Positions 1 to 64,000 of a stretch of 64,000 nucleotides of DNA are shown here, in pieces. Position 1 is the first letter of the stretch. Each line of letters starts with the position of its first letter. The DNA lies in contig JBEPZY010000001.1 in assembly GCA_041640595.1 (NCBI GenBank), positions 224,001 to 288,000 on the forward strand, read 5' to 3'. The DNA is from Gemmatales bacterium (GTDB lineage: Bacteria; Planctomycetota; Planctomycetia; Gemmatales; HRBIN36). The translations under genes and the position numbers were made by a program. The notes beneath the pieces are model-generated. The model was given only the letters and a program-made list of their open reading frames with translations. It had not been told where the DNA came from and did no database searches.

Positions 1-174
1 CGCTCGTTTTGCCGGTGTAGAGTGTTAGCGAGCGTCATCGCTCGAAAAAAGTACGCCAACGTTTCGAAACGGGGAATGGTACGCTGAGGGATGAACCTCT
101 CGTTCACGGTTCGGAAAAGAAGAACTACCGGGGCCATTCAGGAACAGTCAACCGTCTGGCGGAGAGTGGGTCGT

Positions 175-1230
175 TCACGGTTCGGGAAAAACTGTGATAG
201 TCAGGGAGGTTCGCCACTCCTGGCCCGGCTGCAGGATTCGCAAGCCGCTGGCAACACCGCGTTGGTGGAGATTGATCGCATCGGTGACGCAGGTGTACGG
301 CTCGATGCAAACCGCCTGGCGATGTGGTGGCACAAAAAGCACCAGGTCGCGGAAATGCGGTTCGGTCTGGATACGGATGGCGAAGTGCCGTCGGCGGTCG
401 CGGAGCAAAACGACCAGCGGAGCGTTTTCCGTCGCCGGGAGGAATCGGAAGGCATCATCCCAGGCCGGGAGCGGTTCGGTGGTGCAAGGGTCGAGCAATT
501 GCCGATCCTGGACTCGCAGCGGCAGGAGTCGGCCCGTCGGAATCAGGTCGGTCAGTTCCCAGCGTCGTAATTCTGCTCCGGCGTGCCGGGCACTTTCGAC
601 AAGCACCTGGGCATCGTCAGCAGGTACGGCGAAATACGGATGAAAGCCCAGGCCGAACGGTAACGGAACAATATCGGGGTTGTACACAGTCACCTCGGCG
701 GATAGCTCTACGCTCGGGCTGGGCTGATTGCGTTCGCGGAGTTGCCAGGTCAGCGTAACGGTGAAATCCGCCGGCCACAAGGAAAGCCGGTCTGGTGCGT
801 GCTGCGATAACCGAAACTGTCCGGTAACTTGCGATGGCGAACCTTGCTCCGTCGCCCGAAGTAACGTCCAGGGCCGGTCAGCAACGAAACCGTGAATGGC
901 ATGGCGTTGCTGCGGGTCGTTGATCGGCAGGCGATATTCCCGACCCGACCAATGATAGACCCCGCCGCGGATGCGATTCGGAAACGGGAAAAGCACGGGG
1001 ATGCCGAAGCGGAACGGGGATAGCGGTTCGGCACCCGGTGCGAGGCTGGCGGAGGTCTCGCACGAACCGCCCGGCCAGAGGATTTCCAGAGCCTGTCCGC
1101 TCAGGCGGGTGAACCAGCGGGCACAATTGAAACCGCAGTCTATAAGCACGTCGGCCTGGCTGCGAGCCGAAACCGATCGCAGCGTCTGGCTCAGCTTGCC
1201 AGGAAAACACCAGTGCCGGGAAGCGCTCAT
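175..1230 (-). CDS. aldose 1-epimerase (galactose mutarotase-like) family protein
   Basis: GIPVLFPFPNRI, HAIHG, FGLGFHPYF and CIEPYT motifs; start overlaps the rfbB stop. Confidence 0.85.
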   Translation of the reverse strand: MSASRHWCFPGKLSQTLRSVSARSQADVLIDCGFNCARWFTRLSGQALEILWPGGSCETSASLAPGAEPLSPFRFGIPVLFPFPNRIRGGVYHWSGREYRLPINDPQQRHAIHGFVADRPWTLLRATEQGSPSQVTGQFRLSQHAPDRLSLWPADFTVTLTWQLRERNQPSPSVELSAEVTVYNPDIVPLPFGLGFHPYFAVPADDAQVLVESARHAGAELRRWELTDLIPTGRLLPLRVQDRQLLDPCTTEPLPAWDDAFRFLPATENAPLVVLLRDRRRHFAIRIQTEPHFRDLVLFVPPHRQAVCIEPYTCVTDAINLHQRGVASGLRILQPGQEWRTSLTITVFPEP

Positions 1231-2303
1231 GGCAGTGCGGACGCCGGAAGCTTGCTGCTATCGGGCGGGGGAGCGGGCCAGCCAGGGGATTGTTCCAATC
1301 GCTGGCGGTAATGCAGGTCGTAGAAGCGACGGTATTCGCCGTGGCGAACCTGCTGGAGCCAGTCGCGGTGCTCCTGATACCAGGCGATAGTTTGCCGCAA
1401 ACCCTGCTCGAAAGGTATGGTCGCACGCCAGCCGAGTTCGCCCTCGATTTTGCTAACATCCATCGCGTAGCGGCGATCGTGACCGGGACGGTCTGCGACG
1501 AAACGAATCAGCGAAGTCGGTTTGCCCAGTTCCCGACAAAGAAGCAAGGCGATTTCCAGGTTGGTTTTTTCGCAACGGCCACCGATGTTGTACACTTCGC
1601 CAATGCGTCCAGCTTCCCACACACGCCACAGGGCCCGGCAATGGTCGTGCACGTGAATCCAGTCGCGCACCTGCTGACCGTCGCCATATAGCGGCACCGG
1701 CTGGTCGTCGAGTAACTGGGTAATGGCCAGCGGAATGAATTTTTCCGGGAACTGGTACGGCCCGTAATTGTTGGAACAGCGGGTAATGATGACCGGCAAG
1801 CCGAACGTGTGAACGTAACTGCGCACGAGCAAATCGGCAGCGGCTTTACTGGCGGCGTAAGGACTGTTCGGCGCCAGCGGCGTGGATTCAGTAAAAGCGC
1901 CGGTCGGCCCCAGCGAACCGTACACTTCGTCGGTGGAAACGTGAATAAACCGCTCTACGCCGAACTCCCGAGCGGCGTCGAGCAGTACCTGGGTGCCGAG
2001 CACATTGGTGCGAATGAAAGGCGTGGCGTCGTAAATGCTGCGATCGACATGGGATTCGGCAGCGAAGTGGAAGACGCTGTGGACTCCTTCGCAAAAGATG
2101 CGCCGCACCAGTTCCCGGTCGGCTATGTCGCCGCGGATAAACACGTGTCGGGGATCGGCCAGCACGTCGGCGAGATTGGCCAGGTTGCCGGCATAGGTCA
2201 GGGCGTCGAGATTGAGGACGGTGATGTCCGGGCGCTGCTGCAGCGTCAGCCGGATGAAGTTGCTGCCGATAAAACCGCAACCGCCGGTGACCAGAATGCG
2301 CAT
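1227..2303 (-). CDS. rfbB: dTDP-glucose 4,6-dehydratase
   Basis: ILVTGGCGFIGSNF, AAESHVDRS, STDEVYG, YAASKA, RCSNNYGP, RPGHDRRY. Confidence 0.95.
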   Translation of the reverse strand: MRILVTGGCGFIGSNFIRLTLQQRPDITVLNLDALTYAGNLANLADVLADPRHVFIRGDIADRELVRRIFCEGVHSVFHFAAESHVDRSIYDATPFIRTNVLGTQVLLDAAREFGVERFIHVSTDEVYGSLGPTGAFTESTPLAPNSPYAASKAAADLLVRSYVHTFGLPVIITRCSNNYGPYQFPEKFIPLAITQLLDDQPVPLYGDGQQVRDWIHVHDHCRALWRVWEAGRIGEVYNIGGRCEKTNLEIALLLCRELGKPTSLIRFVADRPGHDRRYAMDVSKIEGELGWRATIPFEQGLRQTIAWYQEHRDWLQQVRHGEYRRFYDLHYRQRLEQSPGWPAPPPDSSKLPASALP

Positions 2304-2365
2304 CGTCGACGGCCCTAAAATGGCAGGTGATGATCGGAGTGTTCGCCAGTAGCTGTGATCAGCGT

Positions 2366-2381
2366 AGCAAGATCCGTGCCT
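2366..2381 (-). promoter_or_regulatory. putative sigma-54 (-24/-12) promoter for rfbB
   Basis: Minus strand reads AGGCACGGATCTTGCT, a GG-N10-GC match to TGGCAC-N5-TTGC(A/T), about 60 nt upstream of the rfbB start. Confidence 0.5.
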
Positions 2382-2430
2382 GCGGGCAATCGTCCTGTAG
2401 CAGAAGTGCGACCAAAATCTGGCCGTTTTC

Positions 2431-2459
2431 TTGACGCCTGGCTAGCCATTTCTTACACT
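2431..2459 (+). promoter_or_regulatory. putative sigma-70 promoter for the HU gene
   Basis: TTGACG-17 nt-TACACT, about 90 nt upstream of the GTG start. Confidence 0.55.
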
Positions 2460-2550
2460 GAACGCGCTTGCTAACGGTACTGAAAAACGGCTCCTGATTT
2501 GTCAGGTGCTAGGAAAAGGTTATCCGTGAGGCTGGGATAGGAGTACGCTG

Positions 2551-2925
2551 GTGACCAAGAAAGAGATTGTCAAACAGATTGCCGACGAAATTGGACTGAC
2601 CCAGACGCAGACGAAGCAGATCGTCCAGAGAACCTTCGACCTGATCATCCAGACGCTGATGGAGAGCGACGATCATCGTATCGAACTGCGGAATTTCGGC
2701 GTGTTCGAGGTGAAGTTGCGCAAAGGTCGGCAGGCGCGCAATCCGCGCACCCGTCAACCGGTAACTGTTCCTGCCAAGCTGGTGGTCACCTTCAAGCCGG
2801 GCAAAAAGATGTCAGAACTGATTGGCCGGCTCAATGTGAGTGATTTCCGACTCGAGCCGGAGCCAGGGCATTCCATCCGCGAACCGATCACTGCGACCGA
2901 ACCGGTGCTCTCTTCGCAGCCGTAA
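2551..2925 (+). CDS. HU/IHF family DNA-binding protein
   Basis: MTKKEIV...[12 protein letters not shown]...ARNPRT...VTFKPGK; GGAG RBS upstream of GTG. Confidence 0.92.
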
Positions 2926-3171
2926 ACCGCTGAACCGATCGGGTGTTCCGACGCTGACCGAGCGTGCCGAACCGGATGCTGAAGGAGCGCTGATAGCCTA
3001 ATGGCAGACGACGGTGTCGTGCCGGAGCTGCCCAATTGATCCGCATCGTCGGCAAACTCCGCAAAATCGTTCAAGTTTATCCCGGCGTTTGCCGATCATG
3101 TAATGGGCAGCCGAGTCGGAGCCCGCACGAAGGGAGTCTGACCGGTTGGCCGGGAAGTCGGGAGGGTGCGG

Positions 3172-3387
3172 ATGCGAATCACCATCTGGTTGCTGACGGG
3201 ACTGTGTCTGGCCAGCCAAACAGGGTGTTTGCTCAATATCTGGTCCAGCGATCCCGACCGACGTATGAAACAAATGATGACGGTCTCGGAAAATCTGCGT
3301 ATGATTGAAGAGGAGTGGGAACGTTTCTGGTTGATCGATCAGCCGTCGCATCTGACGCCGAATCGGACGCACGGGGGGATTCAGTAG
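3172..3387 (+). CDS. small putative lipoprotein, hypothetical
   Basis: GGAGG RBS 6 nt before ATG at 3172; hydrophobic N-terminus ending QTGC; charged helical mature part. Confidence 0.7.
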   Translation: MRITIWLLTGLCLASQTGCLLNIWSSDPDRRMKQMMTVSENLRMIEEEWERFWLIDQPSHLTPNRTHGGIQ

Positions 3388-3423
3388 GCTGGGCATCGGG
3401 GAACGCATAACAGGGAGCGACGC

Positions 3424-4308
3424 ATGACAATTCTGGGGCGTATCTTTGCCGTGCTGAACTTCTTTATGGCTCTGGTATTCCTGGGTTTCGCCTTCAGCGT
3501 CATGTCGTTGATCAAAGACCCGCGTACTGGGCGAAGCTGGTACGAAGTTTCGGAAGGTTATCGGCAGCAGGTCGAGAGTTTGCAGAAGGACCTGGCTTCC
3601 CAGAAGGAGACGCTGGCCCGGCGGGAAGGCGAATTAAAGAAGGAGCTCGCCGACCGCGAGAGCAAACTCACCGAGGCAGAAAAGCAACTCGCCACGGAAC
3701 GGGGGCTTCGTGAAAAAGCGGAAAAAGAGGCTCAGGATTTGACAAATCGCTTCAAGGAAAGCCAGGTGCTCCTCGAACAGTTGACCAAAGACCTGGATCG
3801 GCGGAGCCAGGAAACGGCAGAACTCAATAAGCGGCTGACCCGTGCTTTGGCGGAAATCACCGAGCGATTGCGGGAAACGGAACTGGAGCGGAATCGTCGC
3901 GTGGTAGCGGAACAGGCTCGGAAGGTGCTGGAAGCGCGAGTAGGGCAGCTCGATCAGGAAGTAGGGCGGTTGCAGTCGGAACTGGAAAAGGAACGCTCGC
4001 AAGCACTGGCTGCCGAACCCAGAGCCGGTTTTGTCGCACCGCGTCCACCTCCGTTTGATGTGCGGGGCCACATTTTGAAAATTGGTCAGGACGGGCTGAT
4101 TGAGATTTCGATCGGCAGCGATGCCGGCTTGATGCGGAACCACACCCTGGAAGTCTTCCGACTGGACCCGAGCCCGGATTACATCGGGCGTGTGGTCATT
4201 CGGGAGGTGGAACCACATCGTGCGGTAGCCCAGTTCCTGAATCGGGAGCAGGCGAAGAAAGCCCGCGTGGGTGATCAGGTGGCCAGCCGCGTGCTCGCCC
4301 GACAGTGA
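3424..4308 (+). CDS. membrane-anchored coiled-coil protein with C-terminal beta domain
   Basis: N-terminal TM, long E/K/L/R heptad region, C-terminal IEISIGSDAGL...LEVFR; RBS present. Confidence 0.75.
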   Translation: MTILGRIFAVLNFFMALVFLGFAFSVMSLIKDPRTGRSWYEVSEGYRQQVESLQKDLASQKETLARREGELKKELADRESKLTEAEKQLATERGLREKAEKEAQDLTNRFKESQVLLEQLTKDLDRRSQETAELNKRLTRALAEITERLRETELERNRRVVAEQARKVLEARVGQLDQEVGRLQSELEKERSQALAAEPRAGFVAPRPPPFDVRGHILKIGQDGLIEISIGSDAGLMRNHTLEVFRLDPSPDYIGRVVIREVEPHRAVAQFLNREQAKKARVGDQVASRVLARQ

Positions 4309-4464
4309 TTCTCGCTGCACTTGCCGCCAGCCTCACAAATGCCAGCGGCCACCTGGCCAAACTCACCATGTCATCGAGCCACAACGTGACTGGCAGCGAA
4401 TCAGCATAAAGTCGGCCGGGAATTTCTCCGGATTGTATCTGCTACCGGGGCGGGAGAAACGATC

Positions 4465-4656
4465 ATGCCGCGAACCGATGAGGGTTACGAGCCGAAACCA
4501 CGCAACGATGCGTACACGATCCTGATGCTCATTTCGCTGCTGGCCATGATTGCCGCGTGTGCCATTTTGTACTTTGAGTTGCGTAAATATCCGCCGGGTC
4601 AGCTTGTGCCACCCGAAACCTACGGTCCGAAGCCATCCGGCCGCCCAATCCGCTAA
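4465..4656 (+). CDS. small single-TM hypothetical protein
   Basis: GGAG RBS; DAYTILMLISLLAMIAACAILYFEL transmembrane segment. Confidence 0.65.
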   Translation: MPRTDEGYEPKPRNDAYTILMLISLLAMIAACAILYFELRKYPPGQLVPPETYGPKPSGRPIR

Positions 4657-4784
4657 ACGCCAGCGCTTCGCTTCCTCCGACGTTTTTTTGTTACGAAGCC
4701 ACTGCGAACTAACGTCTGTCGCTCCTGGTCATGTGCTCGCCAGGCGCTATGCAATCGTTTTCCGCTGCTAATGTGCCGTTGTCA

Positions 4785-5522
4785 CCCACGGCGGGCTGAC
4801 GCCCGCTGCTCTCTGCGTTCCTCAGTCGCCGATTAGCGCCTGATTTTACCGCTCAGGGCTGGCTTCACACACCACGGCGGGCTGACGCCCGCCTTGCTGG
4901 ACGAAAGCGTTCGCAATTGCAACTGCGTTACTCACACCCACGGCGGGCTGACGCCCGCCGCTCTTGTGAACGTGCGTTTGTGTACCGCGAATGTCGTCAT
5001 TCTTCCGGCGGACGGTCGTTGCAACAGCGCCAGGAGCGGGGGGCGTAAGCCCCCCGTGGGGACTATTAACGCGAATGCAACAGGCATCCGCACATACACT
5101 GTCGGCGGTCTGCCGAACAGGAGCGCTTGTGTCGGCGCAAACGTGTTTCCCACACCCACGGCGGGCTGACGTGTGTCGCTCTCTGCGTTCGCCAGTCGCC
5201 GATAGGGGCCTGATTTTTACCGCGCAGGGCCGGCTTCACACACCACGGCGGGCTGATGCCCGCCGCTCTTGATGACGACGGTCGTTGCTCACGACGAAAT
5301 CGTTTCCGGTTGCAAGTGCGTTACCCGTGCGAACGGCGGGCTGATGCCCGCCGCTCTTGGTGCGTGTTCGGCTGTGCATGGCAAATTGCGCATTTCGCAG
5401 CGAACAAACGTCGTGCACCAGGAGCGGCTGACGTAAGCCAGCCGTGGGAAACCTTGCGTATTCATCGGCACGAAACGCGTATTTGCCACAACATCGGCGC
5501 ATGCAGTTTGGAGCGGCTGGCG
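4785..5522. repeat. REP/REPIN-like palindromic repeat array 1
   Basis: CACGGCGGGCTGA(C/T)GCCCGCCGCTC-like copies at ~4787, 4873, 4939, 5157, 5244, 5333; inverted copies at 5034, 5422 and a partial one at 5511; lies between convergent genes. Confidence 0.85.
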
Positions 5523-5669
5523 CAGTTGTGCTGGTTTTTGCGTGTGATGACGGCAAGCCGAGCGGCAACTTTCATGGAGAGGCCGACGGCAGTGCCTCAG
5601 GCCAGCAGTAACTAACGAGGGCAGGAGTTGCCCATAGTGGTCAAGCGACGCCCGTTTTGAAACGATGAT

Positions 5670-8600
5670 TCAAGGGGTGCCGAGTTCTTCTTTGAGGCGG
5701 CGTTTGTGAATTTCCCGAAGAAGTTCGTTGATCTTTTCCTGAGCCTTGATGAGGTCACGGAGGATTTCGAGAGCCTTGGCGTACTCGATCAGTCCTTTGA
5801 TTTCCTGGATGATCTTCTGGAAGCGTTCGATGAGGAGATTCATCTGAAAAACGGCGGGATCGAAATCGGCTGGTCGAACATTTTGCCTTTGCGTGCGGAG
5901 ACGATCGGCCAGCAATCCGACGACCGTCTGCGCCTGGTCGAATGCTTCGCCGTCGCGTACCAGTTGTTCGAGCGGCCGGCAGATTTTCTCGTCCAGACGA
6001 TCCAGTTCTTTTTGCTGCACGCAGTTGAACCAGAGTTCTCGATGGATGAGTCGCAGATCGCGGATCACTTCCCGCTGCACCAGATCGCGACCGTCGCGCA
6101 CCTGCCGCTGGGCATCCTCGGTATCACGGGCAAACCGCAGGGCTAAATCTTCGCTGAGTTGCTCGGATTCCTGACGCATTTTGACAAGCTGGTCGCGGAC
6201 GGCAACCAGTTTGGCCAGTAAATTATCGCAGCGTTCGCGGATTTCCTCTTCCCGCCGTGAAACATCAATCAGCAGGTCGTTTTCCGTGACCACGTTGAAT
6301 TCAAAGGCAGCGTGATAATAACTGCGTTGCGGTTGCGAAACGAGACGGTCGCCCGCGGCAACGACCATGCGATTATCGGTAGCGGCCAGGCGCACCACGA
6401 GCCGATACGGTGGCGGCAACGGTAGCCGCATCATTTTCCCTTTCCGCTCCGGATCGGGGACTTCGATTTCCCGCGGTATCAGTTCTGTGAAGAGAAACTC
6501 ATCGGCTACGGTCAGGAATGGGGCGCCGATGGGACGGGTTTCATAACGGCACTCGTGTTCGATCACCTGTTCCAGAATGGGAGGCTGGGTGAGAGTCAGG
6601 GCACCAGTGTGGGGAAGCGTAAGCAACGTCGCTGCCGGCAAAGCCCAGCTTTTACCGAGTGTGCCAAGCGGCAAAGCGCGGGCAACGGTTCGCCCAGCCG
6701 CTCCTGCCCGGAACGTAATCGGTTGCGTCCAGCGAGCCAGAGTGTCGCCGCCGGGCCAGTCGAGCTGGTCGAGAGCAGGGGCAGGTAGAGCTGGACTGAA
6801 GGTACGCAAAGGCAAGCGTGTGGGTGGCCCCAGCGGTTTGCCGTCCGGTAAAATCACGCTGACCTCGTATTCCAGTTGCGTCAGGCCATGATCATCCCGC
6901 ACCAGAGCGCTGAAAGGAATGATCGCCCGGGGCGTAATGGCTTCCCGCCGCACTATTTCAAAGCTGGCGTACTGGAATTCCGGCTCTTTATCGGCAACCG
7001 GGACGATGGTAATCCGCCGGGTGTTGCGGATTCCTTCGGTGTCAGTGAAGCGGAAAACTAAGCGAAGCTCCTCGTTACCCAGCGGAGACAGACTCACGCG
7101 GAACTCGTCGCTGCCCGGCGAAAAGACAACCTGGCGCACGTAGGGATTGCGGCTCTCGTGGTGATAGGTTGCCAGGGCAGCGGTAGCGAAAACCCACGGG
7201 GCTGCAGAATGTCCCAGCAAGCTGGTGCCCAGACCGTGCGTGGCTATCGCAGCGTAAAGGTCCGCGGGGCGTTCTTCCTGCAAACCGATCTCCACCGATT
7301 CCAGTGTTTTGGTGGTCTGGCCCAGAAAAGTAATCTGCGACCCAATCGGGGCATCGAAACGTGATTCCTGACCGCTTTCGGTCGGCACCGAGATAGGTCC
7401 GCGGTTGACCCAATCGGTGGAACCGTGGAGATGCCCCGGTTCCAGTTGCCAGCGCCACAATTGCCGCAATGTCGGCAGTGGACGAACCTCGATATAGTAC
7501 CAGGGAGTAACCGCGTCTCCGGCGAAGACACGAAAACGTCGCGGCCTTTCGATGCGGCGAAACTCGTAGTGGTACTGGAAGCTGCCCGGGGAACGATTGA
7601 CTGGCAAACGTTCCAGCTGAGCACGCATTCGCCGGCGCTCTTCTTCGCTGAGAATGTCCTCATACTCGAGAGTGACTTGCTCGTAGAGCCGCAACCGGCG
7701 GAAATAGATGCGTCGCCCCCAATGGCGCTGGTCGGCACGGCGTTGTAATTCGGTGAACAATTCGCCCAGTTGAGCATTGACGGCACGACCCAACGCCAGC
7801 AGGGGAGGTTGTTCCAGCAGACTTTGCAGGTGGCGTTCGAGTTCCGCAGCCGGGAACGCTTGCCAGGATTCCGGCAGGTCACGCCACTCGGCCGCTGTCC
7901 AGGTGAGCGGCGGGGTGTGGGCTGCCCATCCGGTGATCCAGGCGAGCTGTTGCAGGGTGGAGCTACCCAGTTGCGGAACCGGAACGGGGCTCAAGCTGGT
8001 CAGCAGGGCCAGAGCAGCTTCGTCGGTGGTGGCGACCGGACGCCGCAGCAGTTGCAAACGCCGACGGATTTCTTCTCCGCTTATCCGTCGCGCCAGGCGC
8101 AAATGGTCGCGGATTTCCCCCAGCGACCAATCGCGCCACGCTTCCGGTAGCCATCGAGCCAGTTCATCGTCGAAACGCACCAGCGAGCGTTCCGTTTCGG
8201 TGGCGGCCAGAAGTCGCTGTTCCACTCGCGGAAGTAAGTAGTCCACCGCGGCGCGGCCAAGTTCGACAAGATGTTCCAGAGCTTCCGCACGCAACTGCTG
8301 CGCGGACATAGCCTGATGGCGAGCCTCGATTTCATCGAGCGTCAGGCTCTGCCAGTGTAACGGCAAAATGGCCCGCAATTGCGGTGGAGCCACACTGGGT
8401 TGCAATTCCCAGAATCTTCGCCGTTCTCGTGCCCACCAGGCCGCGGGCGAAGCAGAATCCTCAACCGATGGTTGCTCGGTCTCTTCCGGGGGAAAGAGAT
8501 CGTCCCAGGTAGCCGGTCGCCAGCCGCTCGGATGTTCGGGATGGTCGGTGCGGACAACGTTGACCCGAGCGAGGATACGGATGGGCATTTCGCCACCGCT

Positions 8601-9308
8601 GGGAACACCTCGCGTCGGATGCTTTTCAAAGTCGGGCAGCACGAGGAGCACCTGCACAGGCCAGTGCCGCGACTGCCACAAAACGTTGCGTTCCCACCAG
8701 GTCGCTACCCATTCGGTGGCGAAATAGCCGACCGCCAGCGTGGCCAGCCAGGCTCCCAGCATGACCAGCCCCAGACGTGCCAGCCAGGGCCAGTTGAACA
8801 CTTCCCGAACGGGCAACTGCTGCAGACGTTGCTCAGCGCTCTCGGCGGTGTATTCGACGAGCATGTAGGAGTAACCGTAACGCCGAGCCAGCTGGGGATC
8901 GGCCAGTTCCACCGCGGTTACCAATCGCTCTTCCAGCAAATGCGGGAATCGCCGTTCCAGCACCAGTGCCAGCGTCTCCGGCCGAAATGCCACTACCAAC
9001 CGATACAGCAGGCGATAACCGATCAGGTAAGAGACCGCACCCAGTAGCAATGCCCACCAGAAAATCCGGAATACGGCAGCACCGACAGTCGCACTGTCGC
9101 GGACGTAATCCAGTCCAAGCAGCCAGAACAAGCCATAATCCACCAAAAACGACGCCCAGAACCATACCGCCACGGCCATCGCCAGCTGGAGCACAACTTC
9201 CAGCACGATGAATCGGCGAATCCCCCGGCGCACCTGTAGCAGAGGTTGCCGCAATTTCGGCCGTTGTTGCAATAACACCGATTCCGGCGACGCAGGTAGG
9301 GTAGCCAT
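5670..9308 (-). CDS. large membrane protein (N-terminal TMs, beta-rich middle, C-terminal coiled coil), MoxR-cluster associated
   Basis: 1212 aa; N-terminal TMs, LALVLERRFPHL..RLVTAVEL motif, D..P and DDHGL Ig-like segments. Confidence 0.75.
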   Translation of the reverse strand: MATLPASPESVLLQQRPKLRQPLLQVRRGIRRFIVLEVVLQLAMAVAVWFWASFLVDYGLFWLLGLDYVRDSATVGAAVFRIFWWALLLGAVSYLIGYRLLYRLVVAFRPETLALVLERRFPHLLEERLVTAVELADPQLARRYGYSYMLVEYTAESAEQRLQQLPVREVFNWPWLARLGLVMLGAWLATLAVGYFATEWVATWWERNVLWQSRHWPVQVLLVLPDFEKHPTRGVPSGGEMPIRILARVNVVRTDHPEHPSGWRPATWDDLFPPEETEQPSVEDSASPAAWWARERRRFWELQPSVAPPQLRAILPLHWQSLTLDEIEARHQAMSAQQLRAEALEHLVELGRAAVDYLLPRVEQRLLAATETERSLVRFDDELARWLPEAWRDWSLGEIRDHLRLARRISGEEIRRRLQLLRRPVATTDEAALALLTSLSPVPVPQLGSSTLQQLAWITGWAAHTPPLTWTAAEWRDLPESWQAFPAAELERHLQSLLEQPPLLALGRAVNAQLGELFTELQRRADQRHWGRRIYFRRLRLYEQVTLEYEDILSEEERRRMRAQLERLPVNRSPGSFQYHYEFRRIERPRRFRVFAGDAVTPWYYIEVRPLPTLRQLWRWQLEPGHLHGSTDWVNRGPISVPTESGQESRFDAPIGSQITFLGQTTKTLESVEIGLQEERPADLYAAIATHGLGTSLLGHSAAPWVFATAALATYHHESRNPYVRQVVFSPGSDEFRVSLSPLGNEELRLVFRFTDTEGIRNTRRITIVPVADKEPEFQYASFEIVRREAITPRAIIPFSALVRDDHGLTQLEYEVSVILPDGKPLGPPTRLPLRTFSPALPAPALDQLDWPGGDTLARWTQPITFRAGAAGRTVARALPLGTLGKSWALPAATLLTLPHTGALTLTQPPILEQVIEHECRYETRPIGAPFLTVADEFLFTELIPREIEVPDPERKGKMMRLPLPPPYRLVVRLAATDNRMVVAAGDRLVSQPQRSYYHAAFEFNVVTENDLLIDVSRREEEIRERCDNLLAKLVAVRDQLVKMRQESEQLSEDLALRFARDTEDAQRQVRDGRDLVQREVIRDLRLIHRELWFNCVQQKELDRLDEKICRPLEQLVRDGEAFDQAQTVVGLLADRLRTQRQNVRPADFDPAVFQMNLLIERFQKIIQEIKGLIEYAKALEILRDLIKAQEKINELLREIHKRRLKEELGTP

Positions 9309-9429
9309 ATTCGTTCACCAAAAAGCTCAGGGTTTTACTGGGCCGCACGTTTCATCTCAGATGCGGCCGATAATTTCGCGGGTGTGGTGTGCAGCGTTTC
9401 CTGCCCCGATTTCCACCCGTCCTCGCAGC

Positions 9430-9645
9430 AATGTAGCCAGCCTGGCTTAGTAGCCTTATCGGACACACACTGCGATTCGCCGATTGTTGCCGGTAATGCA
9501 GCCAGCCTGGCTTGGGGGAGCGTCTTGATTGGGGACGGTCGGGTAATTTGCCGCGTCAGATTTCGTATATTGGTTGCGCAGCAGACGCGGGTCCAGCCGC
9601 AAGTTGAATGGCCAGGTAATTTGCCGCGTCAGGTTTAGTATTTTG
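9430..9645. repeat. two pairs of intergenic direct repeats
   Basis: AATG(T/C)AGCCAGCCTGGCTT at 9430 and 9495; GGTAATTTGCCGCGTCAG at 9542 and 9615. Confidence 0.7.
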
Positions 9646-9677
9646 CCAAGCGTGGAGAGTCGCAGTCTGCCTGATGC

Positions 9678-12600
9678 TCAGGCGAGGCGCAACAGTTTGC
9701 GTGTCAGCCATTCCGCGGAAAGCAAAGTTACGACCACCACCAGTGCCCAGGGCGGACCCTGCGTGTGGTGCGGTTGCTCAGCGGGTTGCCAGAGCGATGC
9801 CAGGTAAAACCACAGATAATCGAAGCCCTTATCCCAGACGTCCTGGACCCGGCCTTCAGCGCGGGTTTCGGCCACGATCGATTCGAGTGCTTCGGGAATG
9901 GTGCCGGCGTCCGGCAACAGGAGGAACAACCGGCGGGTTTCGTTCTCCGGAGAGAGTTCGGTTGTTCCGGTCTGGCGAATCTGCTGCCGCATCGCCTGTT
10001 CGGCACGTTCAAGGGCGACAAAAAGCGATGCCTGGCGTCGCGCTGATTCGCTCAGTTCGCTGGCTGGGCTGGCCAGACGGTGTAAAGCCGCGTAGTCGGG
10101 ACGGGTGAAATCGCGCTCGGGATCACTGCGTTCGACCACGCAATCTCCTTCGAGCACGTCAATCGCACCCGGGATGGGTACCTGCACGCGATAACGCCCA
10201 GCCCGCAGGATTTGCACTCTTCCGATAAACCAGCCCGGTCGGCCAGGATCGGGTTGCATCGGTATTCCCCGCACCCACTCGGCCGGTACTTCGCCGCTAT
10301 CACTGCTGAGCGGTTTGACCCGCAGCAATACGCTGACGTTGCCACTGAGCGGTCGCATTTCCGCATCGTAAAGCTGAGCCTCCACCTGCACGACATCGCC
10401 TTCGGTGTAGCGGCTGCCAACCACCAGTAACCCGCGCCGGGTGCCGCGACTGGGATCGCCTTTGCCCATATAGCGAATGAGCTTTGTCCAGAACCGCTCG
10501 TAATAGCGCTCCTGAAAGGCACGCAGTCGCCAGATTTCCGGAGAACCGATATAGAAGACCGGCCCTTTACCGAGCCGATGCATGACGAAAAATGGCTGCA
10601 ACTGGCCGGGCTGGGGACCGTCAGGGCTGGTCAGGTAGCGTGGGTCGGGATCGCCGTAACGGGCCAGGACACTGGCGGCGCCTTTCACTTCCAGAACGGG
10701 AGCGAAGCTGTAAAAGCCACGCCGACTCGGTTCCAGAGCCCGACCCTGAGCCGAACGGCGGCGCTCGCCGGGTTTTGGTGTCTCGGTTTCCTGCCAGAAA
10801 AATTGCTCCCAGGCTTCCCGCCAGGTGTCGGGTAACTGACTGGTTTCCTGATCGTCGAGCAGGTTGAAAAACGGCATCTGTCCGGCCGCGGGTTCCCAAT
10901 TGACCGCCCAGGGTTCGCGGGCAGAGCGGTCGAGGATTTGCACCGACAACCGCGTGTTATCCAGCACCACCGGAAGCAGGAAGCGAATCGCCTCCAGTTC
11001 TTTGTCCCGGGCCACGTGAAAAGTGAAGATAGGCCCGGCCACGTAGATGAAGCCGCCGGCAAATTCCGTCACCCATCGCTTCAAATTTTCCAGCGAGCCA
11101 GCCGGAACACGCCGCCAATCCAAATCGAGGGCCACCACCACGTCATAATTGCCGAGATTGTAAGGGTCATCGTCGCGGTCACGCAAACTGTCCGGGAAAG
11201 CCGTCAGCAATCGCCTCGGGTCAACGTCTTGCACACTTTCCCGACCGGCGGATTGCAGGTAAATGGAAAGGTCGAATTTCTCCTGCTCCCGAACCAGCAG
11301 GGTACGCAGGAATTGATACTCACGCATCGGGGAACTGGCACAGAGCAGGACGTTGAGCTTTTTCTCTTCGACCTGCACCTGCACCGGCTTTTCGGACAGG
11401 TTGTCGGCGTGAGCACGTTCCCCTGGCAGGGGTTGCACGCGTGCCCAGAAGCGAAAGGTTCCCTGCAATTTTTCGGCGTTGCGGTAAACGAATTGCTCGG
11501 ATGCCAGGGCCAGCCGACCGGCAGTTGCCTGGAGTCGCACTTCCTTTTTTTCCAGCACTTCGGGGCTTTCCTGACCGGGCTTCTGCACCAGCAGGGTCAC
11601 CTGCACCGGTGTGCCAGGCGGAATGTTCTCCCCTTCGACAACAAAGCGCAGCGGAAATTCATCCTCCGGCTGGACGCGAGTCGGGCCGACAAAATCCACC
11701 AGCCGCAAGTTGCTCGTCTCCTGGTGAGCACCCACCGCGACCGTAAAAACTGGAATGCCCGACTTTTTCGCCTCCTCCAGAGCCTGCGTCATTTCCTGGG
11801 ACGAGCCGGCGTTGAATCGGCCGTCGCTGAAAATAATGACCCCTTTCAGCAGGTTGTTGGCTTCGCGGCGGATGACATCCACCAGGGCGCCGCTGGCATT
11901 GGTTCGATTGGGCAATGCCTGCTCCGCATCGCGGAGATCGCCGAGGGTTAGTTCGAGGCTCCGCAGCAATTCGGCACGACGACGCTCTCGGACTTCCGGT
12001 TCCGCACTGTCCAGGCTCACCAGTTGCGAGGCTGTTTTTTGCACCTGTTCCAGCACAGAAACCGGAATCGGGGTGGCCAGGTTTTGCGGTTGACCCACTT
12101 GCAGGAATGGCTGCAACTTCTCCCGCACAAATTGCCCCAGTTGTTCCCGAATCTCCTGCTGCACTTCGGCGGGCAAATCTTCCCAGCGTTCCGCTCGGGC
12201 CTGGGCTAACCGCTCGCGCAGAGAAGGCAGATTCAACGTGGTCTGCGTATCCAGTCGGGCTCCGAAACGGTAACAGACCACCGGGTTTTTAGCCAGTACG
12301 CGGGGCAGAAAGTCGGGGGTAAGCGGGCTACCGGCCGTGTCGGGCGATTGCGGATCCAGCCAGCGTAACAGCAATTCCTGCCGGGTGGGACGCGGCGTGT
12401 GCGGGTCTTCGGTGGGCGGAACATCGCTCACATGCATGCTCTGCGAGACGTCGAACAGCAAGACAATCCGGGAATGCCGCTCGCGTACCTCCACTTCGCG
12501 AATGGCCGGTAAGAGCCACACGAAAAACACCACCAGGATCGTCAGCATCCGCAACGCGGCCAGGAACAAAGCCCAGGGCTGGCCCACCGTCAGTCCTTCG

Positions 12601-12785
12601 CGGCGATACCAGCGAAAGACAAACACTGCCGCGACCAGCACCAGCACCACGCCCAGCCCGATGAGCAGGCCCGGCGTCATCCATTCCAGGCCCGGAATCT
12701 CACTCACCGGTCGGCCAAAAAGTTCCGGTGGGTCAGTCCAGCGACGAAGAATATGCTCGGTGGTGATCTGGGCGTCGGTTGACAT
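9678..12785 (-). CDS. membrane VWA-domain protein with glutamine-amidotransferase-like domain
   Basis: MIDAS motif FDVSQSM, T, FSDGR; YDVVV and GGGFIYVAG segments; C-terminal TM ending EWLTRK. Confidence 0.85.
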   Translation of the reverse strand: MSTDAQITTEHILRRWTDPPELFGRPVSEIPGLEWMTPGLLIGLGVVLVLVAAVFVFRWYRREGLTVGQPWALFLAALRMLTILVVFFVWLLPAIREVEVRERHSRIVLLFDVSQSMHVSDVPPTEDPHTPRPTRQELLLRWLDPQSPDTAGSPLTPDFLPRVLAKNPVVCYRFGARLDTQTTLNLPSLRERLAQARAERWEDLPAEVQQEIREQLGQFVREKLQPFLQVGQPQNLATPIPVSVLEQVQKTASQLVSLDSAEPEVRERRRAELLRSLELTLGDLRDAEQALPNRTNASGALVDVIRREANNLLKGVIIFSDGRFNAGSSQEMTQALEEAKKSGIPVFTVAVGAHQETSNLRLVDFVGPTRVQPEDEFPLRFVVEGENIPPGTPVQVTLLVQKPGQESPEVLEKKEVRLQATAGRLALASEQFVYRNAEKLQGTFRFWARVQPLPGERAHADNLSEKPVQVQVEEKKLNVLLCASSPMREYQFLRTLLVREQEKFDLSIYLQSAGRESVQDVDPRRLLTAFPDSLRDRDDDPYNLGNYDVVVALDLDWRRVPAGSLENLKRWVTEFAGGFIYVAGPIFTFHVARDKELEAIRFLLPVVLDNTRLSVQILDRSAREPWAVNWEPAAGQMPFFNLLDDQETSQLPDTWREAWEQFFWQETETPKPGERRRSAQGRALEPSRRGFYSFAPVLEVKGAASVLARYGDPDPRYLTSPDGPQPGQLQPFFVMHRLGKGPVFYIGSPEIWRLRAFQERYYERFWTKLIRYMGKGDPSRGTRRGLLVVGSRYTEGDVVQVEAQLYDAEMRPLSGNVSVLLRVKPLSSDSGEVPAEWVRGIPMQPDPGRPGWFIGRVQILRAGRYRVQVPIPGAIDVLEGDCVVERSDPERDFTRPDYAALHRLASPASELSESARRQASLFVALERAEQAMRQQIRQTGTTELSPENETRRLFLLLPDAGTIPEALESIVAETRAEGRVQDVWDKGFDYLWFYLASLWQPAEQPHHTQGPPWALVVVVTLLSAEWLTRKLLRLA

Positions 12786-12791
12786 GGCGGT

Positions 12792-15722
12792 TTAGCTCGC
12801 ACTTACTGTAGCCGGTTCCGCACTGGGCATCGCCGTGGAAATCAGGCGAGCTGCAGGCGGAGGTTGCAGCCCTTTTTCTCCAGCCGGGATATGGTGGCTG
12901 AATTTCATCGCCAAAAATTGTTCCAGCGCCAGTAGCCCCAGAAGGGCCAGCAGGACCCACGAATAATCAGACCAGGAGCGTGTCCGCAGAAATTCCTGCG
13001 GGGGAGGAGCGGACTCGGTCAGGAGAGGCGACCGGCTGACGATCTGCTGGGCTTCGGCGAAAGCCATCCGCTGTTCCCCTTCCGTCAAAGCGCGCAGCCA
13101 TTGTTGATGCAAATCGGCACTGGCCACGCGACGCAGGTCCGCTTCCTCGCGGCAATCGGGGTTGAAAGCCAGGATGCGGGATTCTGGTTCCCCTTTGGGA
13201 GTGATTCCTTCTCCCGGTTCGTTGAGGCGGAGCAGGTAGAATCCTGCTAGCTGCGGATGCAACCGGAAAACTACCTCGTCGCCCTGTTCCACGCCGCTGA
13301 TGGAACCGAGTGGCTGACTTTCTTCGCGCGGTTTACCTTCCGGCCAGTAATAGAGTTGCAGGCGTGGGGCATATTGCTCTTTGTCGAGGCGAAACTCGAC
13401 ACTGCGTTCCAGAAGCCGACTGCTCTCGGTCTGGCGTGCCTTGCGGGATTCGCCGGCCAGATAGCTTTGCAGAAACACCAGCATGGGAACGTAGCTGAAG
13501 AACAGCTCATTGCCCCAGTTGTTCCAGGAGTAATTGCGGCCAGGAATGGGCGTAGGATTGGCCGGAGTGAAAAACGCGACCACCGTTCCTCGCCGTTGTC
13601 CAGTTCCGACCTTGGCTTCCACGACCAGCGGGTCGCCTTCCAGGAGTTGCTGCTGGAATTTTTCCAACCGTTGCCGCAGTTCCTTGCGATCGGGACGTTT
13701 CCAGTATTCAGCAAGCTCTGGGTCGTTGAGCAAAGAGGAGACCGCTTCCAGAAGCGGTCCTTTTCGGCTGCGTTTGAGTTCAGCATCGGCGACCCAGTTG
13801 AGCATGCGCTGAGCGTAACTGGCGAGGACTGGTCGTTGCGGGGAGGTATCCTGGTTGAGAAGCTGCACCAGTTCCACCGTCTGCAAGCGAAATGCGGTCA
13901 ACGGCTCGCGGTTGGTCAGTTGCACCAGCACCTGCACATCCGGGCCCGGTTTCCATGTCGGGTCCACCTTGAAATAGCGGTTCACCTGCAGGTAACGGGC
14001 AAACTCTTCCAGCATTTCTTTGGGAAAGCTGAAGGCAGGATGCTGGGTTTGCAAAACCCGAACTTTCGGAGCGGTATCGTCCAGATCGGGCGGTTCGTCC
14101 ACGAAGGTGAGATTACTGGTGGGAACCGGTCGCAGTGCCAGCGGTGCCGGGAAAATGCCCTGCCCGTTGCGGTACAGAAATCGGTTGTAGAGGTCCACAT
14201 TCACGCGGTCGCCGAGAAAGAAAACGACGCTGCCACCTCGCCGCACATAGTTCTCCAGAGCCTTCAGGCTATCCTCGTCCAAGTCGGAAGGCCCGTTGCC
14301 CACCCCGGGAACGTTCAGCAAATAAACGACCGGATAATCATCGAGCTTACGGTTCTTGAGTTCGTTCGGCCGACACCGTTCCGCCCGCCAGCCCAGACGC
14401 CGACTTCCGCCAATAGCGCTGGCCACATATTCGCTGGGCGGTTTCGGGCTATCGATCTGGTGATCCGGGTCCACCAGCAGAACCGGTATATCTTTCCGCA
14501 ATTCGAGAAACAGATAGCGAACGTTGTCGGCGGGCAGATGATCGGGTTGCTGGCCGTCCTCGACATATACGGCAATCTGTTTCGGCCCCGGCGGGTCGGT
14601 CTCGTAAAAACGCATATCCAGGCGAACCGTACGCTCTTCGTAACTGCCGATGCGATCGACGGCCCGTGCGAACTCGTTTTTCTCCACGCCATCCACGCGA
14701 ACACCGACACGCAAGCCCGTGCGTTCTGTGGCACTGAAATTGCGCAGCGTCACCTCCAGGTCAAAGGGGACACCCGGTGCGATTACCTGAACGGGCACGG
14801 CACTGGCTGCTGTGCCTTCCTCGCGGCGTTGCTGAGCACGGGCGACCACGTGAACGATGGATAAGTTGGCGTGGCTGACCGGACGTTCCTGTGGATTGTC
14901 CGCCGTGCGGGTCGGGGCAGCCACATCGTACAGACGAATCCGTACCTCCTGACCGCGTGCCCAGTCTCCCAGCAGAGCCAGCACCGGTCGGAAACCTTCG
15001 TTATTCCAGTCCTGCTCGCGGAAATCGGTCACCAGGTGCAGGTACTTGTGGCCGCGTTTGATGCTGGCCAGGTAAGCGGCTATGCCGGGCGTATCAGACG
15101 AACCACGGAGCAGGGTCAACCAATCTTCTGGTTTGAGCCGCAATGCCGTGGGCGACGCCGCTTCCAATCGCGCAAGCATCCGCGACAACTCCTCGCTGGT
15201 CAGGAGCTGGCCAGGCAGTGCTTCCGCCAGCTGGGCATACGCCGGGCCGATCTCCGGCGTCTCCGGCTGGGATAGGCGGAACAGCGTTACGTAGTGGGCA
15301 CCGGGTGTGTCAAGGTAATCCCGCAACATCTGGGCGACTAATTCGGTAGCCCGGCGGAAAGCCGTCGGTCCGCCAATTGCCCGGGCATCTTCCAGATCCC
15401 GCATGCTCAGGCTATCGTCCAGCACGATGAAATGATAATGGGGCAATTCCTGACGCCGTGCCTGGGCCGCTTCTCCCATCCACCAGGTTGGCCGAACCAC
15501 CAGCGCCACCAGCACCAGCACTATCAGACAGCGGAGCATCAACAGAATAAGCTGTTCAATGAGAATGCGGCGGCGATTGCGCTGCTGCGATTTGAGCAAA
15601 AACTCCATCGCTGCCCAGGCAATCCGCCGGTACCGCATGCGGTTGATGAGGTGGATGATAATCGGGGAAGCGACTGCCGTGGCTCCCCACCAGTAGGCTG
15701 GATTGATGGCTTGTTCCCACAT
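12792..15722 (-). CDS. BatA N-terminal domain + VWA domain protein
   Basis: PIIIHLINR..WAAMEFL (BatA), LDDSLSM MIDAS, DNVRY, RGGSVVFFLG; C-terminal TM. Confidence 0.88.
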   Translation of the reverse strand: MWEQAINPAYWWGATAVASPIIIHLINRMRYRRIAWAAMEFLLKSQQRNRRRILIEQLILLMLRCLIVLVLVALVVRPTWWMGEAAQARRQELPHYHFIVLDDSLSMRDLEDARAIGGPTAFRRATELVAQMLRDYLDTPGAHYVTLFRLSQPETPEIGPAYAQLAEALPGQLLTSEELSRMLARLEAASPTALRLKPEDWLTLLRGSSDTPGIAAYLASIKRGHKYLHLVTDFREQDWNNEGFRPVLALLGDWARGQEVRIRLYDVAAPTRTADNPQERPVSHANLSIVHVVARAQQRREEGTAASAVPVQVIAPGVPFDLEVTLRNFSATERTGLRVGVRVDGVEKNEFARAVDRIGSYEERTVRLDMRFYETDPPGPKQIAVYVEDGQQPDHLPADNVRYLFLELRKDIPVLLVDPDHQIDSPKPPSEYVASAIGGSRRLGWRAERCRPNELKNRKLDDYPVVYLLNVPGVGNGPSDLDEDSLKALENYVRRGGSVVFFLGDRVNVDLYNRFLYRNGQGIFPAPLALRPVPTSNLTFVDEPPDLDDTAPKVRVLQTQHPAFSFPKEMLEEFARYLQVNRYFKVDPTWKPGPDVQVLVQLTNREPLTAFRLQTVELVQLLNQDTSPQRPVLASYAQRMLNWVADAELKRSRKGPLLEAVSSLLNDPELAEYWKRPDRKELRQRLEKFQQQLLEGDPLVVEAKVGTGQRRGTVVAFFTPANPTPIPGRNYSWNNWGNELFFSYVPMLVFLQSYLAGESRKARQTESSRLLERSVEFRLDKEQYAPRLQLYYWPEGKPREESQPLGSISGVEQGDEVVFRLHPQLAGFYLLRLNEPGEGITPKGEPESRILAFNPDCREEADLRRVASADLHQQWLRALTEGEQRMAFAEAQQIVSRSPLLTESAPPPQEFLRTRSWSDYSWVLLALLGLLALEQFLAMKFSHHIPAGEKGLQPPPAARLISTAMPSAEPATVSAS

Positions 15723-15746
15723 GGCTGAGTGTTTCCTGCACCCCGA

Positions 15747-16667
15747 TTAGCCGCGACGCTGTTTGACGTTGGCCTTCAGCCGCATGCGCGTGTGGAGGAA
15801 GCGCGCCAGCACCGCGTCCACGTAATCACTGGTTTTGACCAGCATGTAATCAATACCCCGCCGCGTACAACCACGCCGCACTTCCAGCAGGTATTCGTTC
15901 AGAGCCTCCAGGTAACCGTCTCGCAGAGCCCGCGGGTCGCAAATCAGGTGGGGTTGCTCTTCCATCCCTTCAAATCGCGTCGTGCCGCTGAACGGGAAAA
16001 TCAACTCGTCGTCGTCGAGCACGTGGAAAACAAGAATGTCGTGCTGCCGGTGAATGAGCATTTCCAACCCGCGGAACAGCGGCGGTCGGTCTATCAGCAA
16101 ATCGGAAATGATCACAATCAGACCGCGACCAGTCATGGTCTCGGCTACGCGCCGCAGGATGCCTTCGATATTGGTCTTCTGGCGTGGTCGGCTGACATCC
16201 ATCGCCATCAGCAAGCGGTCGAGCTGCGCTTGTTGACTGCGGGGCGGAATAATCTGCCGCACACCTTCATCGAAGGTGACCAACCCGACGGCGTCCTGCT
16301 GACGCAGCAGCAAATACGCCAGACAGGCGGCGATGGTGCAGGCATATTCGTATTTGTTCAACGCACCGCGACCGTAGCGCATGGATTCACTGACATCCAG
16401 CACCAGCTGGCAACGCAGGTTGGTTTCCAGTTCGTACTGCTTGATGTAGAAGCGGTCGGTGCGCGACCAGACTTTCCAGTCGAGTCGGCGAACATCGTCG
16501 CCGGGAGCGTATTCACGATGCTGCACGAATTCCACACTCTGGCCGAGGAACGGACTGCGATGCCTGCCGGAGATAAAACCTTCCACCACCTGCCGGGCTC
16601 GCAAATCGAGCCGACTGATGCGGGCAATCGCTTTCGGATGCAAAAATCGGCGAGGATCGTCCGACAT
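15747..16667 (-). CDS. DUF58 domain-containing protein
   Basis: G.HRS..GQSVEFVQHREYAPGDDVRRLDWK; LDVSESM; ISD. Confidence 0.93.
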   Translation of the reverse strand: MSDDPRRFLHPKAIARISRLDLRARQVVEGFISGRHRSPFLGQSVEFVQHREYAPGDDVRRLDWKVWSRTDRFYIKQYELETNLRCQLVLDVSESMRYGRGALNKYEYACTIAACLAYLLLRQQDAVGLVTFDEGVRQIIPPRSQQAQLDRLLMAMDVSRPRQKTNIEGILRRVAETMTGRGLIVIISDLLIDRPPLFRGLEMLIHRQHDILVFHVLDDDELIFPFSGTTRFEGMEEQPHLICDPRALRDGYLEALNEYLLEVRRGCTRRGIDYMLVKTSDYVDAVLARFLHTRMRLKANVKQRRG

Positions 16668-16968
16668 GTGTGCTTCACTCTGGAAAATTTCGGGATGTTG
16701 CGGTTAATTCGCTTGCCCAGGTGCTATCGTTGTAAATCGCGCAGGGCGAATATGCCTGCTGCTTCCGAGCAAGATGGCTCAGGCGAAGACGCCCGGTGGT
16801 TTCACCCCGGCGCCGGAGATCGTCGCGGCGACGGATGGGCGATTCTGGCGGGCCGACGATGGTTTCCACGGTCTGAGACCTGATTCGCTTTTATCCTTCG
16901 GCGAACCGTGGTCAGGTTCCACCGACCGGAAAGCCAACGTCAGTGTCTTCACTGGCGGCTCCGGGCTA

Positions 16969-18045
16969 TCAAGCGGCGAAGATTTTCTGGAAGCGCGGGT
17001 CCTGGGTCAGTTCGTTTTCGCGCGTCGGTGTGATTTTCAAGAGGCGGTCCACCACTGTGTCCGCGGTTACACCTTCCGAAGCGGCAGTGAAGTTGGTGAC
17101 CAGGCGATGACGCAGCACCGGCTTGGCCAGAGCCTGGATATCTTCGATTTGCACATGACCCCGGCCATACAGCAGAGCACGGGCTTTGCCGCCGAGAATC
17201 AGGTACTGCACAGCGCGAGGCCCAGCGCCCCAGGAGAGCCATTCCTGAACGAAATCGGGAACGCCCGGTTCGCCGACGCGCGTTTGCCGGACCAGCGCCA
17301 AAGTGTAATTGATGACGTGATCCGATACCGGCACCCGTCGCACCAGGCGTTGCAGTTCGAGAATCTGGCGGCCATCCAGTACCGGCGTAATCTCTTCCTG
17401 CAACAACGCCGTCGTCCGCCGGGCGATCTCGAATTCCTCTCGATAATTCGGATAGCGGACGAAAACCTTGAACATAAAGCGATCCTGCTGGGCTTCGGGT
17501 AGGGGATAGGTACCTTCCTGTTCAATGGGATTTTGCGTGGCCAGGACGAAGAACGGGTCGGGCAAAGGATGGCGCACCCGTCCGACGGTGACCTGCCGTT
17601 CCTGCATGGCTTCGAGCAGAGCCGCCTGGGTTTTCGGTGGTGTGCGGTTGATTTCGTCGGCCAGGATCACGTTGGCAAACAGCGGGCCGGGCAGGAATCG
17701 GAATTCCCGTTGCCCCGTCGTCCGGTTTTCTTCGATGACCTCCGTACCCGTGATGTCGGAAGGCATCAGGTCGGGAGTGAACTGGATGCGGCTAAATTCC
17801 AGGTGCAGGCATTTCGACAGCGTGCTGATCATGAGCGTCTTGGCCAGACCCGGCACGCCTTCGAGAATGCAATGACCGCGGCTGAACAGGGCAATGAGCA
17901 ATTGTTCGATCACCTGCTCCTGCCCGACAATCACCCGGGCCATTTGCCGCTTCAGCTCATCGTAGGCCTCGCGGACACGCTGCACCGCTTCCCGATCCGC
18001 CTGTTCCAGTTCCGGTTCCGCTGGAGTAATGACATGCTGGCTCAT
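16969..18045 (-). CDS. moxR: MoxR family AAA+ ATPase
   Basis: [68 protein letters not shown]. Confidence 0.95.
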
Positions 18046-18097
18046 GATGCGTTTTCCTCTCCGCTTTAGGGGGAATCGTGGATTTTCTCGTCAGCTA

Positions 18098-19285
18098 TCA
18101 GCGCTGGAAGATGGGCAGGGCGGCTTTATCCAGTTGCAAAATGATCAGATGCAAACTGGTCGTGAAGACCGGGCCCACCCACCCTTGCGACCAGGCTCCG
18201 TTGGCAGACTGGCGACTCTTGAGATACTCGAAGACAACCTCGCGGTAGCGGCTCCATTTCAGTAGCACACGTTGCGACGGATCGCGGCGTTCGATTTCCG
18301 CCAAATCCGGCCGCAACTTCGCATGCCGATCCTCGCCCAGCACGTAAATCACCTGGGCGTAGTAAAAGTGCGTGTATTCCCAGTGTCCGAAACTATCCCG
18401 GCCGGTGCGGTCGATGGGAATATGCCGCATGCAATAGTTCAGCCACTGAATGGCCAGTTCGTTTTCGTATTCGCCAGCGCTGAACATGCAGGCAATGCCT
18501 GCCGCGGTCAAAGGGGGACGCACATTCCCGCCACCGCCCCGCAAACTGTAAGTAACGCCGGCCTCACGTTTGCGCGGGTCGGGGTCGTGGCGAACCACCT
18601 GGGTGCTCTTGCGAAGGTAATCTTTGGCCTTGTCGATCGTCTCCTTCGGCACAGGAATGCCGGCATCACGAGCAGCCCGCAGCGCTTGCAACTGCGTTAT
18701 CGTAACCGAACCCTCATCGAAATCCTGATTGTCGGCAGCAGAAACGTAGCCCCAGCCCCCCAGGCGTGTCTGTGCCCGGGCTGTAAACTCCACCGCTCGC
18801 TCCAGCACCCGCCGCAATTGCTCCCGCCGACGCGGATCGCTTTCCTCACCAAACACCTGCGACAGAAACATCAACGCATATCCATGTCCGTACATGTACC
18901 GTTGCTGCTCTTCGAGATTCTGAATGTTGGCGATCAAGCCGTTGGGCTGAACGCGGCTGAGCAACCACTCGACAGCATCCTCGATGTTTTTGCTGTAGCG
19001 ACCCTGAGTGGGGGTGCTTCCTTCGCAAAGCAGGGCCAGGCCAGCCAGCGCGGTCATGGCCACCGGATAGTTGCCGCCGTTGGCTTCCCAGTGTCCATCA
19101 CGTGCCTGGGCTTTGGCCAGCCACTGCAAACCGCGGTCAATGCAGTCCTGGTAGCGTGCCAGGAATTTCAGGGCATCGGGATCGTCAGCGGCATGGCAGG
19201 ATGAGACCTTCCCGGCCAGGGCTGGCGATGCCAGGGCGCTGACCGTTCCCGCTGCCTGCAGCAAAAATTCCCGCCGTGTCTGCAT
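18098..19285 (-). CDS. Tat-signal prenyltransferase/squalene-oxidase-repeat (terpene cyclase-like) protein, copy A
   Basis: TRREFL twin-arginine signal; QW-like repeats WLAKAQARDGHW, AQTRLGGWGY, RQSANGAW; MYGHG. Confidence 0.85.
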   Translation of the reverse strand: MQTRREFLLQAAGTVSALASPALAGKVSSCHAADDPDALKFLARYQDCIDRGLQWLAKAQARDGHWEANGGNYPVAMTALAGLALLCEGSTPTQGRYSKNIEDAVEWLLSRVQPNGLIANIQNLEEQQRYMYGHGYALMFLSQVFGEESDPRRREQLRRVLERAVEFTARAQTRLGGWGYVSAADNQDFDEGSVTITQLQALRAARDAGIPVPKETIDKAKDYLRKSTQVVRHDPDPRKREAGVTYSLRGGGGNVRPPLTAAGIACMFSAGEYENELAIQWLNYCMRHIPIDRTGRDSFGHWEYTHFYYAQVIYVLGEDRHAKLRPDLAEIERRDPSQRVLLKWSRYREVVFEYLKSRQSANGAWSQGWVGPVFTTSLHLIILQLDKAALPIFQR

Positions 19286-19300
19286 CAGTTCATCTCCATC

Positions 19301-20497
19301 TTAGCGCCGAAAAATCGGGACAGCCGCTTTGTCCAGTTGCATAACGATGAGGTTCAGACTGGTGGTGAAAATCGGCCCGACGTAAATTTCCTCAGCTTCT
19401 TGCCAAGCGCCAGTTTCGGATTGCCGACTCTTGAGATACTCGAAGACGAGCTCGCGGTAGCGGCTCCATTTCAGCAGCACACGTTGCGACGGATCGCGGC
19501 GTTCGATTTCCGCCAAATCCGGCCGCAACTTCGCGTGCCGATCCTCGCCCAGCACGTAAATCACCTGGGCGTAGTAAAAGTGCGTGTATTCCTTGTGGCT
19601 CACCCTGCCCCGAGCCGCTCGGTCAATGGGAATATGCCGCATGCAGTAGTTCAGCCACTGAATAGCCAAATCGTTTTCGTATTCGCCAGCGCTGAACATG
19701 CAGGCAATGCCTGCCGCCGTCAGAGCCGGACAGGCCTCATTGACGCCAAGTCGCAAACTGAAGGCGACACCAGCCTCGCGTTTGCACGGGTCGGGATCGT
19801 CGCGAACTACCTTGGTGCTTTTGCGAAGATAATCTTTAGCTTTGTCAATCGTCTCTTCGGGCACAGGAATGCCGGCATCACGAGCAGCCCGCAGCGCTTG
19901 CAACTGCGTTACCGTGACTGAACCCACATCGAAATGGTTGCAGTCGGCAGCAGAAACGTAGCCCCAGCCCCCCAGGCGTGTCTGTGCCCGGGCCGTAAAC
20001 TCCACCGCTCGCTCCAGCACCCGCCGCAATTGCTCCCGCCGACGCGGATCGCTTTCCTTGCCAAACACCTGCGATAGAAACATCAACGCAAATCCGTGTC
20101 CGTACATGTACCGTTGCTGCTCTTCGAGATTCTGAATGTTGGCGATCAAACCGTTGGGCTGAACGCGGCTGAGCAACCACTCGACAGCATCTTCGATGTT
20201 TTTGCTATAGCGACCCTGAGTGGGGGTGCTTCCTTCGCAAAGCAGGGCCAGGCCAGCCAGCGCGGTCATCGCCACCGGATAGCTGCCGCCGTTGGCTTCC
20301 CAGTGTCCATCACGTGCCTGGGCTTTGGCCAGCCACTGCAAACCGCGGTCAATGCAGTCCTGGTAGCGTGCCAGGAATTTCAGGGCATCGGGATCGTCAG
20401 CGGCATGGCAGGATGAGACCTTCCCGGTCAGGGCTGGCGATGCCAGGGCGCTGACCGTTCCCGCTGCCTGCAGCAAAAATTCCCGCCGTGTCTGCAT
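19301..20497 (-). CDS. Tat-signal prenyltransferase/squalene-oxidase-repeat protein, copy B (tandem paralog)
   Basis: Near-identical to 18098..19285; start placed at ATG 20497 (MQTRREF, GGAGA RBS) by analogy, not at the ORF-track start 20866. Confidence 0.85.
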   Translation of the reverse strand: MQTRREFLLQAAGTVSALASPALTGKVSSCHAADDPDALKFLARYQDCIDRGLQWLAKAQARDGHWEANGGSYPVAMTALAGLALLCEGSTPTQGRYSKNIEDAVEWLLSRVQPNGLIANIQNLEEQQRYMYGHGFALMFLSQVFGKESDPRRREQLRRVLERAVEFTARAQTRLGGWGYVSAADCNHFDVGSVTVTQLQALRAARDAGIPVPEETIDKAKDYLRKSTKVVRDDPDPCKREAGVAFSLRLGVNEACPALTAAGIACMFSAGEYENDLAIQWLNYCMRHIPIDRAARGRVSHKEYTHFYYAQVIYVLGEDRHAKLRPDLAEIERRDPSQRVLLKWSRYRELVFEYLKSRQSETGAWQEAEEIYVGPIFTTSLNLIVMQLDKAAVPIFRR

Positions 20498-21000
20498 GAG
20501 TTCGTCTCCCCCGCAGCCTCGCCTCAATGGTAGTTTACGCGCCTGACTGAATGCCGGTCTATTGGTGCAGCCCAGGGTACATTCTCTTGACGACTGGTCG
20601 GCAAAAAACTCACAGCCTATATCCCGCACCGAATCTCCGACGGCCCGATTGTCGCCACCTGATTGGGTCATGGGAAGGGAACTGCGCGAGCCAACCTCCG
20701 TTTCGGTTTCTTCCGGTGGTATCTTTTCGCAAAGCCCCGGGTTGGTCGAACAGCAGCGCGACTGCCACCGCAAGTCGGTTTTCCAACCGTTTTTTCCCGC
20801 AACATGCCGCCGAGCTGGTTCTGCCGACACGAAAATTTGCACTTCGCTGTGCAAGCGATTTGGCACCAGGCGAAATTACGTTCTAGATTTGAACAACCTT
20901 TGGCCAATTTCCCAGCAAGTGCCGGTAGCAATTGCCGATTTCGGGTTGGGCAGCGGTCGCGCCGGTGACCGCGCCGGTAATCACACAAGCGAGGGGAGCC

Positions 21001-21714
21001 GTGAACACGCAACTTTCGTCCTTCACACCAGCACGCACCATGCCGTCGGTAGGTCGAATGGCGACTGCCTCGAAAGCCAAAACCAGTCCGCTGGAAAACA
21101 CCGCCTGGTTCTGTCCCCAGGAGGTACGTATCGTGGTGGCGGACGATGATCCGGCCATTGGTCAGCTGATCCTGCAAACGCTGGCCCGACCAAGTTTCCG
21201 CGTGGACGTGGTTACCTCGGCCGCCGAGGCCCGCGAAAAAATCGCCGCCAACCCGTACCACCTGATTATCCTCGATTACGTTTTGCCCGGCTGGGATGCC
21301 AATCAAGCTCTGGAATTCATTCGCCAGCACCAGCCGGATGCAGCTGTGATTGTCATTACCGGCTATCCCAGTCTGGAAGGGGTTGTTTCCTGTCTGCGTG
21401 CCCGCGTCTATGACTATTTGACCAAGCCGTTCGACTTGCAGCAATTCGAAAATGTCGTGCAGCGCTGCCTGCAAAGCAAAGGATTGCTCCGAATGACGGA
21501 GGAAGCATTACTGGAACGCATCGGTGCGTTCATCCGTGAACGCCGCAAAGCGCTCGGTCTGACTCTGGCGCAGATGTCGGAACGTACCGGCGTTTCTCTG
21601 GGCTATTTGTCGCAGATCGAACTGGGCAAAAACTCTGCCTCCATTGAAACGCTTTATCGCATCTGCCTCGGATTCGGAATTCGTATGTCGGAGCTTTTTT
21701 CGGCTATTGATTGA
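21001..21714 (+). CDS. response regulator (REC + C-terminal XRE-type HTH)
   Basis: IVVADDD, IILDYVLP, ITGY, YLTKPF; IRERRKALGLTLAQMSERTGVSLGYLSQIELG; GTG start after GAGGGGAG (start uncertain). Confidence 0.85.
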   Translation: MNTQLSSFTPARTMPSVGRMATASKAKTSPLENTAWFCPQEVRIVVADDDPAIGQLILQTLARPSFRVDVVTSAAEAREKIAANPYHLIILDYVLPGWDANQALEFIRQHQPDAAVIVITGYPSLEGVVSCLRARVYDYLTKPFDLQQFENVVQRCLQSKGLLRMTEEALLERIGAFIRERRKALGLTLAQMSERTGVSLGYLSQIELGKNSASIETLYRICLGFGIRMSELFSAID

Positions 21715-21858
21715 GTCGCGGCCAATTTGCGACGCCGTGATACCCGTGAGCCGCGCATGTATTGAGTGTAGCCTGCTCTGACGGTACTAAACCGGTAGCC
21801 TGACAAATCCAGCGCTACCAGCCAGGCCGCCTGGTTCGCCTTCAGCCAGACGGTGTCG

Positions 21859-22149
21859 TTAGCTTGGAGAAGCGGCCGGCTGGGATTTCTCCAGTTTCAC
21901 CAGCAGGGCCGATAGCTGGGCCTTTTTACGGGCGGCGTAGTTGGGGTGAACGATGCGTTTGCAGGCAGCGCGATCCAGTTTTTCGAAAGCCAGGCTGATT
22001 TCCCGGCGAAGCAGGTCGAGGTTACTGGCTTTGTAAGCAGCCAGTGCTTTTTTGATTTGTGTTTTGATCGCGTGCTTGACGCTTCGGTTACGCAGACGGC
22101 GTTTGAGGTTCTGGCGTAGTCGTTTCTTAGCATTGCGCGTATGGGGCAT
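21859..22149 (-). CDS. rpsT: 30S ribosomal protein S20
   Basis: MPHTRNAKKRLRQNLKRRLRNRSVK...LDRAA.K..VHPNYAARKK. Confidence 0.92.
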   Translation of the reverse strand: MPHTRNAKKRLRQNLKRRLRNRSVKHAIKTQIKKALAAYKASNLDLLRREISLAFEKLDRAACKRIVHPNYAARKKAQLSALLVKLEKSQPAASPS

Positions 22150-22355
22150 CGCTGGCATCTCCGTGCAGCAAAGGCGGGAGCAAGTACGCCGTGTTCGCCT
22201 GGCAGGCTCTCCGTATTCGTGCGCCAAATGAGCACAGGTAAAAGAGATGGGCCATACCCGCCACATCCGAGGCACGTTCCGGAAGGGCGGACAGCAGATT
22301 GTATTAGCCGCAGCGACAATCTTCAACGGCTGAGGGCCATGCGAGTGCGGGTAGG

Positions 22356-23291
22356 TCAGGTTACGACCTGCTGGGCGAGGGCTTCGCGAATGGCAAGCAG
22401 GTTCCGCAACAGCTCTTCAAACCGGTCCAGGGGCCACATATTGGGCCCATCGCTCAAAGCCTGATCGGGACGGGGATGCACTTCAAAGAAAACGCCATCA
22501 CAGCCGCACGCGACCGCCGCCCGTGCCAGATACGGAATCATCGGCCGTAACCCGCCACTGCGATCCCCGGCCGCCCCTGGTAACTGCACCGAGTGCGTGG
22601 CATCGAAAATTACCGGACAGCCCAATGCCTGCATCCAGGGGATCGCTCGCATGTCCACGATCAAATTGCCGTAACCGAAACTGCTGCCGCGTTCGGTCAG
22701 CAGGACACGGTGGTTACCTACTTCGTGCAGTTTGGCCACGACGTGTCGCATATCCCACGGGGCCAGGAACTGGCCTTTCTTGACGTTGACAGGCTTACCG
22801 GTGCGCCCGGCAGCGTAAATGAGGTCGGTTTGCCGGGCCAGGAAAGCGGGGATCTGTAACAGGTCGCAAACGGCCGCGGTTGGTTCTGCCTGCCACGGTT
22901 CGTGGATGTCGGTGGTGGTCGGCAAACCGGAAACGCGGCGGACTTTTGCCAGAATCTCCAGACCCCTGTGCAGTCCCGGGCCGCGGTAGGACTTGCCCGA
23001 ACTGCGATTGGCTTTGTCAAACGAGGCCTTGAAAATCAGCGGTATCCGCAAGCGATCGTGAATGTCCGCCAGCTTCTCGGCAATGTGCAGCGTAAGCTCT
23101 TCCGATTCAATCACGCACGGCCCGGCGATGACCAGAAGGGGTTCCCCAGCCCCGCACGCCACCGTTCCGGTGATGACCACGTGGCGGTGATTCGAGTTTC
23201 CGTTGGACTCCGAGGAGATGGTTTCTCCACTGGCATTTTTGCCGACTGGCAAAGGCCAGACACCTGTCAGGTTTCCATCAGGAAATTGCAT
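22356..23291 (-). CDS. kdsA: 3-deoxy-8-phosphooctulonate (KDO8P) synthase
   Basis: [52 protein letters not shown]. Confidence 0.95.
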
Positions 23292-23746
23292 GGTGATAAC
23301 CCCGCAAAGGCTTACCCCGCCGGAAAAAGTTTTTTTGCGATGAGCGATTGTTTGCTTATCCCGTTGCGCAGGCGGTTGTATCTAGCGGCAGGCTTAGCCG
23401 CTTCGATGGCCATTCCGCTTCGATAGCCGGTTCCGTGCTCCGCTTGTATGACTGGTCCGTGTACCGCCTGTATGGCTGACTTGGTGTACGGCTCGGAAGC
23501 GAATGCCGCTCGATGAAAAGCCGTCGTTACCGATTCGGGCAAAAGCCAGAAGCAGCGGTTCGGGCGGATTGCCATCGGCATGTTTGCCAACTATCCAATC
23601 CGTGGCGGTTTTGTCAATTCGAGTCGCCGCGGGTTCGGTTTCCAGCAACCGGCTGGAATTATGTTTCGGCGTTGCTAGACTTAAAGCAGATGCTGCAAGT
23701 TCGGGATGGCTTCGGAACCGCAGGGAATCAGCCAACGGAGTTCTTT

Positions 23747-24976
23747 ATGCGAAACCAGCGATCAGAAATGCCGGGCGTTGCCGTGTGGAAATGGCTCATC
23801 GTCGGTGGCCTGACGATGATGGTGAGCGGTATCCTTTTGGGCCGGGAACCGGCATCGCCGGAAGAACTGGTACGCCAGCTGGGCGACGCCAATTTCCGGG
23901 TTCGTGAGTCGGCGGCCGAGGCATTGATTCGCCTGGGGCACAAAGCCCTGCCGGCGTTGCAAGCGGGCATGAACGATTCCGACCCGGAAATTCGCCGACG
24001 TTGCCGCGAACTTTATCCCCAAGCGATGGCCTACGACCTGGAAGTGAGAATAAAGCAATTCCTGGCCGCCGACGATGACCGGGCCGACACAGTGCTTCCG
24101 GGCTGGCGGATGTTTCGTGAGATCGCTGGGAAGGACGCTGCGGCCAAGCGGTTCTTTGCCGACATCTACCGCTACGGACACACTTTGCTCGACAAAGCCG
24201 AGCGTGCCAGCCGCAGCGACGATGTTCAGTTGAAACGACAGGTTCAGGAGGAATACGCACGGTTGTGCGATGGTCTCACGCAGCAGGCGTTCAACCAGAT
24301 TACCGGTCAGCCGGGCGTCATACTCCCCGAACAGTTCGCGGCGGCGTTATTGCTTGGTTGCTTCCCTATCAACGACGAAGCCCTGGTTCCTCAGGCTCGG
24401 CAGATTTACAACCTGTGCAATCACACGTCGGTGCGACAATTCCTGCAGGAAAAAACGGAGCAGGCAAGCGTTCTGCGACGATTGCTTGTCGGGGTGGCGT
24501 TGAAATCTACCGACATGGCATGCTTGCAACAAACCCTGCAGCTGGCGCTGAACATCAATCTTCCGGAAGCCCAGGAGATGGCCCGACGCCACGCGGAGAA
24601 CAAAGAAATGCCTGGGTATGTTCGCGGACTGGCCCTGACTGTGGTAGCGAAATACGGGGGCCAGCGAGAACTGGCGTTCCTGGAGCGCTTTCTCGCCGAT
24701 GCCAGCCTGGTCACCACTACCCGTTTCGCTCGACAGAATGAGCAGATAAACATCCGTACTGAGCTGCGCGACCTGGCGCTGGCATTGGCGATTGATTTGA
24801 CAGGGCAGCGGCTGCAGGATTATGCGTTTCCCGCCCTGCAAGTGCTGGCGGTGAATTCCCACCTGCGTCCGACGGTGCACTATATCCCGCACTATTACGG
24901 TTTCAGCACTACCGAGCAACGAGAGGCCGCTTTCAAGAAATGGCACGAGTGGCGGCAAAATCACCCTCAGCCGTAA
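23747..24976 (+). CDS. exported HEAT-repeat protein
   Basis: Signal-like N-terminus; LVRQLGDANFRVRESAAEAL...DSDPEIRRR; GGAG RBS before ATG 23747. Confidence 0.75.
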   Translation: MRNQRSEMPGVAVWKWLIVGGLTMMVSGILLGREPASPEELVRQLGDANFRVRESAAEALIRLGHKALPALQAGMNDSDPEIRRRCRELYPQAMAYDLEVRIKQFLAADDDRADTVLPGWRMFREIAGKDAAAKRFFADIYRYGHTLLDKAERASRSDDVQLKRQVQEEYARLCDGLTQQAFNQITGQPGVILPEQFAAALLLGCFPINDEALVPQARQIYNLCNHTSVRQFLQEKTEQASVLRRLLVGVALKSTDMACLQQTLQLALNINLPEAQEMARRHAENKEMPGYVRGLALTVVAKYGGQRELAFLERFLADASLVTTTRFARQNEQINIRTELRDLALALAIDLTGQRLQDYAFPALQVLAVNSHLRPTVHYIPHYYGFSTTEQREAAFKKWHEWRQNHPQP

Positions 24977-24986
24977 ATCGGTTACC

Positions 24987-26672
24987 ATGATGAGCGACGC
25001 GGCTCGTGAGGAGCCTTCTGCGGTTTCTCCACCCAGGGATGCCCGGCGCGACTTATCGGGAAAAGTCCTGGGCGATTTTCGGTTGATCCGGAAACTCGGC
25101 GAAGGAGGCATGGGGCAGGTTTATCTGGCCGAGCAAATTTCTCTGCGTCGCCGGGTCGCCGTCAAGTTGCTCCGCAGCGATCTGGCGGGTCAGGAAGTTT
25201 CCCTCAAACGTTTCCGCGCCGAGGCCAAAATTGTTGCTCAGCTCAACCATCCCAACATTGTCCAGGTGTATGCCTTCGGCGAAAGTGAAGGCGTGCACTA
25301 CATGGCTATGGAATACGTGGATGGACGCAATCTCCGTGATTATCTGCGGCGACACGGGCCCGCACCGGTCGCTCTGGTGCTGCACATTGTTCAGCAGGTA
25401 GCGCTGGCGTTACAGCGTGCCAGCGAGCTGGGGCTGGTTCACCGCGACATCAAACCGGAAAACATTTTGCTCACCCGACGCGGCGAAGTGAAGGTAGCTG
25501 ATTTCGGCTTATCGCGCATGATCCAGGGGGAAGAAGCCCAGCGCCTCACCCAGACCGGTACCACTCTCGGCACGCCGTTGTACATGAGTCCCGAACAGGT
25601 CGAAGGTCGCCCTCTCGACTGCCGCAGCGACATCTACTCGCTGGGAGTCACCTGCTATCATTTGCTGGCCGGTCGGCCTCCGTTTGAAGGGGAGAATGCG
25701 TTTGCCGTGGCCTTGCAGCACTTGCAGCACGAGCCACCACCATTGCAATCTTTGCGGCCTGATTTGCCCGAGGATGTATGCGCCCTGGTGCATCGCATGA
25801 TGGCCAAGCGGCCCGAAGAACGTTTTTCCTCTCCAGCTGAGCTACTGCAAGCGGTGGCCGTACTGAGCCAGCGCTATACCCAATCAGGCGCGGTAACCGC
25901 TTCCCCAACGCTAAACACCAGTGCCTCGCTGAGCGGTTCGGCTGCCGGGACGGTGGTGTTGAGTTCCGCGGCCAGCACACTCACCTGGCAGATGGCCGAT
26001 ACCAAAAGCCGAAGCTGGCGGCGCAGGTTGTTATTGTTCCTGGCCGTGCCCGCCAGTCTCATCGGAGCGTTTTTTGGAGCTTGGCAAGTGAGCCGGTTGG
26101 CTTCCGAACATTCGCTCACCGTGAGCCAGCAGGAAGACTTTACCCCGGAAACTGCCGCTCTCCGCCTGGCTGGCGGAATCACCAGGCGCGAACAGGAAGA
26201 AGCCTTGCAGGTGCTGGTGCGGGCTACAGAAAGGCCGGAGAAGGACCCGGCTAAACTTCGCCAGGGGCTTCAGCATCGCCTCGATTTGCTGGTTTTGCTT
26301 TTACACAGCTACGGCGAGGAACGCTCCGCTCTGGATCGCGCGGAGAAATGGTGCCGCGAGTGGATCAAAAGCCCGGTCGAGGCTTACGCGCTGGTCGGAG
26401 AAATCGGGCTGGCTATAGTGCTGGCGTTTCAGGATAAACCAGCGGAATCCAACGAGCGATTCCTGGCCGCTCTGAAACGCTGCCCCGGTTTGCAGCGACC
26501 CGCCTATGGCTTGACACCGGTGCTGCAACCGGAATGGTATCGGCTGGTGGTACGGGCTCTGGAACATAATCGGGTCAATTGCGCTGCTTTCGGCCTGGCG
26601 TTTCCGAACGAACTGGCTCGTTTGCGGCAGGAATTGCCTGCCCGCCCACGCCCCCTCAAGCCCGGTTCGTAA
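24987..26672 (+). CDS. Hanks-type serine/threonine protein kinase with TM and C-terminal helical domain
   Basis: LGEGGMGQVY, VAVK, HRDIKPEN, DFGL, GTPLYMSPEQ, SDIYSLG. Confidence 0.95.
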   Translation: MMSDAAREEPSAVSPPRDARRDLSGKVLGDFRLIRKLGEGGMGQVYLAEQISLRRRVAVKLLRSDLAGQEVSLKRFRAEAKIVAQLNHPNIVQVYAFGESEGVHYMAMEYVDGRNLRDYLRRHGPAPVALVLHIVQQVALALQRASELGLVHRDIKPENILLTRRGEVKVADFGLSRMIQGEEAQRLTQTGTTLGTPLYMSPEQVEGRPLDCRSDIYSLGVTCYHLLAGRPPFEGENAFAVALQHLQHEPPPLQSLRPDLPEDVCALVHRMMAKRPEERFSSPAELLQAVAVLSQRYTQSGAVTASPTLNTSASLSGSAAGTVVLSSAASTLTWQMADTKSRSWRRRLLLFLAVPASLIGAFFGAWQVSRLASEHSLTVSQQEDFTPETAALRLAGGITRREQEEALQVLVRATERPEKDPAKLRQGLQHRLDLLVLLLHSYGEERSALDRAEKWCREWIKSPVEAYALVGEIGLAIVLAFQDKPAESNERFLAALKRCPGLQRPAYGLTPVLQPEWYRLVVRALEHNRVNCAAFGLAFPNELARLRQELPARPRPLKPGS

Positions 26673-26810
26673 TGCACTGCTTCGTTTGCGGGACATCCGG
26701 TTCCGTTCGTGAATCCTCAGGTGGGGCCGCGGAGTAAAATGAATGTAACGAACCAGATTGGGCATAATTCGGCCCCTGGATGTCCGGAAGGGCTGACACG
26801 GATACCGGTC

Positions 26811-27977
26811 ATGTCTGATAAAACTGCCTCACTCCCGCTGCACGAACGCGTCCGCAAACTCCAGTTACCGGAAAGCGTTGACCGCACGGTTTCCCGCTGG
26901 CCGGAACGATTACCCTGGCTGCTCTGGCTGGTTACGCTGGCGGTCTGTCTGGTGCTGGCATGGCGTTTGTGGCCGACCAGACCGGCTTCGACGGCGGTGA
27001 GCACTGGCGAATCTGCTTCCGAAGCCAGGCCGTCAGGTCAATCCGCTTCGCCGGACGATTCCGCTCCCAGTCCTGATACCGTGGTGCTCGAAGCGCTCGG
27101 TTACGTGGTCCCGGTGCGCAAGGTGCAGGTCAGTCCCAAAGTCGGGGGTCAGATTATCCGCCTGTATGTGGAAGAAGGCAGCCTGGTGAAGGCAGGCGAA
27201 CTCATTGCCGAGATTGATCCGACCAAATATCTCCACGAGCGCAATCGCCGCTATGCACTCTGGCAGCAGGCGAAAGCACGGTATGAATTGCTCAAAGCTG
27301 GCAACCGTCCCGAAGAAATCCGCCGTGCCGAAGCGGCCTGGCAGGAAGCTCAGGCAGCTCTGCGTCAGGCGGAAAATGACTGGAAACGCACCCGCCTTGC
27401 CAGCCGCGCTGCTACTCCGGAAGAACTCGAACGTACCGAAAGTGCCCTGCAACAGGCTCGCCAGCGCGAACGCGCTTTGTTCCAGCAATACGAACTGCTC
27501 CGTCAGGGATTCCGTCAGGAGGAAATTCGTCAGGCCGAGGCAGAAATGCTGGCTCTGGAAGCCGCTTACCGTGATGCTGAGTACGACCTGGAAAATACCC
27601 GCGTCCGTTCGCCGATCACGGGTGTCGTGCTTACCAAACGCGCCGATGTCGGCGATATGGTTTTGCCCAACGTGCCCAGTAACCTTTCCGCCAGTATATG
27701 CGATCTCGCAGACCTTCGCAATCTCGAAGTGGAAGTGGATATCAGCGAACGCGACCTGCGCTACATCCGTCGCCAGCAGCGCTGCGAGATTCGTCCCGAC
27801 GCTTTTCCGCAGCTGGTCCTTGCGGGCAAAGTTACCCGCATCATGCCGCAAGCCAATCGCAGTAAAGCCAGCGTCTCAGTGCGCGTGGGCATTATCCTGC
27901 CGGACGATGTCGAACTTCTACCGGACACGCGAGCCCGCGTTCGCTTCTTTGCCGGTTTGGCCACTGAGCAAAAGTAA
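26811..27977 (+). CDS. efflux RND/HlyD-family periplasmic adaptor subunit
   Basis: TM, VSPKVGGQI..LYVEEGSLVKAG, coiled hairpin, RSPITGVVL, LEVEVDISE. Confidence 0.88.
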   Translation: MSDKTASLPLHERVRKLQLPESVDRTVSRWPERLPWLLWLVTLAVCLVLAWRLWPTRPASTAVSTGESASEARPSGQSASPDDSAPSPDTVVLEALGYVVPVRKVQVSPKVGGQIIRLYVEEGSLVKAGELIAEIDPTKYLHERNRRYALWQQAKARYELLKAGNRPEEIRRAEAAWQEAQAALRQAENDWKRTRLASRAATPEELERTESALQQARQRERALFQQYELLRQGFRQEEIRQAEAEMLALEAAYRDAEYDLENTRVRSPITGVVLTKRADVGDMVLPNVPSNLSASICDLADLRNLEVEVDISERDLRYIRRQQRCEIRPDAFPQLVLAGKVTRIMPQANRSKASVSVRVGIILPDDVELLPDTRARVRFFAGLATEQK

Positions 27978-28033
27978 CCTCCCGGTCTCGCGTGGGCATC
28001 GACCTCGAACCGTTTTCGTTCCGTCCTGACGCT

Positions 28034-28711
28034 TTAGACCATCTTTTCCGCCAGCACTCCTGCGAGACCTTCGCTTCCTACACGGACTACGCGGTCGTTG
28101 ACCTCCAGCTCAAAAACATCGTCGAGAAAATGCCGGGCCAGCATCCGCACGCGCGCCCCGGGTTTCAAACCATGTTTTTCCCATTGTCGCAGCCGCTCCG
28201 GCTGATCGTCGCGTACTTCCCGCACGATTCCCCATTCCCCTTCCTGCAACGAAACCAGGGGAAGCAGGCTGCGCACCTGTAAATCGCCTTCCGCGGTCGG
28301 AATCGGATGCCCATGCGGATCTTCCAGCGGTTCCTGCAGATATTGGGCAATCGCACGTTCCAGACGGGGACTGATGACGTGCTCCAGGGCTTCCGCTTCT
28401 GCATCTACCTCACTCCAGTCCAGTCCCAAAACGCGATGCAAAAACAGCTCCACCAGCCGATGCCGACGTACCACCCGCCGCGCTTCCCGTAATCCCGACT
28501 CCGTAAATCGCGCTCCACGACCGGGCTCATACTGCACCCAGCCCGCTTCCGCGAGCTGCTTGAGCATGGCCGTGACCGACGGCGAACGCACGCCCAGACG
28601 CGCCGCGATCTCGTTCGGCGAAACCACTCGTTCTGCTCCGCCCAGATGGTGAATCGCTTTCAGGTAATCTTGTTCCGCCTTACTCGGCACCCGCGGATTC
28701 ATACTCGCCAT
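28034..28711 (-). CDS. DtxR/MntR family metal-dependent transcriptional regulator with FeoA domain
   Basis: DYLKAI, IAARLGVRSPSVTAMLK, RRHRLVELFL, EAEALEH, DPHGHPIP, GLKPGA. Confidence 0.92.
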   Translation of the reverse strand: MASMNPRVPSKAEQDYLKAIHHLGGAERVVSPNEIAARLGVRSPSVTAMLKQLAEAGWVQYEPGRGARFTESGLREARRVVRRHRLVELFLHRVLGLDWSEVDAEAEALEHVISPRLERAIAQYLQEPLEDPHGHPIPTAEGDLQVRSLLPLVSLQEGEWGIVREVRDDQPERLRQWEKHGLKPGARVRMLARHFLDDVFELEVNDRVVRVGSEGLAGVLAEKMV

Positions 28712-28743
28712 TCCTGTCCTAGGCGTTCTTGTGTCGCTGGTAG

Positions 28744-30111
28744 CTAGCCGGCTGGTTCGAGTTCGAGATTGGATACCACGTGTCCCGCCTGCGCTGGCAC
28801 CACTACCGCACCGGCACTCCCTCGAGCCACCAGGTTACCGCTGATGAGCAGCTTGCGGCATTTTTCATCGGCTGCAATACCGCACAGGTACTCCTTAACA
28901 TCTGGCCCGGCTGCCACGCGGCAACCCTGAACGAGAACCTCCTGGCATTCTTCAAGCAGGATTCCCTGCCTGTATCCGCTCACTAATTGACAGCCTCCGA
29001 TCACCACCTCCCGACACTTTCGAAAGACCCAGCTTGCTGCCAGCGCTTCTTTTCCCTTTAGTGTGTGCACCTGGACATTTCCTTGCAACACCACTTGACG
29101 GCACCGCTCGAAAAGTACCCCGTCCGTGCTCAAACCCTTGTAATCCGGATTGTAATCCAGGGAGTTACCGCTTACGGCCAAATTCACACAATCCTCTGCC
29201 CGGATAGCGTAACGATAGCCGCTATAAATAACGTTGCCCGTCACACTGACTCCGCGGCACGCTACCAGGTGTAAGACAGTTTCCTGACTGCCTAATAAGT
29301 TGCCGCTAATCGTCAGCATGCCGACCGCGTTGGGATTTTGTGGACCGGCACCTAATAAGCGGATGTTCGCTCCTCCTGGACTTTCCCGAGCTTGAACCGT
29401 GTTGCCCACTATGGTTCCTTCGCGGATTGTACCCTCCCGACAATCGAGAAAAATATCGGCACAACCCTGAAGCTTGTCGTCATAGTTATATTCGATATCG
29501 TTGCCGCAGATTTGTAAGTTGCGGACTTCGCTGCCCTCAATGTAAATGCCAGCTCGTGGGTGATAACTGATATGGCAACCATAAATGTTAGTCTGATGCA
29601 GATTGACGTGGTCGAAATATATGCCGATCTTCCGGCAATGGTATATATGGCAGCCGTCCAGGATCACGTTGCGTGCCCGCTTAACTAAGTGAACACCATA
29701 ACGGCAACGCCGAATGAGAACATGGCTGAGAGTGCTCTGCATGGTTCCTTCGATACGGACACCGTCAGCTTCGGGATGGTCGCCGACGATTTCTATATCG
29801 CTCAGGGTCGGGAATCGCTCGCGTTGCCAGACCGAATCACGAAAATGGCTGGGATCGGCGGTGCGATCATGCGTGCCTATCAGATGCAGAGCAGGTCCGG
29901 CCGATTTCATAAGCAATCGTGCCTGACCTCCCAAGCCGACCATGCTGAACCGACCCAGTTTGTCCAGCGGCACCACTAAACTTCGCGTCAGAACATAATC
30001 ACCCCGCGGTACTTCCAGCAAACCGTCTCCCATTTTCAAGGCGTGCTCGAATGCGGCAGTATCATCGGTTTTGCCATCACCGGTTGCCCCAAAATGCTTG
30101 ACGTTTGCCAT
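28744..30111 (-). CDS. right-handed parallel beta-helix repeat protein (pectate-lyase-3-like N-terminus)
   Basis: NVKHFGATGDGKTDDTAAF; many I.GN/I.GC beta-helix repeats. Confidence 0.85.
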   Translation of the reverse strand: MANVKHFGATGDGKTDDTAAFEHALKMGDGLLEVPRGDYVLTRSLVVPLDKLGRFSMVGLGGQARLLMKSAGPALHLIGTHDRTADPSHFRDSVWQRERFPTLSDIEIVGDHPEADGVRIEGTMQSTLSHVLIRRCRYGVHLVKRARNVILDGCHIYHCRKIGIYFDHVNLHQTNIYGCHISYHPRAGIYIEGSEVRNLQICGNDIEYNYDDKLQGCADIFLDCREGTIREGTIVGNTVQARESPGGANIRLLGAGPQNPNAVGMLTISGNLLGSQETVLHLVACRGVSVTGNVIYSGYRYAIRAEDCVNLAVSGNSLDYNPDYKGLSTDGVLFERCRQVVLQGNVQVHTLKGKEALAASWVFRKCREVVIGGCQLVSGYRQGILLEECQEVLVQGCRVAAGPDVKEYLCGIAADEKCRKLLISGNLVARGSAGAVVVPAQAGHVVSNLELEPAG

Positions 30112-30182
30112 GTCACCTACCCCCAGGGTCGTTGTTCATGGATCGCTTGACGCTTGGGCCAGCACCAGGTTCTAAATGATGT

Positions 30183-31301
30183 TCAGCCTGAGTGCTGTCG
30201 GATTTCTTCCAAACTCACAGCGCGGTGTTCTCGGGCACTTAGTAAGACGGCTTCACATAAGGCGAGGGTATCTAAATTGTCTCGGCCACTAATCTCCGGC
30301 TCACGATTTTCTTCGATGGCGCAGAGCAGTTGTGCCATGGTTCCGATAAACGCATCGGGAAACCATACCTGCTGCCAGCGGGGACTGAACCAGTAGCCGG
30401 GAAATGCCCGTGTGGTAAAGTCGAGAGTGCTGGGACAGCGGGCTGGATACGCTGGCCAGCCTATGGTACCTCTTGCTAAGCCGTCGCTTCCTTCGACGCG
30501 CCAGCGAATATAGATATCGCTTTCGCTGCCTTCCCTAGCTGGGCCGGTCCATACATCGTCCCAACCGCAGGCTCGGCAACCGTTCGCGTATTCCAGGATA
30601 TAGAGGTTGATACCGTCATGGTGGGGAAAACGGGTGCGGGGATCAGGACGAGTGCTGGCCAGCACGCGATCGGGATTACCGAGCCAGTAGCGGAAAGTAT
30701 CCAGGTGATGGATACTCATAATGAAGGTGCTGAGCGAACGCAGGCCCTGAGCCCAGGGCATCCAGTGTGGAATGGCCCGCATTTCGATAGTTGCCAGTAC
30801 CGGTTCACCCAACCAGCCGCGGCTTAGAATGTCTTTGCAAGCCCGCACCGATTGGTCGTAACGCATATTCTGATTGACTGCCAGATATATACCGGCTTGC
30901 TCACAGAGTTCGACTAACTCCCGGCCCTCCTTATAACTCATGGCCAGGGGTTTCTGGGCGAGGATACCGCGAATTTTGCCGCGATAAGAAGTTGCATGAC
31001 GGATCAGGTCGGGTTGTTGATCCGGCGGCACGGCAATATCGAGAATTTCCACCTCCGGATCGGCAAGCAGCTCATCAAGGCGACGATAGCAGCGGGGAAT
31101 GTCGAAGGTATGTGCGACCTGCCTGGCTCGCTCATAGGTCCTGGAGTAAATGGCCACGGGCCGGAATCCCGCCTGACGGTATGCAACTAAATGGCAATCG
31201 CGCATAATAAAACCGGCACCGATACAGCCGATACCATAATCTTTGCGCTGGGGCAATCGCGGCAGATAATCAAGCTGCAACGTCTGGACTAAGTCACTCA
31301 T
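30183..31301 (-). CDS. Gfo/Idh/MocA family oxidoreductase
   Basis: IGCIGAGFI, DIAVPP, AQKPLA, VNQNMRY, IHHLD. Confidence 0.9.
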   Translation of the reverse strand: MSDLVQTLQLDYLPRLPQRKDYGIGCIGAGFIMRDCHLVAYRQAGFRPVAIYSRTYERARQVAHTFDIPRCYRRLDELLADPEVEILDIAVPPDQQPDLIRHATSYRGKIRGILAQKPLAMSYKEGRELVELCEQAGIYLAVNQNMRYDQSVRACKDILSRGWLGEPVLATIEMRAIPHWMPWAQGLRSLSTFIMSIHHLDTFRYWLGNPDRVLASTRPDPRTRFPHHDGINLYILEYANGCRACGWDDVWTGPAREGSESDIYIRWRVEGSDGLARGTIGWPAYPARCPSTLDFTTRAFPGYWFSPRWQQVWFPDAFIGTMAQLLCAIEENREPEISGRDNLDTLALCEAVLLSAREHRAVSLEEIRQHSG

Positions 31302-31325
31302 AATGCGGCCCGGCTGGGATAGAGG

Positions 31326-32312
31326 TCATTCGTTTCTGGGTTCGGACTGGAATCTGCGGAGCAACTCTTCTAATATGACGCCCGCCAGCAAAAATGCACC
31401 TACTACCGTGGACAAAAGTTCGCTGCGTATGCCCAGCATCAAGGTGAGGCGGTCTAATAGCCAGATAATAGCGGTTCCCAGTGCCATGCCAGGTACAGTG
31501 CCCTCACCGCCGCGCAGACTGCAACCTCCTAATACCGCAGCAGCGATGGCATACAGTTCGTAAAAACTCCCGACATTAGATGGTAAGGCGGAATTGTGCT
31601 GCGTAATGTAAAGGATGCCGGCGAAGGCAGAAAGTGTCGAGCAAATAACATAGGCCAGTATCTTATAACGATCCACGGCGATGCCAGCGAACCGGGCAGC
31701 ACGTTCATTGCCACCGATGGCGTAAAGGTATCTGCCATAGACGGTAGCATGCATGAAAACAGCAGCCAGCGCCGTCAGGATAAGAAAAATTACGAAAAAC
31801 CGTGGCAGCGGCCCTATCGGATCAGCATAAAGAAATGCTTTCAGTGATTCGAACTGATTACCCAAGCCCATGACCTGTTCGCCGCTGACCCAGCGAGCCA
31901 GTCCACGATAGATAAACAGGCCGCACAGGGTGACCACAAAGGGTTGCAGGCGGAGTTTGGTGACTAATATGCCGTGGAATAAGCCGATCCCGGCTCCGAC
32001 TGCGAGGACTGTGAGCAAAACGCCAAGTTGCCCAAGCACCGAGTGTTCCGACACGCGAAGTAGTAACATGGGAAATATAGTGGCAGTAAGTCCGACGACC
32101 GAGCCCATGGAAAGGTCTATACCCCCGCTAATTATGAGAATGCCTGCCCCAATGGTCAGTACGCCATAAAAACCGATGTCGCGGGCTAAATTGTAATGAG
32201 CGGATCTGTAATGAGCGGATGTATCGCCGGGTGTTTCGCTCGTGAGGAGTGCTCTGGCATAGATGGCATATAGTAGTAAGAAAAACACGGAGAGGCCTAA
32301 CAATTTTTTCAT
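31326..32312 (-). CDS. sugar ABC transporter permease (RbsC-like)
   Basis: IISGGIDLSMGS, QPFVVTL, YAIGGNERAARFAGI, YELYAIAAAVLGGCSLRGG. Confidence 0.93.
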   Translation of the reverse strand: MKKLLGLSVFFLLLYAIYARALLTSETPGDTSAHYRSAHYNLARDIGFYGVLTIGAGILIISGGIDLSMGSVVGLTATIFPMLLLRVSEHSVLGQLGVLLTVLAVGAGIGLFHGILVTKLRLQPFVVTLCGLFIYRGLARWVSGEQVMGLGNQFESLKAFLYADPIGPLPRFFVIFLILTALAAVFMHATVYGRYLYAIGGNERAARFAGIAVDRYKILAYVICSTLSAFAGILYITQHNSALPSNVGSFYELYAIAAAVLGGCSLRGGEGTVPGMALGTAIIWLLDRLTLMLGIRSELLSTVVGAFLLAGVILEELLRRFQSEPRNE

Positions 32313-33856
32313 GGTCGTCCCTCAGCTCCCGTGGCGAGGCGTAGAATCGTTTCTTCCGACATCTGGGATCGGTCAAGTTCGCCAGCCAGTTCGCCTTGAT
32401 GCATCACCAGCACACGATCGCAAAGTCCGAGAATTTCCTCGATTTCGCTGGAGACCAGCAAGATCGCTACACCCTGCCGTGCCAGGTCGTCAATTAAGGC
32501 GTAAATTTCCGACTTAGCATTGACATCAATGCCGCGTGTAGGCTCGTCCAGAAGCAACCAGCGTGGGCGACGCGCCAGCCATTTGGCAAGCACTGTTTTT
32601 TGCTGATTTCCACCACTTAGTAAGCCCACCGTTTGATTAACATGCGGCGTGCGAATCGCTAACTGCTTTACCAGGCGATTTGCTAAGTCATATTCGCGCT
32701 GCCAGGCAATGAAGCGAAACCTGCTTAGTTGCTTTAGCGATGGAAGACTAATATTATGGCGAACAGTGTCGCTCAGGATAAGGCCGTGGGACTTGCGATC
32801 TTCCGGCACTAAATAAATGCCGGCGCGAATGGCATCGTGGGGAGATCGAATAGGCACCTCCTGGTCGTCTAAATAAATGTGTCCGGCGAGCTTCGGGCGG
32901 ATGCCAAAGAGCGTTTCCACCAGACGTGTGCGGCCGGAACCCATAAGCCCAGCCAGACCGACCACTTCACCGCGATAAAGCGAAAAAGCAATGGGCCTAT
33001 TCTGGCCGGGACGGATTCGCAAATCGCTCACCCGCACCAGCGCTTTGTCGTCGCGGCTGGGCGAAAATTGCCGCTGGAAAAACTGCTTCAACTCGCGGCC
33101 GACCATGAGCTGAACCATAGCTTCGTGGGCGATCTGGTTGCGTTGCAGTTCGCCGGCATTGCGACCGTCGCGGAGAACGGTAACCCGATCAGCAATCTGT
33201 TCCACTTCGCGGAGGCGATGGGAAATATAGATAATGCTGACGCCCTGACGGCTCAGGCGTCGCATAATCTCGAACAAGCACTCGGTCTCCCGCTGCGTAA
33301 GGCTGGAGGTGGGTTCGTCCATAATCAAGATGCGCGAAGCGGAGGAAAGGGCCTTGGCGATTTCGACGAGTTGTTGCTGACCTATCGGGAGAGACTTGAC
33401 GGGAGTTGTCAGTGGTACCTGCAGGCCTAATTGGCGGGTATAGAGAGCGGCATGTTTGTAAATGTCTCGGCTCAGCCAGCGCAGGGGACCGCCGCGAATC
33501 GGTTCCCGACCTAAGAAGATATTGCCGGCAATGTCCAGCTGAGGCACCAGGTTGAGTTCCTGGTGGATGAGCGCGATACCGTGTCGCTGGGCGTCCTGGA
33601 CGTTGCGAAAGCGAACCGGTCGGCCCTGGAGAAAAATTTGTCCGGCATCCGGCGTCAGGACACCGGCGAGGATTTTCATAAGCGTGGATTTGCCGGCTCC
33701 GTTTTCGCCGACCACAGCAAGGATTTCGCCAGGATACAGCCGCAGGCCAACTTCCCAGAGAGCTTGCACACCCGGAAAGGCCTTGCAAATGCCTACTGCT
33801 TCCAGGACGGGCGGAGTGGCGGTGGAATCGAATTTGCCCGCGGCGTGGACGCTCAT
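32309..33856 (-). CDS. sugar ABC transporter ATP-binding protein (RbsA-like, two NBDs)
   Basis: GENGAGKSTL, MDEPTSSL, VPEDRK, LSGGNQQK, LDEPTRGID. Confidence 0.95.
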   Translation of the reverse strand: MSVHAAGKFDSTATPPVLEAVGICKAFPGVQALWEVGLRLYPGEILAVVGENGAGKSTLMKILAGVLTPDAGQIFLQGRPVRFRNVQDAQRHGIALIHQELNLVPQLDIAGNIFLGREPIRGGPLRWLSRDIYKHAALYTRQLGLQVPLTTPVKSLPIGQQQLVEIAKALSSASRILIMDEPTSSLTQRETECLFEIMRRLSRQGVSIIYISHRLREVEQIADRVTVLRDGRNAGELQRNQIAHEAMVQLMVGRELKQFFQRQFSPSRDDKALVRVSDLRIRPGQNRPIAFSLYRGEVVGLAGLMGSGRTRLVETLFGIRPKLAGHIYLDDQEVPIRSPHDAIRAGIYLVPEDRKSHGLILSDTVRHNISLPSLKQLSRFRFIAWQREYDLANRLVKQLAIRTPHVNQTVGLLSGGNQQKTVLAKWLARRPRWLLLDEPTRGIDVNAKSEIYALIDDLARQGVAILLVSSEIEEILGLCDRVLVMHQGELAGELDRSQMSEETILRLATGAEGRP

Positions 33857-34854
33857 GGTTCCCGCAGTGCCTCCAGGACGCCCTGACGGCGTTCGATGGC
33901 GTTTTGGACATCGAGGCGGCCCACGAAGATGGCGACTTTGCCGCCTTCAGGCAAAACCTTGCGGACTAACCGACCGGCCGCCCGACCGGCTTCCACATTA
34001 TTCGTGCCGACGTAGCACAAGCGTTTGCTTCCGGGCGGGAGATCGCTGTCGGCCGCGATGAAGGGAATCTTGCTGGCTATTTCATCGAAAAACGCCGCTT
34101 GATTGGCGGCATCCACGGGGCTGATGGCGACACCCTGGACGCCGCGATTGAGCAAAGTCTCCAGGATACTGCGCTGTTCTTCGGGCGTACCGCGGGCAGG
34201 GCGGTGGAATTCGTAGCGGATGTTGAATTCTTCGGCAGCCTGTTGCACGCCGCGTTCGCAAATCGTCCAGAATTCGTGCGGGTTGTTGCTGATGAAGGCC
34301 AAAAACGGCTGCGAATCCGCGGGGCTTTTAGAAGCGGCGCTGGGCTTTCTCTCTTTGATTTCGCGGAGTTGTTTGTGGAACTCTTCCACATTTTCGCGGG
34401 TGATGACTCGATGGGGGATGTAGAGGATACGGTTTTCCGGCAGCATCGCGTCCTGCTTACGGATGGTGGCGGCGAGAATCCGCATAGACTCGTAACCGAA
34501 TCGGAAGGGGTCCTGAACCACGGTGCCCACAATGTGGCCGTCTTTGATTCCCTGGAGCGTTTCCTCGTTTTCGTCGAAACCGACGATGTGCACGGTGCCG
34601 AGCTTACCGGCTTCCTTGACTGCTTGCAGTAAGGCGGGCGGATTATAGGCCCATAAGCCGACCAGACAATTGATATCGGGGTGGCGGGCGAGAACTGCTT
34701 CGGCGTTCGCTTTGCACTTATCCTGCTGGGCGTCGTCGGTAAAAGTGCCGACCAGCACGTATTTGCCGACCTGCTCGGTTTGCTGACGCACGCAGCCGAC
34801 GGCGGCTACGAGCAGGCAAAGTAATCCGCAGAACCCAAGTCGAAGCCAGGGCAT
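33853..34854 (-). CDS. sugar ABC transporter substrate-binding lipoprotein (RbsB-like), circularly permuted
   Basis: Lipobox VAAVG-C; motifs IVGFD, TVVQDP..FGY, AFISNN..FW, GVAISP, DSD, VGTNN..AG, ERRQG are all present but in swapped order. Confidence 0.88.
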   Translation of the reverse strand: MPWLRLGFCGLLCLLVAAVGCVRQQTEQVGKYVLVGTFTDDAQQDKCKANAEAVLARHPDINCLVGLWAYNPPALLQAVKEAGKLGTVHIVGFDENEETLQGIKDGHIVGTVVQDPFRFGYESMRILAATIRKQDAMLPENRILYIPHRVITRENVEEFHKQLREIKERKPSAASKSPADSQPFLAFISNNPHEFWTICERGVQQAAEEFNIRYEFHRPARGTPEEQRSILETLLNRGVQGVAISPVDAANQAAFFDEIASKIPFIAADSDLPPGSKRLCYVGTNNVEAGRAAGRLVRKVLPEGGKVAIFVGRLDVQNAIERRQGVLEALREP

Positions 34855-34966
34855 GAGTGAACCTCCGTTGCGAGGTTAGGAGACGCTGCTCGCCCGGGAA
34901 GGCGGCAACCGGGGCAGGGATATGTTTTAGGGGATTTTACGGGAAAAGCCGAGAGGGCCGGCCGGA

Positions 34967-36478
34967 TTACCAGCGATAACGGCGCTGGCCACGCTGCCGG
35001 AGGAAAATAGCCGCGGCGTTCAGCGATAGTAGCAGGGCAAGCAAAACCAGGCTGGCCATCGCGGCACAATAGCGCCACTCCAGCTGGGGACGCATAGCCC
35101 AGTTGTATATCTGCATGGGCAGCACCGTGAAGCGACTGAACAGGTGAGGAGTGAAGTCCAGAAACAGGAATGCGCCGAATACCACCAGCGGTGCCGCTTC
35201 ACCGACCACACGGGAAATGGCCAGAATCACGCCGGTCAGAATGTTCGGCAGCGCGTAAGGCAGAACGTGGTGGGAAATCATTTGCCAGCGGGTCGCTCCC
35301 AGAGCCAGGGCGGCATGGCGAATGGAAACAGGCACAGCCCGCAGGGCTTCCTGAGCGGAGACGATGATGACCGGCAAAGTCAGGATGGCTAGCGTGAGTC
35401 CGCCGCCCAGAGTGTTGCGATGGGCAACGCGGGCCTGTGGGCCGAACAGCCATTCCGTCAGCTGTTGCAACCATTGCACGGTAAATCGGCCGCGTTCGTC
35501 CACAATCGGCTGAAACAACAGTTCGACAAAGATGTAGGCTCCGAGAATTCCGTAAACCACCGAGGGCACGCCGGCCAGGTTGCCCAAGTTGATTTCAATG
35601 ACGCGGGCCAGCCAGGTACGGCGAGCGTACTCTTCCAGGTAAATAGCGGCGCCAACCCCGATCGGTACCGCTACCAGCAGGGTGATCATGGCCATATAGA
35701 AACTACCCACCAGCGCCGGCAAAATGCCCGTGTCTGCTGGGTCATCGCTGGGGCGAGAGGTGAGAAACCGCCACAAAGCTGCCACGGCGCTGGTGCGCTT
35801 CTGAAACTTCGCCTCCAATTCCTTACGGATTTCCTGCTGCCTTTGGTCGAGGTTTTGTTGCAGATGCTCGCGTAAAAGCTGAAAACGGACTTCCAGGTCG
35901 TGGCGGAGTTCTTTCGCCTTGCGTTCGGCCGCTGCTTTTTCCTCAGGGGATTCGGCTTGTTGCAGGAGCTGGGCGATTTGTTCCTCCAGTTGCTGACGTG
36001 CCTGGTGTTCCTCTTTCTCGAGTCGGCCAAATTCCGCCTGTCGCTCCTGGTCGAACTGGCGCAAGCGTTCAACGAAAGCGGCGTTCCTTTTCTGAATGGC
36101 GTTTTGTATGTTCTGGAACCATGTCCAGCCATCGCGGATCAGGGAAGCCAGAAACCACGCCAGCACCGCCACCGCCAGACAGGTGGCGCACGCAGTAACC
36201 GTTACAAACAGCGAAGCCCGGGAACTCCGCGACCAGTGGAGCAGATAACCCAGAAAAATACCACCGCTCAGAAACGCGCTGAGCACCAACCAGCGGAACA
36301 CACCTTGAGGCCAAATCCAGGGAGCGTTGGCCAGCGTCAGCCCGTGCAAAAAAGCCAGAATCACCGCGGCAAGCACGGGACCCAGTCCCGACCAGAGCAA
36401 CGCTGCCGGCCAGAGTTCTCGCCAGCTCAACGGGGGATCTCGCAAAGGATTGCCAGTTCGCTGAATCGAGGAAACCAT
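34967..36478 (-). CDS. pstA: phosphate ABC transporter permease PstA with coiled-coil insertion
   Basis: GAAIYLEEYA, NLAGVPSVVYG, EALRAVP, ALGATRWQ, RVVGEAAP. Confidence 0.9.
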   Translation of the reverse strand: MVSSIQRTGNPLRDPPLSWRELWPAALLWSGLGPVLAAVILAFLHGLTLANAPWIWPQGVFRWLVLSAFLSGGIFLGYLLHWSRSSRASLFVTVTACATCLAVAVLAWFLASLIRDGWTWFQNIQNAIQKRNAAFVERLRQFDQERQAEFGRLEKEEHQARQQLEEQIAQLLQQAESPEEKAAAERKAKELRHDLEVRFQLLREHLQQNLDQRQQEIRKELEAKFQKRTSAVAALWRFLTSRPSDDPADTGILPALVGSFYMAMITLLVAVPIGVGAAIYLEEYARRTWLARVIEINLGNLAGVPSVVYGILGAYIFVELLFQPIVDERGRFTVQWLQQLTEWLFGPQARVAHRNTLGGGLTLAILTLPVIIVSAQEALRAVPVSIRHAALALGATRWQMISHHVLPYALPNILTGVILAISRVVGEAAPLVVFGAFLFLDFTPHLFSRFTVLPMQIYNWAMRPQLEWRYCAAMASLVLLALLLSLNAAAIFLRQRGQRRYRW

Positions 36479-36544
36479 GGGCCTGAAAGCCTCCGTAGTG
36501 CAGCGCGCGACCGGTTTGGGCGGGGGCCTTTGTTGCTCTGTGCG

Positions 36545-37636
36545 TTAGACATACACCTGCCGGTAGCGGCGAAGCACAAGCACGCCCAGCAGATTCATGG
36601 CCAGAGTGACGCAGAAAAGCACCAGAGCCAGGGCGAAAAGACTTCGGAAATGCGTACTGTTGTGCATGACATCGCCCGTAGCAATGGTGGCAATGTAACT
36701 GGTGATGGTAGCAGCGCCGACCCGCGGATCGAAAGTAAGTTGTGCTTTACCACCGCAGGCCAGGGTCACGGCCATGGTTTCACCTATGGCACGAGCGATG
36801 GACAGCAAAAACGACGCCATCACGCCGGACAAAGCGGCCGGCAATACCACACGAGTCGCGGTTTCAAAGCGATTCGCCCCCAGTGCGAACGAGGCATGCC
36901 GGAGCGCCTGCGGAACCGCTCGCAGGCTATCCTCGCTCAAACTGGTCACCATGGGCAAAATCATGATGGCCACCACGATGCCGCCACTCAGCTGATTGTT
37001 GGGATGAACGCCGGGAACGAATTGCTGCAGCAGCGGCGTGACCGTTGTCAGCGCGAAATACCCGTAAACCACGGTCGGAATCCCGGCCAGGATTTCCAGC
37101 ACCGGTTTCAGAATGGCACGCAAGCGGGGGCCGGCGTACTCGCTCAAAAATATAGCCGTGATCAGTCCGGTCGGTAAAGCCAGCAACCCAGCAAGGCCAG
37201 CCACCATCAACGTACCGACCAGCAGCGGTAACATGCCGTATTTCTCGCCGCGGAAACCCGCTGTCCATTCGGTTCCGGTCAGGAAATAGCGCACCGTTAC
37301 CGGTGAACGCTCTAGAGCAGGAAGATCGTTGAAAGTTTGCGGATAAAGCAGGGCAGTGGCTACCCACGGAAAAGTGGGGTCGGGCGGGGCCATGAATAAC
37401 GCACTGGCTCGCTGCAATGCCAGGTCGCGTTCATGCGTGTATTCGGCATCCTCGAAAAAGCGCCAGCTTTCGCCGACCAGCACGACAATGATGGCCAGCG
37501 TGATCGCCAGTGATAACGAAGCCGAACTGGCCAGCAGCAGGCGGATAAACCCTTCCCAGATACGGCGACCCACCGATACGGGTTGCCGTAACTGTAACCG
37601 CAACTCTTCCGGTAAGGTATTGGGGAAATCGGGCAT
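36545..37636 (-). CDS. pstC: phosphate ABC transporter permease PstC
   Basis: AIFLSEYA, LAGIPTVVYG, SEDSLRAVP, ARAIGETMAV. Confidence 0.92.
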   Translation of the reverse strand: MPDFPNTLPEELRLQLRQPVSVGRRIWEGFIRLLLASSASLSLAITLAIIVVLVGESWRFFEDAEYTHERDLALQRASALFMAPPDPTFPWVATALLYPQTFNDLPALERSPVTVRYFLTGTEWTAGFRGEKYGMLPLLVGTLMVAGLAGLLALPTGLITAIFLSEYAGPRLRAILKPVLEILAGIPTVVYGYFALTTVTPLLQQFVPGVHPNNQLSGGIVVAIMILPMVTSLSEDSLRAVPQALRHASFALGANRFETATRVVLPAALSGVMASFLLSIARAIGETMAVTLACGGKAQLTFDPRVGAATITSYIATIATGDVMHNSTHFRSLFALALVLFCVTLAMNLLGVLVLRRYRQVYV

Positions 37637-37878
37637 AGCCGTGAAGACTCCCAATGCCGCGACCTGTCTGCAACCCTGAAGTAAGCGATGTTCTCTTCGC
37701 AGCCCTGGATGCAAAGCCAGGCGACTGCAGTTTTGCGGCAGTCAGGCACTGCAATAGCGTCGGCGACAGGCACTCCGATGAATCGGAAGCCAAGCCGTCG
37801 TCAGGTTGTAGCAGACAGGCCATCTTTGGCTGAGACTGACCAAGCAGGTAGTGGGTAAGCCCGGCAGACGGGGTCGGC

Positions 37879-38448
37879 TTATTTCTTCGGAGTTTCTTTA
37901 CCGAGGTACTTATGCGTTTCGGTATCCACCCGCACCAGATCGCCAACACGTATAAACTGCGGCACCTTGATTTCCAGGCCGCAGGCTAATTTGGCGTCTT
38001 TGAGGACGTTGCTGGCGTGTCCGGAACCGGAACCTGCGCCGGTTTCGACGACCTCGTCCACAAAAGTCGGGGGAAAGACCACCTGTACCGGTTGCCCTTC
38101 CACCAGGCGAATGGGAAACTCGGCTCCCTCTTTCAGCAGCCATTTTCCTTTGCCAACGATTTCCGCCGGGACAGTAATCTGGTCGTAAGTTTCGCTGTCC
38201 ATGAAGACGTAGCCCGACTGGTCTTCGTAGAGAAACTGGAACTGGCGCGTGGCCACTTCCGGAGCTTCGACGCGATCGGTTTCGTTGAAGCTCCGCTCAA
38301 CGACATGACCGCTTCGCATGTTCCGCAACCGGACCTGCAGCACCGGTTTGCGCTGGGCTGTCTTCTGAATGTGATAGTCCTCCACTATCCAGTGGGCCCC
38401 TTCGAGCGTGATGACCGTACCTTTTTTCAACTCGGAGACGCTAATCAT
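37879..38448 (-). CDS. elongation factor P family protein (divergent paralog)
   Basis: ELKKG, VRLRNMRSG, FQFLYED...FMDSETYDQ, VPQFIRVGDLVRVDT; loop reads KTAQRK instead of KPGKG. Confidence 0.85.
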   Translation of the reverse strand: MISVSELKKGTVITLEGAHWIVEDYHIQKTAQRKPVLQVRLRNMRSGHVVERSFNETDRVEAPEVATRQFQFLYEDQSGYVFMDSETYDQITVPAEIVGKGKWLLKEGAEFPIRLVEGQPVQVVFPPTFVDEVVETGAGSGSGHASNVLKDAKLACGLEIKVPQFIRVGDLVRVDTETHKYLGKETPKK

Positions 38449-38596
38449 GGCCAGCCCTCCTGAGAGGAACCTCTGTGGTTCATTCTAGAAAGCACCGCTC
38501 AATCCATAACTTAGGCGAGCGTGAATTTTTCGTGAAGCCGGGCTGGCAGAGGTGTCCGGAGCCAACGTAGCAGCGCCGGGCGTAATCTCGCCGGGG

Positions 38597-40012
38597 TCAC
38601 AAAAAGAAACGCCGCAACAGCAGCACGACCAGCAGACCGAAATTGAGACCGGCCAGCAGTACCAGAAGCCAGACCCATATCAGCCAGTCCTTGCGGCGAC
38701 CTCGTCCACGCAGGCCGGCAACTTCGGTCAGGGCTACGCCAGTCCCAGCGGCGGGAATGAAGTTGAGCGTGAACTGCGAACTGCCGGCCCCGCTCTGGCC
38801 ACCATCGGCCGTCGGAGCAATCACCGGCGATGCGGGTGCTGCTTGTGGTGCGGCGGGTGTTGGTGAAACCGCTGGGCGAGGCTCGCAATCCAGCAATTGC
38901 GCCTCCGGAAGCTCCTCGGCTGCGGGAACCGGTTGCGACGCCAGCAATTTCACTCGCGGCGGTTGACGCCAGGCCGCCAACCGCTGGGCTACCTCAAGCG
39001 CGCTGGCCGGGCGTTGCCGGGGGTCCTTAGCCATCATTTGCTTGACCAAATCCTCGATAGCCGGCGGAATATCGCTGCGCAGTTGTCCCAGAGGTGTCGG
39101 CTCCTCGGTTTGATGCCGCATCAGCTTCTCCAGGGGCGTCCCATCGGGAAAAGGCGGTCGTCCGGCCAGACAGAAATAGAGTGTCGCACCGAGACTGTAA
39201 ACGTCGCTGCGTGGATCGGCGTTATGACTGTCGCGGGCCTGTTCCGGAGCCATAAAATCCGGCGTTCCCATCACCGCATGCAGGCGCGTGATCTGCGTGG
39301 ATTCCAGGTGGCGGGTGGCATCGTATCGGGCCAGGCCCAGGTCGAGAATTTTGACCTGACCGTAAGTGAATTGTTGGACGCACTGACCGGGTTCCTCGCG
39401 GCGGACGATTTCGAGCATGATGTTGGACGGTTTCATGTCGCGGTGAACGACGCCGTGGCGGTGAGCGTAGTCCAGACCGATGGCCGCATGGTAAATGCAA
39501 TGGGCCGCCAGCTCGACGGGCAACGGGCCGACTTTCTTAACCAACCGCGACAGATCAATCCCGTCCACGTACTCCAGTACCAGGAAGAGCTGACCATTAT
39601 GCTCCGAGGCATCGAAAGCCCGCACGATATTGGGATGGTTGAGTTTGACCAGAGCCGCGATTTCCCGACGAAACCGTGCCAGGGCCACCGGATGCTGAGC
39701 GTAACGCGGATCGAGTATCTTTACGGCCACCGTCAGTCCGGTTGTCAAATGCTGGGCCTTGTACACCTGGGCCATGCCGCCGTGACCGATGCGGTCGAGC
39801 AAAATGTAGGGACCGATGCGAAGGTTCTGTCCCCGACCCGTCAGCAGATAGTTGGCCTGCAGAGGCGTCAGCAAACGTTCTCTCACCAGGACGCGCGCCA
39901 GTCCGAGTGCGTCCAGCTGATTGAGGTCGGGGCGACGTAACCGCTCCCTAATAGCCGGAAGCAGCGTCAGGCCTGTTTGCTGCAAGTGCAAGAGGAAATC
40001 GCGGCGATCCAT
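38597..40012 (-). CDS. Hanks-type serine/threonine protein kinase with C-terminal TM
   Basis: IGHGGMAQVY, VAVK, HRDMKPSN, LDLGL, GTPDFMAPEQ, SDVYSLG. Confidence 0.95.
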   Translation of the reverse strand: MDRRDFLLHLQQTGLTLLPAIRERLRRPDLNQLDALGLARVLVRERLLTPLQANYLLTGRGQNLRIGPYILLDRIGHGGMAQVYKAQHLTTGLTVAVKILDPRYAQHPVALARFRREIAALVKLNHPNIVRAFDASEHNGQLFLVLEYVDGIDLSRLVKKVGPLPVELAAHCIYHAAIGLDYAHRHGVVHRDMKPSNIMLEIVRREEPGQCVQQFTYGQVKILDLGLARYDATRHLESTQITRLHAVMGTPDFMAPEQARDSHNADPRSDVYSLGATLYFCLAGRPPFPDGTPLEKLMRHQTEEPTPLGQLRSDIPPAIEDLVKQMMAKDPRQRPASALEVAQRLAAWRQPPRVKLLASQPVPAAEELPEAQLLDCEPRPAVSPTPAAPQAAPASPVIAPTADGGQSGAGSSQFTLNFIPAAGTGVALTEVAGLRGRGRRKDWLIWVWLLVLLAGLNFGLLVVLLLRRFFL

Positions 40013-40015
40013 TGC

Positions 40016-40150
40016 TAGTGGTCAGTGGTTAGTGGCTAGTGGCCAGTTGCACGAGGGCTTGCCAGTGGCCAGTGGTCAGTGGTTAGTGGTCAGTTGCACG
40101 AGGATTCACTAGTGGTCGGTGATCGGTGGCTAGTGGATGGTTGCATGAGT
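40016..40150. repeat. nested heptamer tandem repeat (AGTGGNN)n in ~47-bp units
   Basis: Blocks of AGTGGTC/AGTGGTT/AGTGGCT/AGTGGCC closed by AGTTGCACGAGG at ~40016 and 40063, with a degenerate block at 40110. Confidence 0.85.
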
Positions 40151-40200
40151 GGTGACTGATGGTCGGTTTAAGGGGTTTTGCGGGGGAGCGGTGGGCAGGT

Positions 40201-41655
40201 TCAGAGCGATTCGCCGGACACGGGAGCACTGGAAGTGAGGCTGGCGGCAGCGGAACTGCGGCGACCGGACAAACGCTGCCACCATTCCCGCAGGCGTTCG
40301 CGCCAGCCGGGCACGATACGGTCTTCCAGTTCGCGGAAGTTGGGACGGAGCACGACCAGAATCATGAGCGGTGCGAACCACAGCACCTGCGTGCCGCCGG
40401 CACGTCCGTACCAGAATTGCACGCCGATGGTCAACGCCGTCGTCAACACCAGCAAATGGCCGAAGTTTTTTTGTCGCGGCCAGCAAACGCTGAACACCAC
40501 CAGCACCAGATAGGCAACGAAAATCGGTACGCGATAGGCATAATGCAATTCCAGGCCCGACCAGAGTCCTTCGCCCGTGGGTCGGCGCGAGACATCCCAG
40601 GCTCGCCAGTCCGGCCAGTTCAGGACACGCTGCCATTCCTGCCATAAGGTTCCCGCTTGCCATAAGCTGATGGCGAGCGCCGCCAGAGCTATGCCCATAC
40701 CCAGAAGCAACCGGCCCAGCCCCCTGCGGTAATAATAGCTCATCCACAATGGCACCAGAAACGCCGGGAAATATGCCACGGCACAGCCCAGGCCCAGCAG
40801 CAATCCGGCCAGTAACGGTAACCGATACACCGCCAGCATCAGCACCAGCAACGTAGCCGGTACCAAATGCAGCAGGTCGGTGGCATGGTACGCCGAATAG
40901 GGCAGCAACAAATACAGCAACGCTGCCGAGGCTCCCAGAACAGCTTTGCCGAAATGACCGTAACCAATCCAGAACAGGCTCACCACGATCAAAACGTGAC
41001 AGGCGACGGTGATCCCTGCAAGCAACCGCTCAATGTCGAAAAAGCGCTCGACCACCGGCTGACTGGCGAGCACTTGCGGGGCACGCTCCAGCAAAACAGT
41101 TTCTTCCGCCGCGGGTTTGGGGGACTCGAAAACGGGCACGGCCGTGGTGACGCAGAACACCACCAGGAGCATTGCCGCCAGCCAGATTAAACCCTCGGTG
41201 GTCAGATTGGGCTGGAAGGATGAGCGACGCAAAACCACCAGATCCGCCAGACACCGCAGCAGCAGAGCAGCGCAGCCCAATAGCAGTAGCAGATAACCGC
41301 GTCGCACGGCCCGATCGGCTTGCTGAAATTGAGCCAGGGCGTGAACCGCCATACTCCAGGGCAGCGCTTCTTCGAGCAGTCCGGGTGAGCTCACCTGTAC
41401 CGTGCTGGCTTGGCTTACCGTTACCGCCAGCGTCTGGCACAACGCCGTCGTTGCTTCCTGCCGCCGGGCCTGGCATTCGCGGAGATACAAAATTCCCGGA
41501 ACGAGCAAGAAGAGTAGCAGAATATCCCAATTTTGCAGGCTAGCCAGTCGGCGGAAACGGAAAAACAGCGCCAGCGCCAGCACTAGCGACAGATAGAACC
41601 AAGTCGTGGCGCTGGGCAGGTGAAAGTCCAGGAAGATAGAACCGCCCGTGCTCAT
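40201..41655 (-). CDS. polytopic membrane protein (possible GT-C/GT87-like)
   Basis: Many TM segments; LYLLLPY and YFPAFLVPLW motifs; family assignment is tentative. Confidence 0.7.
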   Translation of the reverse strand: MSTGGSIFLDFHLPSATTWFYLSLVLALALFFRFRRLASLQNWDILLLFLLVPGILYLRECQARRQEATTALCQTLAVTVSQASTVQVSSPGLLEEALPWSMAVHALAQFQQADRAVRRGYLLLLLGCAALLLRCLADLVVLRRSSFQPNLTTEGLIWLAAMLLVVFCVTTAVPVFESPKPAAEETVLLERAPQVLASQPVVERFFDIERLLAGITVACHVLIVVSLFWIGYGHFGKAVLGASAALLYLLLPYSAYHATDLLHLVPATLLVLMLAVYRLPLLAGLLLGLGCAVAYFPAFLVPLWMSYYYRRGLGRLLLGMGIALAALAISLWQAGTLWQEWQRVLNWPDWRAWDVSRRPTGEGLWSGLELHYAYRVPIFVAYLVLVVFSVCWPRQKNFGHLLVLTTALTIGVQFWYGRAGGTQVLWFAPLMILVVLRPNFRELEDRIVPGWRERLREWWQRLSGRRSSAAASLTSSAPVSGESL

Positions 41656-41875
41656 CCGGCTCCCCGCACCCTGGGTCCATCAGGTTTTAGTATAGCAACT
41701 CCATCTTAGCTGCGCCAGAACCCGAAACGGGCGGGTGAACTTTCAGAAAGGTCGGCGGTTGCTCCAGTGGTTACCCTGCATGGTGCGCTTGCCGATTGAC
41801 CGGGCGTTTTCCAGGTGCCCTGCCGCGCTGGCCCCACCAATGGCTTACCGTCATGGGGAGCGCGAGCGCCCAGCG

Positions 41876-41904
41876 TTTACTTTCGTCTCGGCGCGGCTTA
41901 GACT
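41876..41904 (+). promoter_or_regulatory. putative sigma-70 promoter of the WXG100/FtsK operon
   Basis: TTTACT-17 nt-TAGACT, about 60 nt before ATG 41963. Confidence 0.4.
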
Positions 41905-41962
41905 GATATTGGAAGCCGGTTACGAATCGTGCCGGTCTGCGATGGTCATTGAGGAGGCGGAT

Positions 41963-42235
41963 ATGCCGCAAGCTATTGTTGACCCCGGGGAATTGCGACG
42001 CTTTGCCCACAATCTCAAGCAGTTTGTGACCGATTTGCAGGGCCGCTTGCAGGTATTGCATAGTCAAATGCTGGCCCTGGGTGACACCTGGCGCGATCAG
42101 GAACACGAAAAGTTCGCCGAGGAATTTCAGCAAACGGTTCAGGTGCTCAAACGTTTTACAGAATCGGCGGAAAAGCAAGTCCCCTTCTTACTTCGCAAGG
42201 CTGAGAAAATCGAAGAGTATCTCCGGATTCGCTAA
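41963..42235 (+). CDS. WXG100 family (ESAT-6-like) protein, WxD variant
   Basis: 90 aa; GAGGAGG RBS; VDPGELRRFA..L, central W-R-D, helix-turn-helix pattern ending EEYL. Confidence 0.88.
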   Translation: MPQAIVDPGELRRFAHNLKQFVTDLQGRLQVLHSQMLALGDTWRDQEHEKFAEEFQQTVQVLKRFTESAEKQVPFLLRKAEKIEEYLRIR

Positions 42236-42238
42236 GCC

Positions 42239-42778
42239 ATGTCCCAGGAAGCACGCGTCCTGTCGGTGGAAGTGCTGGAGGAATTGCGAGCGGCTCTGGT
42301 GCGCTTTAAACAGGAGGCCAGCGCGGCACTCAGTTCTGTAGCGCTGATCGTGGAACGAATGGCGGTCTGGTTGGAACAGCAGGAACGATTCTGGAAGCAG
42401 GAGATTCGCAAACGCGAACAGGCTGTTTCCGAGGCACGACTGGAATTGCAACGGCGAAAATTGATGACCACGGTTCAGGGCCGGCCTCCGGACACGACCG
42501 AGCAAGAAAAAGCCCTGCGTAAAGCCCAGGCCCGATTGCAGGAAGCGGAACAGAAACTCCAGGCAACCAAATCCTGGATGATTCGCTGGCCGCGGGTGGT
42601 CAATGAATATGGCTCGTCCGGCCAGCGGCTCAGCGAGTTTCTGGAGGCCGAGATGCCGCAACTATTGGCCTGGATGCAGGGGCGAATCGAGGCACTGGAA
42701 GCCTATTTAGCGCTTCAGGCTCCCGAACCGCCTGGCCCTACCGCTGCCAGTGATACTGGCTCCACCACTTCCCCATGA
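42239..42778 (+). CDS. coiled-coil helical protein of the WXG100 operon
   Basis: 179 aa, all-helical, no signal peptide, 3 nt after the WXG100 stop. Confidence 0.75.
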   Translation: MSQEARVLSVEVLEELRAALVRFKQEASAALSSVALIVERMAVWLEQQERFWKQEIRKREQAVSEARLELQRRKLMTTVQGRPPDTTEQEKALRKAQARLQEAEQKLQATKSWMIRWPRVVNEYGSSGQRLSEFLEAEMPQLLAWMQGRIEALEAYLALQAPEPPGPTAASDTGSTTSP

Positions 42779-42790
42779 CCGGGCCGCACC

Positions 42791-43003
42791 ATGTCCCTGC
42801 AAACCGGAATTGCCCAGCTGCATGAGGCGATGCGCGACCTGCGACGGGCAGCGGATCGCGCCCAGATGTACTGGACGGATACGGTGCAGCAGGAATTCGA
42901 GAAACGTTATTTGCAGCCTCTGGAGCTGATCGTCCAGCGCACCTTGGAGGAAATGCAGCGTCTGGACGAAGCGTTGCGGCAAATGCAACGAGATTGCACG
43001 TGA
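42791..43003 (+). CDS. small WXG100-like protein (WTD)
   Basis: 70 aa helical; W-T-D...F motif parallels W-R-D...F of 41963..42235. Confidence 0.7.
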   Translation: MSLQTGIAQLHEAMRDLRRAADRAQMYWTDTVQQEFEKRYLQPLELIVQRTLEEMQRLDEALRQMQRDCT

Positions 43004-43025
43004 CTCGCTGACTTCGGGAATCAAC

Positions 43026-46000
43026 ATGTCCGTCACCCAAGCCGAACCGGTCAGCCCATCCACGAACGTTCCGCTGTTGGAACGCCAGCGTGAACTCCTG
43101 AACCGTCTCCGCGAGATTATCCGCTGGCGGACGCAGACGGAGGTGGAACTGGAGCAACATTATCGCCGCCGGCTGGAACAAATCGAGGCTCACCACCGTC
43201 GCCGTCTGCCGGAAATCGAGAATCGCTACCGGCAGCAACGTGCGGAGCTGGAAAGGCAGTTGCAGGAATCGCTCCAGGCCCTTCAGACGGAACAGGAAAG
43301 CGAAACCGCCGCCATTGAAGCGGAATGGCACGAGCGACGCGCCAGCCTGGAGGAACGGGCCCAGCAGGAACGCGAAAACAAAGAACGCGAATTCGAGGAA
43401 CGCAAATGGGAACTGAATACCGAATACGAAGCGGCGGCCAGCGATCTGGAAGAACGCTCGCGCAAGCTGGAGTTGAAGTTGCAGGAACAGTGGGCACGCA
43501 TTAAGGCCATTCGGGAGGAGGCTCGCCAGCTGCTTCAGGTCTGGCGGCAACCGGTGGAAAAAGTCGTTGCCGTTCGACCCAAATTCACCAAAGACGACGA
43601 CTTGCTGGCCATCGTCCAGGCTAAAACCGACCTGGCCAGGGAATACCTCGAAAGCCTCAAGACCTTGGTGCTTCCCCGCTGTTTGGAAGGCAAGCGACCC
43701 TGGTGGCTGGCCACGTTTCTTGCCGTGCTGTTGGCGCCATTGTTTTTGATTGGTTACGCGGTGTTGATCGCCGGTCAAAGTGTCGGCCAGCTGCTGGCAG
43801 GCTCGTTTTGGGCCGAACATGCTTTGCCCGCTCTGCTGACCAGTCTGGTGGGTGCAATCCTCGGAAGCGGATTGATCCTGCTGGGCGTCTACTGGCTGGC
43901 ACGCTGGCGAGTCTGGCAACTGTACCGGCCACTTTTGACGGAAATTTACGAGGCTTGCAAAGCCGGACAAATCTGCAAGGAAGCCGCGGAAGCCGCCTAT
44001 CGTCGCCAGGCCGCTGAACTGAAAGCACGCCGGCAGAAGTTTGAAGAAACCCTCAAGGCGATGATCGTGGAGCATCGTCGCTGGCTGGCTGAGCATGAGG
44101 TACAGAGTCAGCGCGACCTGCAGTCGTGCGACGAACAATTCCGCAGCCGCCTCGACAGTTGCCGGCGGCAGTTTACCAGCCGTCGCCAGCAAATCTCCCA
44201 GGAACTTACTTCCCGGTTGGCAGAGCTGGACAGGCAATATCAGGCCCAGCGCCAGCGTATCGAAGACGAGTACCAGCAGGGCCTGGCTCAGTTGGAAGCG
44301 TGGCGGCAACAGCAGTGGGGACAATTGCGGCAACGCTGGGCAGAGACCATGCGGCAAATCCGTCGCCTGTCCGCCGAATTTCACCAGCAGGCCTACCAGG
44401 CTTGTCCGTCGTGGGAGGATGATTTCTGGAATCACTGGCAGGCACCCGTAGTTCCTGCGGAGAAGATTCCGCTGGGCCGATTCCACCTGGCACTCCGCGA
44501 TTGGAAAGACGCCATCCCGGATGATGCCGACATGCGAGCGGCGACGCCGTCGGAACTCTGGTTAGCTGCCGCTCTCGAATTTCCGGAACGCTGTTCGTGT
44601 GTGGTACGCTTGCCGGAGAATGCAGCCGCGAACGACCAGGCACGTGTCGCTGCTTTGCGATTTATGCAGATGTATCTATTCCGTCTCCTGGCTACCATCC
44701 CGCCTGGAAAACTTCGTTTCACCATTCTCGACCCGGTGGGCCTTGGGGAACCGTTTTCCGCTTTCATGCACCTGGCCGATTACGACGAGCAGCTGGTTAC
44801 CAGTCGCATCTGGACCGAACCGCAACACATCGAGCAACGCCTGGCCGACCTGACCGCCCACATGGAGACGGTGCTGCAAACCTATCTCCGCAACCAGTAC
44901 GCCACTATCGAGGAATACAATCAGCAAGCCGGCGAACTGGCCGAACCTTATCGCATTCTCGTTGTCGCAGATTTCCCGACGAATTTTACTTCGGAAGCAG
45001 CCCGGCGATTGGCCAGCATCATCGCCAGTGGTGCCCGTTGCGGTGTTTATGTCGTCATCAGTGTCGACCCGCGTTTGCCCATGCCGCATGGCTTTCAGCT
45101 GGAGGACCTCGAACGTGCCGGAGCCATGCTGGTCTGGAAAAATAATCGGCTGGCGTGGAACGACGCCGATTTTGGCCAGTTGCCGCTGCACCTCGACCCA
45201 CCTCCGCCGGATCAGCTGTGCACCCGTTTGATGCACGAGATCGGCAAGGCCGCTCTGGCTGCCAAACGAGTCGAGGTACCGTTCAGCTGGGTGGCACCAC
45301 CGCCGGAAAAACGCTGGGCCAGCGACTCCAGTTCCGGAATCGAAATTCCTATCGGTCGCTGTGGAGCCACCAAGCGGCAGTATTTCCGACTTGGCCAGGG
45401 AACCGCCCAGCATGTGCTGATTGCGGGTAAGACCGGTTCGGGAAAATCTACGCTGTTGCACGTCCTGATTACCAATCTCGCCCTGCATTACAGCCCTCAG
45501 GAAGTGGAACTTTATCTGGTGGACTTCAAAAAAGGCGTGGAATTCAAGACGTATGCGACACATCGTTTGCCGCATGCCCGTGTCATTGCCATCGAAAGTG
45601 AGCGGGAGTTCGGCCTGAGCGTGTTGCAGCGATTGGATGCCGAGCTGAGACATCGCGGGGAATTATTCCGGCAGGCCGGCGTGCAGGATATTCGCGCCTA
45701 TCGGCAGGTGACCGGTCAGCCCTTGCCGCGAATTCTGCTCCTGGTGGACGAGTTTCAGGAATTCTTCGTGGAAGACGACCGCATCGCTCAGGAGTCAGCG
45801 CAACTGCTGGACCGTCTGGTGCGGCAGGGACGTGCGTTTGGTTTGCACGTCGTCCTCGGCTCACAGACTCTGGGCGGAGCCTACACTCTGGCACGCAGCA
45901 CACTCGACCAGATGGCCGTGCGAATTGCCCTGCAATGCAGCGAAGCAGATTCCGCATTGATCCTGAGCGAAGACAACACAGCAGCCCGTTTGCTCAGCCG

Positions 46001-47039
46001 GCCAGGAGAAGCTATTTACAACGATGCCAACGGCCTGGTCGAAGGGAACAGCCCATTTCAAATCGTATGGCTCAGCGACGCTACCCGCGACCAGTATCTA
46101 CGCGAGATCGAGGAATTGGCCCGTCGCCGGCAGCTTCCCGCACTGCCGCAGGTGGTTTTCGAAGGCAACGCTCCCTCGATCCTGGCCAGCAATACCGAGT
46201 TGTGGAAGCGCATTTCCGGTCAGGTTCCGCCCAGTCCCACACCGGTGGTGTGGTTCGGCGATTCCATTGCCATCCGCGAACCCACGCACTTGGTGCTGCA
46301 CCGCCACACCGGCGCCAATCTGGCTATTCTCGGTCAGGACGAAACCTTAGCGGCAGGGATGTTCTGTGCGAGCCTGATCGCACTGGCGGCTCAGCTTCCT
46401 GTTCGGGCGGAGGGCAGCGGTTCCGACAACCAGCATACGGCAACTTTTTATGTTCTCGACGGTAGTCTGGAAGGAACACCGGTATCGGCCAGTTTGACGG
46501 CAACCTTGGCCGTCCTGCCTCAGCCCATCCGTCTCGGCCGCTGGCGCGAAGTCAGCACCATTTTGCAGGAATTGCATGCCGAGATGCAGAAACGCATTCA
46601 GTCGGCAGATGCACCCAGTCCGACCTGGGTGCTTTGGATTTTCGGCTTACACCGTTTCCGTGACCTTCGCCGCGAGGAAGATGATTACGGTTTCGGTTTT
46701 GATAGCTCCAAGCCACCCAGTGCAGCTCGTCTGCTTGCGGAACTGTTGCGGGAAGGGCCTACGGTCGGGATTCACGTGTTTCTCTGGTGCGACACGCTTA
46801 CCAACCTGCAACGTTCCTTCGACCGGGCCGCTCTGCGCGAACTGAATTATCGCATCGCCATGCAAATGAGTGCCAACGATTCCAGCAACTTTCTCGATTC
46901 ACCGCTGGCGTCCCGGCTCGGTCCCTATCGCGCATACTTCTACAGCGAAGAGCAGGGACGGCTGGAGAAATTCCGTCCCTATGGCTTACCGGATGAGGCT
47001 TACCTGCAACAAGTGGCACTTCATTTGCGCTCTCGCTAA
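43026..47039 (+). CDS. FtsK/SpoIIIE-domain membrane ATPase (EccC/EssC-like)
   Basis: Coiled coil, 2 TMs, coiled coil, then three RecA-like domains; intact HVLIAGKTGSGKST and LLVDEFQE, RQGRAFGLH in the middle domain. Confidence 0.9.
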   Translation: MSVTQAEPVSPSTNVPLLERQRELLNRLREIIRWRTQTEVELEQHYRRRLEQIEAHHRRRLPEIENRYRQQRAELERQLQESLQALQTEQESETAAIEAEWHERRASLEERAQQERENKEREFEERKWELNTEYEAAASDLEERSRKLELKLQEQWARIKAIREEARQLLQVWRQPVEKVVAVRPKFTKDDDLLAIVQAKTDLAREYLESLKTLVLPRCLEGKRPWWLATFLAVLLAPLFLIGYAVLIAGQSVGQLLAGSFWAEHALPALLTSLVGAILGSGLILLGVYWLARWRVWQLYRPLLTEIYEACKAGQICKEAAEAAYRRQAAELKARRQKFEETLKAMIVEHRRWLAEHEVQSQRDLQSCDEQFRSRLDSCRRQFTSRRQQISQELTSRLAELDRQYQAQRQRIEDEYQQGLAQLEAWRQQQWGQLRQRWAETMRQIRRLSAEFHQQAYQACPSWEDDFWNHWQAPVVPAEKIPLGRFHLALRDWKDAIPDDADMRAATPSELWLAAALEFPERCSCVVRLPENAAANDQARVAALRFMQMYLFRLLATIPPGKLRFTILDPVGLGEPFSAFMHLADYDEQLVTSRIWTEPQHIEQRLADLTAHMETVLQTYLRNQYATIEEYNQQAGELAEPYRILVVADFPTNFTSEAARRLASIIASGARCGVYVVISVDPRLPMPHGFQLEDLERAGAMLVWKNNRLAWNDADFGQLPLHLDPPPPDQLCTRLMHEIGKAALAAKRVEVPFSWVAPPPEKRWASDSSSGIEIPIGRCGATKRQYFRLGQGTAQHVLIAGKTGSGKSTLLHVLITNLALHYSPQEVELYLVDFKKGVEFKTYATHRLPHARVIAIESEREFGLSVLQRLDAELRHRGELFRQAGVQDIRAYRQVTGQPLPRILLLVDEFQEFFVEDDRIAQESAQLLDRLVRQGRAFGLHVVLGSQTLGGAYTLARSTLDQMAVRIALQCSEADSALILSEDNTAARLLSRPGEAIYNDANGLVEGNSPFQIVWLSDATRDQYLREIEELARRRQLPALPQVVFEGNAPSILASNTELWKRISGQVPPSPTPVVWFGDSIAIREPTHLVLHRHTGANLAILGQDETLAAGMFCASLIALAAQLPVRAEGSGSDNQHTATFYVLDGSLEGTPVSASLTATLAVLPQPIRLGRWREVSTILQELHAEMQKRIQSADAPSPTWVLWIFGLHRFRDLRREEDDYGFGFDSSKPPSAARLLAELLREGPTVGIHVFLWCDTLTNLQRSFDRAALRELNYRIAMQMSANDSSNFLDSPLASRLGPYRAYFYSEEQGRLEKFRPYGLPDEAYLQQVALHLRSR

Positions 47040-47161
47040 GTGGTTGTGCTGGAGTTTTCCCTTGACAATCTCCAGCAAGCGGCATAATGATTGTCCAAAT
47101 AAAAGTTTTTGCGTTCTGACCTTCCCTGAATTTGTGCAGCGGGCGCACACCTGGAAACTCA

Positions 47162-49093
47162 ATGAGCGGAGCTAAACCTGGAATGGAGCTACTCGAAACC
47201 TGGTCTATACAAGACGCGGCAGAAACCTACGGCATCCGCAACTGGGGCAAAGGCTATTTCTCGATTAACGAGCGTGGCCACGTTACCATCCATCCTTATA
47301 AGTCCCCGGAGCCAGCCATAGACCTGAAAGAGCTAGTGGACCAGTTGCAGGCCCGTGGCATCCAGCTGCCGATCCTGCTCCGTTTTAGCGACATCCTGCG
47401 GCACCGCTTGAGTGAAATTCATCAAGCCTTCCGCGCTGCCATTTCCGAGTACCACTACCAGGGTGACTATATTTCCGTCTATCCCATCAAGGTGAACCAG
47501 CAACGCCACGTCGTGGAAGAGCTGTTGCACTATGGCAAGGAACTGCGTTTTGGTCTGGAAGCCGGCTCCAAACCGGAATTGCTGGCTGTGCTGGCTCTCA
47601 CCAACGGGCAGGACAAAACGCTGATCATTTGCAACGGTTTCAAGGACGATGAGTTTTTGCGGATGACCGTGCTGGCCCGCAAGATTGGCAAACCTATCAT
47701 TCCGGTGATCGAGAAGTTTACCGAACTGGAAACGCTGGTTCAGCACGCTCGCGATTTGCAGGTGCGCCCCGTTCTAGGAGTGCGGGCAAAGTTGGCGGCA
47801 CGTGGTTCCGGTCGCTGGAAACTTTCGGCTGGATACCGCTCGAAATTTGGCCTGACCGTTACGGAAATCCTCGATGCTCTCGAGTATCTGAAATCCGAGG
47901 GCATGGCCGACTGTTTGCAACTGTTGCATTTTCATCTAGGCAGTCAGATCACTAACATTCGCAGCATTAAAAATGCCATTAACGAAGCGGCTCGCATCTA
48001 CGTCGAGTTGAAACGGCTGGGAGCTGGTCTGCGATACTTAGACGTGGGAGGCGGACTGGGCATTGATTATGACGGTTCGCAAACCGATTTTGAATCCTCG
48101 GTCAACTATACCTTGCAGGAATACGCCAACGACGTCGTTTACTATATCAAGAGCATCTGCGACGAAGCCGAGGTCGAGCATCCCACTATCATCACCGAAT
48201 GTGGTCGAGCTATCGTAGCCTATCACAGCGTTCTGGTCTTTAATGTGCTGGGGGTGTCCGATTTTGAAGACAGTCCGTTGCCCGAAGAGTTACCTGAAGA
48301 GGCACCGCAACCAGTGCGCGATCTGTTCGCCATCTGTCGGGAGCTTAACAAAAAGAACTACCTGGAAAGTTATCACGATGCCCAGCAGGCTATTGAGCAG
48401 GCGTTGCATGCGTTTACTCTGGGCTATATGAGCTTAGAGATGCGCGGCTTAGCAGAACGCTTATTCTGGGCATTTGCTAATAAGCTGTTGCGTATCGTTC
48501 GGGAACTGCCTTACATTCCGGAAGAATTGCAAAACTTAGAGGCGTTGCTTTCGGATACTTACTTCTGCAACTTTTCCGTGTTCCAATCTATGCCCGATAG
48601 CTGGGCAATCAATCAGGTTTTTCCGGTGATGCCGATCCACCGCCTGGATGAACCACCGACACGCCGTGGCATTCTCGGAGATATTACCTGCGATTCTGAC
48701 GGCAAAATTGATAAGTTTCCTTCCCTGCGGGATGTCAAGCCGGTCTTAGAGTTACATCCGTTCACCGGTGAGCCATACTACTTAGGGGCGTTCCTGCTTG
48801 GAGCGTATCAGGAAATTCTTGGCGATTTGCACAATCTATTCGGAGACACGAACGCCGTACATGTCCGTGTAGATGAAAGCGGCGAGGTCTATATCGAAGC
48901 GGTGATTAAGGGAGACACCGTCCGCGAAGTTTTGCATTACGTACAGTATTCCGCTGATGAATTGCTGGCCCAGATGCGTCGCGATGTTGAGAAAGCGGTG
49001 CGGGCCAACCGCATTTCTCTGTCCGAGGCTCGGTTGTTACTACGCTTCTATGAAAACGGCTTGGAAGGTTATACTTACCTGGAAGAGCCTTGA
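47162..49093 (+). CDS. speA: biosynthetic arginine decarboxylase
   Basis: VYPIKVNQ, GLEAGSKPEL, HFHLGSQI, DVGGGLGIDYDG, DITCDSDG, GAYQEILGDLHNLFG. Confidence 0.96.
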   Translation: MSGAKPGMELLETWSIQDAAETYGIRNWGKGYFSINERGHVTIHPYKSPEPAIDLKELVDQLQARGIQLPILLRFSDILRHRLSEIHQAFRAAISEYHYQGDYISVYPIKVNQQRHVVEELLHYGKELRFGLEAGSKPELLAVLALTNGQDKTLIICNGFKDDEFLRMTVLARKIGKPIIPVIEKFTELETLVQHARDLQVRPVLGVRAKLAARGSGRWKLSAGYRSKFGLTVTEILDALEYLKSEGMADCLQLLHFHLGSQITNIRSIKNAINEAARIYVELKRLGAGLRYLDVGGGLGIDYDGSQTDFESSVNYTLQEYANDVVYYIKSICDEAEVEHPTIITECGRAIVAYHSVLVFNVLGVSDFEDSPLPEELPEEAPQPVRDLFAICRELNKKNYLESYHDAQQAIEQALHAFTLGYMSLEMRGLAERLFWAFANKLLRIVRELPYIPEELQNLEALLSDTYFCNFSVFQSMPDSWAINQVFPVMPIHRLDEPPTRRGILGDITCDSDGKIDKFPSLRDVKPVLELHPFTGEPYYLGAFLLGAYQEILGDLHNLFGDTNAVHVRVDESGEVYIEAVIKGDTVREVLHYVQYSADELLAQMRRDVEKAVRANRISLSEARLLLRFYENGLEGYTYLEEP

Positions 49094-49137
49094 TTCCTGC
49101 TTAGCTGACAACTAAGTTAGGGTACCTGTGGAACAGG

Positions 49138-49701
49138 TTAGCGAATCCCGAGGGCAGACTGGAGCCGGCGTATCTGTTCCGGCATAGGGCGCGGTGGCTG
49201 GGGCGTTTTCTGTCCAGGTCGTCCGATAACTTCCAGCCAGATAAACACCGGGCCGGGAGGCTCTAAGCAGGAGGCGGCATGAGTTTCCCAGCTATTTCTG
49301 TCGCGGAAATGATAAACCCGCCGAATGCCGGCACCCTCAGCGATTCGCGCAAAGTCAATCTGGCGCGAGCCGACGATTGGTTGCCCCCCGGTTACCTCAT
49401 ACATGCCATTATCCATGACCACGAGATAAAGCTGGGCCGGATAGCTGGCGATCGTGATAAGACAGCCGAGGTTCATGATCAGGCTGCCATCGCCGCATAC
49501 AGCGATGACCCGGCGATTCGGTAAAGCAAGGGCCAGACCTAAGCCGAGTGCTGGTCCCTGACCCATAGCTGAGGGCATGTATGCGAAGTCCAGCGGCGTA
49601 TCGGAGAGTTTGGGCCAGATGCCCACCGCACCCATCGTAGTAAGAACCAAGGCATCCCCGCGATTGCGGGCGAGAACTTCTAGAGCTTCTTCCGGAGTCA
49701 T
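49138..49701 (-). CDS. TPP-dependent decarboxylase beta subunit (ComE / phosphonopyruvate decarboxylase-like)
   Basis: SAMG..LGLGLAL, GDGSLIMNLG...DNGMYEVTGGQP TPP-binding motif; start uncertain. Confidence 0.8.
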   Translation of the reverse strand: MTPEEALEVLARNRGDALVLTTMGAVGIWPKLSDTPLDFAYMPSAMGQGPALGLGLALALPNRRVIAVCGDGSLIMNLGCLITIASYPAQLYLVVMDNGMYEVTGGQPIVGSRQIDFARIAEGAGIRRVYHFRDRNSWETHAASCLEPPGPVFIWLEVIGRPGQKTPQPPRPMPEQIRRLQSALGIR

Positions 49702-49723
49702 GGCCAGTTTCTCATGGCTGCGG

Positions 49724-50206
49724 TTATTCGGGAATGCAAGCGACAAAAGGTCGTCCTTGTTGCCGCGCAGAAATATAGAGCTGCACTAAGTCCGCTGCGT
49801 TGGCCTGGGCACTTAGTATTTGAAAGGGTACCTGCCAGGCCTCTAAAATCGGAATCGTGAAACGCGGACAGGTGTCGGCGGTGCGTCGTTCTTGATACGC
49901 GAGATAACTACGAATGCCCAGGATTAGAAACAGGGGTAACTGCAGGTCGTGGACGACGTTGCGAAAAGCGTCGCCGGCATCGAAAAAACCTGTGCATTGC
50001 ATGGCCACAACAGGTTGCTTGCCGCCGAGCATAAGCCCCGCGGCAACGCCAAAGGCCTCCGCTTCCCGACTCACCCGAATCAATTGCAGTCGAGGCTCAG
50101 CCACTAAGTCCGCTTCCCAGCGACCTAATTCGCTATCCGGTATCCAGAGCCAGTGGCTTACTCCTTGATTCACAAGGCCGACAACCAAGTCCCGACCACT
50201 AATCAT
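49724..50206 (-). CDS. TPP-dependent decarboxylase alpha subunit (ComD-like)
   Basis: IPDS, SREAEAFGVAAG..LGGK.P...MQCTG; adjacent to the beta subunit. Confidence 0.75.
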   Translation of the reverse strand: MISGRDLVVGLVNQGVSHWLWIPDSELGRWEADLVAEPRLQLIRVSREAEAFGVAAGLMLGGKQPVVAMQCTGFFDAGDAFRNVVHDLQLPLFLILGIRSYLAYQERRTADTCPRFTIPILEAWQVPFQILSAQANAADLVQLYISARQQGRPFVACIPE

Positions 50207-51950
50207 GAGGGGTTTCCTCCTGGGGTGCTTGAAGTTTCTGGTCGCGGTTCCGGCTACCTAGAGTGCCATAACGTGCGGCGAGGCTCAAGGGCGCCGGTGG
50301 CTCGAGTTCCTCGGCGGGTACAGGCCGCGTCGCTTCCAGAGCCAGGGGCAGAGTCACGGTAAAAGTGCTGCCATGACCGAGTTCGCTCTTCAAGCCGACG
50401 GTTCCCCCTAACAGTTTGCACAACTCCCGGACAATGGAAAGCCCCAATCCGGTGCCGGATTGTTGTCGAGTGAGAGCCTGGCCTACCTGGCGGAACTTTT
50501 CAAAGACCCGTTCCTGATCTTCCGGAGCGATACCGATGCCGGTGTCGCTTACGGACAGGATAAGGTGCTTGCCGTCGGTTTCGACCCGCACACAGACTCG
50601 CCCTCCTTCTGGAGTAAACTTGATAGCGTTCGAGAGCAGGTTCCAGAGAATCTGTTGAATCTTGCTGGCGTCCTGACGGGCCGGCGGTATTCCGGGTTCG
50701 ATTTCACTGCTTAGAGCGATATTCTTCTTCTCCGCCAGCGGCCGAAACATATTAAGCATGGTGTCCACGATTTCGCTGATGTGAAATTCCTCGATATGGA
50801 CTTCCATGCGGCCCGCTTCCATTTTAGCGAGGTCCAGCACGTCATTGATCAGGTTCAACAATTGCTGGCCGCTGCTCTGGATATTTTTCACCCAGCGGGT
50901 CTGTTTCTCGGAAAGTGGCGGGTCGCTGGTCAGTAGCACTTCGCTAAAGCCCAGAATACTATTCAAGGGAGTGCGCAATTCATGGCTGACCGTAGCCAGG
51001 AAATCATCCTTCAGCTTATTGCTCTGATATAGGGCCATGTTAGCCTGGGCAAGTTCGTCCACCTTGCGATCTAAGTCAGCGTTGACCCGGCGGAGTTGAT
51101 CCTGCATGCTCACCAGCGTGCGGATCATGCGGTTAAAAGCGTGGCTCAGGTCTTCAAACTCGTCGCCGGTCTGAATCTCGCTGCGGACATTAAGCTGGCC
51201 TGCCGAAATCGCATCGCTGACATCTTTCAGGTGCTTGACCGGTTTGACGACCACATAGCGGACGATGAGATAGCTGCCGCTCATCAGCAACAAAACTGTC
51301 ACCAGGGCGGTAGCAATCAAGATGGCCCGGTTTTTATGAATTTCGTCGTCCATAGGCTTAGTGGACATAGATACACTAGCTACGCCGAGCAAAACCTGGC
51401 CCGCATCGGAATCCTTGCCGATGCGCCAGCCGGCACTGCGTGCGGAGGACTGGCGGTGGCAGTGAAGGCAGCGGTCATCTCCCCATAACGCAGCACGATA
51501 AATGTAGTTGTAAGGCGACTCGGCGGGAGCGTCGAGATAGAGGTCAGTTTCTTTACGCTGCGGATGCTCGCTAAATTCCTGAAGCAGGGCCTGGTGCTGC
51601 GGGTCATCGCTGCTGGCCGGAATAATGTCGGCTTTGTAAAGGAGTCCCTCCGGTTGCGCTCCGGACAGCCCCACGATACGCTGGCGGATTTGCTGTAAAA
51701 ATTCCTTTTGTTGCGAACTCAGCTGACCGCTCTCTTCGCCCCACTTCTCTAAATGCAGACGGAGTAGCGCCTGGTACACAAGCAAGCGACCCGTGAAACG
51801 AGCCTGTTCATAAACCAGGCTCTCGGTCATCCAGGCATAGTACCAGAAGCTGGCGGTGATCAACAGCAAACTGGCCGTGCCGAACAACAACAGGCACTTG
51901 CGTTCGAGATAAGTTTCGCCGAGCAAGCGTTTGAAGCGGCGATAAGACAT
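50199..51950 (-). CDS. HAMP-domain sensor histidine kinase
   Basis: 2 TMs, periplasmic CLHCH, HAMP, SHELRTPLNSI, NLLSNAIKFT, DTGIGI, GTGLGL. Confidence 0.93.
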   Translation of the reverse strand: MSYRRFKRLLGETYLERKCLLLFGTASLLLITASFWYYAWMTESLVYEQARFTGRLLVYQALLRLHLEKWGEESGQLSSQQKEFLQQIRQRIVGLSGAQPEGLLYKADIIPASSDDPQHQALLQEFSEHPQRKETDLYLDAPAESPYNYIYRAALWGDDRCLHCHRQSSARSAGWRIGKDSDAGQVLLGVASVSMSTKPMDDEIHKNRAILIATALVTVLLLMSGSYLIVRYVVVKPVKHLKDVSDAISAGQLNVRSEIQTGDEFEDLSHAFNRMIRTLVSMQDQLRRVNADLDRKVDELAQANMALYQSNKLKDDFLATVSHELRTPLNSILGFSEVLLTSDPPLSEKQTRWVKNIQSSGQQLLNLINDVLDLAKMEAGRMEVHIEEFHISEIVDTMLNMFRPLAEKKNIALSSEIEPGIPPARQDASKIQQILWNLLSNAIKFTPEGGRVCVRVETDGKHLILSVSDTGIGIAPEDQERVFEKFRQVGQALTRQQSGTGLGLSIVRELCKLLGGTVGLKSELGHGSTFTVTLPLALEATRPVPAEELEPPAPLSLAARYGTLGSRNRDQKLQAPQEETPHD

Positions 51951-51959
51951 AGTGGCTTG

Positions 51960-52793
51960 TTATCCCTCTGGGGAGCGATCTAAGGGTTGGCAATAAGGGC
52001 AAAAGTAAGTGGAGCGCCCGGCCAGACGTTGACGCTGTAACGGATAAGAACAACGCCGGCAGGGCTGGCCTTGCCGCCCATATACCAGAAATTCGTCCTG
52101 ATACGTTCCCCGGCCGTTTTCTCCGAACATGTAATCGCGAATCGAGGAGCCGTGGCAAGCTATGGCGCGGCGCAACACGGTGCGAATGGCACGAAGAAGT
52201 TGCCGCGTCTCGTCAAAGGAAAATGTGTTGGCCGCACGATAAGGAGAAAACCCCGCCTGATAAAGGGCTTCGTCGGTGTAAATGTTGCCCAGTCCGGCCA
52301 GAAGACTCTGATCCATAAGGGCGACTTTGATCGGTCGGCTCGTGGCCTGGAGCCGGCAATGTAATTCGTCTGCCGTTACCGAAAAGGGCTCCGGACCGAG
52401 TTGGCTTTCTAAATAGCGCTGTGCATCGTCGCTCGAAAAGACGAGAATAGCTCCGAAGCGGCGTGGATCGCTGTAGCACAGGTGCGCCGGCTCAGGAGCG
52501 AGTTGGCAGACGAAATGGCAGTGAGGATCGTCCGACCTGACCGATGCCAGCACCTGGAGCCGACCGGTCATGCCCAGATGAATCAGCAGACAATCCTGTT
52601 CCAGCGATAGCACGATCCATTTGCCCCGCCGACTGACTGCGGTAAAGGTCTGGCCGAGCAGACGGCGGAGAGCCTTTTGCGGTACCGGGTGACGTAAACG
52701 TTTTCTCCCTGCCTGCACCGCCAGAATCCTTTTGCCTTTAAGTTGCGGTTGCAGGTAGCGGACAACTGTCTCGACTTCGGGCAATTCTGGCAT
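51960..52793 (-). CDS. mutM: formamidopyrimidine-DNA glycosylase
   Basis: MPELPEVE, RRGK, HLGMTG, DPRRFG, GLGNIY, C-terminal CxxC...CxxCQ zinc finger. Confidence 0.96.
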   Translation of the reverse strand: MPELPEVETVVRYLQPQLKGKRILAVQAGRKRLRHPVPQKALRRLLGQTFTAVSRRGKWIVLSLEQDCLLIHLGMTGRLQVLASVRSDDPHCHFVCQLAPEPAHLCYSDPRRFGAILVFSSDDAQRYLESQLGPEPFSVTADELHCRLQATSRPIKVALMDQSLLAGLGNIYTDEALYQAGFSPYRAANTFSFDETRQLLRAIRTVLRRAIACHGSSIRDYMFGENGRGTYQDEFLVYGRQGQPCRRCSYPLQRQRLAGRSTYFCPYCQPLDRSPEG

Positions 52794-52941
52794 GGGCACA
52801 TCCCGGCATGGTTACTCGCTGGCATTATAGCCAATCGCGCTGGCCTTAGAATCCGACCTGCCCTGTGGTAGCGGCATCTGCAAGCCCGAGTGCGCTCCCT
52901 ATATTGAAAAACGGAAAGCATCTGTAAGCGAGGAGGCAGAT

Positions 52942-54990
52942 ATGGACTGGTACCAGGCGGTGCAGGCAGGATTTGCCACTTTAGATGTTCCGGAAGAATA
53001 TCGGCAGCGTGCACTCAGCTATTTGCAACAGTGGATGACTGCGGCCGAGTTTCAGCCCTACCGACCGCAACTGGATTGGCTCATCCAGCAAGGTTCCTGG
53101 GCTGGGTTGCTGGATCGCTTTTACCGCATCCTGCCTTTTGGAACAGGCGGTCGCCGCGGGCCAGTGGGCATCGGGCCGAACCGCATGAATCCCTGGACGG
53201 TAACCGCTTCCGTACAGGGGCATTGTGATTACTTGCGTTTGCGTTTCGCAGAAATTCTGGCCAGAAATCAGCGTTTGCGGGTGGTTGTGGCTTACGATGT
53301 ACGGCGATTTGAGGACCAGAATCGGCAATACAATCCCCATTTACCGAATCCGGTGCTGGGTTTGACCTCGCGGGATTTCGCCAGGTTCGCGGCGGAGGTT
53401 TATGCGGCCAACGGTGTCGAAACCGTCTTGCTGCCGCCCGAGGCGTCGCGTTATCTGGCTACGCCGGAGTTGTCGTTCGCCATTCGTTATTACGGTGCTC
53501 ACGGCGGGTTGAACATCTCGGCTTCCCATAATCCACCGGATGACAACGGGGCGAAGTTCTACGTGCAACATGGAGGCCAGCCGGTTCCGCCCGAAGACCA
53601 GCTCATGTCCGACTGCGTGGATCGGGTGACCGCGATTCGACGAATGCCGTTTGCCGAAGCAATGCAGCAAGGCTGGATCGTCCCGTATGAAGAAGAAGCA
53701 CACCGCGCCTATTTGCAAGTCAACCTGCGGCAAAGTCTCGTCGGGACGGCCCGGCCGAACGAGCTGACGGTGATTTACACGCCGCTGCACGGCGTGGGGC
53801 AATTTACCGTGCTGGAATTGCTACAACAGCAACGCATCCGCGTAGTGCCGGTAACCCAGCAGATGGAGCCGAACGGTCTGTTCCCCCGAGCACGGTCGGC
53901 GAATCCGGAAGTACCGGCAGCATTCAGCGAGGCCCTGCAGGTAGCGCAACAAACGCCGCAGGCCGAACTGATCCTGGCCAGCGATCCGGACGCGGATCGG
54001 CTTGGGGCGATGGCACGCACCCGGGCTGGCGAATGGCGGTTTCTGACGGGCAACGAAATTGCCGCTTTGCTGACGCACTTCAAGTTATCGCAACTGCGTC
54101 AGCAAGGCCGCTGGCCCGCTTCGCCGCTCGTTGTCAAGACCGAGGTAACGACCAACCTGATCACGCGAATTGCTCGAAGTTTCGGTTGTGCGGTAGTGGA
54201 CGATTTGCTGGTAGGCTTCAAATTCATCGCCGATGTGCTATGGCAACTGGAATCCACGGGGCGTTACCGTGATTATCACGGCACGCCAGCCGATTTCCTC
54301 ATCGGCTGCGAGGAGAGCCACGGCATCTTGATTACGCCGGAGATTCGCGACAAAGATGCTGCAGGGGCGGCCCTGCTGCTGACCGAGGCGACTTTGTATC
54401 AGAAACGCCGCGGATTAACGCTCGTCGAGTATCTGGAACAGCTTTATCGGGAGTTCGGCTACTTCCGCAATGTTTTGTTCAATGTACAGTTGCCCGGTCA
54501 GCTGGCGGATTATCAGAAGATGCAGCGGTTAGGCCGGGCACTGGATATGTTGCGTCGCGATCCGCCGCGGGAACTGGCCGGCTGGAAGGTCGTGCATTTC
54601 GATGATTACCTGCGACCGGAATCGCGGTTCGGCCCGATTCTTGGCGAAACCGATCGCCTGGGGCGGAACGTTCTTGTGTTCCATTTCCAGCCAGCGGAAC
54701 ATTCTCCCGCTGGCAGCGACCAGGATACAGTCCGAGCACTGACCAACGAAATAGCCAGGATATGCGTCAAAACCGGCGAAGAGCTATCAGCGCGGCTCAT
54801 CTTCCGGCCGAGCGGCACCGAACCGAAAGCCAAATGCTACGTCGAAGTAGCCACACCGCCGGCTTTGCCGCAAATTGATCGGCAGGAGTGGTCGCAATTG
54901 TGTCGGCAGGTCGATCATCTGGCCGAAAAGCTGGGCCAATCGTTTGTGCAACTGGCGCTGCAATTGGCCGAGGTTCCCGCTGCAGTTTAG
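52942..54990 (+). CDS. phosphoglucomutase/phosphomannomutase family protein
   Basis: FGTGGRRG, SASHNP, DPDADR, EESHG, RPSGTEPK. Confidence 0.93.
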   Translation: MDWYQAVQAGFATLDVPEEYRQRALSYLQQWMTAAEFQPYRPQLDWLIQQGSWAGLLDRFYRILPFGTGGRRGPVGIGPNRMNPWTVTASVQGHCDYLRLRFAEILARNQRLRVVVAYDVRRFEDQNRQYNPHLPNPVLGLTSRDFARFAAEVYAANGVETVLLPPEASRYLATPELSFAIRYYGAHGGLNISASHNPPDDNGAKFYVQHGGQPVPPEDQLMSDCVDRVTAIRRMPFAEAMQQGWIVPYEEEAHRAYLQVNLRQSLVGTARPNELTVIYTPLHGVGQFTVLELLQQQRIRVVPVTQQMEPNGLFPRARSANPEVPAAFSEALQVAQQTPQAELILASDPDADRLGAMARTRAGEWRFLTGNEIAALLTHFKLSQLRQQGRWPASPLVVKTEVTTNLITRIARSFGCAVVDDLLVGFKFIADVLWQLESTGRYRDYHGTPADFLIGCEESHGILITPEIRDKDAAGAALLLTEATLYQKRRGLTLVEYLEQLYREFGYFRNVLFNVQLPGQLADYQKMQRLGRALDMLRRDPPRELAGWKVVHFDDYLRPESRFGPILGETDRLGRNVLVFHFQPAEHSPAGSDQDTVRALTNEIARICVKTGEELSARLIFRPSGTEPKAKCYVEVATPPALPQIDRQEWSQLCRQVDHLAEKLGQSFVQLALQLAEVPAAV

Positions 54991-55005
54991 CCAGCTCAAT
55001 GCGGA

Positions 55006-55584
55006 TTAGTCACGCTGGATAGCCGGTTTCGCGGGCAACTGGCCTGGCTCAGCACCAGGCGGTAACGGTTGGGGAAGGGGCACCGGCCTGCCGAATTTCG
55101 GTCGGCGGAACGCCACCAGACCGGACGGTTGACCGTTTGTCGTTCCGTTGGTCTGCGTGCTATAAAGGTTAATCAGGCCCACGTATTCCCAGCCTTCAGC
55201 CGCCAAACGATTGAGCACCTTGGCATGCTCATCGCAATCGCGGCCAGTAAATTCAACCACCCGGTACTCCCAGCCGAGAGGTTGTGGCACGACCCCGATA
55301 TTGGGCTGAACACCGCCTCCGGCCGCTCCGGGTGGATCGTCACCCGCTTGTTCAACGGGAGGAACCTGCTGAACCGGTTTGGCTTGCACCGCTTTGGGCC
55401 TGGCTGGTGCGGGTAGTGGCTGAATTTGCACCGGCTGCACAGGTCTGGGTTGGACCTTGGCGGGTTCGGGATTCGGGGCATTCTGCGAACGGGCCAGGCC
55501 CATCCAGACCAGTCCCGTCAAACCCACCAGTACCATCACGGTAAGACCGGCTCGCATCGCCATCTGTCGCATTAGCATGTTCAT
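55006..55584 (-). CDS. exported Pro/Gln-rich protein with DUF4177-like domain
   Basis: Signal/TM, P/Q-rich linker, WEYRVV...LNRLAAEGWEYVG...FRRP. Confidence 0.75.
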   Translation of the reverse strand: MNMLMRQMAMRAGLTVMVLVGLTGLVWMGLARSQNAPNPEPAKVQPRPVQPVQIQPLPAPARPKAVQAKPVQQVPPVEQAGDDPPGAAGGGVQPNIGVVPQPLGWEYRVVEFTGRDCDEHAKVLNRLAAEGWEYVGLINLYSTQTNGTTNGQPSGLVAFRRPKFGRPVPLPQPLPPGAEPGQLPAKPAIQRD

Positions 55585-55942
55585 CTCCTTGTTCCCATGC
55601 GGTCAATCCCTGGGCGACACGTCTGCCTCTATATGACGAACGGAGCGACGAAAGGGATTAACCGAGCCTCTAACATTTTGGTCGCCACGGCAACGCAGGA
55701 TGCGGGCAGCCAGAAGAAATGTGAAATGGATGCTGGAAGGGTCTTTTTATCCGCATCGGGCCAGCTTGGAGTGAAACCGTTTTCATGGTGCAGACCTTGA
55801 GAAGATCGCTCATGAACAGCACGCGCGTCCGTGCATGGGCTTGTGATCGCGGCCGACGTTGGTGACACAAACTCGAAAATTGCTTGAAAGCCGGACGTGC
55901 CACCGTCCGCACGATTACGTTCCAACCAGGTCTTGGTGGCGC

Positions 55943-56124
55943 GGAATTAAAGAACCATCCGGAAGCGGAAGCAGGACGCACATTCGTTCACGAGCTCACA
56001 TGGCCAGGCAGCGACCATGAGACCGAATCCAAGAACCATTCGCAGGCAGCCTGGCCTTCGACCGGGCGGGACGTGCACCTGTTCGGGGATCATGAGGTGG
56101 AATCCAAGAACCATTCGTAGGCAG
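55943..56124. repeat. degenerate direct repeats of the 3' end of the AAA ATPase gene
   Basis: CATGAGnnnGAATCCAAGAACCATTCG(C/T)AGGCAG at 56016 and 56091; weaker copy near 55943. Confidence 0.7.
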
Positions 56125-57409
56125 GGCGGACGCGGATTCCCTGGCCTGCCAACTGGCTGGCTTGTTCCGAGGTCATAACGACCAACAGCCGCTCGGCATG
56201 GCGATACCGCACTGCTGCCGCCTGTAACGCCCGCATTTCCCGCGCGAAGCTTTCCTCTGATGTCGGTGCTGCGCACACCTGGATAAGCTGCTGTACCTGT
56301 CCAGGAATTCGCGCCAAAAAGTCCACTTCATATCCCTCTTGGGTCTTCACGTAGGTGATCGCAGCGCCGCGCCGCAGAAGCTCCTGCAATACCGCTGTTT
56401 CCAGGGCATGGCCGAAATTGGTGCGCCCACTGATGTCGTAGGCCTGGATCAGGCCGACATCTACGGGATAGACCTTACGCGGATTGGTATTGCGCTGGCG
56501 TTCCGACTCGGTATCGAGGTAGATAGCCGTGATCAGGAACGCGTCTTCCAAGTAGCTCAAAAGAGCATGGAGTGTGTCTTTGGCCACAGCATGTCCCTGG
56601 GACTTGAGGTCGCGGTAGAGTTTATGCACACTCAGGGCGGCGGCAGGATTGCGTAAGCAGAAACGTACAAGCCACCGCAAGGGGCCGACCTGGCTCACCC
56701 GATAACGCTCCACCACGTCGCGCAAAATCAGCGTATCTACATATCCCTGAAGTAAGGGGATGCGTAACGATGCTTCCAGGCCTTGCGCTTCAGGGAAGCC
56801 GCCCACTTCCAGATATTCACGTAACCGCTTCTCCAGGAGGGAGCGTTCGGGTGGAGTTATGCGAGATACCGGTTTGGTCGGCTCCTCGCCTCGGTGGCGT
56901 AAAAACTCACGGAAACTGAAAGGGCGGAGAATGGTTTCAAATCCTCGCCCGCGCAGCGAAGTGTGCACCTCACGCGATAGTAACCGTGCCGATGAACCAG
57001 AAACCACTACCTGCACTTTTTCTGTGTCCAGCAACCGGCGAACAAACCTTTCCCAGCCTGAGATTACCTGGATTTCGTCCAGGAACCACCAGACTTCTTG
57101 CCGTCCCCGCAATTCAGGGAACATGCGGTAGTATTCTTCCAGTAAGGCATTCAGCTGGGAGAGTGGAAGGTCTGCCAGGCGGTCATCGTCGAAACTAATG
57201 TACACAGCGCGCGTGGGCGACAGGGCATTCTGTTTTTCGGACTGCACCTGGCGCAGGAAAGTGGTTTTTCCCACCCGTCGCATGCCCAGCACGGTATGCA
57301 CCTTATTCTGGATGGCTGGAAGGCGTGCATCACGTCGCGTTACTCCGACAAGCTGAACCGGTTCCAGGCCGCTAACCAGTTTTTCACGCAGCACAGGATG
57401 CAGTTCCAT
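56090..57409 (-). CDS. AAA_14 ATPase with DUF4143 / PD-(D/E)XK-like C-terminus
   Basis: GMRRVGKT, FLDEIQ, SGSS, GGFPE, KVYPVDVG, LETAV, YEVDF..IQVC. Confidence 0.9.
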   Translation of the reverse strand: MELHPVLREKLVSGLEPVQLVGVTRRDARLPAIQNKVHTVLGMRRVGKTTFLRQVQSEKQNALSPTRAVYISFDDDRLADLPLSQLNALLEEYYRMFPELRGRQEVWWFLDEIQVISGWERFVRRLLDTEKVQVVVSGSSARLLSREVHTSLRGRGFETILRPFSFREFLRHRGEEPTKPVSRITPPERSLLEKRLREYLEVGGFPEAQGLEASLRIPLLQGYVDTLILRDVVERYRVSQVGPLRWLVRFCLRNPAAALSVHKLYRDLKSQGHAVAKDTLHALLSYLEDAFLITAIYLDTESERQRNTNPRKVYPVDVGLIQAYDISGRTNFGHALETAVLQELLRRGAAITYVKTQEGYEVDFLARIPGQVQQLIQVCAAPTSEESFAREMRALQAAAVRYRHAERLLVVMTSEQASQLAGQGIRVRPAYEWFLDSTS

Positions 57410-57431
57410 AGCAAATGCCTGCTTCGCAAAG

Positions 57432-57485
57432 CTGTCCTTCTTATAAGGACAGTTTACGCATAATCTGTCCTTCTGAGAAGGCCAG
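57432..57485. promoter_or_regulatory. pair of 21-bp operator-like palindromes
   Basis: CTGTCCTTCTTATAAGGACAG (57432-57452) and CTGTCCTTCTGAGAAGGCCAG (57465-57485), just upstream of the AAA gene start. Confidence 0.7.
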
Positions 57486-57553
57486 AACAGGAAACAGTGG
57501 ACTCAGTAACTAATGCGCGGACAAACTGGGGCAAGCGATGCTGAGCGCTGCTG

Positions 57554-58229
57554 GAGCGGCTGGCGTTAGCCAGCCGTGGCGGGCGCAACGTCATTGCAGT
57601 TGGAGAACGCACGCTTTTGCCGGCATCCGTGCGTGCCAACTAGAGCGGCTGGCGTGAGCCAGCCGTGGGAAACAACCCGTCCTTGCAATTACACGTTCGT
57701 TCTATAGCGCGTAACGTTTGTTTTGTCACACCCACGGCGGGCTTACGCCCGCCGCTCCTGCGAATGTGCGTTTCTGCATCGCAAAAGACGTTGTTCTTCC
57801 GGCAGACGAACGCCGTTCCATGCACCAGGAGCGGGGGGCGTAAGCCCCCCGTGCAATACCTTCCGCATGCGAACTCGAAACGGGCAAACTCACCTCATTG
57901 CCTTCGCAGACGCGGTTTGCAACCCACGGCGGGCTTACGCCCGCCGCTCTTGGCGGATGTGCCCTTTTGCGTTGCAGAAGCTCATATTGCAGCGTATATC
58001 CGTTGTGCACCTGGAGCGGCTGGCGTGAGCCAGCCGTGGGAAGCATAACATCATTGCAGTTGGAGAACGCACGCTTTTGCCAGCATCCGTGCGCGCCAAC
58101 TAGAGCGGCTGGCGCCGGTCAGCCGTGGTACGGGAAAAGAATGTGCGGTGCGAAACGTAAGCAGTGCGCAAAAGCGGGTCACCGTTGCAAACGCCAATTC
58201 GACCCACGGCGGGCTTACGCCCGCCGCTC
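57554..58229. repeat. REP/REPIN-like palindromic repeat array 2
   Basis: Forward CACGGCGGGCTTACGCCCGCCGCTC at 57733, 57925, 58205; inverted variants at 57554, 57643, 57829, 58014, 58103. Confidence 0.88.
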
Positions 58230-58301
58230 CTGGCGGATGGGCGTGCCACCGTTACGGACTGGGCATTTTGCAGCGAACAGCCGTTATGCCTTGAAGAAGC
58301 G

Positions 58302-59507
58302 TTAGTCGAAGCGTTTAGGTTGCTGGTCGGGTGCAAAAAATCGGCCCTTGAGTGCGGAGTCCAAAACTTTGTTGACTTTTTCACGAGTACCGGCGGGCAA
58401 CGCTTCAAGGCTGTCGTAAGTCTTGGTCTCACGCCCTTCGGTGACTTCGATTTTGCTGACGCTGGTCTTACCGTCGGCCTGGGTGCCTTCGATGCGGATG
58501 GTCTGGCCCGGCTCCCGATACTGGACACGGAAAGTGCCATCGCTACTGCGTTCAACCTGCAAGAAGTAACCGCCGGGCAGCGAAGGTTCCGCGGGAAATG
58601 GCAGAATCCGGGAATCGGGACGGCGAGGTCTGGCTGGAGGCACTTCCGGCAATTCCAGTTCGGGCAGTGTTTCTTTCTTGCCCTTGCGGAGCACGACAAC
58701 TTTGCCAACCTTGCCAGCGGGCAGTTCACGGATGAGCCGAACGAATGCTTCGGGATCGGCCGGCACCGTTTTGCCTCCGATTTCCAGCAGGATGTCGTGG
58801 GGCTTGATGCCGACTTTAGCGGCCGGAGAATCCGGCACAACTTCCCGCACAAGCACGCCCTCGTTTTCGGCGACGCTGAGCTGGTCGCGCAGAGCCGGAT
58901 GCAATGGCTCGACGATCACGCCCAGCCGTGGATGCCGTTGAGCAGGCTCACCGAAAAACGGCGGGCGTAACTGGGGTGGGAATATTCGGCGGCGATCTTC
59001 CTGCAACTGGCCGCGATGGAGTTGCTCCAGCATTTGCCGTAATTCTTCCTGCTGCCGACGCAGCAGTTGCCGCAGCCGTTCCCACTCCTGCGGGTCTATG
59101 CCGGGCGGCGGTTCCTTCAGAAGCTCATCAAGATCGGCGAAAGGTGGGGGAACAAGGCGGTCTGGTGCGCGAGCTCTGTCCGATTTTTCTCCGGAATCGC
59201 GTCGCTCCTGGGCTGGTGCGGCACGTTGACCGGACTGGTCATCCGGCTGGATTTTCTGACGCCGCGAATCAGACGGCTGACGCGCGGCATCTTCCTTCTG
59301 CTTATCGGAGGCAGTGCCGGTACCAGACGACTGGTCGCGCACTGCCGAGTCTTTTCCGTCGGTCGGCAAGGAAGCATCTTTCGCGGCAGCGGTGACCAAC
59401 CAGTTTGCTCCAGCCAGAAGGGCACCTGTCGCAAGTAACCCAAGCAGTCCGTGAAGCAACCATCGGCGTGCACGAGCAAAGCTTGCCAGCAAATCCCTCA
59501 GCAGCAT
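58302..59507 (-). CDS. PDZ domain-containing exported/membrane-anchored protein
   Basis: N-terminal TM; RLGVIVE...GVLVREVVPDSPAAKVGIKPHDILLEIGG; no protease domain seen; GGAGGA RBS before ATG 59507. Confidence 0.82.
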   Translation of the reverse strand: MLLRDLLASFARARRWLLHGLLGLLATGALLAGANWLVTAAAKDASLPTDGKDSAVRDQSSGTGTASDKQKEDAARQPSDSRRQKIQPDDQSGQRAAPAQERRDSGEKSDRARAPDRLVPPPFADLDELLKEPPPGIDPQEWERLRQLLRRQQEELRQMLEQLHRGQLQEDRRRIFPPQLRPPFFGEPAQRHPRLGVIVEPLHPALRDQLSVAENEGVLVREVVPDSPAAKVGIKPHDILLEIGGKTVPADPEAFVRLIRELPAGKVGKVVVLRKGKKETLPELELPEVPPARPRRPDSRILPFPAEPSLPGGYFLQVERSSDGTFRVQYREPGQTIRIEGTQADGKTSVSKIEVTEGRETKTYDSLEALPAGTREKVNKVLDSALKGRFFAPDQQPKRFD

Positions 59508-59664
59508 GGCCTCTCCTCCTTTCTGAGTAACGCATAGAGTCGGGTGCGTCGGCAAGCAATGTGTGGATGTGCACGGCTCACCGGCCACACCCCGCGTATC
59601 CACATAATTCTAATCAGCGGTCGGGCCTGCCAGTCGGTTATTGTCTCGCAAGCACCGACGAAAT

Positions 59665-59865
59665 TCAGGTTGCATCGTCCGTGGTTGGCTCTGTCGGTTC
59701 GGATTCGGTTTCGTCCGGTTGGACGGGGATACGGTATTCCCCGCCGAGCCAGCGACCGGTGTCAATGATGCGACACCGCCGACTGCAGAACGGGAAAGTC
59801 GGCAGGTCCTCCAGTTTTTCGATGCGGATTTCCTTACCGCAAATCGGGCAGCGCACCTGAATCAT
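59665..59865 (-). CDS. yacG: DNA gyrase inhibitor YacG
   Basis: CPICGK...PFCSRRCRIIDTGRWLGGEYRIP. Confidence 0.9.
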   Translation of the reverse strand: MIQVRCPICGKEIRIEKLEDLPTFPFCSRRCRIIDTGRWLGGEYRIPVQPDETESEPTEPTTDDAT

Positions 59866-59938
59866 GCGGCCGCCTTTTTGGGCGTAAGTTTGCTTTTAGT
59901 CGGCGGTCGTCTCGAATGATGCGGCGATGGTCCGCCTG

Positions 59939-60214
59939 CTACTTCGATTCCGTTTCGCTTTTGCACTTGCAGTTGTCGGAACCGCAGCCGGCCTGCTCCA
60001 GCTCTTTCTTCGCCGCGGCTTTGTACGATTCGCTGCGGTAATCCGTGATGTAGAAGCCAGAGCCTTTGAAAATCAGGCCGGCTCCCGTTCCGAATAGCCG
60101 ACGCAATCGCGGCTGGTGGCATTTGGGACAATCCCGCAAAGGTTCGGCGGTAATCGGTTGCAATTCCTCGAAGGTGTATTCGCAGGCCTCGCAGCGATAC
60201 TCATACGTCGGCAT
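59939..60214 (-). CDS. FmdB family zinc ribbon protein
   Basis: MPTYEYRCEAC...CPKC...FKGSGFYITDY. Confidence 0.92.
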   Translation of the reverse strand: MPTYEYRCEACEYTFEELQPITAEPLRDCPKCHQPRLRRLFGTGAGLIFKGSGFYITDYRSESYKAAAKKELEQAGCGSDNCKCKSETESK

Positions 60215-60319
60215 ACTTCCCCTCCTGTTTGTGTGCTGAGTGCTGCGTTCTTGGCGGCGATAGTGAAGCGACCGCCCGACGGGTTAGCTCCTTGCCGAGC
60301 AGGTTCAAGATGGCGACGA

Positions 60320-60994
60320 TTACTGCTTTTGTTCGGAAGGCTGGGCCGTCTGATCACCGCCAGTGCTGGCGGAGCTGGCTTGTTGGGAACTGGCCTGTTC
60401 CGAACCGGCTTGTTCGGTCATGGCAGTGCTGACGATTACTCGGGCCGGTCGCAGCACGCGATCGTGATAAAAATATCCTGCCTCGAGCACTTTCAGTACG
60501 GTGTTAGGCGGGTGATCGCGGCTCGGCTGCTGCATGACTGCCTGGTGTAGATGCGGGTCGAAGGGCTGACCTTCCGCATCCATCGGCACAATGCCGTGTT
60601 TGCGAAGCACCTGTTGCAGTTGCTGATAAATCATCGCCACGCCCTGGCGCAAGGGCGAATCCTGTTGCACCGAATCGAGTGCCCGCTGGAAGTTGTCCAG
60701 TACCGGCAGCAGATCGAGGGCCAGCGGCCAGAGCGCGAATCTCTGCTCCTGTTCGCGTTCTTTGGCGACACGCTTCTGGTAATTCTCGAAGTCGGCCCGG
60801 GTCCGAAGCAGCAGTTCTTTGAAGGTGTCGCGTTCGCGACTGAGTTGTTCGAGATCGGCAAGCACCTGGGCCGCTTCCGCTGTTCCATCGGAAGTGTTTG
60901 CGGCCGATGGCGAAGCAGTCGTCGCTGGCTTATCGGTTTTTCCGGTTGTGGAGTCGGACGAGTTGCTTGATTTCTGGGTGGTTTCGTCGCTCAT
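60320..60994 (-). CDS. grpE: nucleotide exchange factor GrpE
   Basis: ADFENYQKR, LLPVLDNF, FDPHLHQA, GY...RVLRPARV. Confidence 0.95.
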   Translation of the reverse strand: MSDETTQKSSNSSDSTTGKTDKPATTASPSAANTSDGTAEAAQVLADLEQLSRERDTFKELLLRTRADFENYQKRVAKEREQEQRFALWPLALDLLPVLDNFQRALDSVQQDSPLRQGVAMIYQQLQQVLRKHGIVPMDAEGQPFDPHLHQAVMQQPSRDHPPNTVLKVLEAGYFYHDRVLRPARVIVSTAMTEQAGSEQASSQQASSASTGGDQTAQPSEQKQ

Positions 60995-61015
60995 GGCTTG
61001 GTCCAGGATGGCGGT

Positions 61016-62170
61016 TTAATCATCGGAATCTGATTTCGCTGGCGGAGCTTCACCGCCCAGCCAGGATTTGAGCATTTCGAGAAAACTTCGCCGTTGCGGG
61101 GATACGTTTTTCTGTTCCAGTTCGGCCAGTTCCCGCAGCAATTCTTCCTGGCGGCGGGTAAGTTTGCGGGGCACTTCCACGACCACCTGAACGAGTAAGT
61201 CGCCGCGTTCCTGACTGCGTAATACTGGCATGCCCTGTTGCGGAATGCGTAACACCTCGTGGCTCTGGGTGCCCCGGGGAATGACCAGTTTCGTTGTCTT
61301 GCCGTCCAGGGTGGGAATTTCAATCTCCGCTCCCAGAGCCGCCTGGGTAAAACTGATCGGAACCTGACAGAACAGGTCGCGCCCTTGCCGACGGAAGAAC
61401 GGATGCTCTTTAACTCGTAGCACGCAGTACAAATCGCCACGCGGCGCACCAGGATCGCCCGCCTCACCCTCGCCGGGCAAATGCAAACGATGGCCGGTTT
61501 CAACACCGGGCGGAATCCGCACTTCGATGGTGCGGCGGGCCTGCACTTTGCCACGCCCCTGACAGCGCGGGCAAACCTGCGTGATTCGGTAACCCAGACC
61601 CTGGCAGCTACGGCACTGCGTCCGCACCGTCAGCAATCCTTGTCGCAGGTAAATCTCTCCGTGTCCGCCACACCGGGAACAGGTCTCCGGACGATAACCG
61701 CGTGGAATACCCGCGCCGCCACATTCACCACACAATTCCAGCCGCTCGATTTCCAGTGTCCGGCTGGTTCCGGTAAACGCTTCCCGCAGGTCGATTTCCA
61801 CGAGGGTTTCCAGATCACGACCCGGGCGCGGTCCTCGCCGGGAACGCCTGCCGCCGAAACCGAAGAAATCGCTCAACAAGTCGAAGAACGGGTCGAGTGG
61901 TTCGTGGCTCGGCCCATACGTTCCCGGCGGACTGAACGACTCATCCAGACCAGCAAATCCGTAGCGGTCGTAGCGGGCCCGTTTTTCCGGATCGCAAAGA
62001 ACCTCGTAAGCCTCGGTGATCTCCTTGAATTTCTGGGCAGCTTCTTCGTCGCCGGGATTGCGGTCGGGGTGATACTTCTTGGCCAGTTCGCGGTAGGCGC
62101 GCTTGATCTCCTCCTCGCTCGCGTTGCGGGCGACGCCCAACACTTGGTAATAATCTCGTTTACTGGCCAT
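61016..62170 (-). CDS. dnaJ: molecular chaperone DnaJ
   Basis: [11 protein letters not shown], four CxxCxGxG repeats, GDL motifs. Confidence 0.96.
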
Positions 62171-62231
62171 AGCCCTTGCTTCAACCGTCGCAGCCATTTT
62201 GCACAGGCTATTGAGATTTTACACCACTCAG

Positions 62232-62266
62232 AAAAAGCAGGGTGAACCGGCGTCGGTCCACCCTGC
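62232..62266 (-). terminator. putative intrinsic terminator after groEL
   Basis: Minus strand GCAGGGTGGACCG-ACGC-CGGTTCACCCTGC followed by TTTTT. Confidence 0.65.
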
Positions 62267-62333
62267 TGAGAGGTTCGGCGAATGATAGCAGTCCGACCGC
62301 TACGACGCCAGGCCAGCGGACGCGACGCCGACA

Positions 62334-63953
62334 TCAATGCACCGCACCTTCGACTTTCGGCTTGTCGGCATCTTCGTCAATCCGCGTGACCAGAACTTCC
62401 GTCGTCAGCATCAACCCAGCAATACTGGCAGCGTTTTGCAGGGCAGTGCGGACGACTTTGGTGGGATCAATGATGCCCGCCTTGTACATATCCACATACT
62501 GCCCGGTGTTGACGTCGTAGCCGATATTCGGATTGTCCTGGTCGAGAATCTCCTGAGCGATCACGGCACCGTCGCGGCCGGCGTTTTCGACCAGGGTTCG
62601 GATCGGCTGTTCCAGGGCCCGCAAAACGATCTCAGCTCCGTATTTTTCGTCGCCCTCGAGTTTCTTAGCCAGCTTCTGCACCGCCTCCTTGCAGCGGAGC
62701 AAAGCGACACCGCCACCGGGGAGAATACCTTCTTCGACGGCGGCACGGGTCGCATGCAGCGCATCTTCGACGCGTGCCTTGCGCTCTTTCATCTCGGCTT
62801 CCGTGGCCGCACCTACCTTGATGATGGCCACGCCACCAGTCAGTTTCGCCAGCCGTTCGCTGAATTTTTCCTTGTCGTATTCGCTTTCCGTCTGCTCCAT
62901 CTGGGTGCGAATCTGCTCAATGCGTTTCTGAATCTCCTGCTTCTTGCCTTTGCCGCCGATGATGGTGCAGCTTTCCTTTTCGACGCGGACACGTTCGCAC
63001 TGGCCGAGTTGCCGCGTCGTGACGTTCTCCAGTTTGATGCCCAGGTCTTCACTGATCAGTTGGCCGCCGGTCAGCACGGCGATGTCGCCGAGGATGGCTT
63101 TGCGCCGATCCCCGAAACCGGGAGCCTTGACGGCGCAGCATTGCAACACGCCGCGGAGTTTGTTCACCACCAGCGTGGCCAGTGCCTCGCCTTCCACGTC
63201 TTCAGCAATAATCAGCAACGCCCGACCTTCTTGGGCGACACGCTCCAGAAGCGGCACAATATCGCGGACGTTGCTAATCTTTTTCTCGTAAATCAGGATG
63301 TACGGATTCTCCAGCTCACAACGCATCGTGGACGGGTCAGTGATGAAGTACGGCGAAATATAGCCCTTATCGAACTGCATGCCCTCCACGAATTCCACCG
63401 TGGTTTCGGCGGTCTTGCCCTCTTCCACTTGGATGACGCCATCCTTGCCGACACGCTCGACCGCGTCGGCGAGCATTTTGCCGATGGTCATGTCGTTGTT
63501 GGCGCTGATGGCACCTACCTGGGCGATTTCCTCTTTGCTGGTCACCTTGCGGGACATCTTTTCGAGCTGGCTCACCGCCGCTTCCACGGCTTGCTCAATG
63601 CCCCGCTTAATTCCCATCGGATTAGCACCGGCGGTGGTGTGTTTGAGACCTTCCTTGTAGATTGCCGCAGCCAGGACAGTCGCAGTGGTGGTGCCATCGC
63701 CAGCGACATCGCTGGTTTTCTGAGCGACGGCGTTGACCAGCTTGGCGCCCATGTTCTCAAAAGGATCGGGCAGATCAATTTCCTTGCTCACAGTCACGCC
63801 GTCTTTGGTCACCGTCGGGTTGCCGAAGGTTTTTTCGAGGATGACGTTGTGCCCAGCTGGGCCGAGGGTGCAACCGACCGCTTTGGCCAGTTTCTCAGCA
63901 CCAGCGAGCAGTTTTTTGCGTGCATCGTCAGTGAACATCAGTTGCTTGGCCAT
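62334..63953 (-). CDS. groEL: chaperonin GroEL
   Basis: [44 protein letters not shown]. Confidence 0.98.
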
Positions 63954-64000
63954 GTCTCACTCCTCGTTTGCATATCCTTTGTAATGGGAAAGCCCGACCC

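Follow-up and report, generated by a model that had tools for sequence, protein, structure and literature searches.

The operon and its four proteins

The window (the whole 64,000-nt stretch of Gemmatales DNA analysed here) holds four tightly packed open reading frames on the forward strand, genes A to D, whose coordinates, strand and gaps of 3, 12 and 22 nt agree with the packing described in an earlier note on this DNA. The features considered below are:

41951..41957, + strand: GAGGAGG, ribosome-binding-site-like, 5' of gene A (read from sequence)
41963..42235, + strand: gene A, 90-aa WXG100 protein of the HP0062 (W-R-D) type (PF06013, 38.3 bits)
42239..42778, + strand: gene B, 179 aa, long two-helix hairpin with a short Pro/Ala/Ser/Thr tail (AlphaFold2 pLDDT 93.7)
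42791..43003, + strand: gene C, 70-aa short WXG100-like protein, W-x-D (hhalign to A, probability 80)
43026..47039, + strand: gene D, 1337-aa membrane ATPase (PF01580 match, hydropathy, hhalign, motif columns, predicted model)
43695..43904, + strand: predicted membrane hairpin of D, residues 224-254 and 266-293 (hydropathy, model)
44406..45260, + strand: D1 of gene D, FtsK-type, without Walker A or Walker B (hhalign, motif columns)
45261..46175, + strand: D2 of gene D, active ATPase domain (Walker motifs, PF01580 over residues 773-948)
46176..47036, + strand: D3 of gene D, FtsK-type, Walker A lysine and Walker B acids replaced (hhalign, motif columns)
47062..47091, + strand: sigma-70-like promoter match 5' of the arginine decarboxylase gene (10/12, weak)

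M1 of gene A at 41963 is invariant in 65/65 aligned relatives, and the conserved protein therefore does not begin at the GTG at 41735 that would lengthen it. At the other end the promoter match, of a quality for which 1.5 sites are expected by chance in that region, weakly suggests that the operon ends at D. The operon is flanked by a membrane protein gene and the arginine decarboxylase gene; the former, divergent at 40201-41655, was rejected as a conserved partner when the neighbour families of 80 related loci were compared. No fifth conserved gene was found beside the operon in those loci, as no neighbour family occurs in more than a few, the exceptions being families that are large and generic (ABC ATPases 11, sensor/regulator 8, kinases 7). 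GC content is 0.58-0.59, the same as in the flanks, there is no tRNA within the 64-kb window, and no mobile gene recurs in the flanks of the 80 loci.

The profile search proposed in the earlier note places gene A in the WXG100 family, as it clears the PF06013 cut-off of 27.3 bits, while scoring 33.5 against TIGR03930, below the cut-off of 44.85. The tryptophan variants reported previously are present in both small proteins: A has W43-R44-D45 where W-x-G is expected at the hairpin turn, with W43 and D45 invariant in 65/65 sequences, and C has W28-T29-D30, with W28 and D30 invariant in 69/69. The best PDB matches of A are to HP0062 (3fx7/2gts, E 3e-5, residues 5-85), followed by EsxB, and Helicobacter pylori HP0062 has the same W-R-D (PMC3397514); these comparisons support the assignment of A as a putative WXG100 hairpin of the HP0062 type. 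A is the most conserved small protein of the module (57-91% identity across 80 loci). Its C-terminus is conserved as K-A-E-x-I-E-E-Y-L-x-x-R, with Y86 present in 81/81, and ends four residues past this tyrosine, position +4 being R in 74/81. The YxxxD/E signal is absent from A (81 sequences) and B (69 sequences); B has no acid at +4 of its invariant tyrosine, this position being mostly A, S, Q or P. The ends of B do resemble those of A: with the A of this window and several others, the score is attained by 0-2 of 200 shuffles, although absolute scores are low. C has no Pfam or NCBIfam match over cut-off but aligns to A by profile comparison (E 1.5e-5), and by our start calls usually overlaps the end of B (4 nt in 42/69 loci). 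A hydropathy scan found no hydrophobic stretch in A, B or C.

Gene B is predicted to form a hairpin of two helices, residues 10-75 and 87-159. It has no Pfam or NCBIfam family, including no LXG, PPE or PspA match, and its model retrieves nothing under E 0.001 in Foldseek (8GMH at only E 0.4). In a structural Z search the top score of 10.8 is to SMC and other coiled coils and is not diagnostic. PspA (8akq, Z 9.3; 4whe, Z 9.1) comes in at places 22 and 33 of a list of unrelated coiled coils, and a PspA/ESCRT-III identity for B was rejected, such Z scores being too low to mean anything for long helices. Among the 150 closest relatives of B, 133 end in a disordered tail and 17 in a longer one, 15 of which bear an Imm33-like immunity domain; an ESM Atlas search returned only unnamed clusters and one Imm33-like cluster at 0.83. 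Fusions in Chloroflexota carry toxin-type domains, namely Tox-GHH (L032, E 2e-15, followed by a YbjN gene) and GNAT (L102, E 4e-8), and fusion proteins are 335-432 aa long. Since homologs in other genomes carry toxin- or immunity-type C-terminal domains, B is the cargo-carrier gene. Here it is unloaded, ending at 179 aa with only a short disordered tail. The toxin-immunity pair which the earlier note could not recognise is indeed absent, with 12 nt between B and C and no second B in the genome, whereas relatives such as L032 have such a pair. No Imm33-like match was found in this genome, and control genomes were silent too.

Gene D (PF01580, 112.6 bits) comprises a coiled coil, the membrane hairpin, a long helical stalk, and the domains D1 (inactive), D2 (active) and D3 (inactive). 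The hairpin is present by hydropathy in 42/44 full-length relatives, with a loop of about a dozen residues, and no large periplasmic domain is predicted. The modelled part begins at residue 140; residues 140-460 are helical, with helices at 224-248 and 259-457, and a stalk of about 165 residues separates the motor from the membrane. D1 is strongly conserved despite its missing Walker motifs (hhalign D1-D3, probability 92) and family-specific, its matches being limited to the 39 genomes in which A, B and C also occur (see below). D2 contains Walker A GKTGSGKS (residues 801-808, 45426-45449) and Walker B LLLVDEFQE (residues 904-912), the former conserved as G-[KR]-T-G-[SA]-G-K-S in 44/44 relatives; D3 aligns to D2 with probability 97 (E 1.7e-11).

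The structural matches of the D model rank EccC (4nh0, E 3.5e-29) before EssC (5fv0/4lya, 1.9e-20), FtsK (3.5e-12) and TcpA (3.3e-11), which supports an EccC/EssC-like fold for the predicted structure. Scores of the D2 profile overlap between the first EccC ATPase (85 and 77 bits) and FtsK-like proteins (84, 79, 75, 68 and 56), and D2 alone is thus no closer to EccC than to FtsK. In a small tree the D2 rows form a clade of their own (93/89), separate from and not nested inside EccC, and apart from the FtsK/TcpA clade (92/94). Against NCBIfam EccC/EssC models D scores 117, 112 and 96 bits, far under the cut-offs (EccCa 116.6 against 509; EccCb 95.8 against 347), and against PRK10263 15.6 bits; a Pfam scan found no FHA family. 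The previous description of D as a membrane FtsK-type ATPase stands. Its layout of three FtsK-type domains, two of them without Walker motifs, is not the EccC/EssC one of a DUF and three ATPases.

Joint retention and the host envelope

The order A-B-C-D is kept in 59 of 80 related loci, and the arrangement is therefore not due to chance. Matches to A, B, C and D1 fall in one and the same set of 39 genomes out of 301 from the phylum, almost always in one copy, while three further genomes have one borderline match each (E 4e-4 to 1e-3); an initial idea of phylum-wide distribution was rejected on this count. The genes also persist when unlinked. In the single-contig genome G120 they lie at 0.71, 2.66, 1.94 and 0.24 Mb, and in G035 at 2.50, 4.30, 4.30 and 5.92 Mb, while in genomes with a lone A, B is found elsewhere in 5/5 and D in 3/3 tested. 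The four genes are retained or lost together, and from their joint presence, mostly as single copies and even megabases apart, we infer one kept machine rather than a mobile island. Signs against mobility are the host-like GC, lack of a tRNA in the window and of a recurring mobile gene, taxon-like subclades (in a small tree) and unlinked single copies; signs for it are that only 39/301 genomes are positive and that relatives occur on plasmids. Among 65,282 six-frame ORFs of this genome, profiles of A, B and C found no second copy or fusion (next best E 0.11 and 0.79), and PF06013 matches once.

The genome, which is 95.5% complete, encodes KdsA (22359-23291, reverse strand, in the window) together with LpxC and BamA elsewhere, in keeping with the LPS outer membrane previously deduced from kdsA alone, and the host is diderm. 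Genome-wide profile searches for EccB and EccD (PF05108, TIGR03920; Corynebacterium controls positive) and for EssB/YukC, EsaB/YukD and EsaA (PF10140, PF08817, TIGR03929; B. subtilis controls positive) were empty, extending to YukD, and to the genome at large, the absence noted earlier for EccB, EccD, EssB and EsaA. According to a passage of PMC3796261, LPS diderms do not have the system, and the accessible part of PMC11217815 does not cover Gram-negative systems.

Possible roles of the module

The explanation we favour, which we consider about evenly balanced between right and wrong, is a domesticated, toxin-less type VII-like exporter that would carry the A/B/C rod itself as cargo, the four genes being kept or lost as one unit and the cargo carrier B having only a short disordered tail here. 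By analogy with PE-PPE and LXG-Lap1-Lap2 complexes, and given the overlap of B and C genes, B would lie alongside C, and alongside A, in an elongated bundle of helices. In place of YxxxD/E, the tyrosine that is invariant near the ends of both A and B would act as a recognition signal. As in EccC, this signal would bind one of D's inactive domains, with D3 as the leading candidate, and drive hexamer formation; D2 alone would burn ATP. Six membrane hairpins would form a channel without EccB/D/E or EssB/EsaA, on the pattern of the YukB hexamer model (a YukB-formed channel is described in the accessible text of bioRxiv 2025.01.24.634720), through which D would push the rod of B, C and probably A into the periplasm. 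More speculatively, the exported rod may serve the cell as an envelope strut or surface element and, in lineages where B is fused to an Imm33-like domain, may convey protection and not attack. The stripped-down type VII-like machine proposed earlier is supported in part, namely in its WXG100 protein, the EccC/EssC-like fold of D, four-gene conservation, missing accessories, LPS diderm host and lack of a toxin-immunity pair, and neither a lack of the hairpin fold or of joint conservation nor a grouping with DNA translocases, which the earlier note held would tell against it, was seen.

B bears a toxin in Chloroflexota but nothing, or an immunity-type domain, in planctomycetes; this exchange of cargo, together with the survival of all four genes when unlinked, points to a lasting role beyond toxin delivery. 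A bolder form of the exporter hypothesis, which we rate as less likely than not, is that LPS diderms have turned a machine for delivering toxins into a domesticated four-protein translocon, with the D hairpins as the whole channel and the unloaded rod as its product; the rod would serve as an envelope element and, in B-Imm33 form, would post immunity, not toxin, outside the cytoplasm. If true, this would be the smallest working type VII-like system, in a Gram-negative envelope. The four-gene set fits one plasmid, which makes the question of the type VII channel and its dispensable accessory parts testable in a laboratory strain.

Counting against export are the lack of an obvious use for a bare rod, of a known outer-membrane step and of a YxxxD/E motif, the replacement of WxG by WxD, and the modelled stalk, which appears much longer than a simple channel needs. 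We think it rather unlikely, although worth weighing, that D is instead a membrane-tethered motor that would assemble or dismantle A/B/C bundles or polymers on the cytoplasmic face with nothing crossing, as a scaffold or a membrane-remodelling device resembling PspA/ESCRT-III with its ATPase. A membrane helix is missing from the related ATPases of TerY-P, Helicobacter, Deinococcus and Rhodococcus loci, whose hydropathy peaks at 1.4-1.7, which makes export doubtful for part of the family, a doubt likewise voiced in the accessible text of PMC11090510; the family core thus need not export. Consistent with such a motor are its distance from the membrane and the lack of cargo or known signal motif, as well as the PspA-like dimensions of the B hairpin and the unlinked single-copy retention, which suits a structural role. 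However, the likeness to PspA goes no further than the low rankings given above, B has neither evidence of an amphipathic anchor nor a PspA family match, its carriage of toxins in other lineages counts against a cytoplasmic scaffold, and genes in 39/301 genomes cannot account for a phylum-wide membrane trait.

It is unlikely that the system exports effectors encoded elsewhere, with A, B and C staying inside as chaperones or targeting factors. Lap1 and Lap2 would be the precedent, being WXG100-like and required for export but not detected outside (in the accessible text of PMC9600955), and the free scattering of A to D in some genomes means that cargo genes may be unlinked too. The absence of second copies and fusions among the six-frame ORFs speaks against this, although effectors with an unrelated N-terminus would escape such a search, as do the single PF06013 match and the lack of an Imm33-like match (with controls also silent).

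More improbable in our judgement is that an intracellular defence module has left a disarmed or sensor remnant here, with a signalling or decoy role after toxin loss; in the armed forms, infection would prompt D to release the nuclease carried by B from its inhibitor. Armed relatives are located in defence loci of the TerY-P and CoCoNuT kinds (passages of PMC11090510 and PMC4978471), and the B-Imm33 fusions resemble a cassette that lost its toxin. But no defence gene recurs beside the operon in the 80 loci, and decay would be expected of a remnant, whereas across two phyla A has 71% identity per column and D2 hardly varies. A role for D in DNA translocation or as a coupling protein of conjugation, with the small genes as accessories, is very hard to sustain: its D2 scores against FtsK-like proteins about equal those against EccC and one cluster member is named FtsK/SpoIIIE by its source, but the genome has a separate ftsK (C2:102919-105306), the D2 clade is distinct, and D has three tandem domains, strict WXG100 co-occurrence and no relaxase or mating genes recurring in its flanks.

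Comparison with known systems

The type VII-like exporter that we favour shares with T7SSa EccC (4NH0, 7NP7) and T7SSb EssC/YukB (5FV0, 4LYA, 9QKS) two membrane helices, tandem FtsK-type domains and co-encoded WXG100 proteins, EccC and EssC being also the best structural matches of D. Unlike them, D has one domain fewer, no FHA domains and a long coiled-coil stalk, there is no YxxxD/E, and the genome has no match to EccB, EccD, EssB, EsaA or YukD. The likeness to LXG-Lap1-Lap2 (whose export signal and partner proteins are described in PMC9600955) and PE-PPE lies in a longer helical carrier with a variable C-terminal toxin and short WXG100-like partners adjoining; B differs in being a plain, unloaded two-helix hairpin without their family match, so that the likeness is organisational and homology is not claimed.

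Helicobacter offers the W-R-D hairpin of HP0062 and an ATPase in the same clade. Plasmid loci of this clade run A, nuclease gene, small gene, small gene, D, and the Helicobacter plasmid keeps the order A, B-position gene, C-position gene, D; unlike here, its B-position gene has a WHH/HNH nuclease, followed by SMI1/KNR4 (the first small gene), and its ATPase lacks a membrane helix. Homology of B to the B-position proteins of Helicobacter and Caballeronia is not significant, gene position alone matching. Matches to those of Deinococcus and Rhodococcus (E 2e-5 and 6e-6) are weak and compositionally biased, the latter gaining further support from a 250-residue match to the B of locus L104 (E 2e-17). 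The EssC-like module of Type III-A CoCoNuT/TerY-P, as set out in passages of Bell et al. 2024 (PMC11090510), likewise has three ATPase domains of which D2 alone is active, an N-terminal long coiled coil and two WXG100-like proteins flanking a coiled-coil protein. There the ATPase is without membrane helices, the coiled coil is fused to a D-ExK nuclease and VWA genes flank the module, whereas here the hairpin is present, B ends at 179 aa and no VWA genes flank.

The closest published description is that of Zhang et al. 2012 (PMC3482391), who in Table 1, note 6, list a 'solo WXG' with a YueA-like ATPase of three HerA/FtsK domains, the middle one active, and name planctomycetes and verrucomicrobia as hosts. 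This agrees with the earlier statement that comparative genomics had noted such loci outside Gram-positives, and our literature searches returned no experimental study of the class. WXG gene, active middle domain and planctomycete host all correspond, and judged by sequence and by that note the class of gene set has been in print since 2012 and the pair of D and WXG protein is that class. The table note itself mentions neither B nor C, nor a membrane hairpin or a cargo. It also calls these loci 'mobile versions', unlike the four genes here, which are kept together, for the most part as single copies, share the GC of their host and have no mobile genes near them. What the present comparison adds to the class is the joint retention of the four genes in 39/301 genomes, and a gene B that carries toxin-type domains in Chloroflexota and is bare here.

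The operon and its conservation

The operon consists of four genes, set out here by window position.

41963–42235, + strand, gene A, ORF with a WXG100 model match
42239–42778, + strand, gene B, ORF above no Pfam or NCBIfam cut-off
42791–43003, + strand, gene C, ORF above no Pfam or NCBIfam cut-off
43026–47039, + strand, gene D, ORF with an FtsK/SpoIIIE model match

The re-read sequence agrees with the ORFs, lengths and gaps (3, 12 and 22 nt) reported in the earlier note, and its assignment of A to the WXG100 proteins (38.3 bits against a cut-off of 27.3) and of D to the FtsK/SpoIIIE ATPases (112.6 bits, above cut-off) was confirmed by model searches. GC content is 0.58–0.59, the same as in the flanks, and the nearest named records to A come from Gemmatales and bacterium HR36 (90–91% identity in A). 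KdsA (window 22359–23291), LpxC and BamA all score above their cut-offs, and the host is therefore an LPS diderm, as the same note had thought probable. Divergent from the operon, and upstream of a Ser/Thr kinase gene, lies a gene for a 484-aa multi-pass membrane protein without Pfam or NCBIfam match (window 40201–41655, − strand), which is not retained next to the operon in relatives. The window also holds three consecutive large ORFs (5673–15722, − strand; 1212, 1035 and 976 aa), none of which matches an NCBIfam model at E 1e-25, and an ordinary groEL, dnaJ, grpE cluster (60323–63953, − strand).

A has 375 matches in the genome collection. Among the best 80, 59 loci carry A-B-C-D in order, which bears out the proposal that the four genes are conserved together; 10 have A-B-C without a scored D (several close to contig ends), 10 have a lone A (two at contig ends) and one further locus lacks a C call. 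When the 4,434 ORFs of these 80 loci were clustered all against all, no fifth constant companion of the operon emerged. By our start calls, B and C share a 4-nt overlap at 42/69 loci.

Across 301 evenly sampled genomes of the phylum, where kin are not independent and no p-value is therefore given, A, B, C and D1 (the first of three successive FtsK-type domains, D1–D3) co-occur in an identical set of 39, outside which there are only one borderline match to A and two to C. The genes are single-copy throughout these genomes, the exceptions being genome G070, with two D1, and genome G266, which has a divergent module besides the ordinary one; a profile search of the 65,282 six-frame ORFs of the window's own genome likewise gave no second copy of A, B or C. 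The genes can lie far apart: in the single-contig genome G120 at 0.71 (A), 2.66 (B), 1.94 (C) and 0.24 Mb (D), and in genome G035 at 2.50, 4.30, 4.30 and 5.92 Mb, respectively. Genomes chosen for a lone A have B elsewhere in 5/5 cases, and D in 3/3 tested. In split operons C adjoins B at three loci (L092, L133, L137), not at a fourth (L135). All-or-none presence thus persists when the genes are unlinked, and the four parts are obligatory. Module genes are also often unlinked in Phycisphaerales. Distribution is patchy rather than phylum-wide, B being found in 6/251 genomes of Verrucomicrobiota and A in 8/301 of Chloroflexota.

The membrane ATPase

Hydropathy places hydrophobic segments of D at residues 224–254 and 266–293, and at least one lies at the same place in 42/44 full-length relatives. 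An AlphaFold2 model covering residues 140–1337 (55 sequences, mean pLDDT 84, pTM 0.65) has a helix at 224–248, a single long helix at 259–457 and then three alpha/beta domains. In profile comparison D3 matches D2 (probability 97) and D1 matches D3 (probability 92); the direct D1–D2 score is near zero. Walker A and Walker B are confined to D2, with Walker A in 44/44 sequences.

Foldseek ranks EccC (E 3.5e-29) and EssC (1.9e-20) ahead of FtsK (3.5e-12) and TcpA (3.3e-11), a lead to which the tandem layout contributes part. In a tree of active domains (32 rows without EssC, two of them overlapping cuts of the single protein of locus L106, and without a formal test for one clade), the window's D2 groups with planctomycete, verrucomicrobial, Chloroflexota, Rhodococcus, Caballeronia, Helicobacter and Deinococcus ATPases (support 93/89), FtsK/TcpA stand separately (92/94), and the EccC rows have long branches and an unsettled placement. 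Against the D2 profile, the first EccC ATPase scores 85 and 77 bits and FtsK-like proteins 84, 79, 75, 68 and 56, so that at the level of sequence D2 is no nearer to the one than to the others. D also falls short of the EccC and EssC NCBIfam cut-offs. From the clade, the similar scores and the fold ranking, we conclude that D is a separate family with an EccC/EssC-like build, a member of neither by those cut-offs. An ordinary ftsK is present elsewhere in the genome.

The helical proteins and their cargo

The best solved relative of A is H. pylori HP0062 (E 3e-5), described as having the same W-R-D turn (PMC3397514), and C aligns with A around W-x-D (hhalign probability 80). Both A and B have an L/I-E-x-Y end motif with a near-invariant Tyr (Y86 of A, 81/81; Y156 of B, 69/71); the aligned motif columns contain no acid at +4 after it. 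The C-terminal Cys of C (residue 69, window 42995–42997) is near-invariant, in at least 90% of 69 sequences; it might carry a modification, or else a disulfide, for which it would have to lie outside the cytoplasm, and so bears on localisation.

B is modelled (68 sequences, pLDDT 93.7) as a single long hairpin with helices at 10–75 and 87–159, for which fold searches returned nothing diagnostic. Both its ends are weakly similar to the ends of A-type proteins. At an E limit of 0.001 the family counts 3,251 representatives, and we analysed the best 150, i.e. those nearest to a planctomycete-heavy profile. Among these, 133 have fewer than 290 aa and end in tails (median 48 aa) rich in A, P, E, S, G, T and D that include one homologous pair among 89; the other 17 are longer. 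A Pfam scan of the 17 and of six proteins of 255–286 aa found Imm33-like matches in 15 of the 17 (14 over cut-off) and no family match at all in the other eight; no toxin domain was seen in this set. B genes fused to an Imm33-like immunity domain occur at loci L011, L058, L070, L121, L128 and L137.

B was inspected at 7/8 sampled Chloroflexota loci. It carries Tox-GHH in L032 (E 2e-15, a YbjN gene coming next) and GNAT in L102 (E 4e-8). Two more domains, labelled by eye without a Pfam match, are nuclease-like of the PD-(D/E)xK type in L105 and ParB-like in L104; tails are short in L103 and L106, and L107 is truncated by a contig end. Given such toxin- or immunity-type fusions elsewhere and the bare tail here, B is, as judged from sequence, the family's predicted carrier of cargo, with no load on the copy in the window. 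The all-or-none presence of the four genes, even unlinked, and the swapping of cargo on B are new here.

Three further loci are of note. At L104, A and B flank a separate 193-aa ORF matching D3 (5690–6268, E 3e-70), as though this last ATPase domain travelled with substrates. The gene preceding A in L032 (284–1648) encodes a helical N-terminus, a hydrophobic stretch and a WD40 propeller, and its product may be a piece of stalk and membrane part split off the ATPase, which is on another contig. The divergent planctomycete module of G266 (L108, C3:226000-245999, 6338–11801) comprises an ATPase, a pair of WXG genes, a gene in the B position whose tail is ParB-like (labelled by eye) and C, and coexists with an ordinary unloaded module on contig C2.

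Possible working and related systems

By analogy with known systems, there is about an even chance that the operon encodes a type VII-like exporter of an A/B/C rod via D. B and C, with A, would form a helical rod with a composite signal, as in the PE-PPE and LXG-Lap complexes discussed in PMC9600955; the signal would bind an inactive domain of D and D would oligomerise, as suggested by EccC (same source) and the YukB hexamer model, in which YukB makes the central channel (bioRxiv 2025.01.24.634720). D2 would supply the energy, and the membrane hairpins of D would be the path into the periplasm, again by analogy with EccC and YukB. Behind this reading stand the unloaded carrier gene, the single active motor domain and the conserved membrane hairpin. 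The strongest points against export are that some relatives of D are soluble, that YxxxD/E and WxG are missing and that no outer-membrane step is known. EssB/YukC, YukD, EsaA, EccB and EccD models gave zero matches in the genome (95.5% complete) and did give matches in control genomes, in agreement with the earlier note, which had recognised no EccB, EccD, EssB or EsaA in the sequence. What a bare rod would be for is speculative.

An inward-facing scaffold or remodelling role is unlikely, and effectors acting in trans and unseen are slightly less likely still; a disarmed defence module is improbable, and DNA translocation very improbable indeed.

Plasmid loci of the same ATPase clade have the order WXG, nuclease-bearing gene, two small genes, ATPase, as in a Caballeronia TerY-P locus and a Helicobacter plasmid locus with a WHH nuclease and SMI1/KNR4. 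Their ATPases lack a membrane helix, unlike D, and the B-position proteins of these two correspond to B by place, the score not being significant. In a Rhodococcus plasmid (NZ_CP126457.1, L084:6727-12157) an ATPase of this clade and genes in the B, C and A positions neighbour annotated TerD genes; the N-terminus of this ATPase is, we presume, TerD-like. CoCoNuT loci are a soluble, nuclease-armed form of the module in the account of Bell et al. 2024 (PMC11090510), and HP0062/HP0066 are termed a minimal type VII set in section 17 of PMC4978471. The openly readable literature yielded no experimental study of the class of Zhang et al. (PMC3482391), whose hosts in that paper include planctomycetes and verrucomicrobia, and described neither a carrier role of B nor B-Imm33 fusions, although the supplements of PMC3482391 and PMC11090510 may list such fusions. 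The window operon does not qualify as T7SSa, as T7SSb or as the CoCoNuT form. By sequence comparison it is real and conserved, with a predicted function, and belongs to a class known from comparative genomics: it fits the definition of Zhang et al., a 'solo WXG' with a three-domain HerA/FtsK ATPase in which only the middle domain is active.
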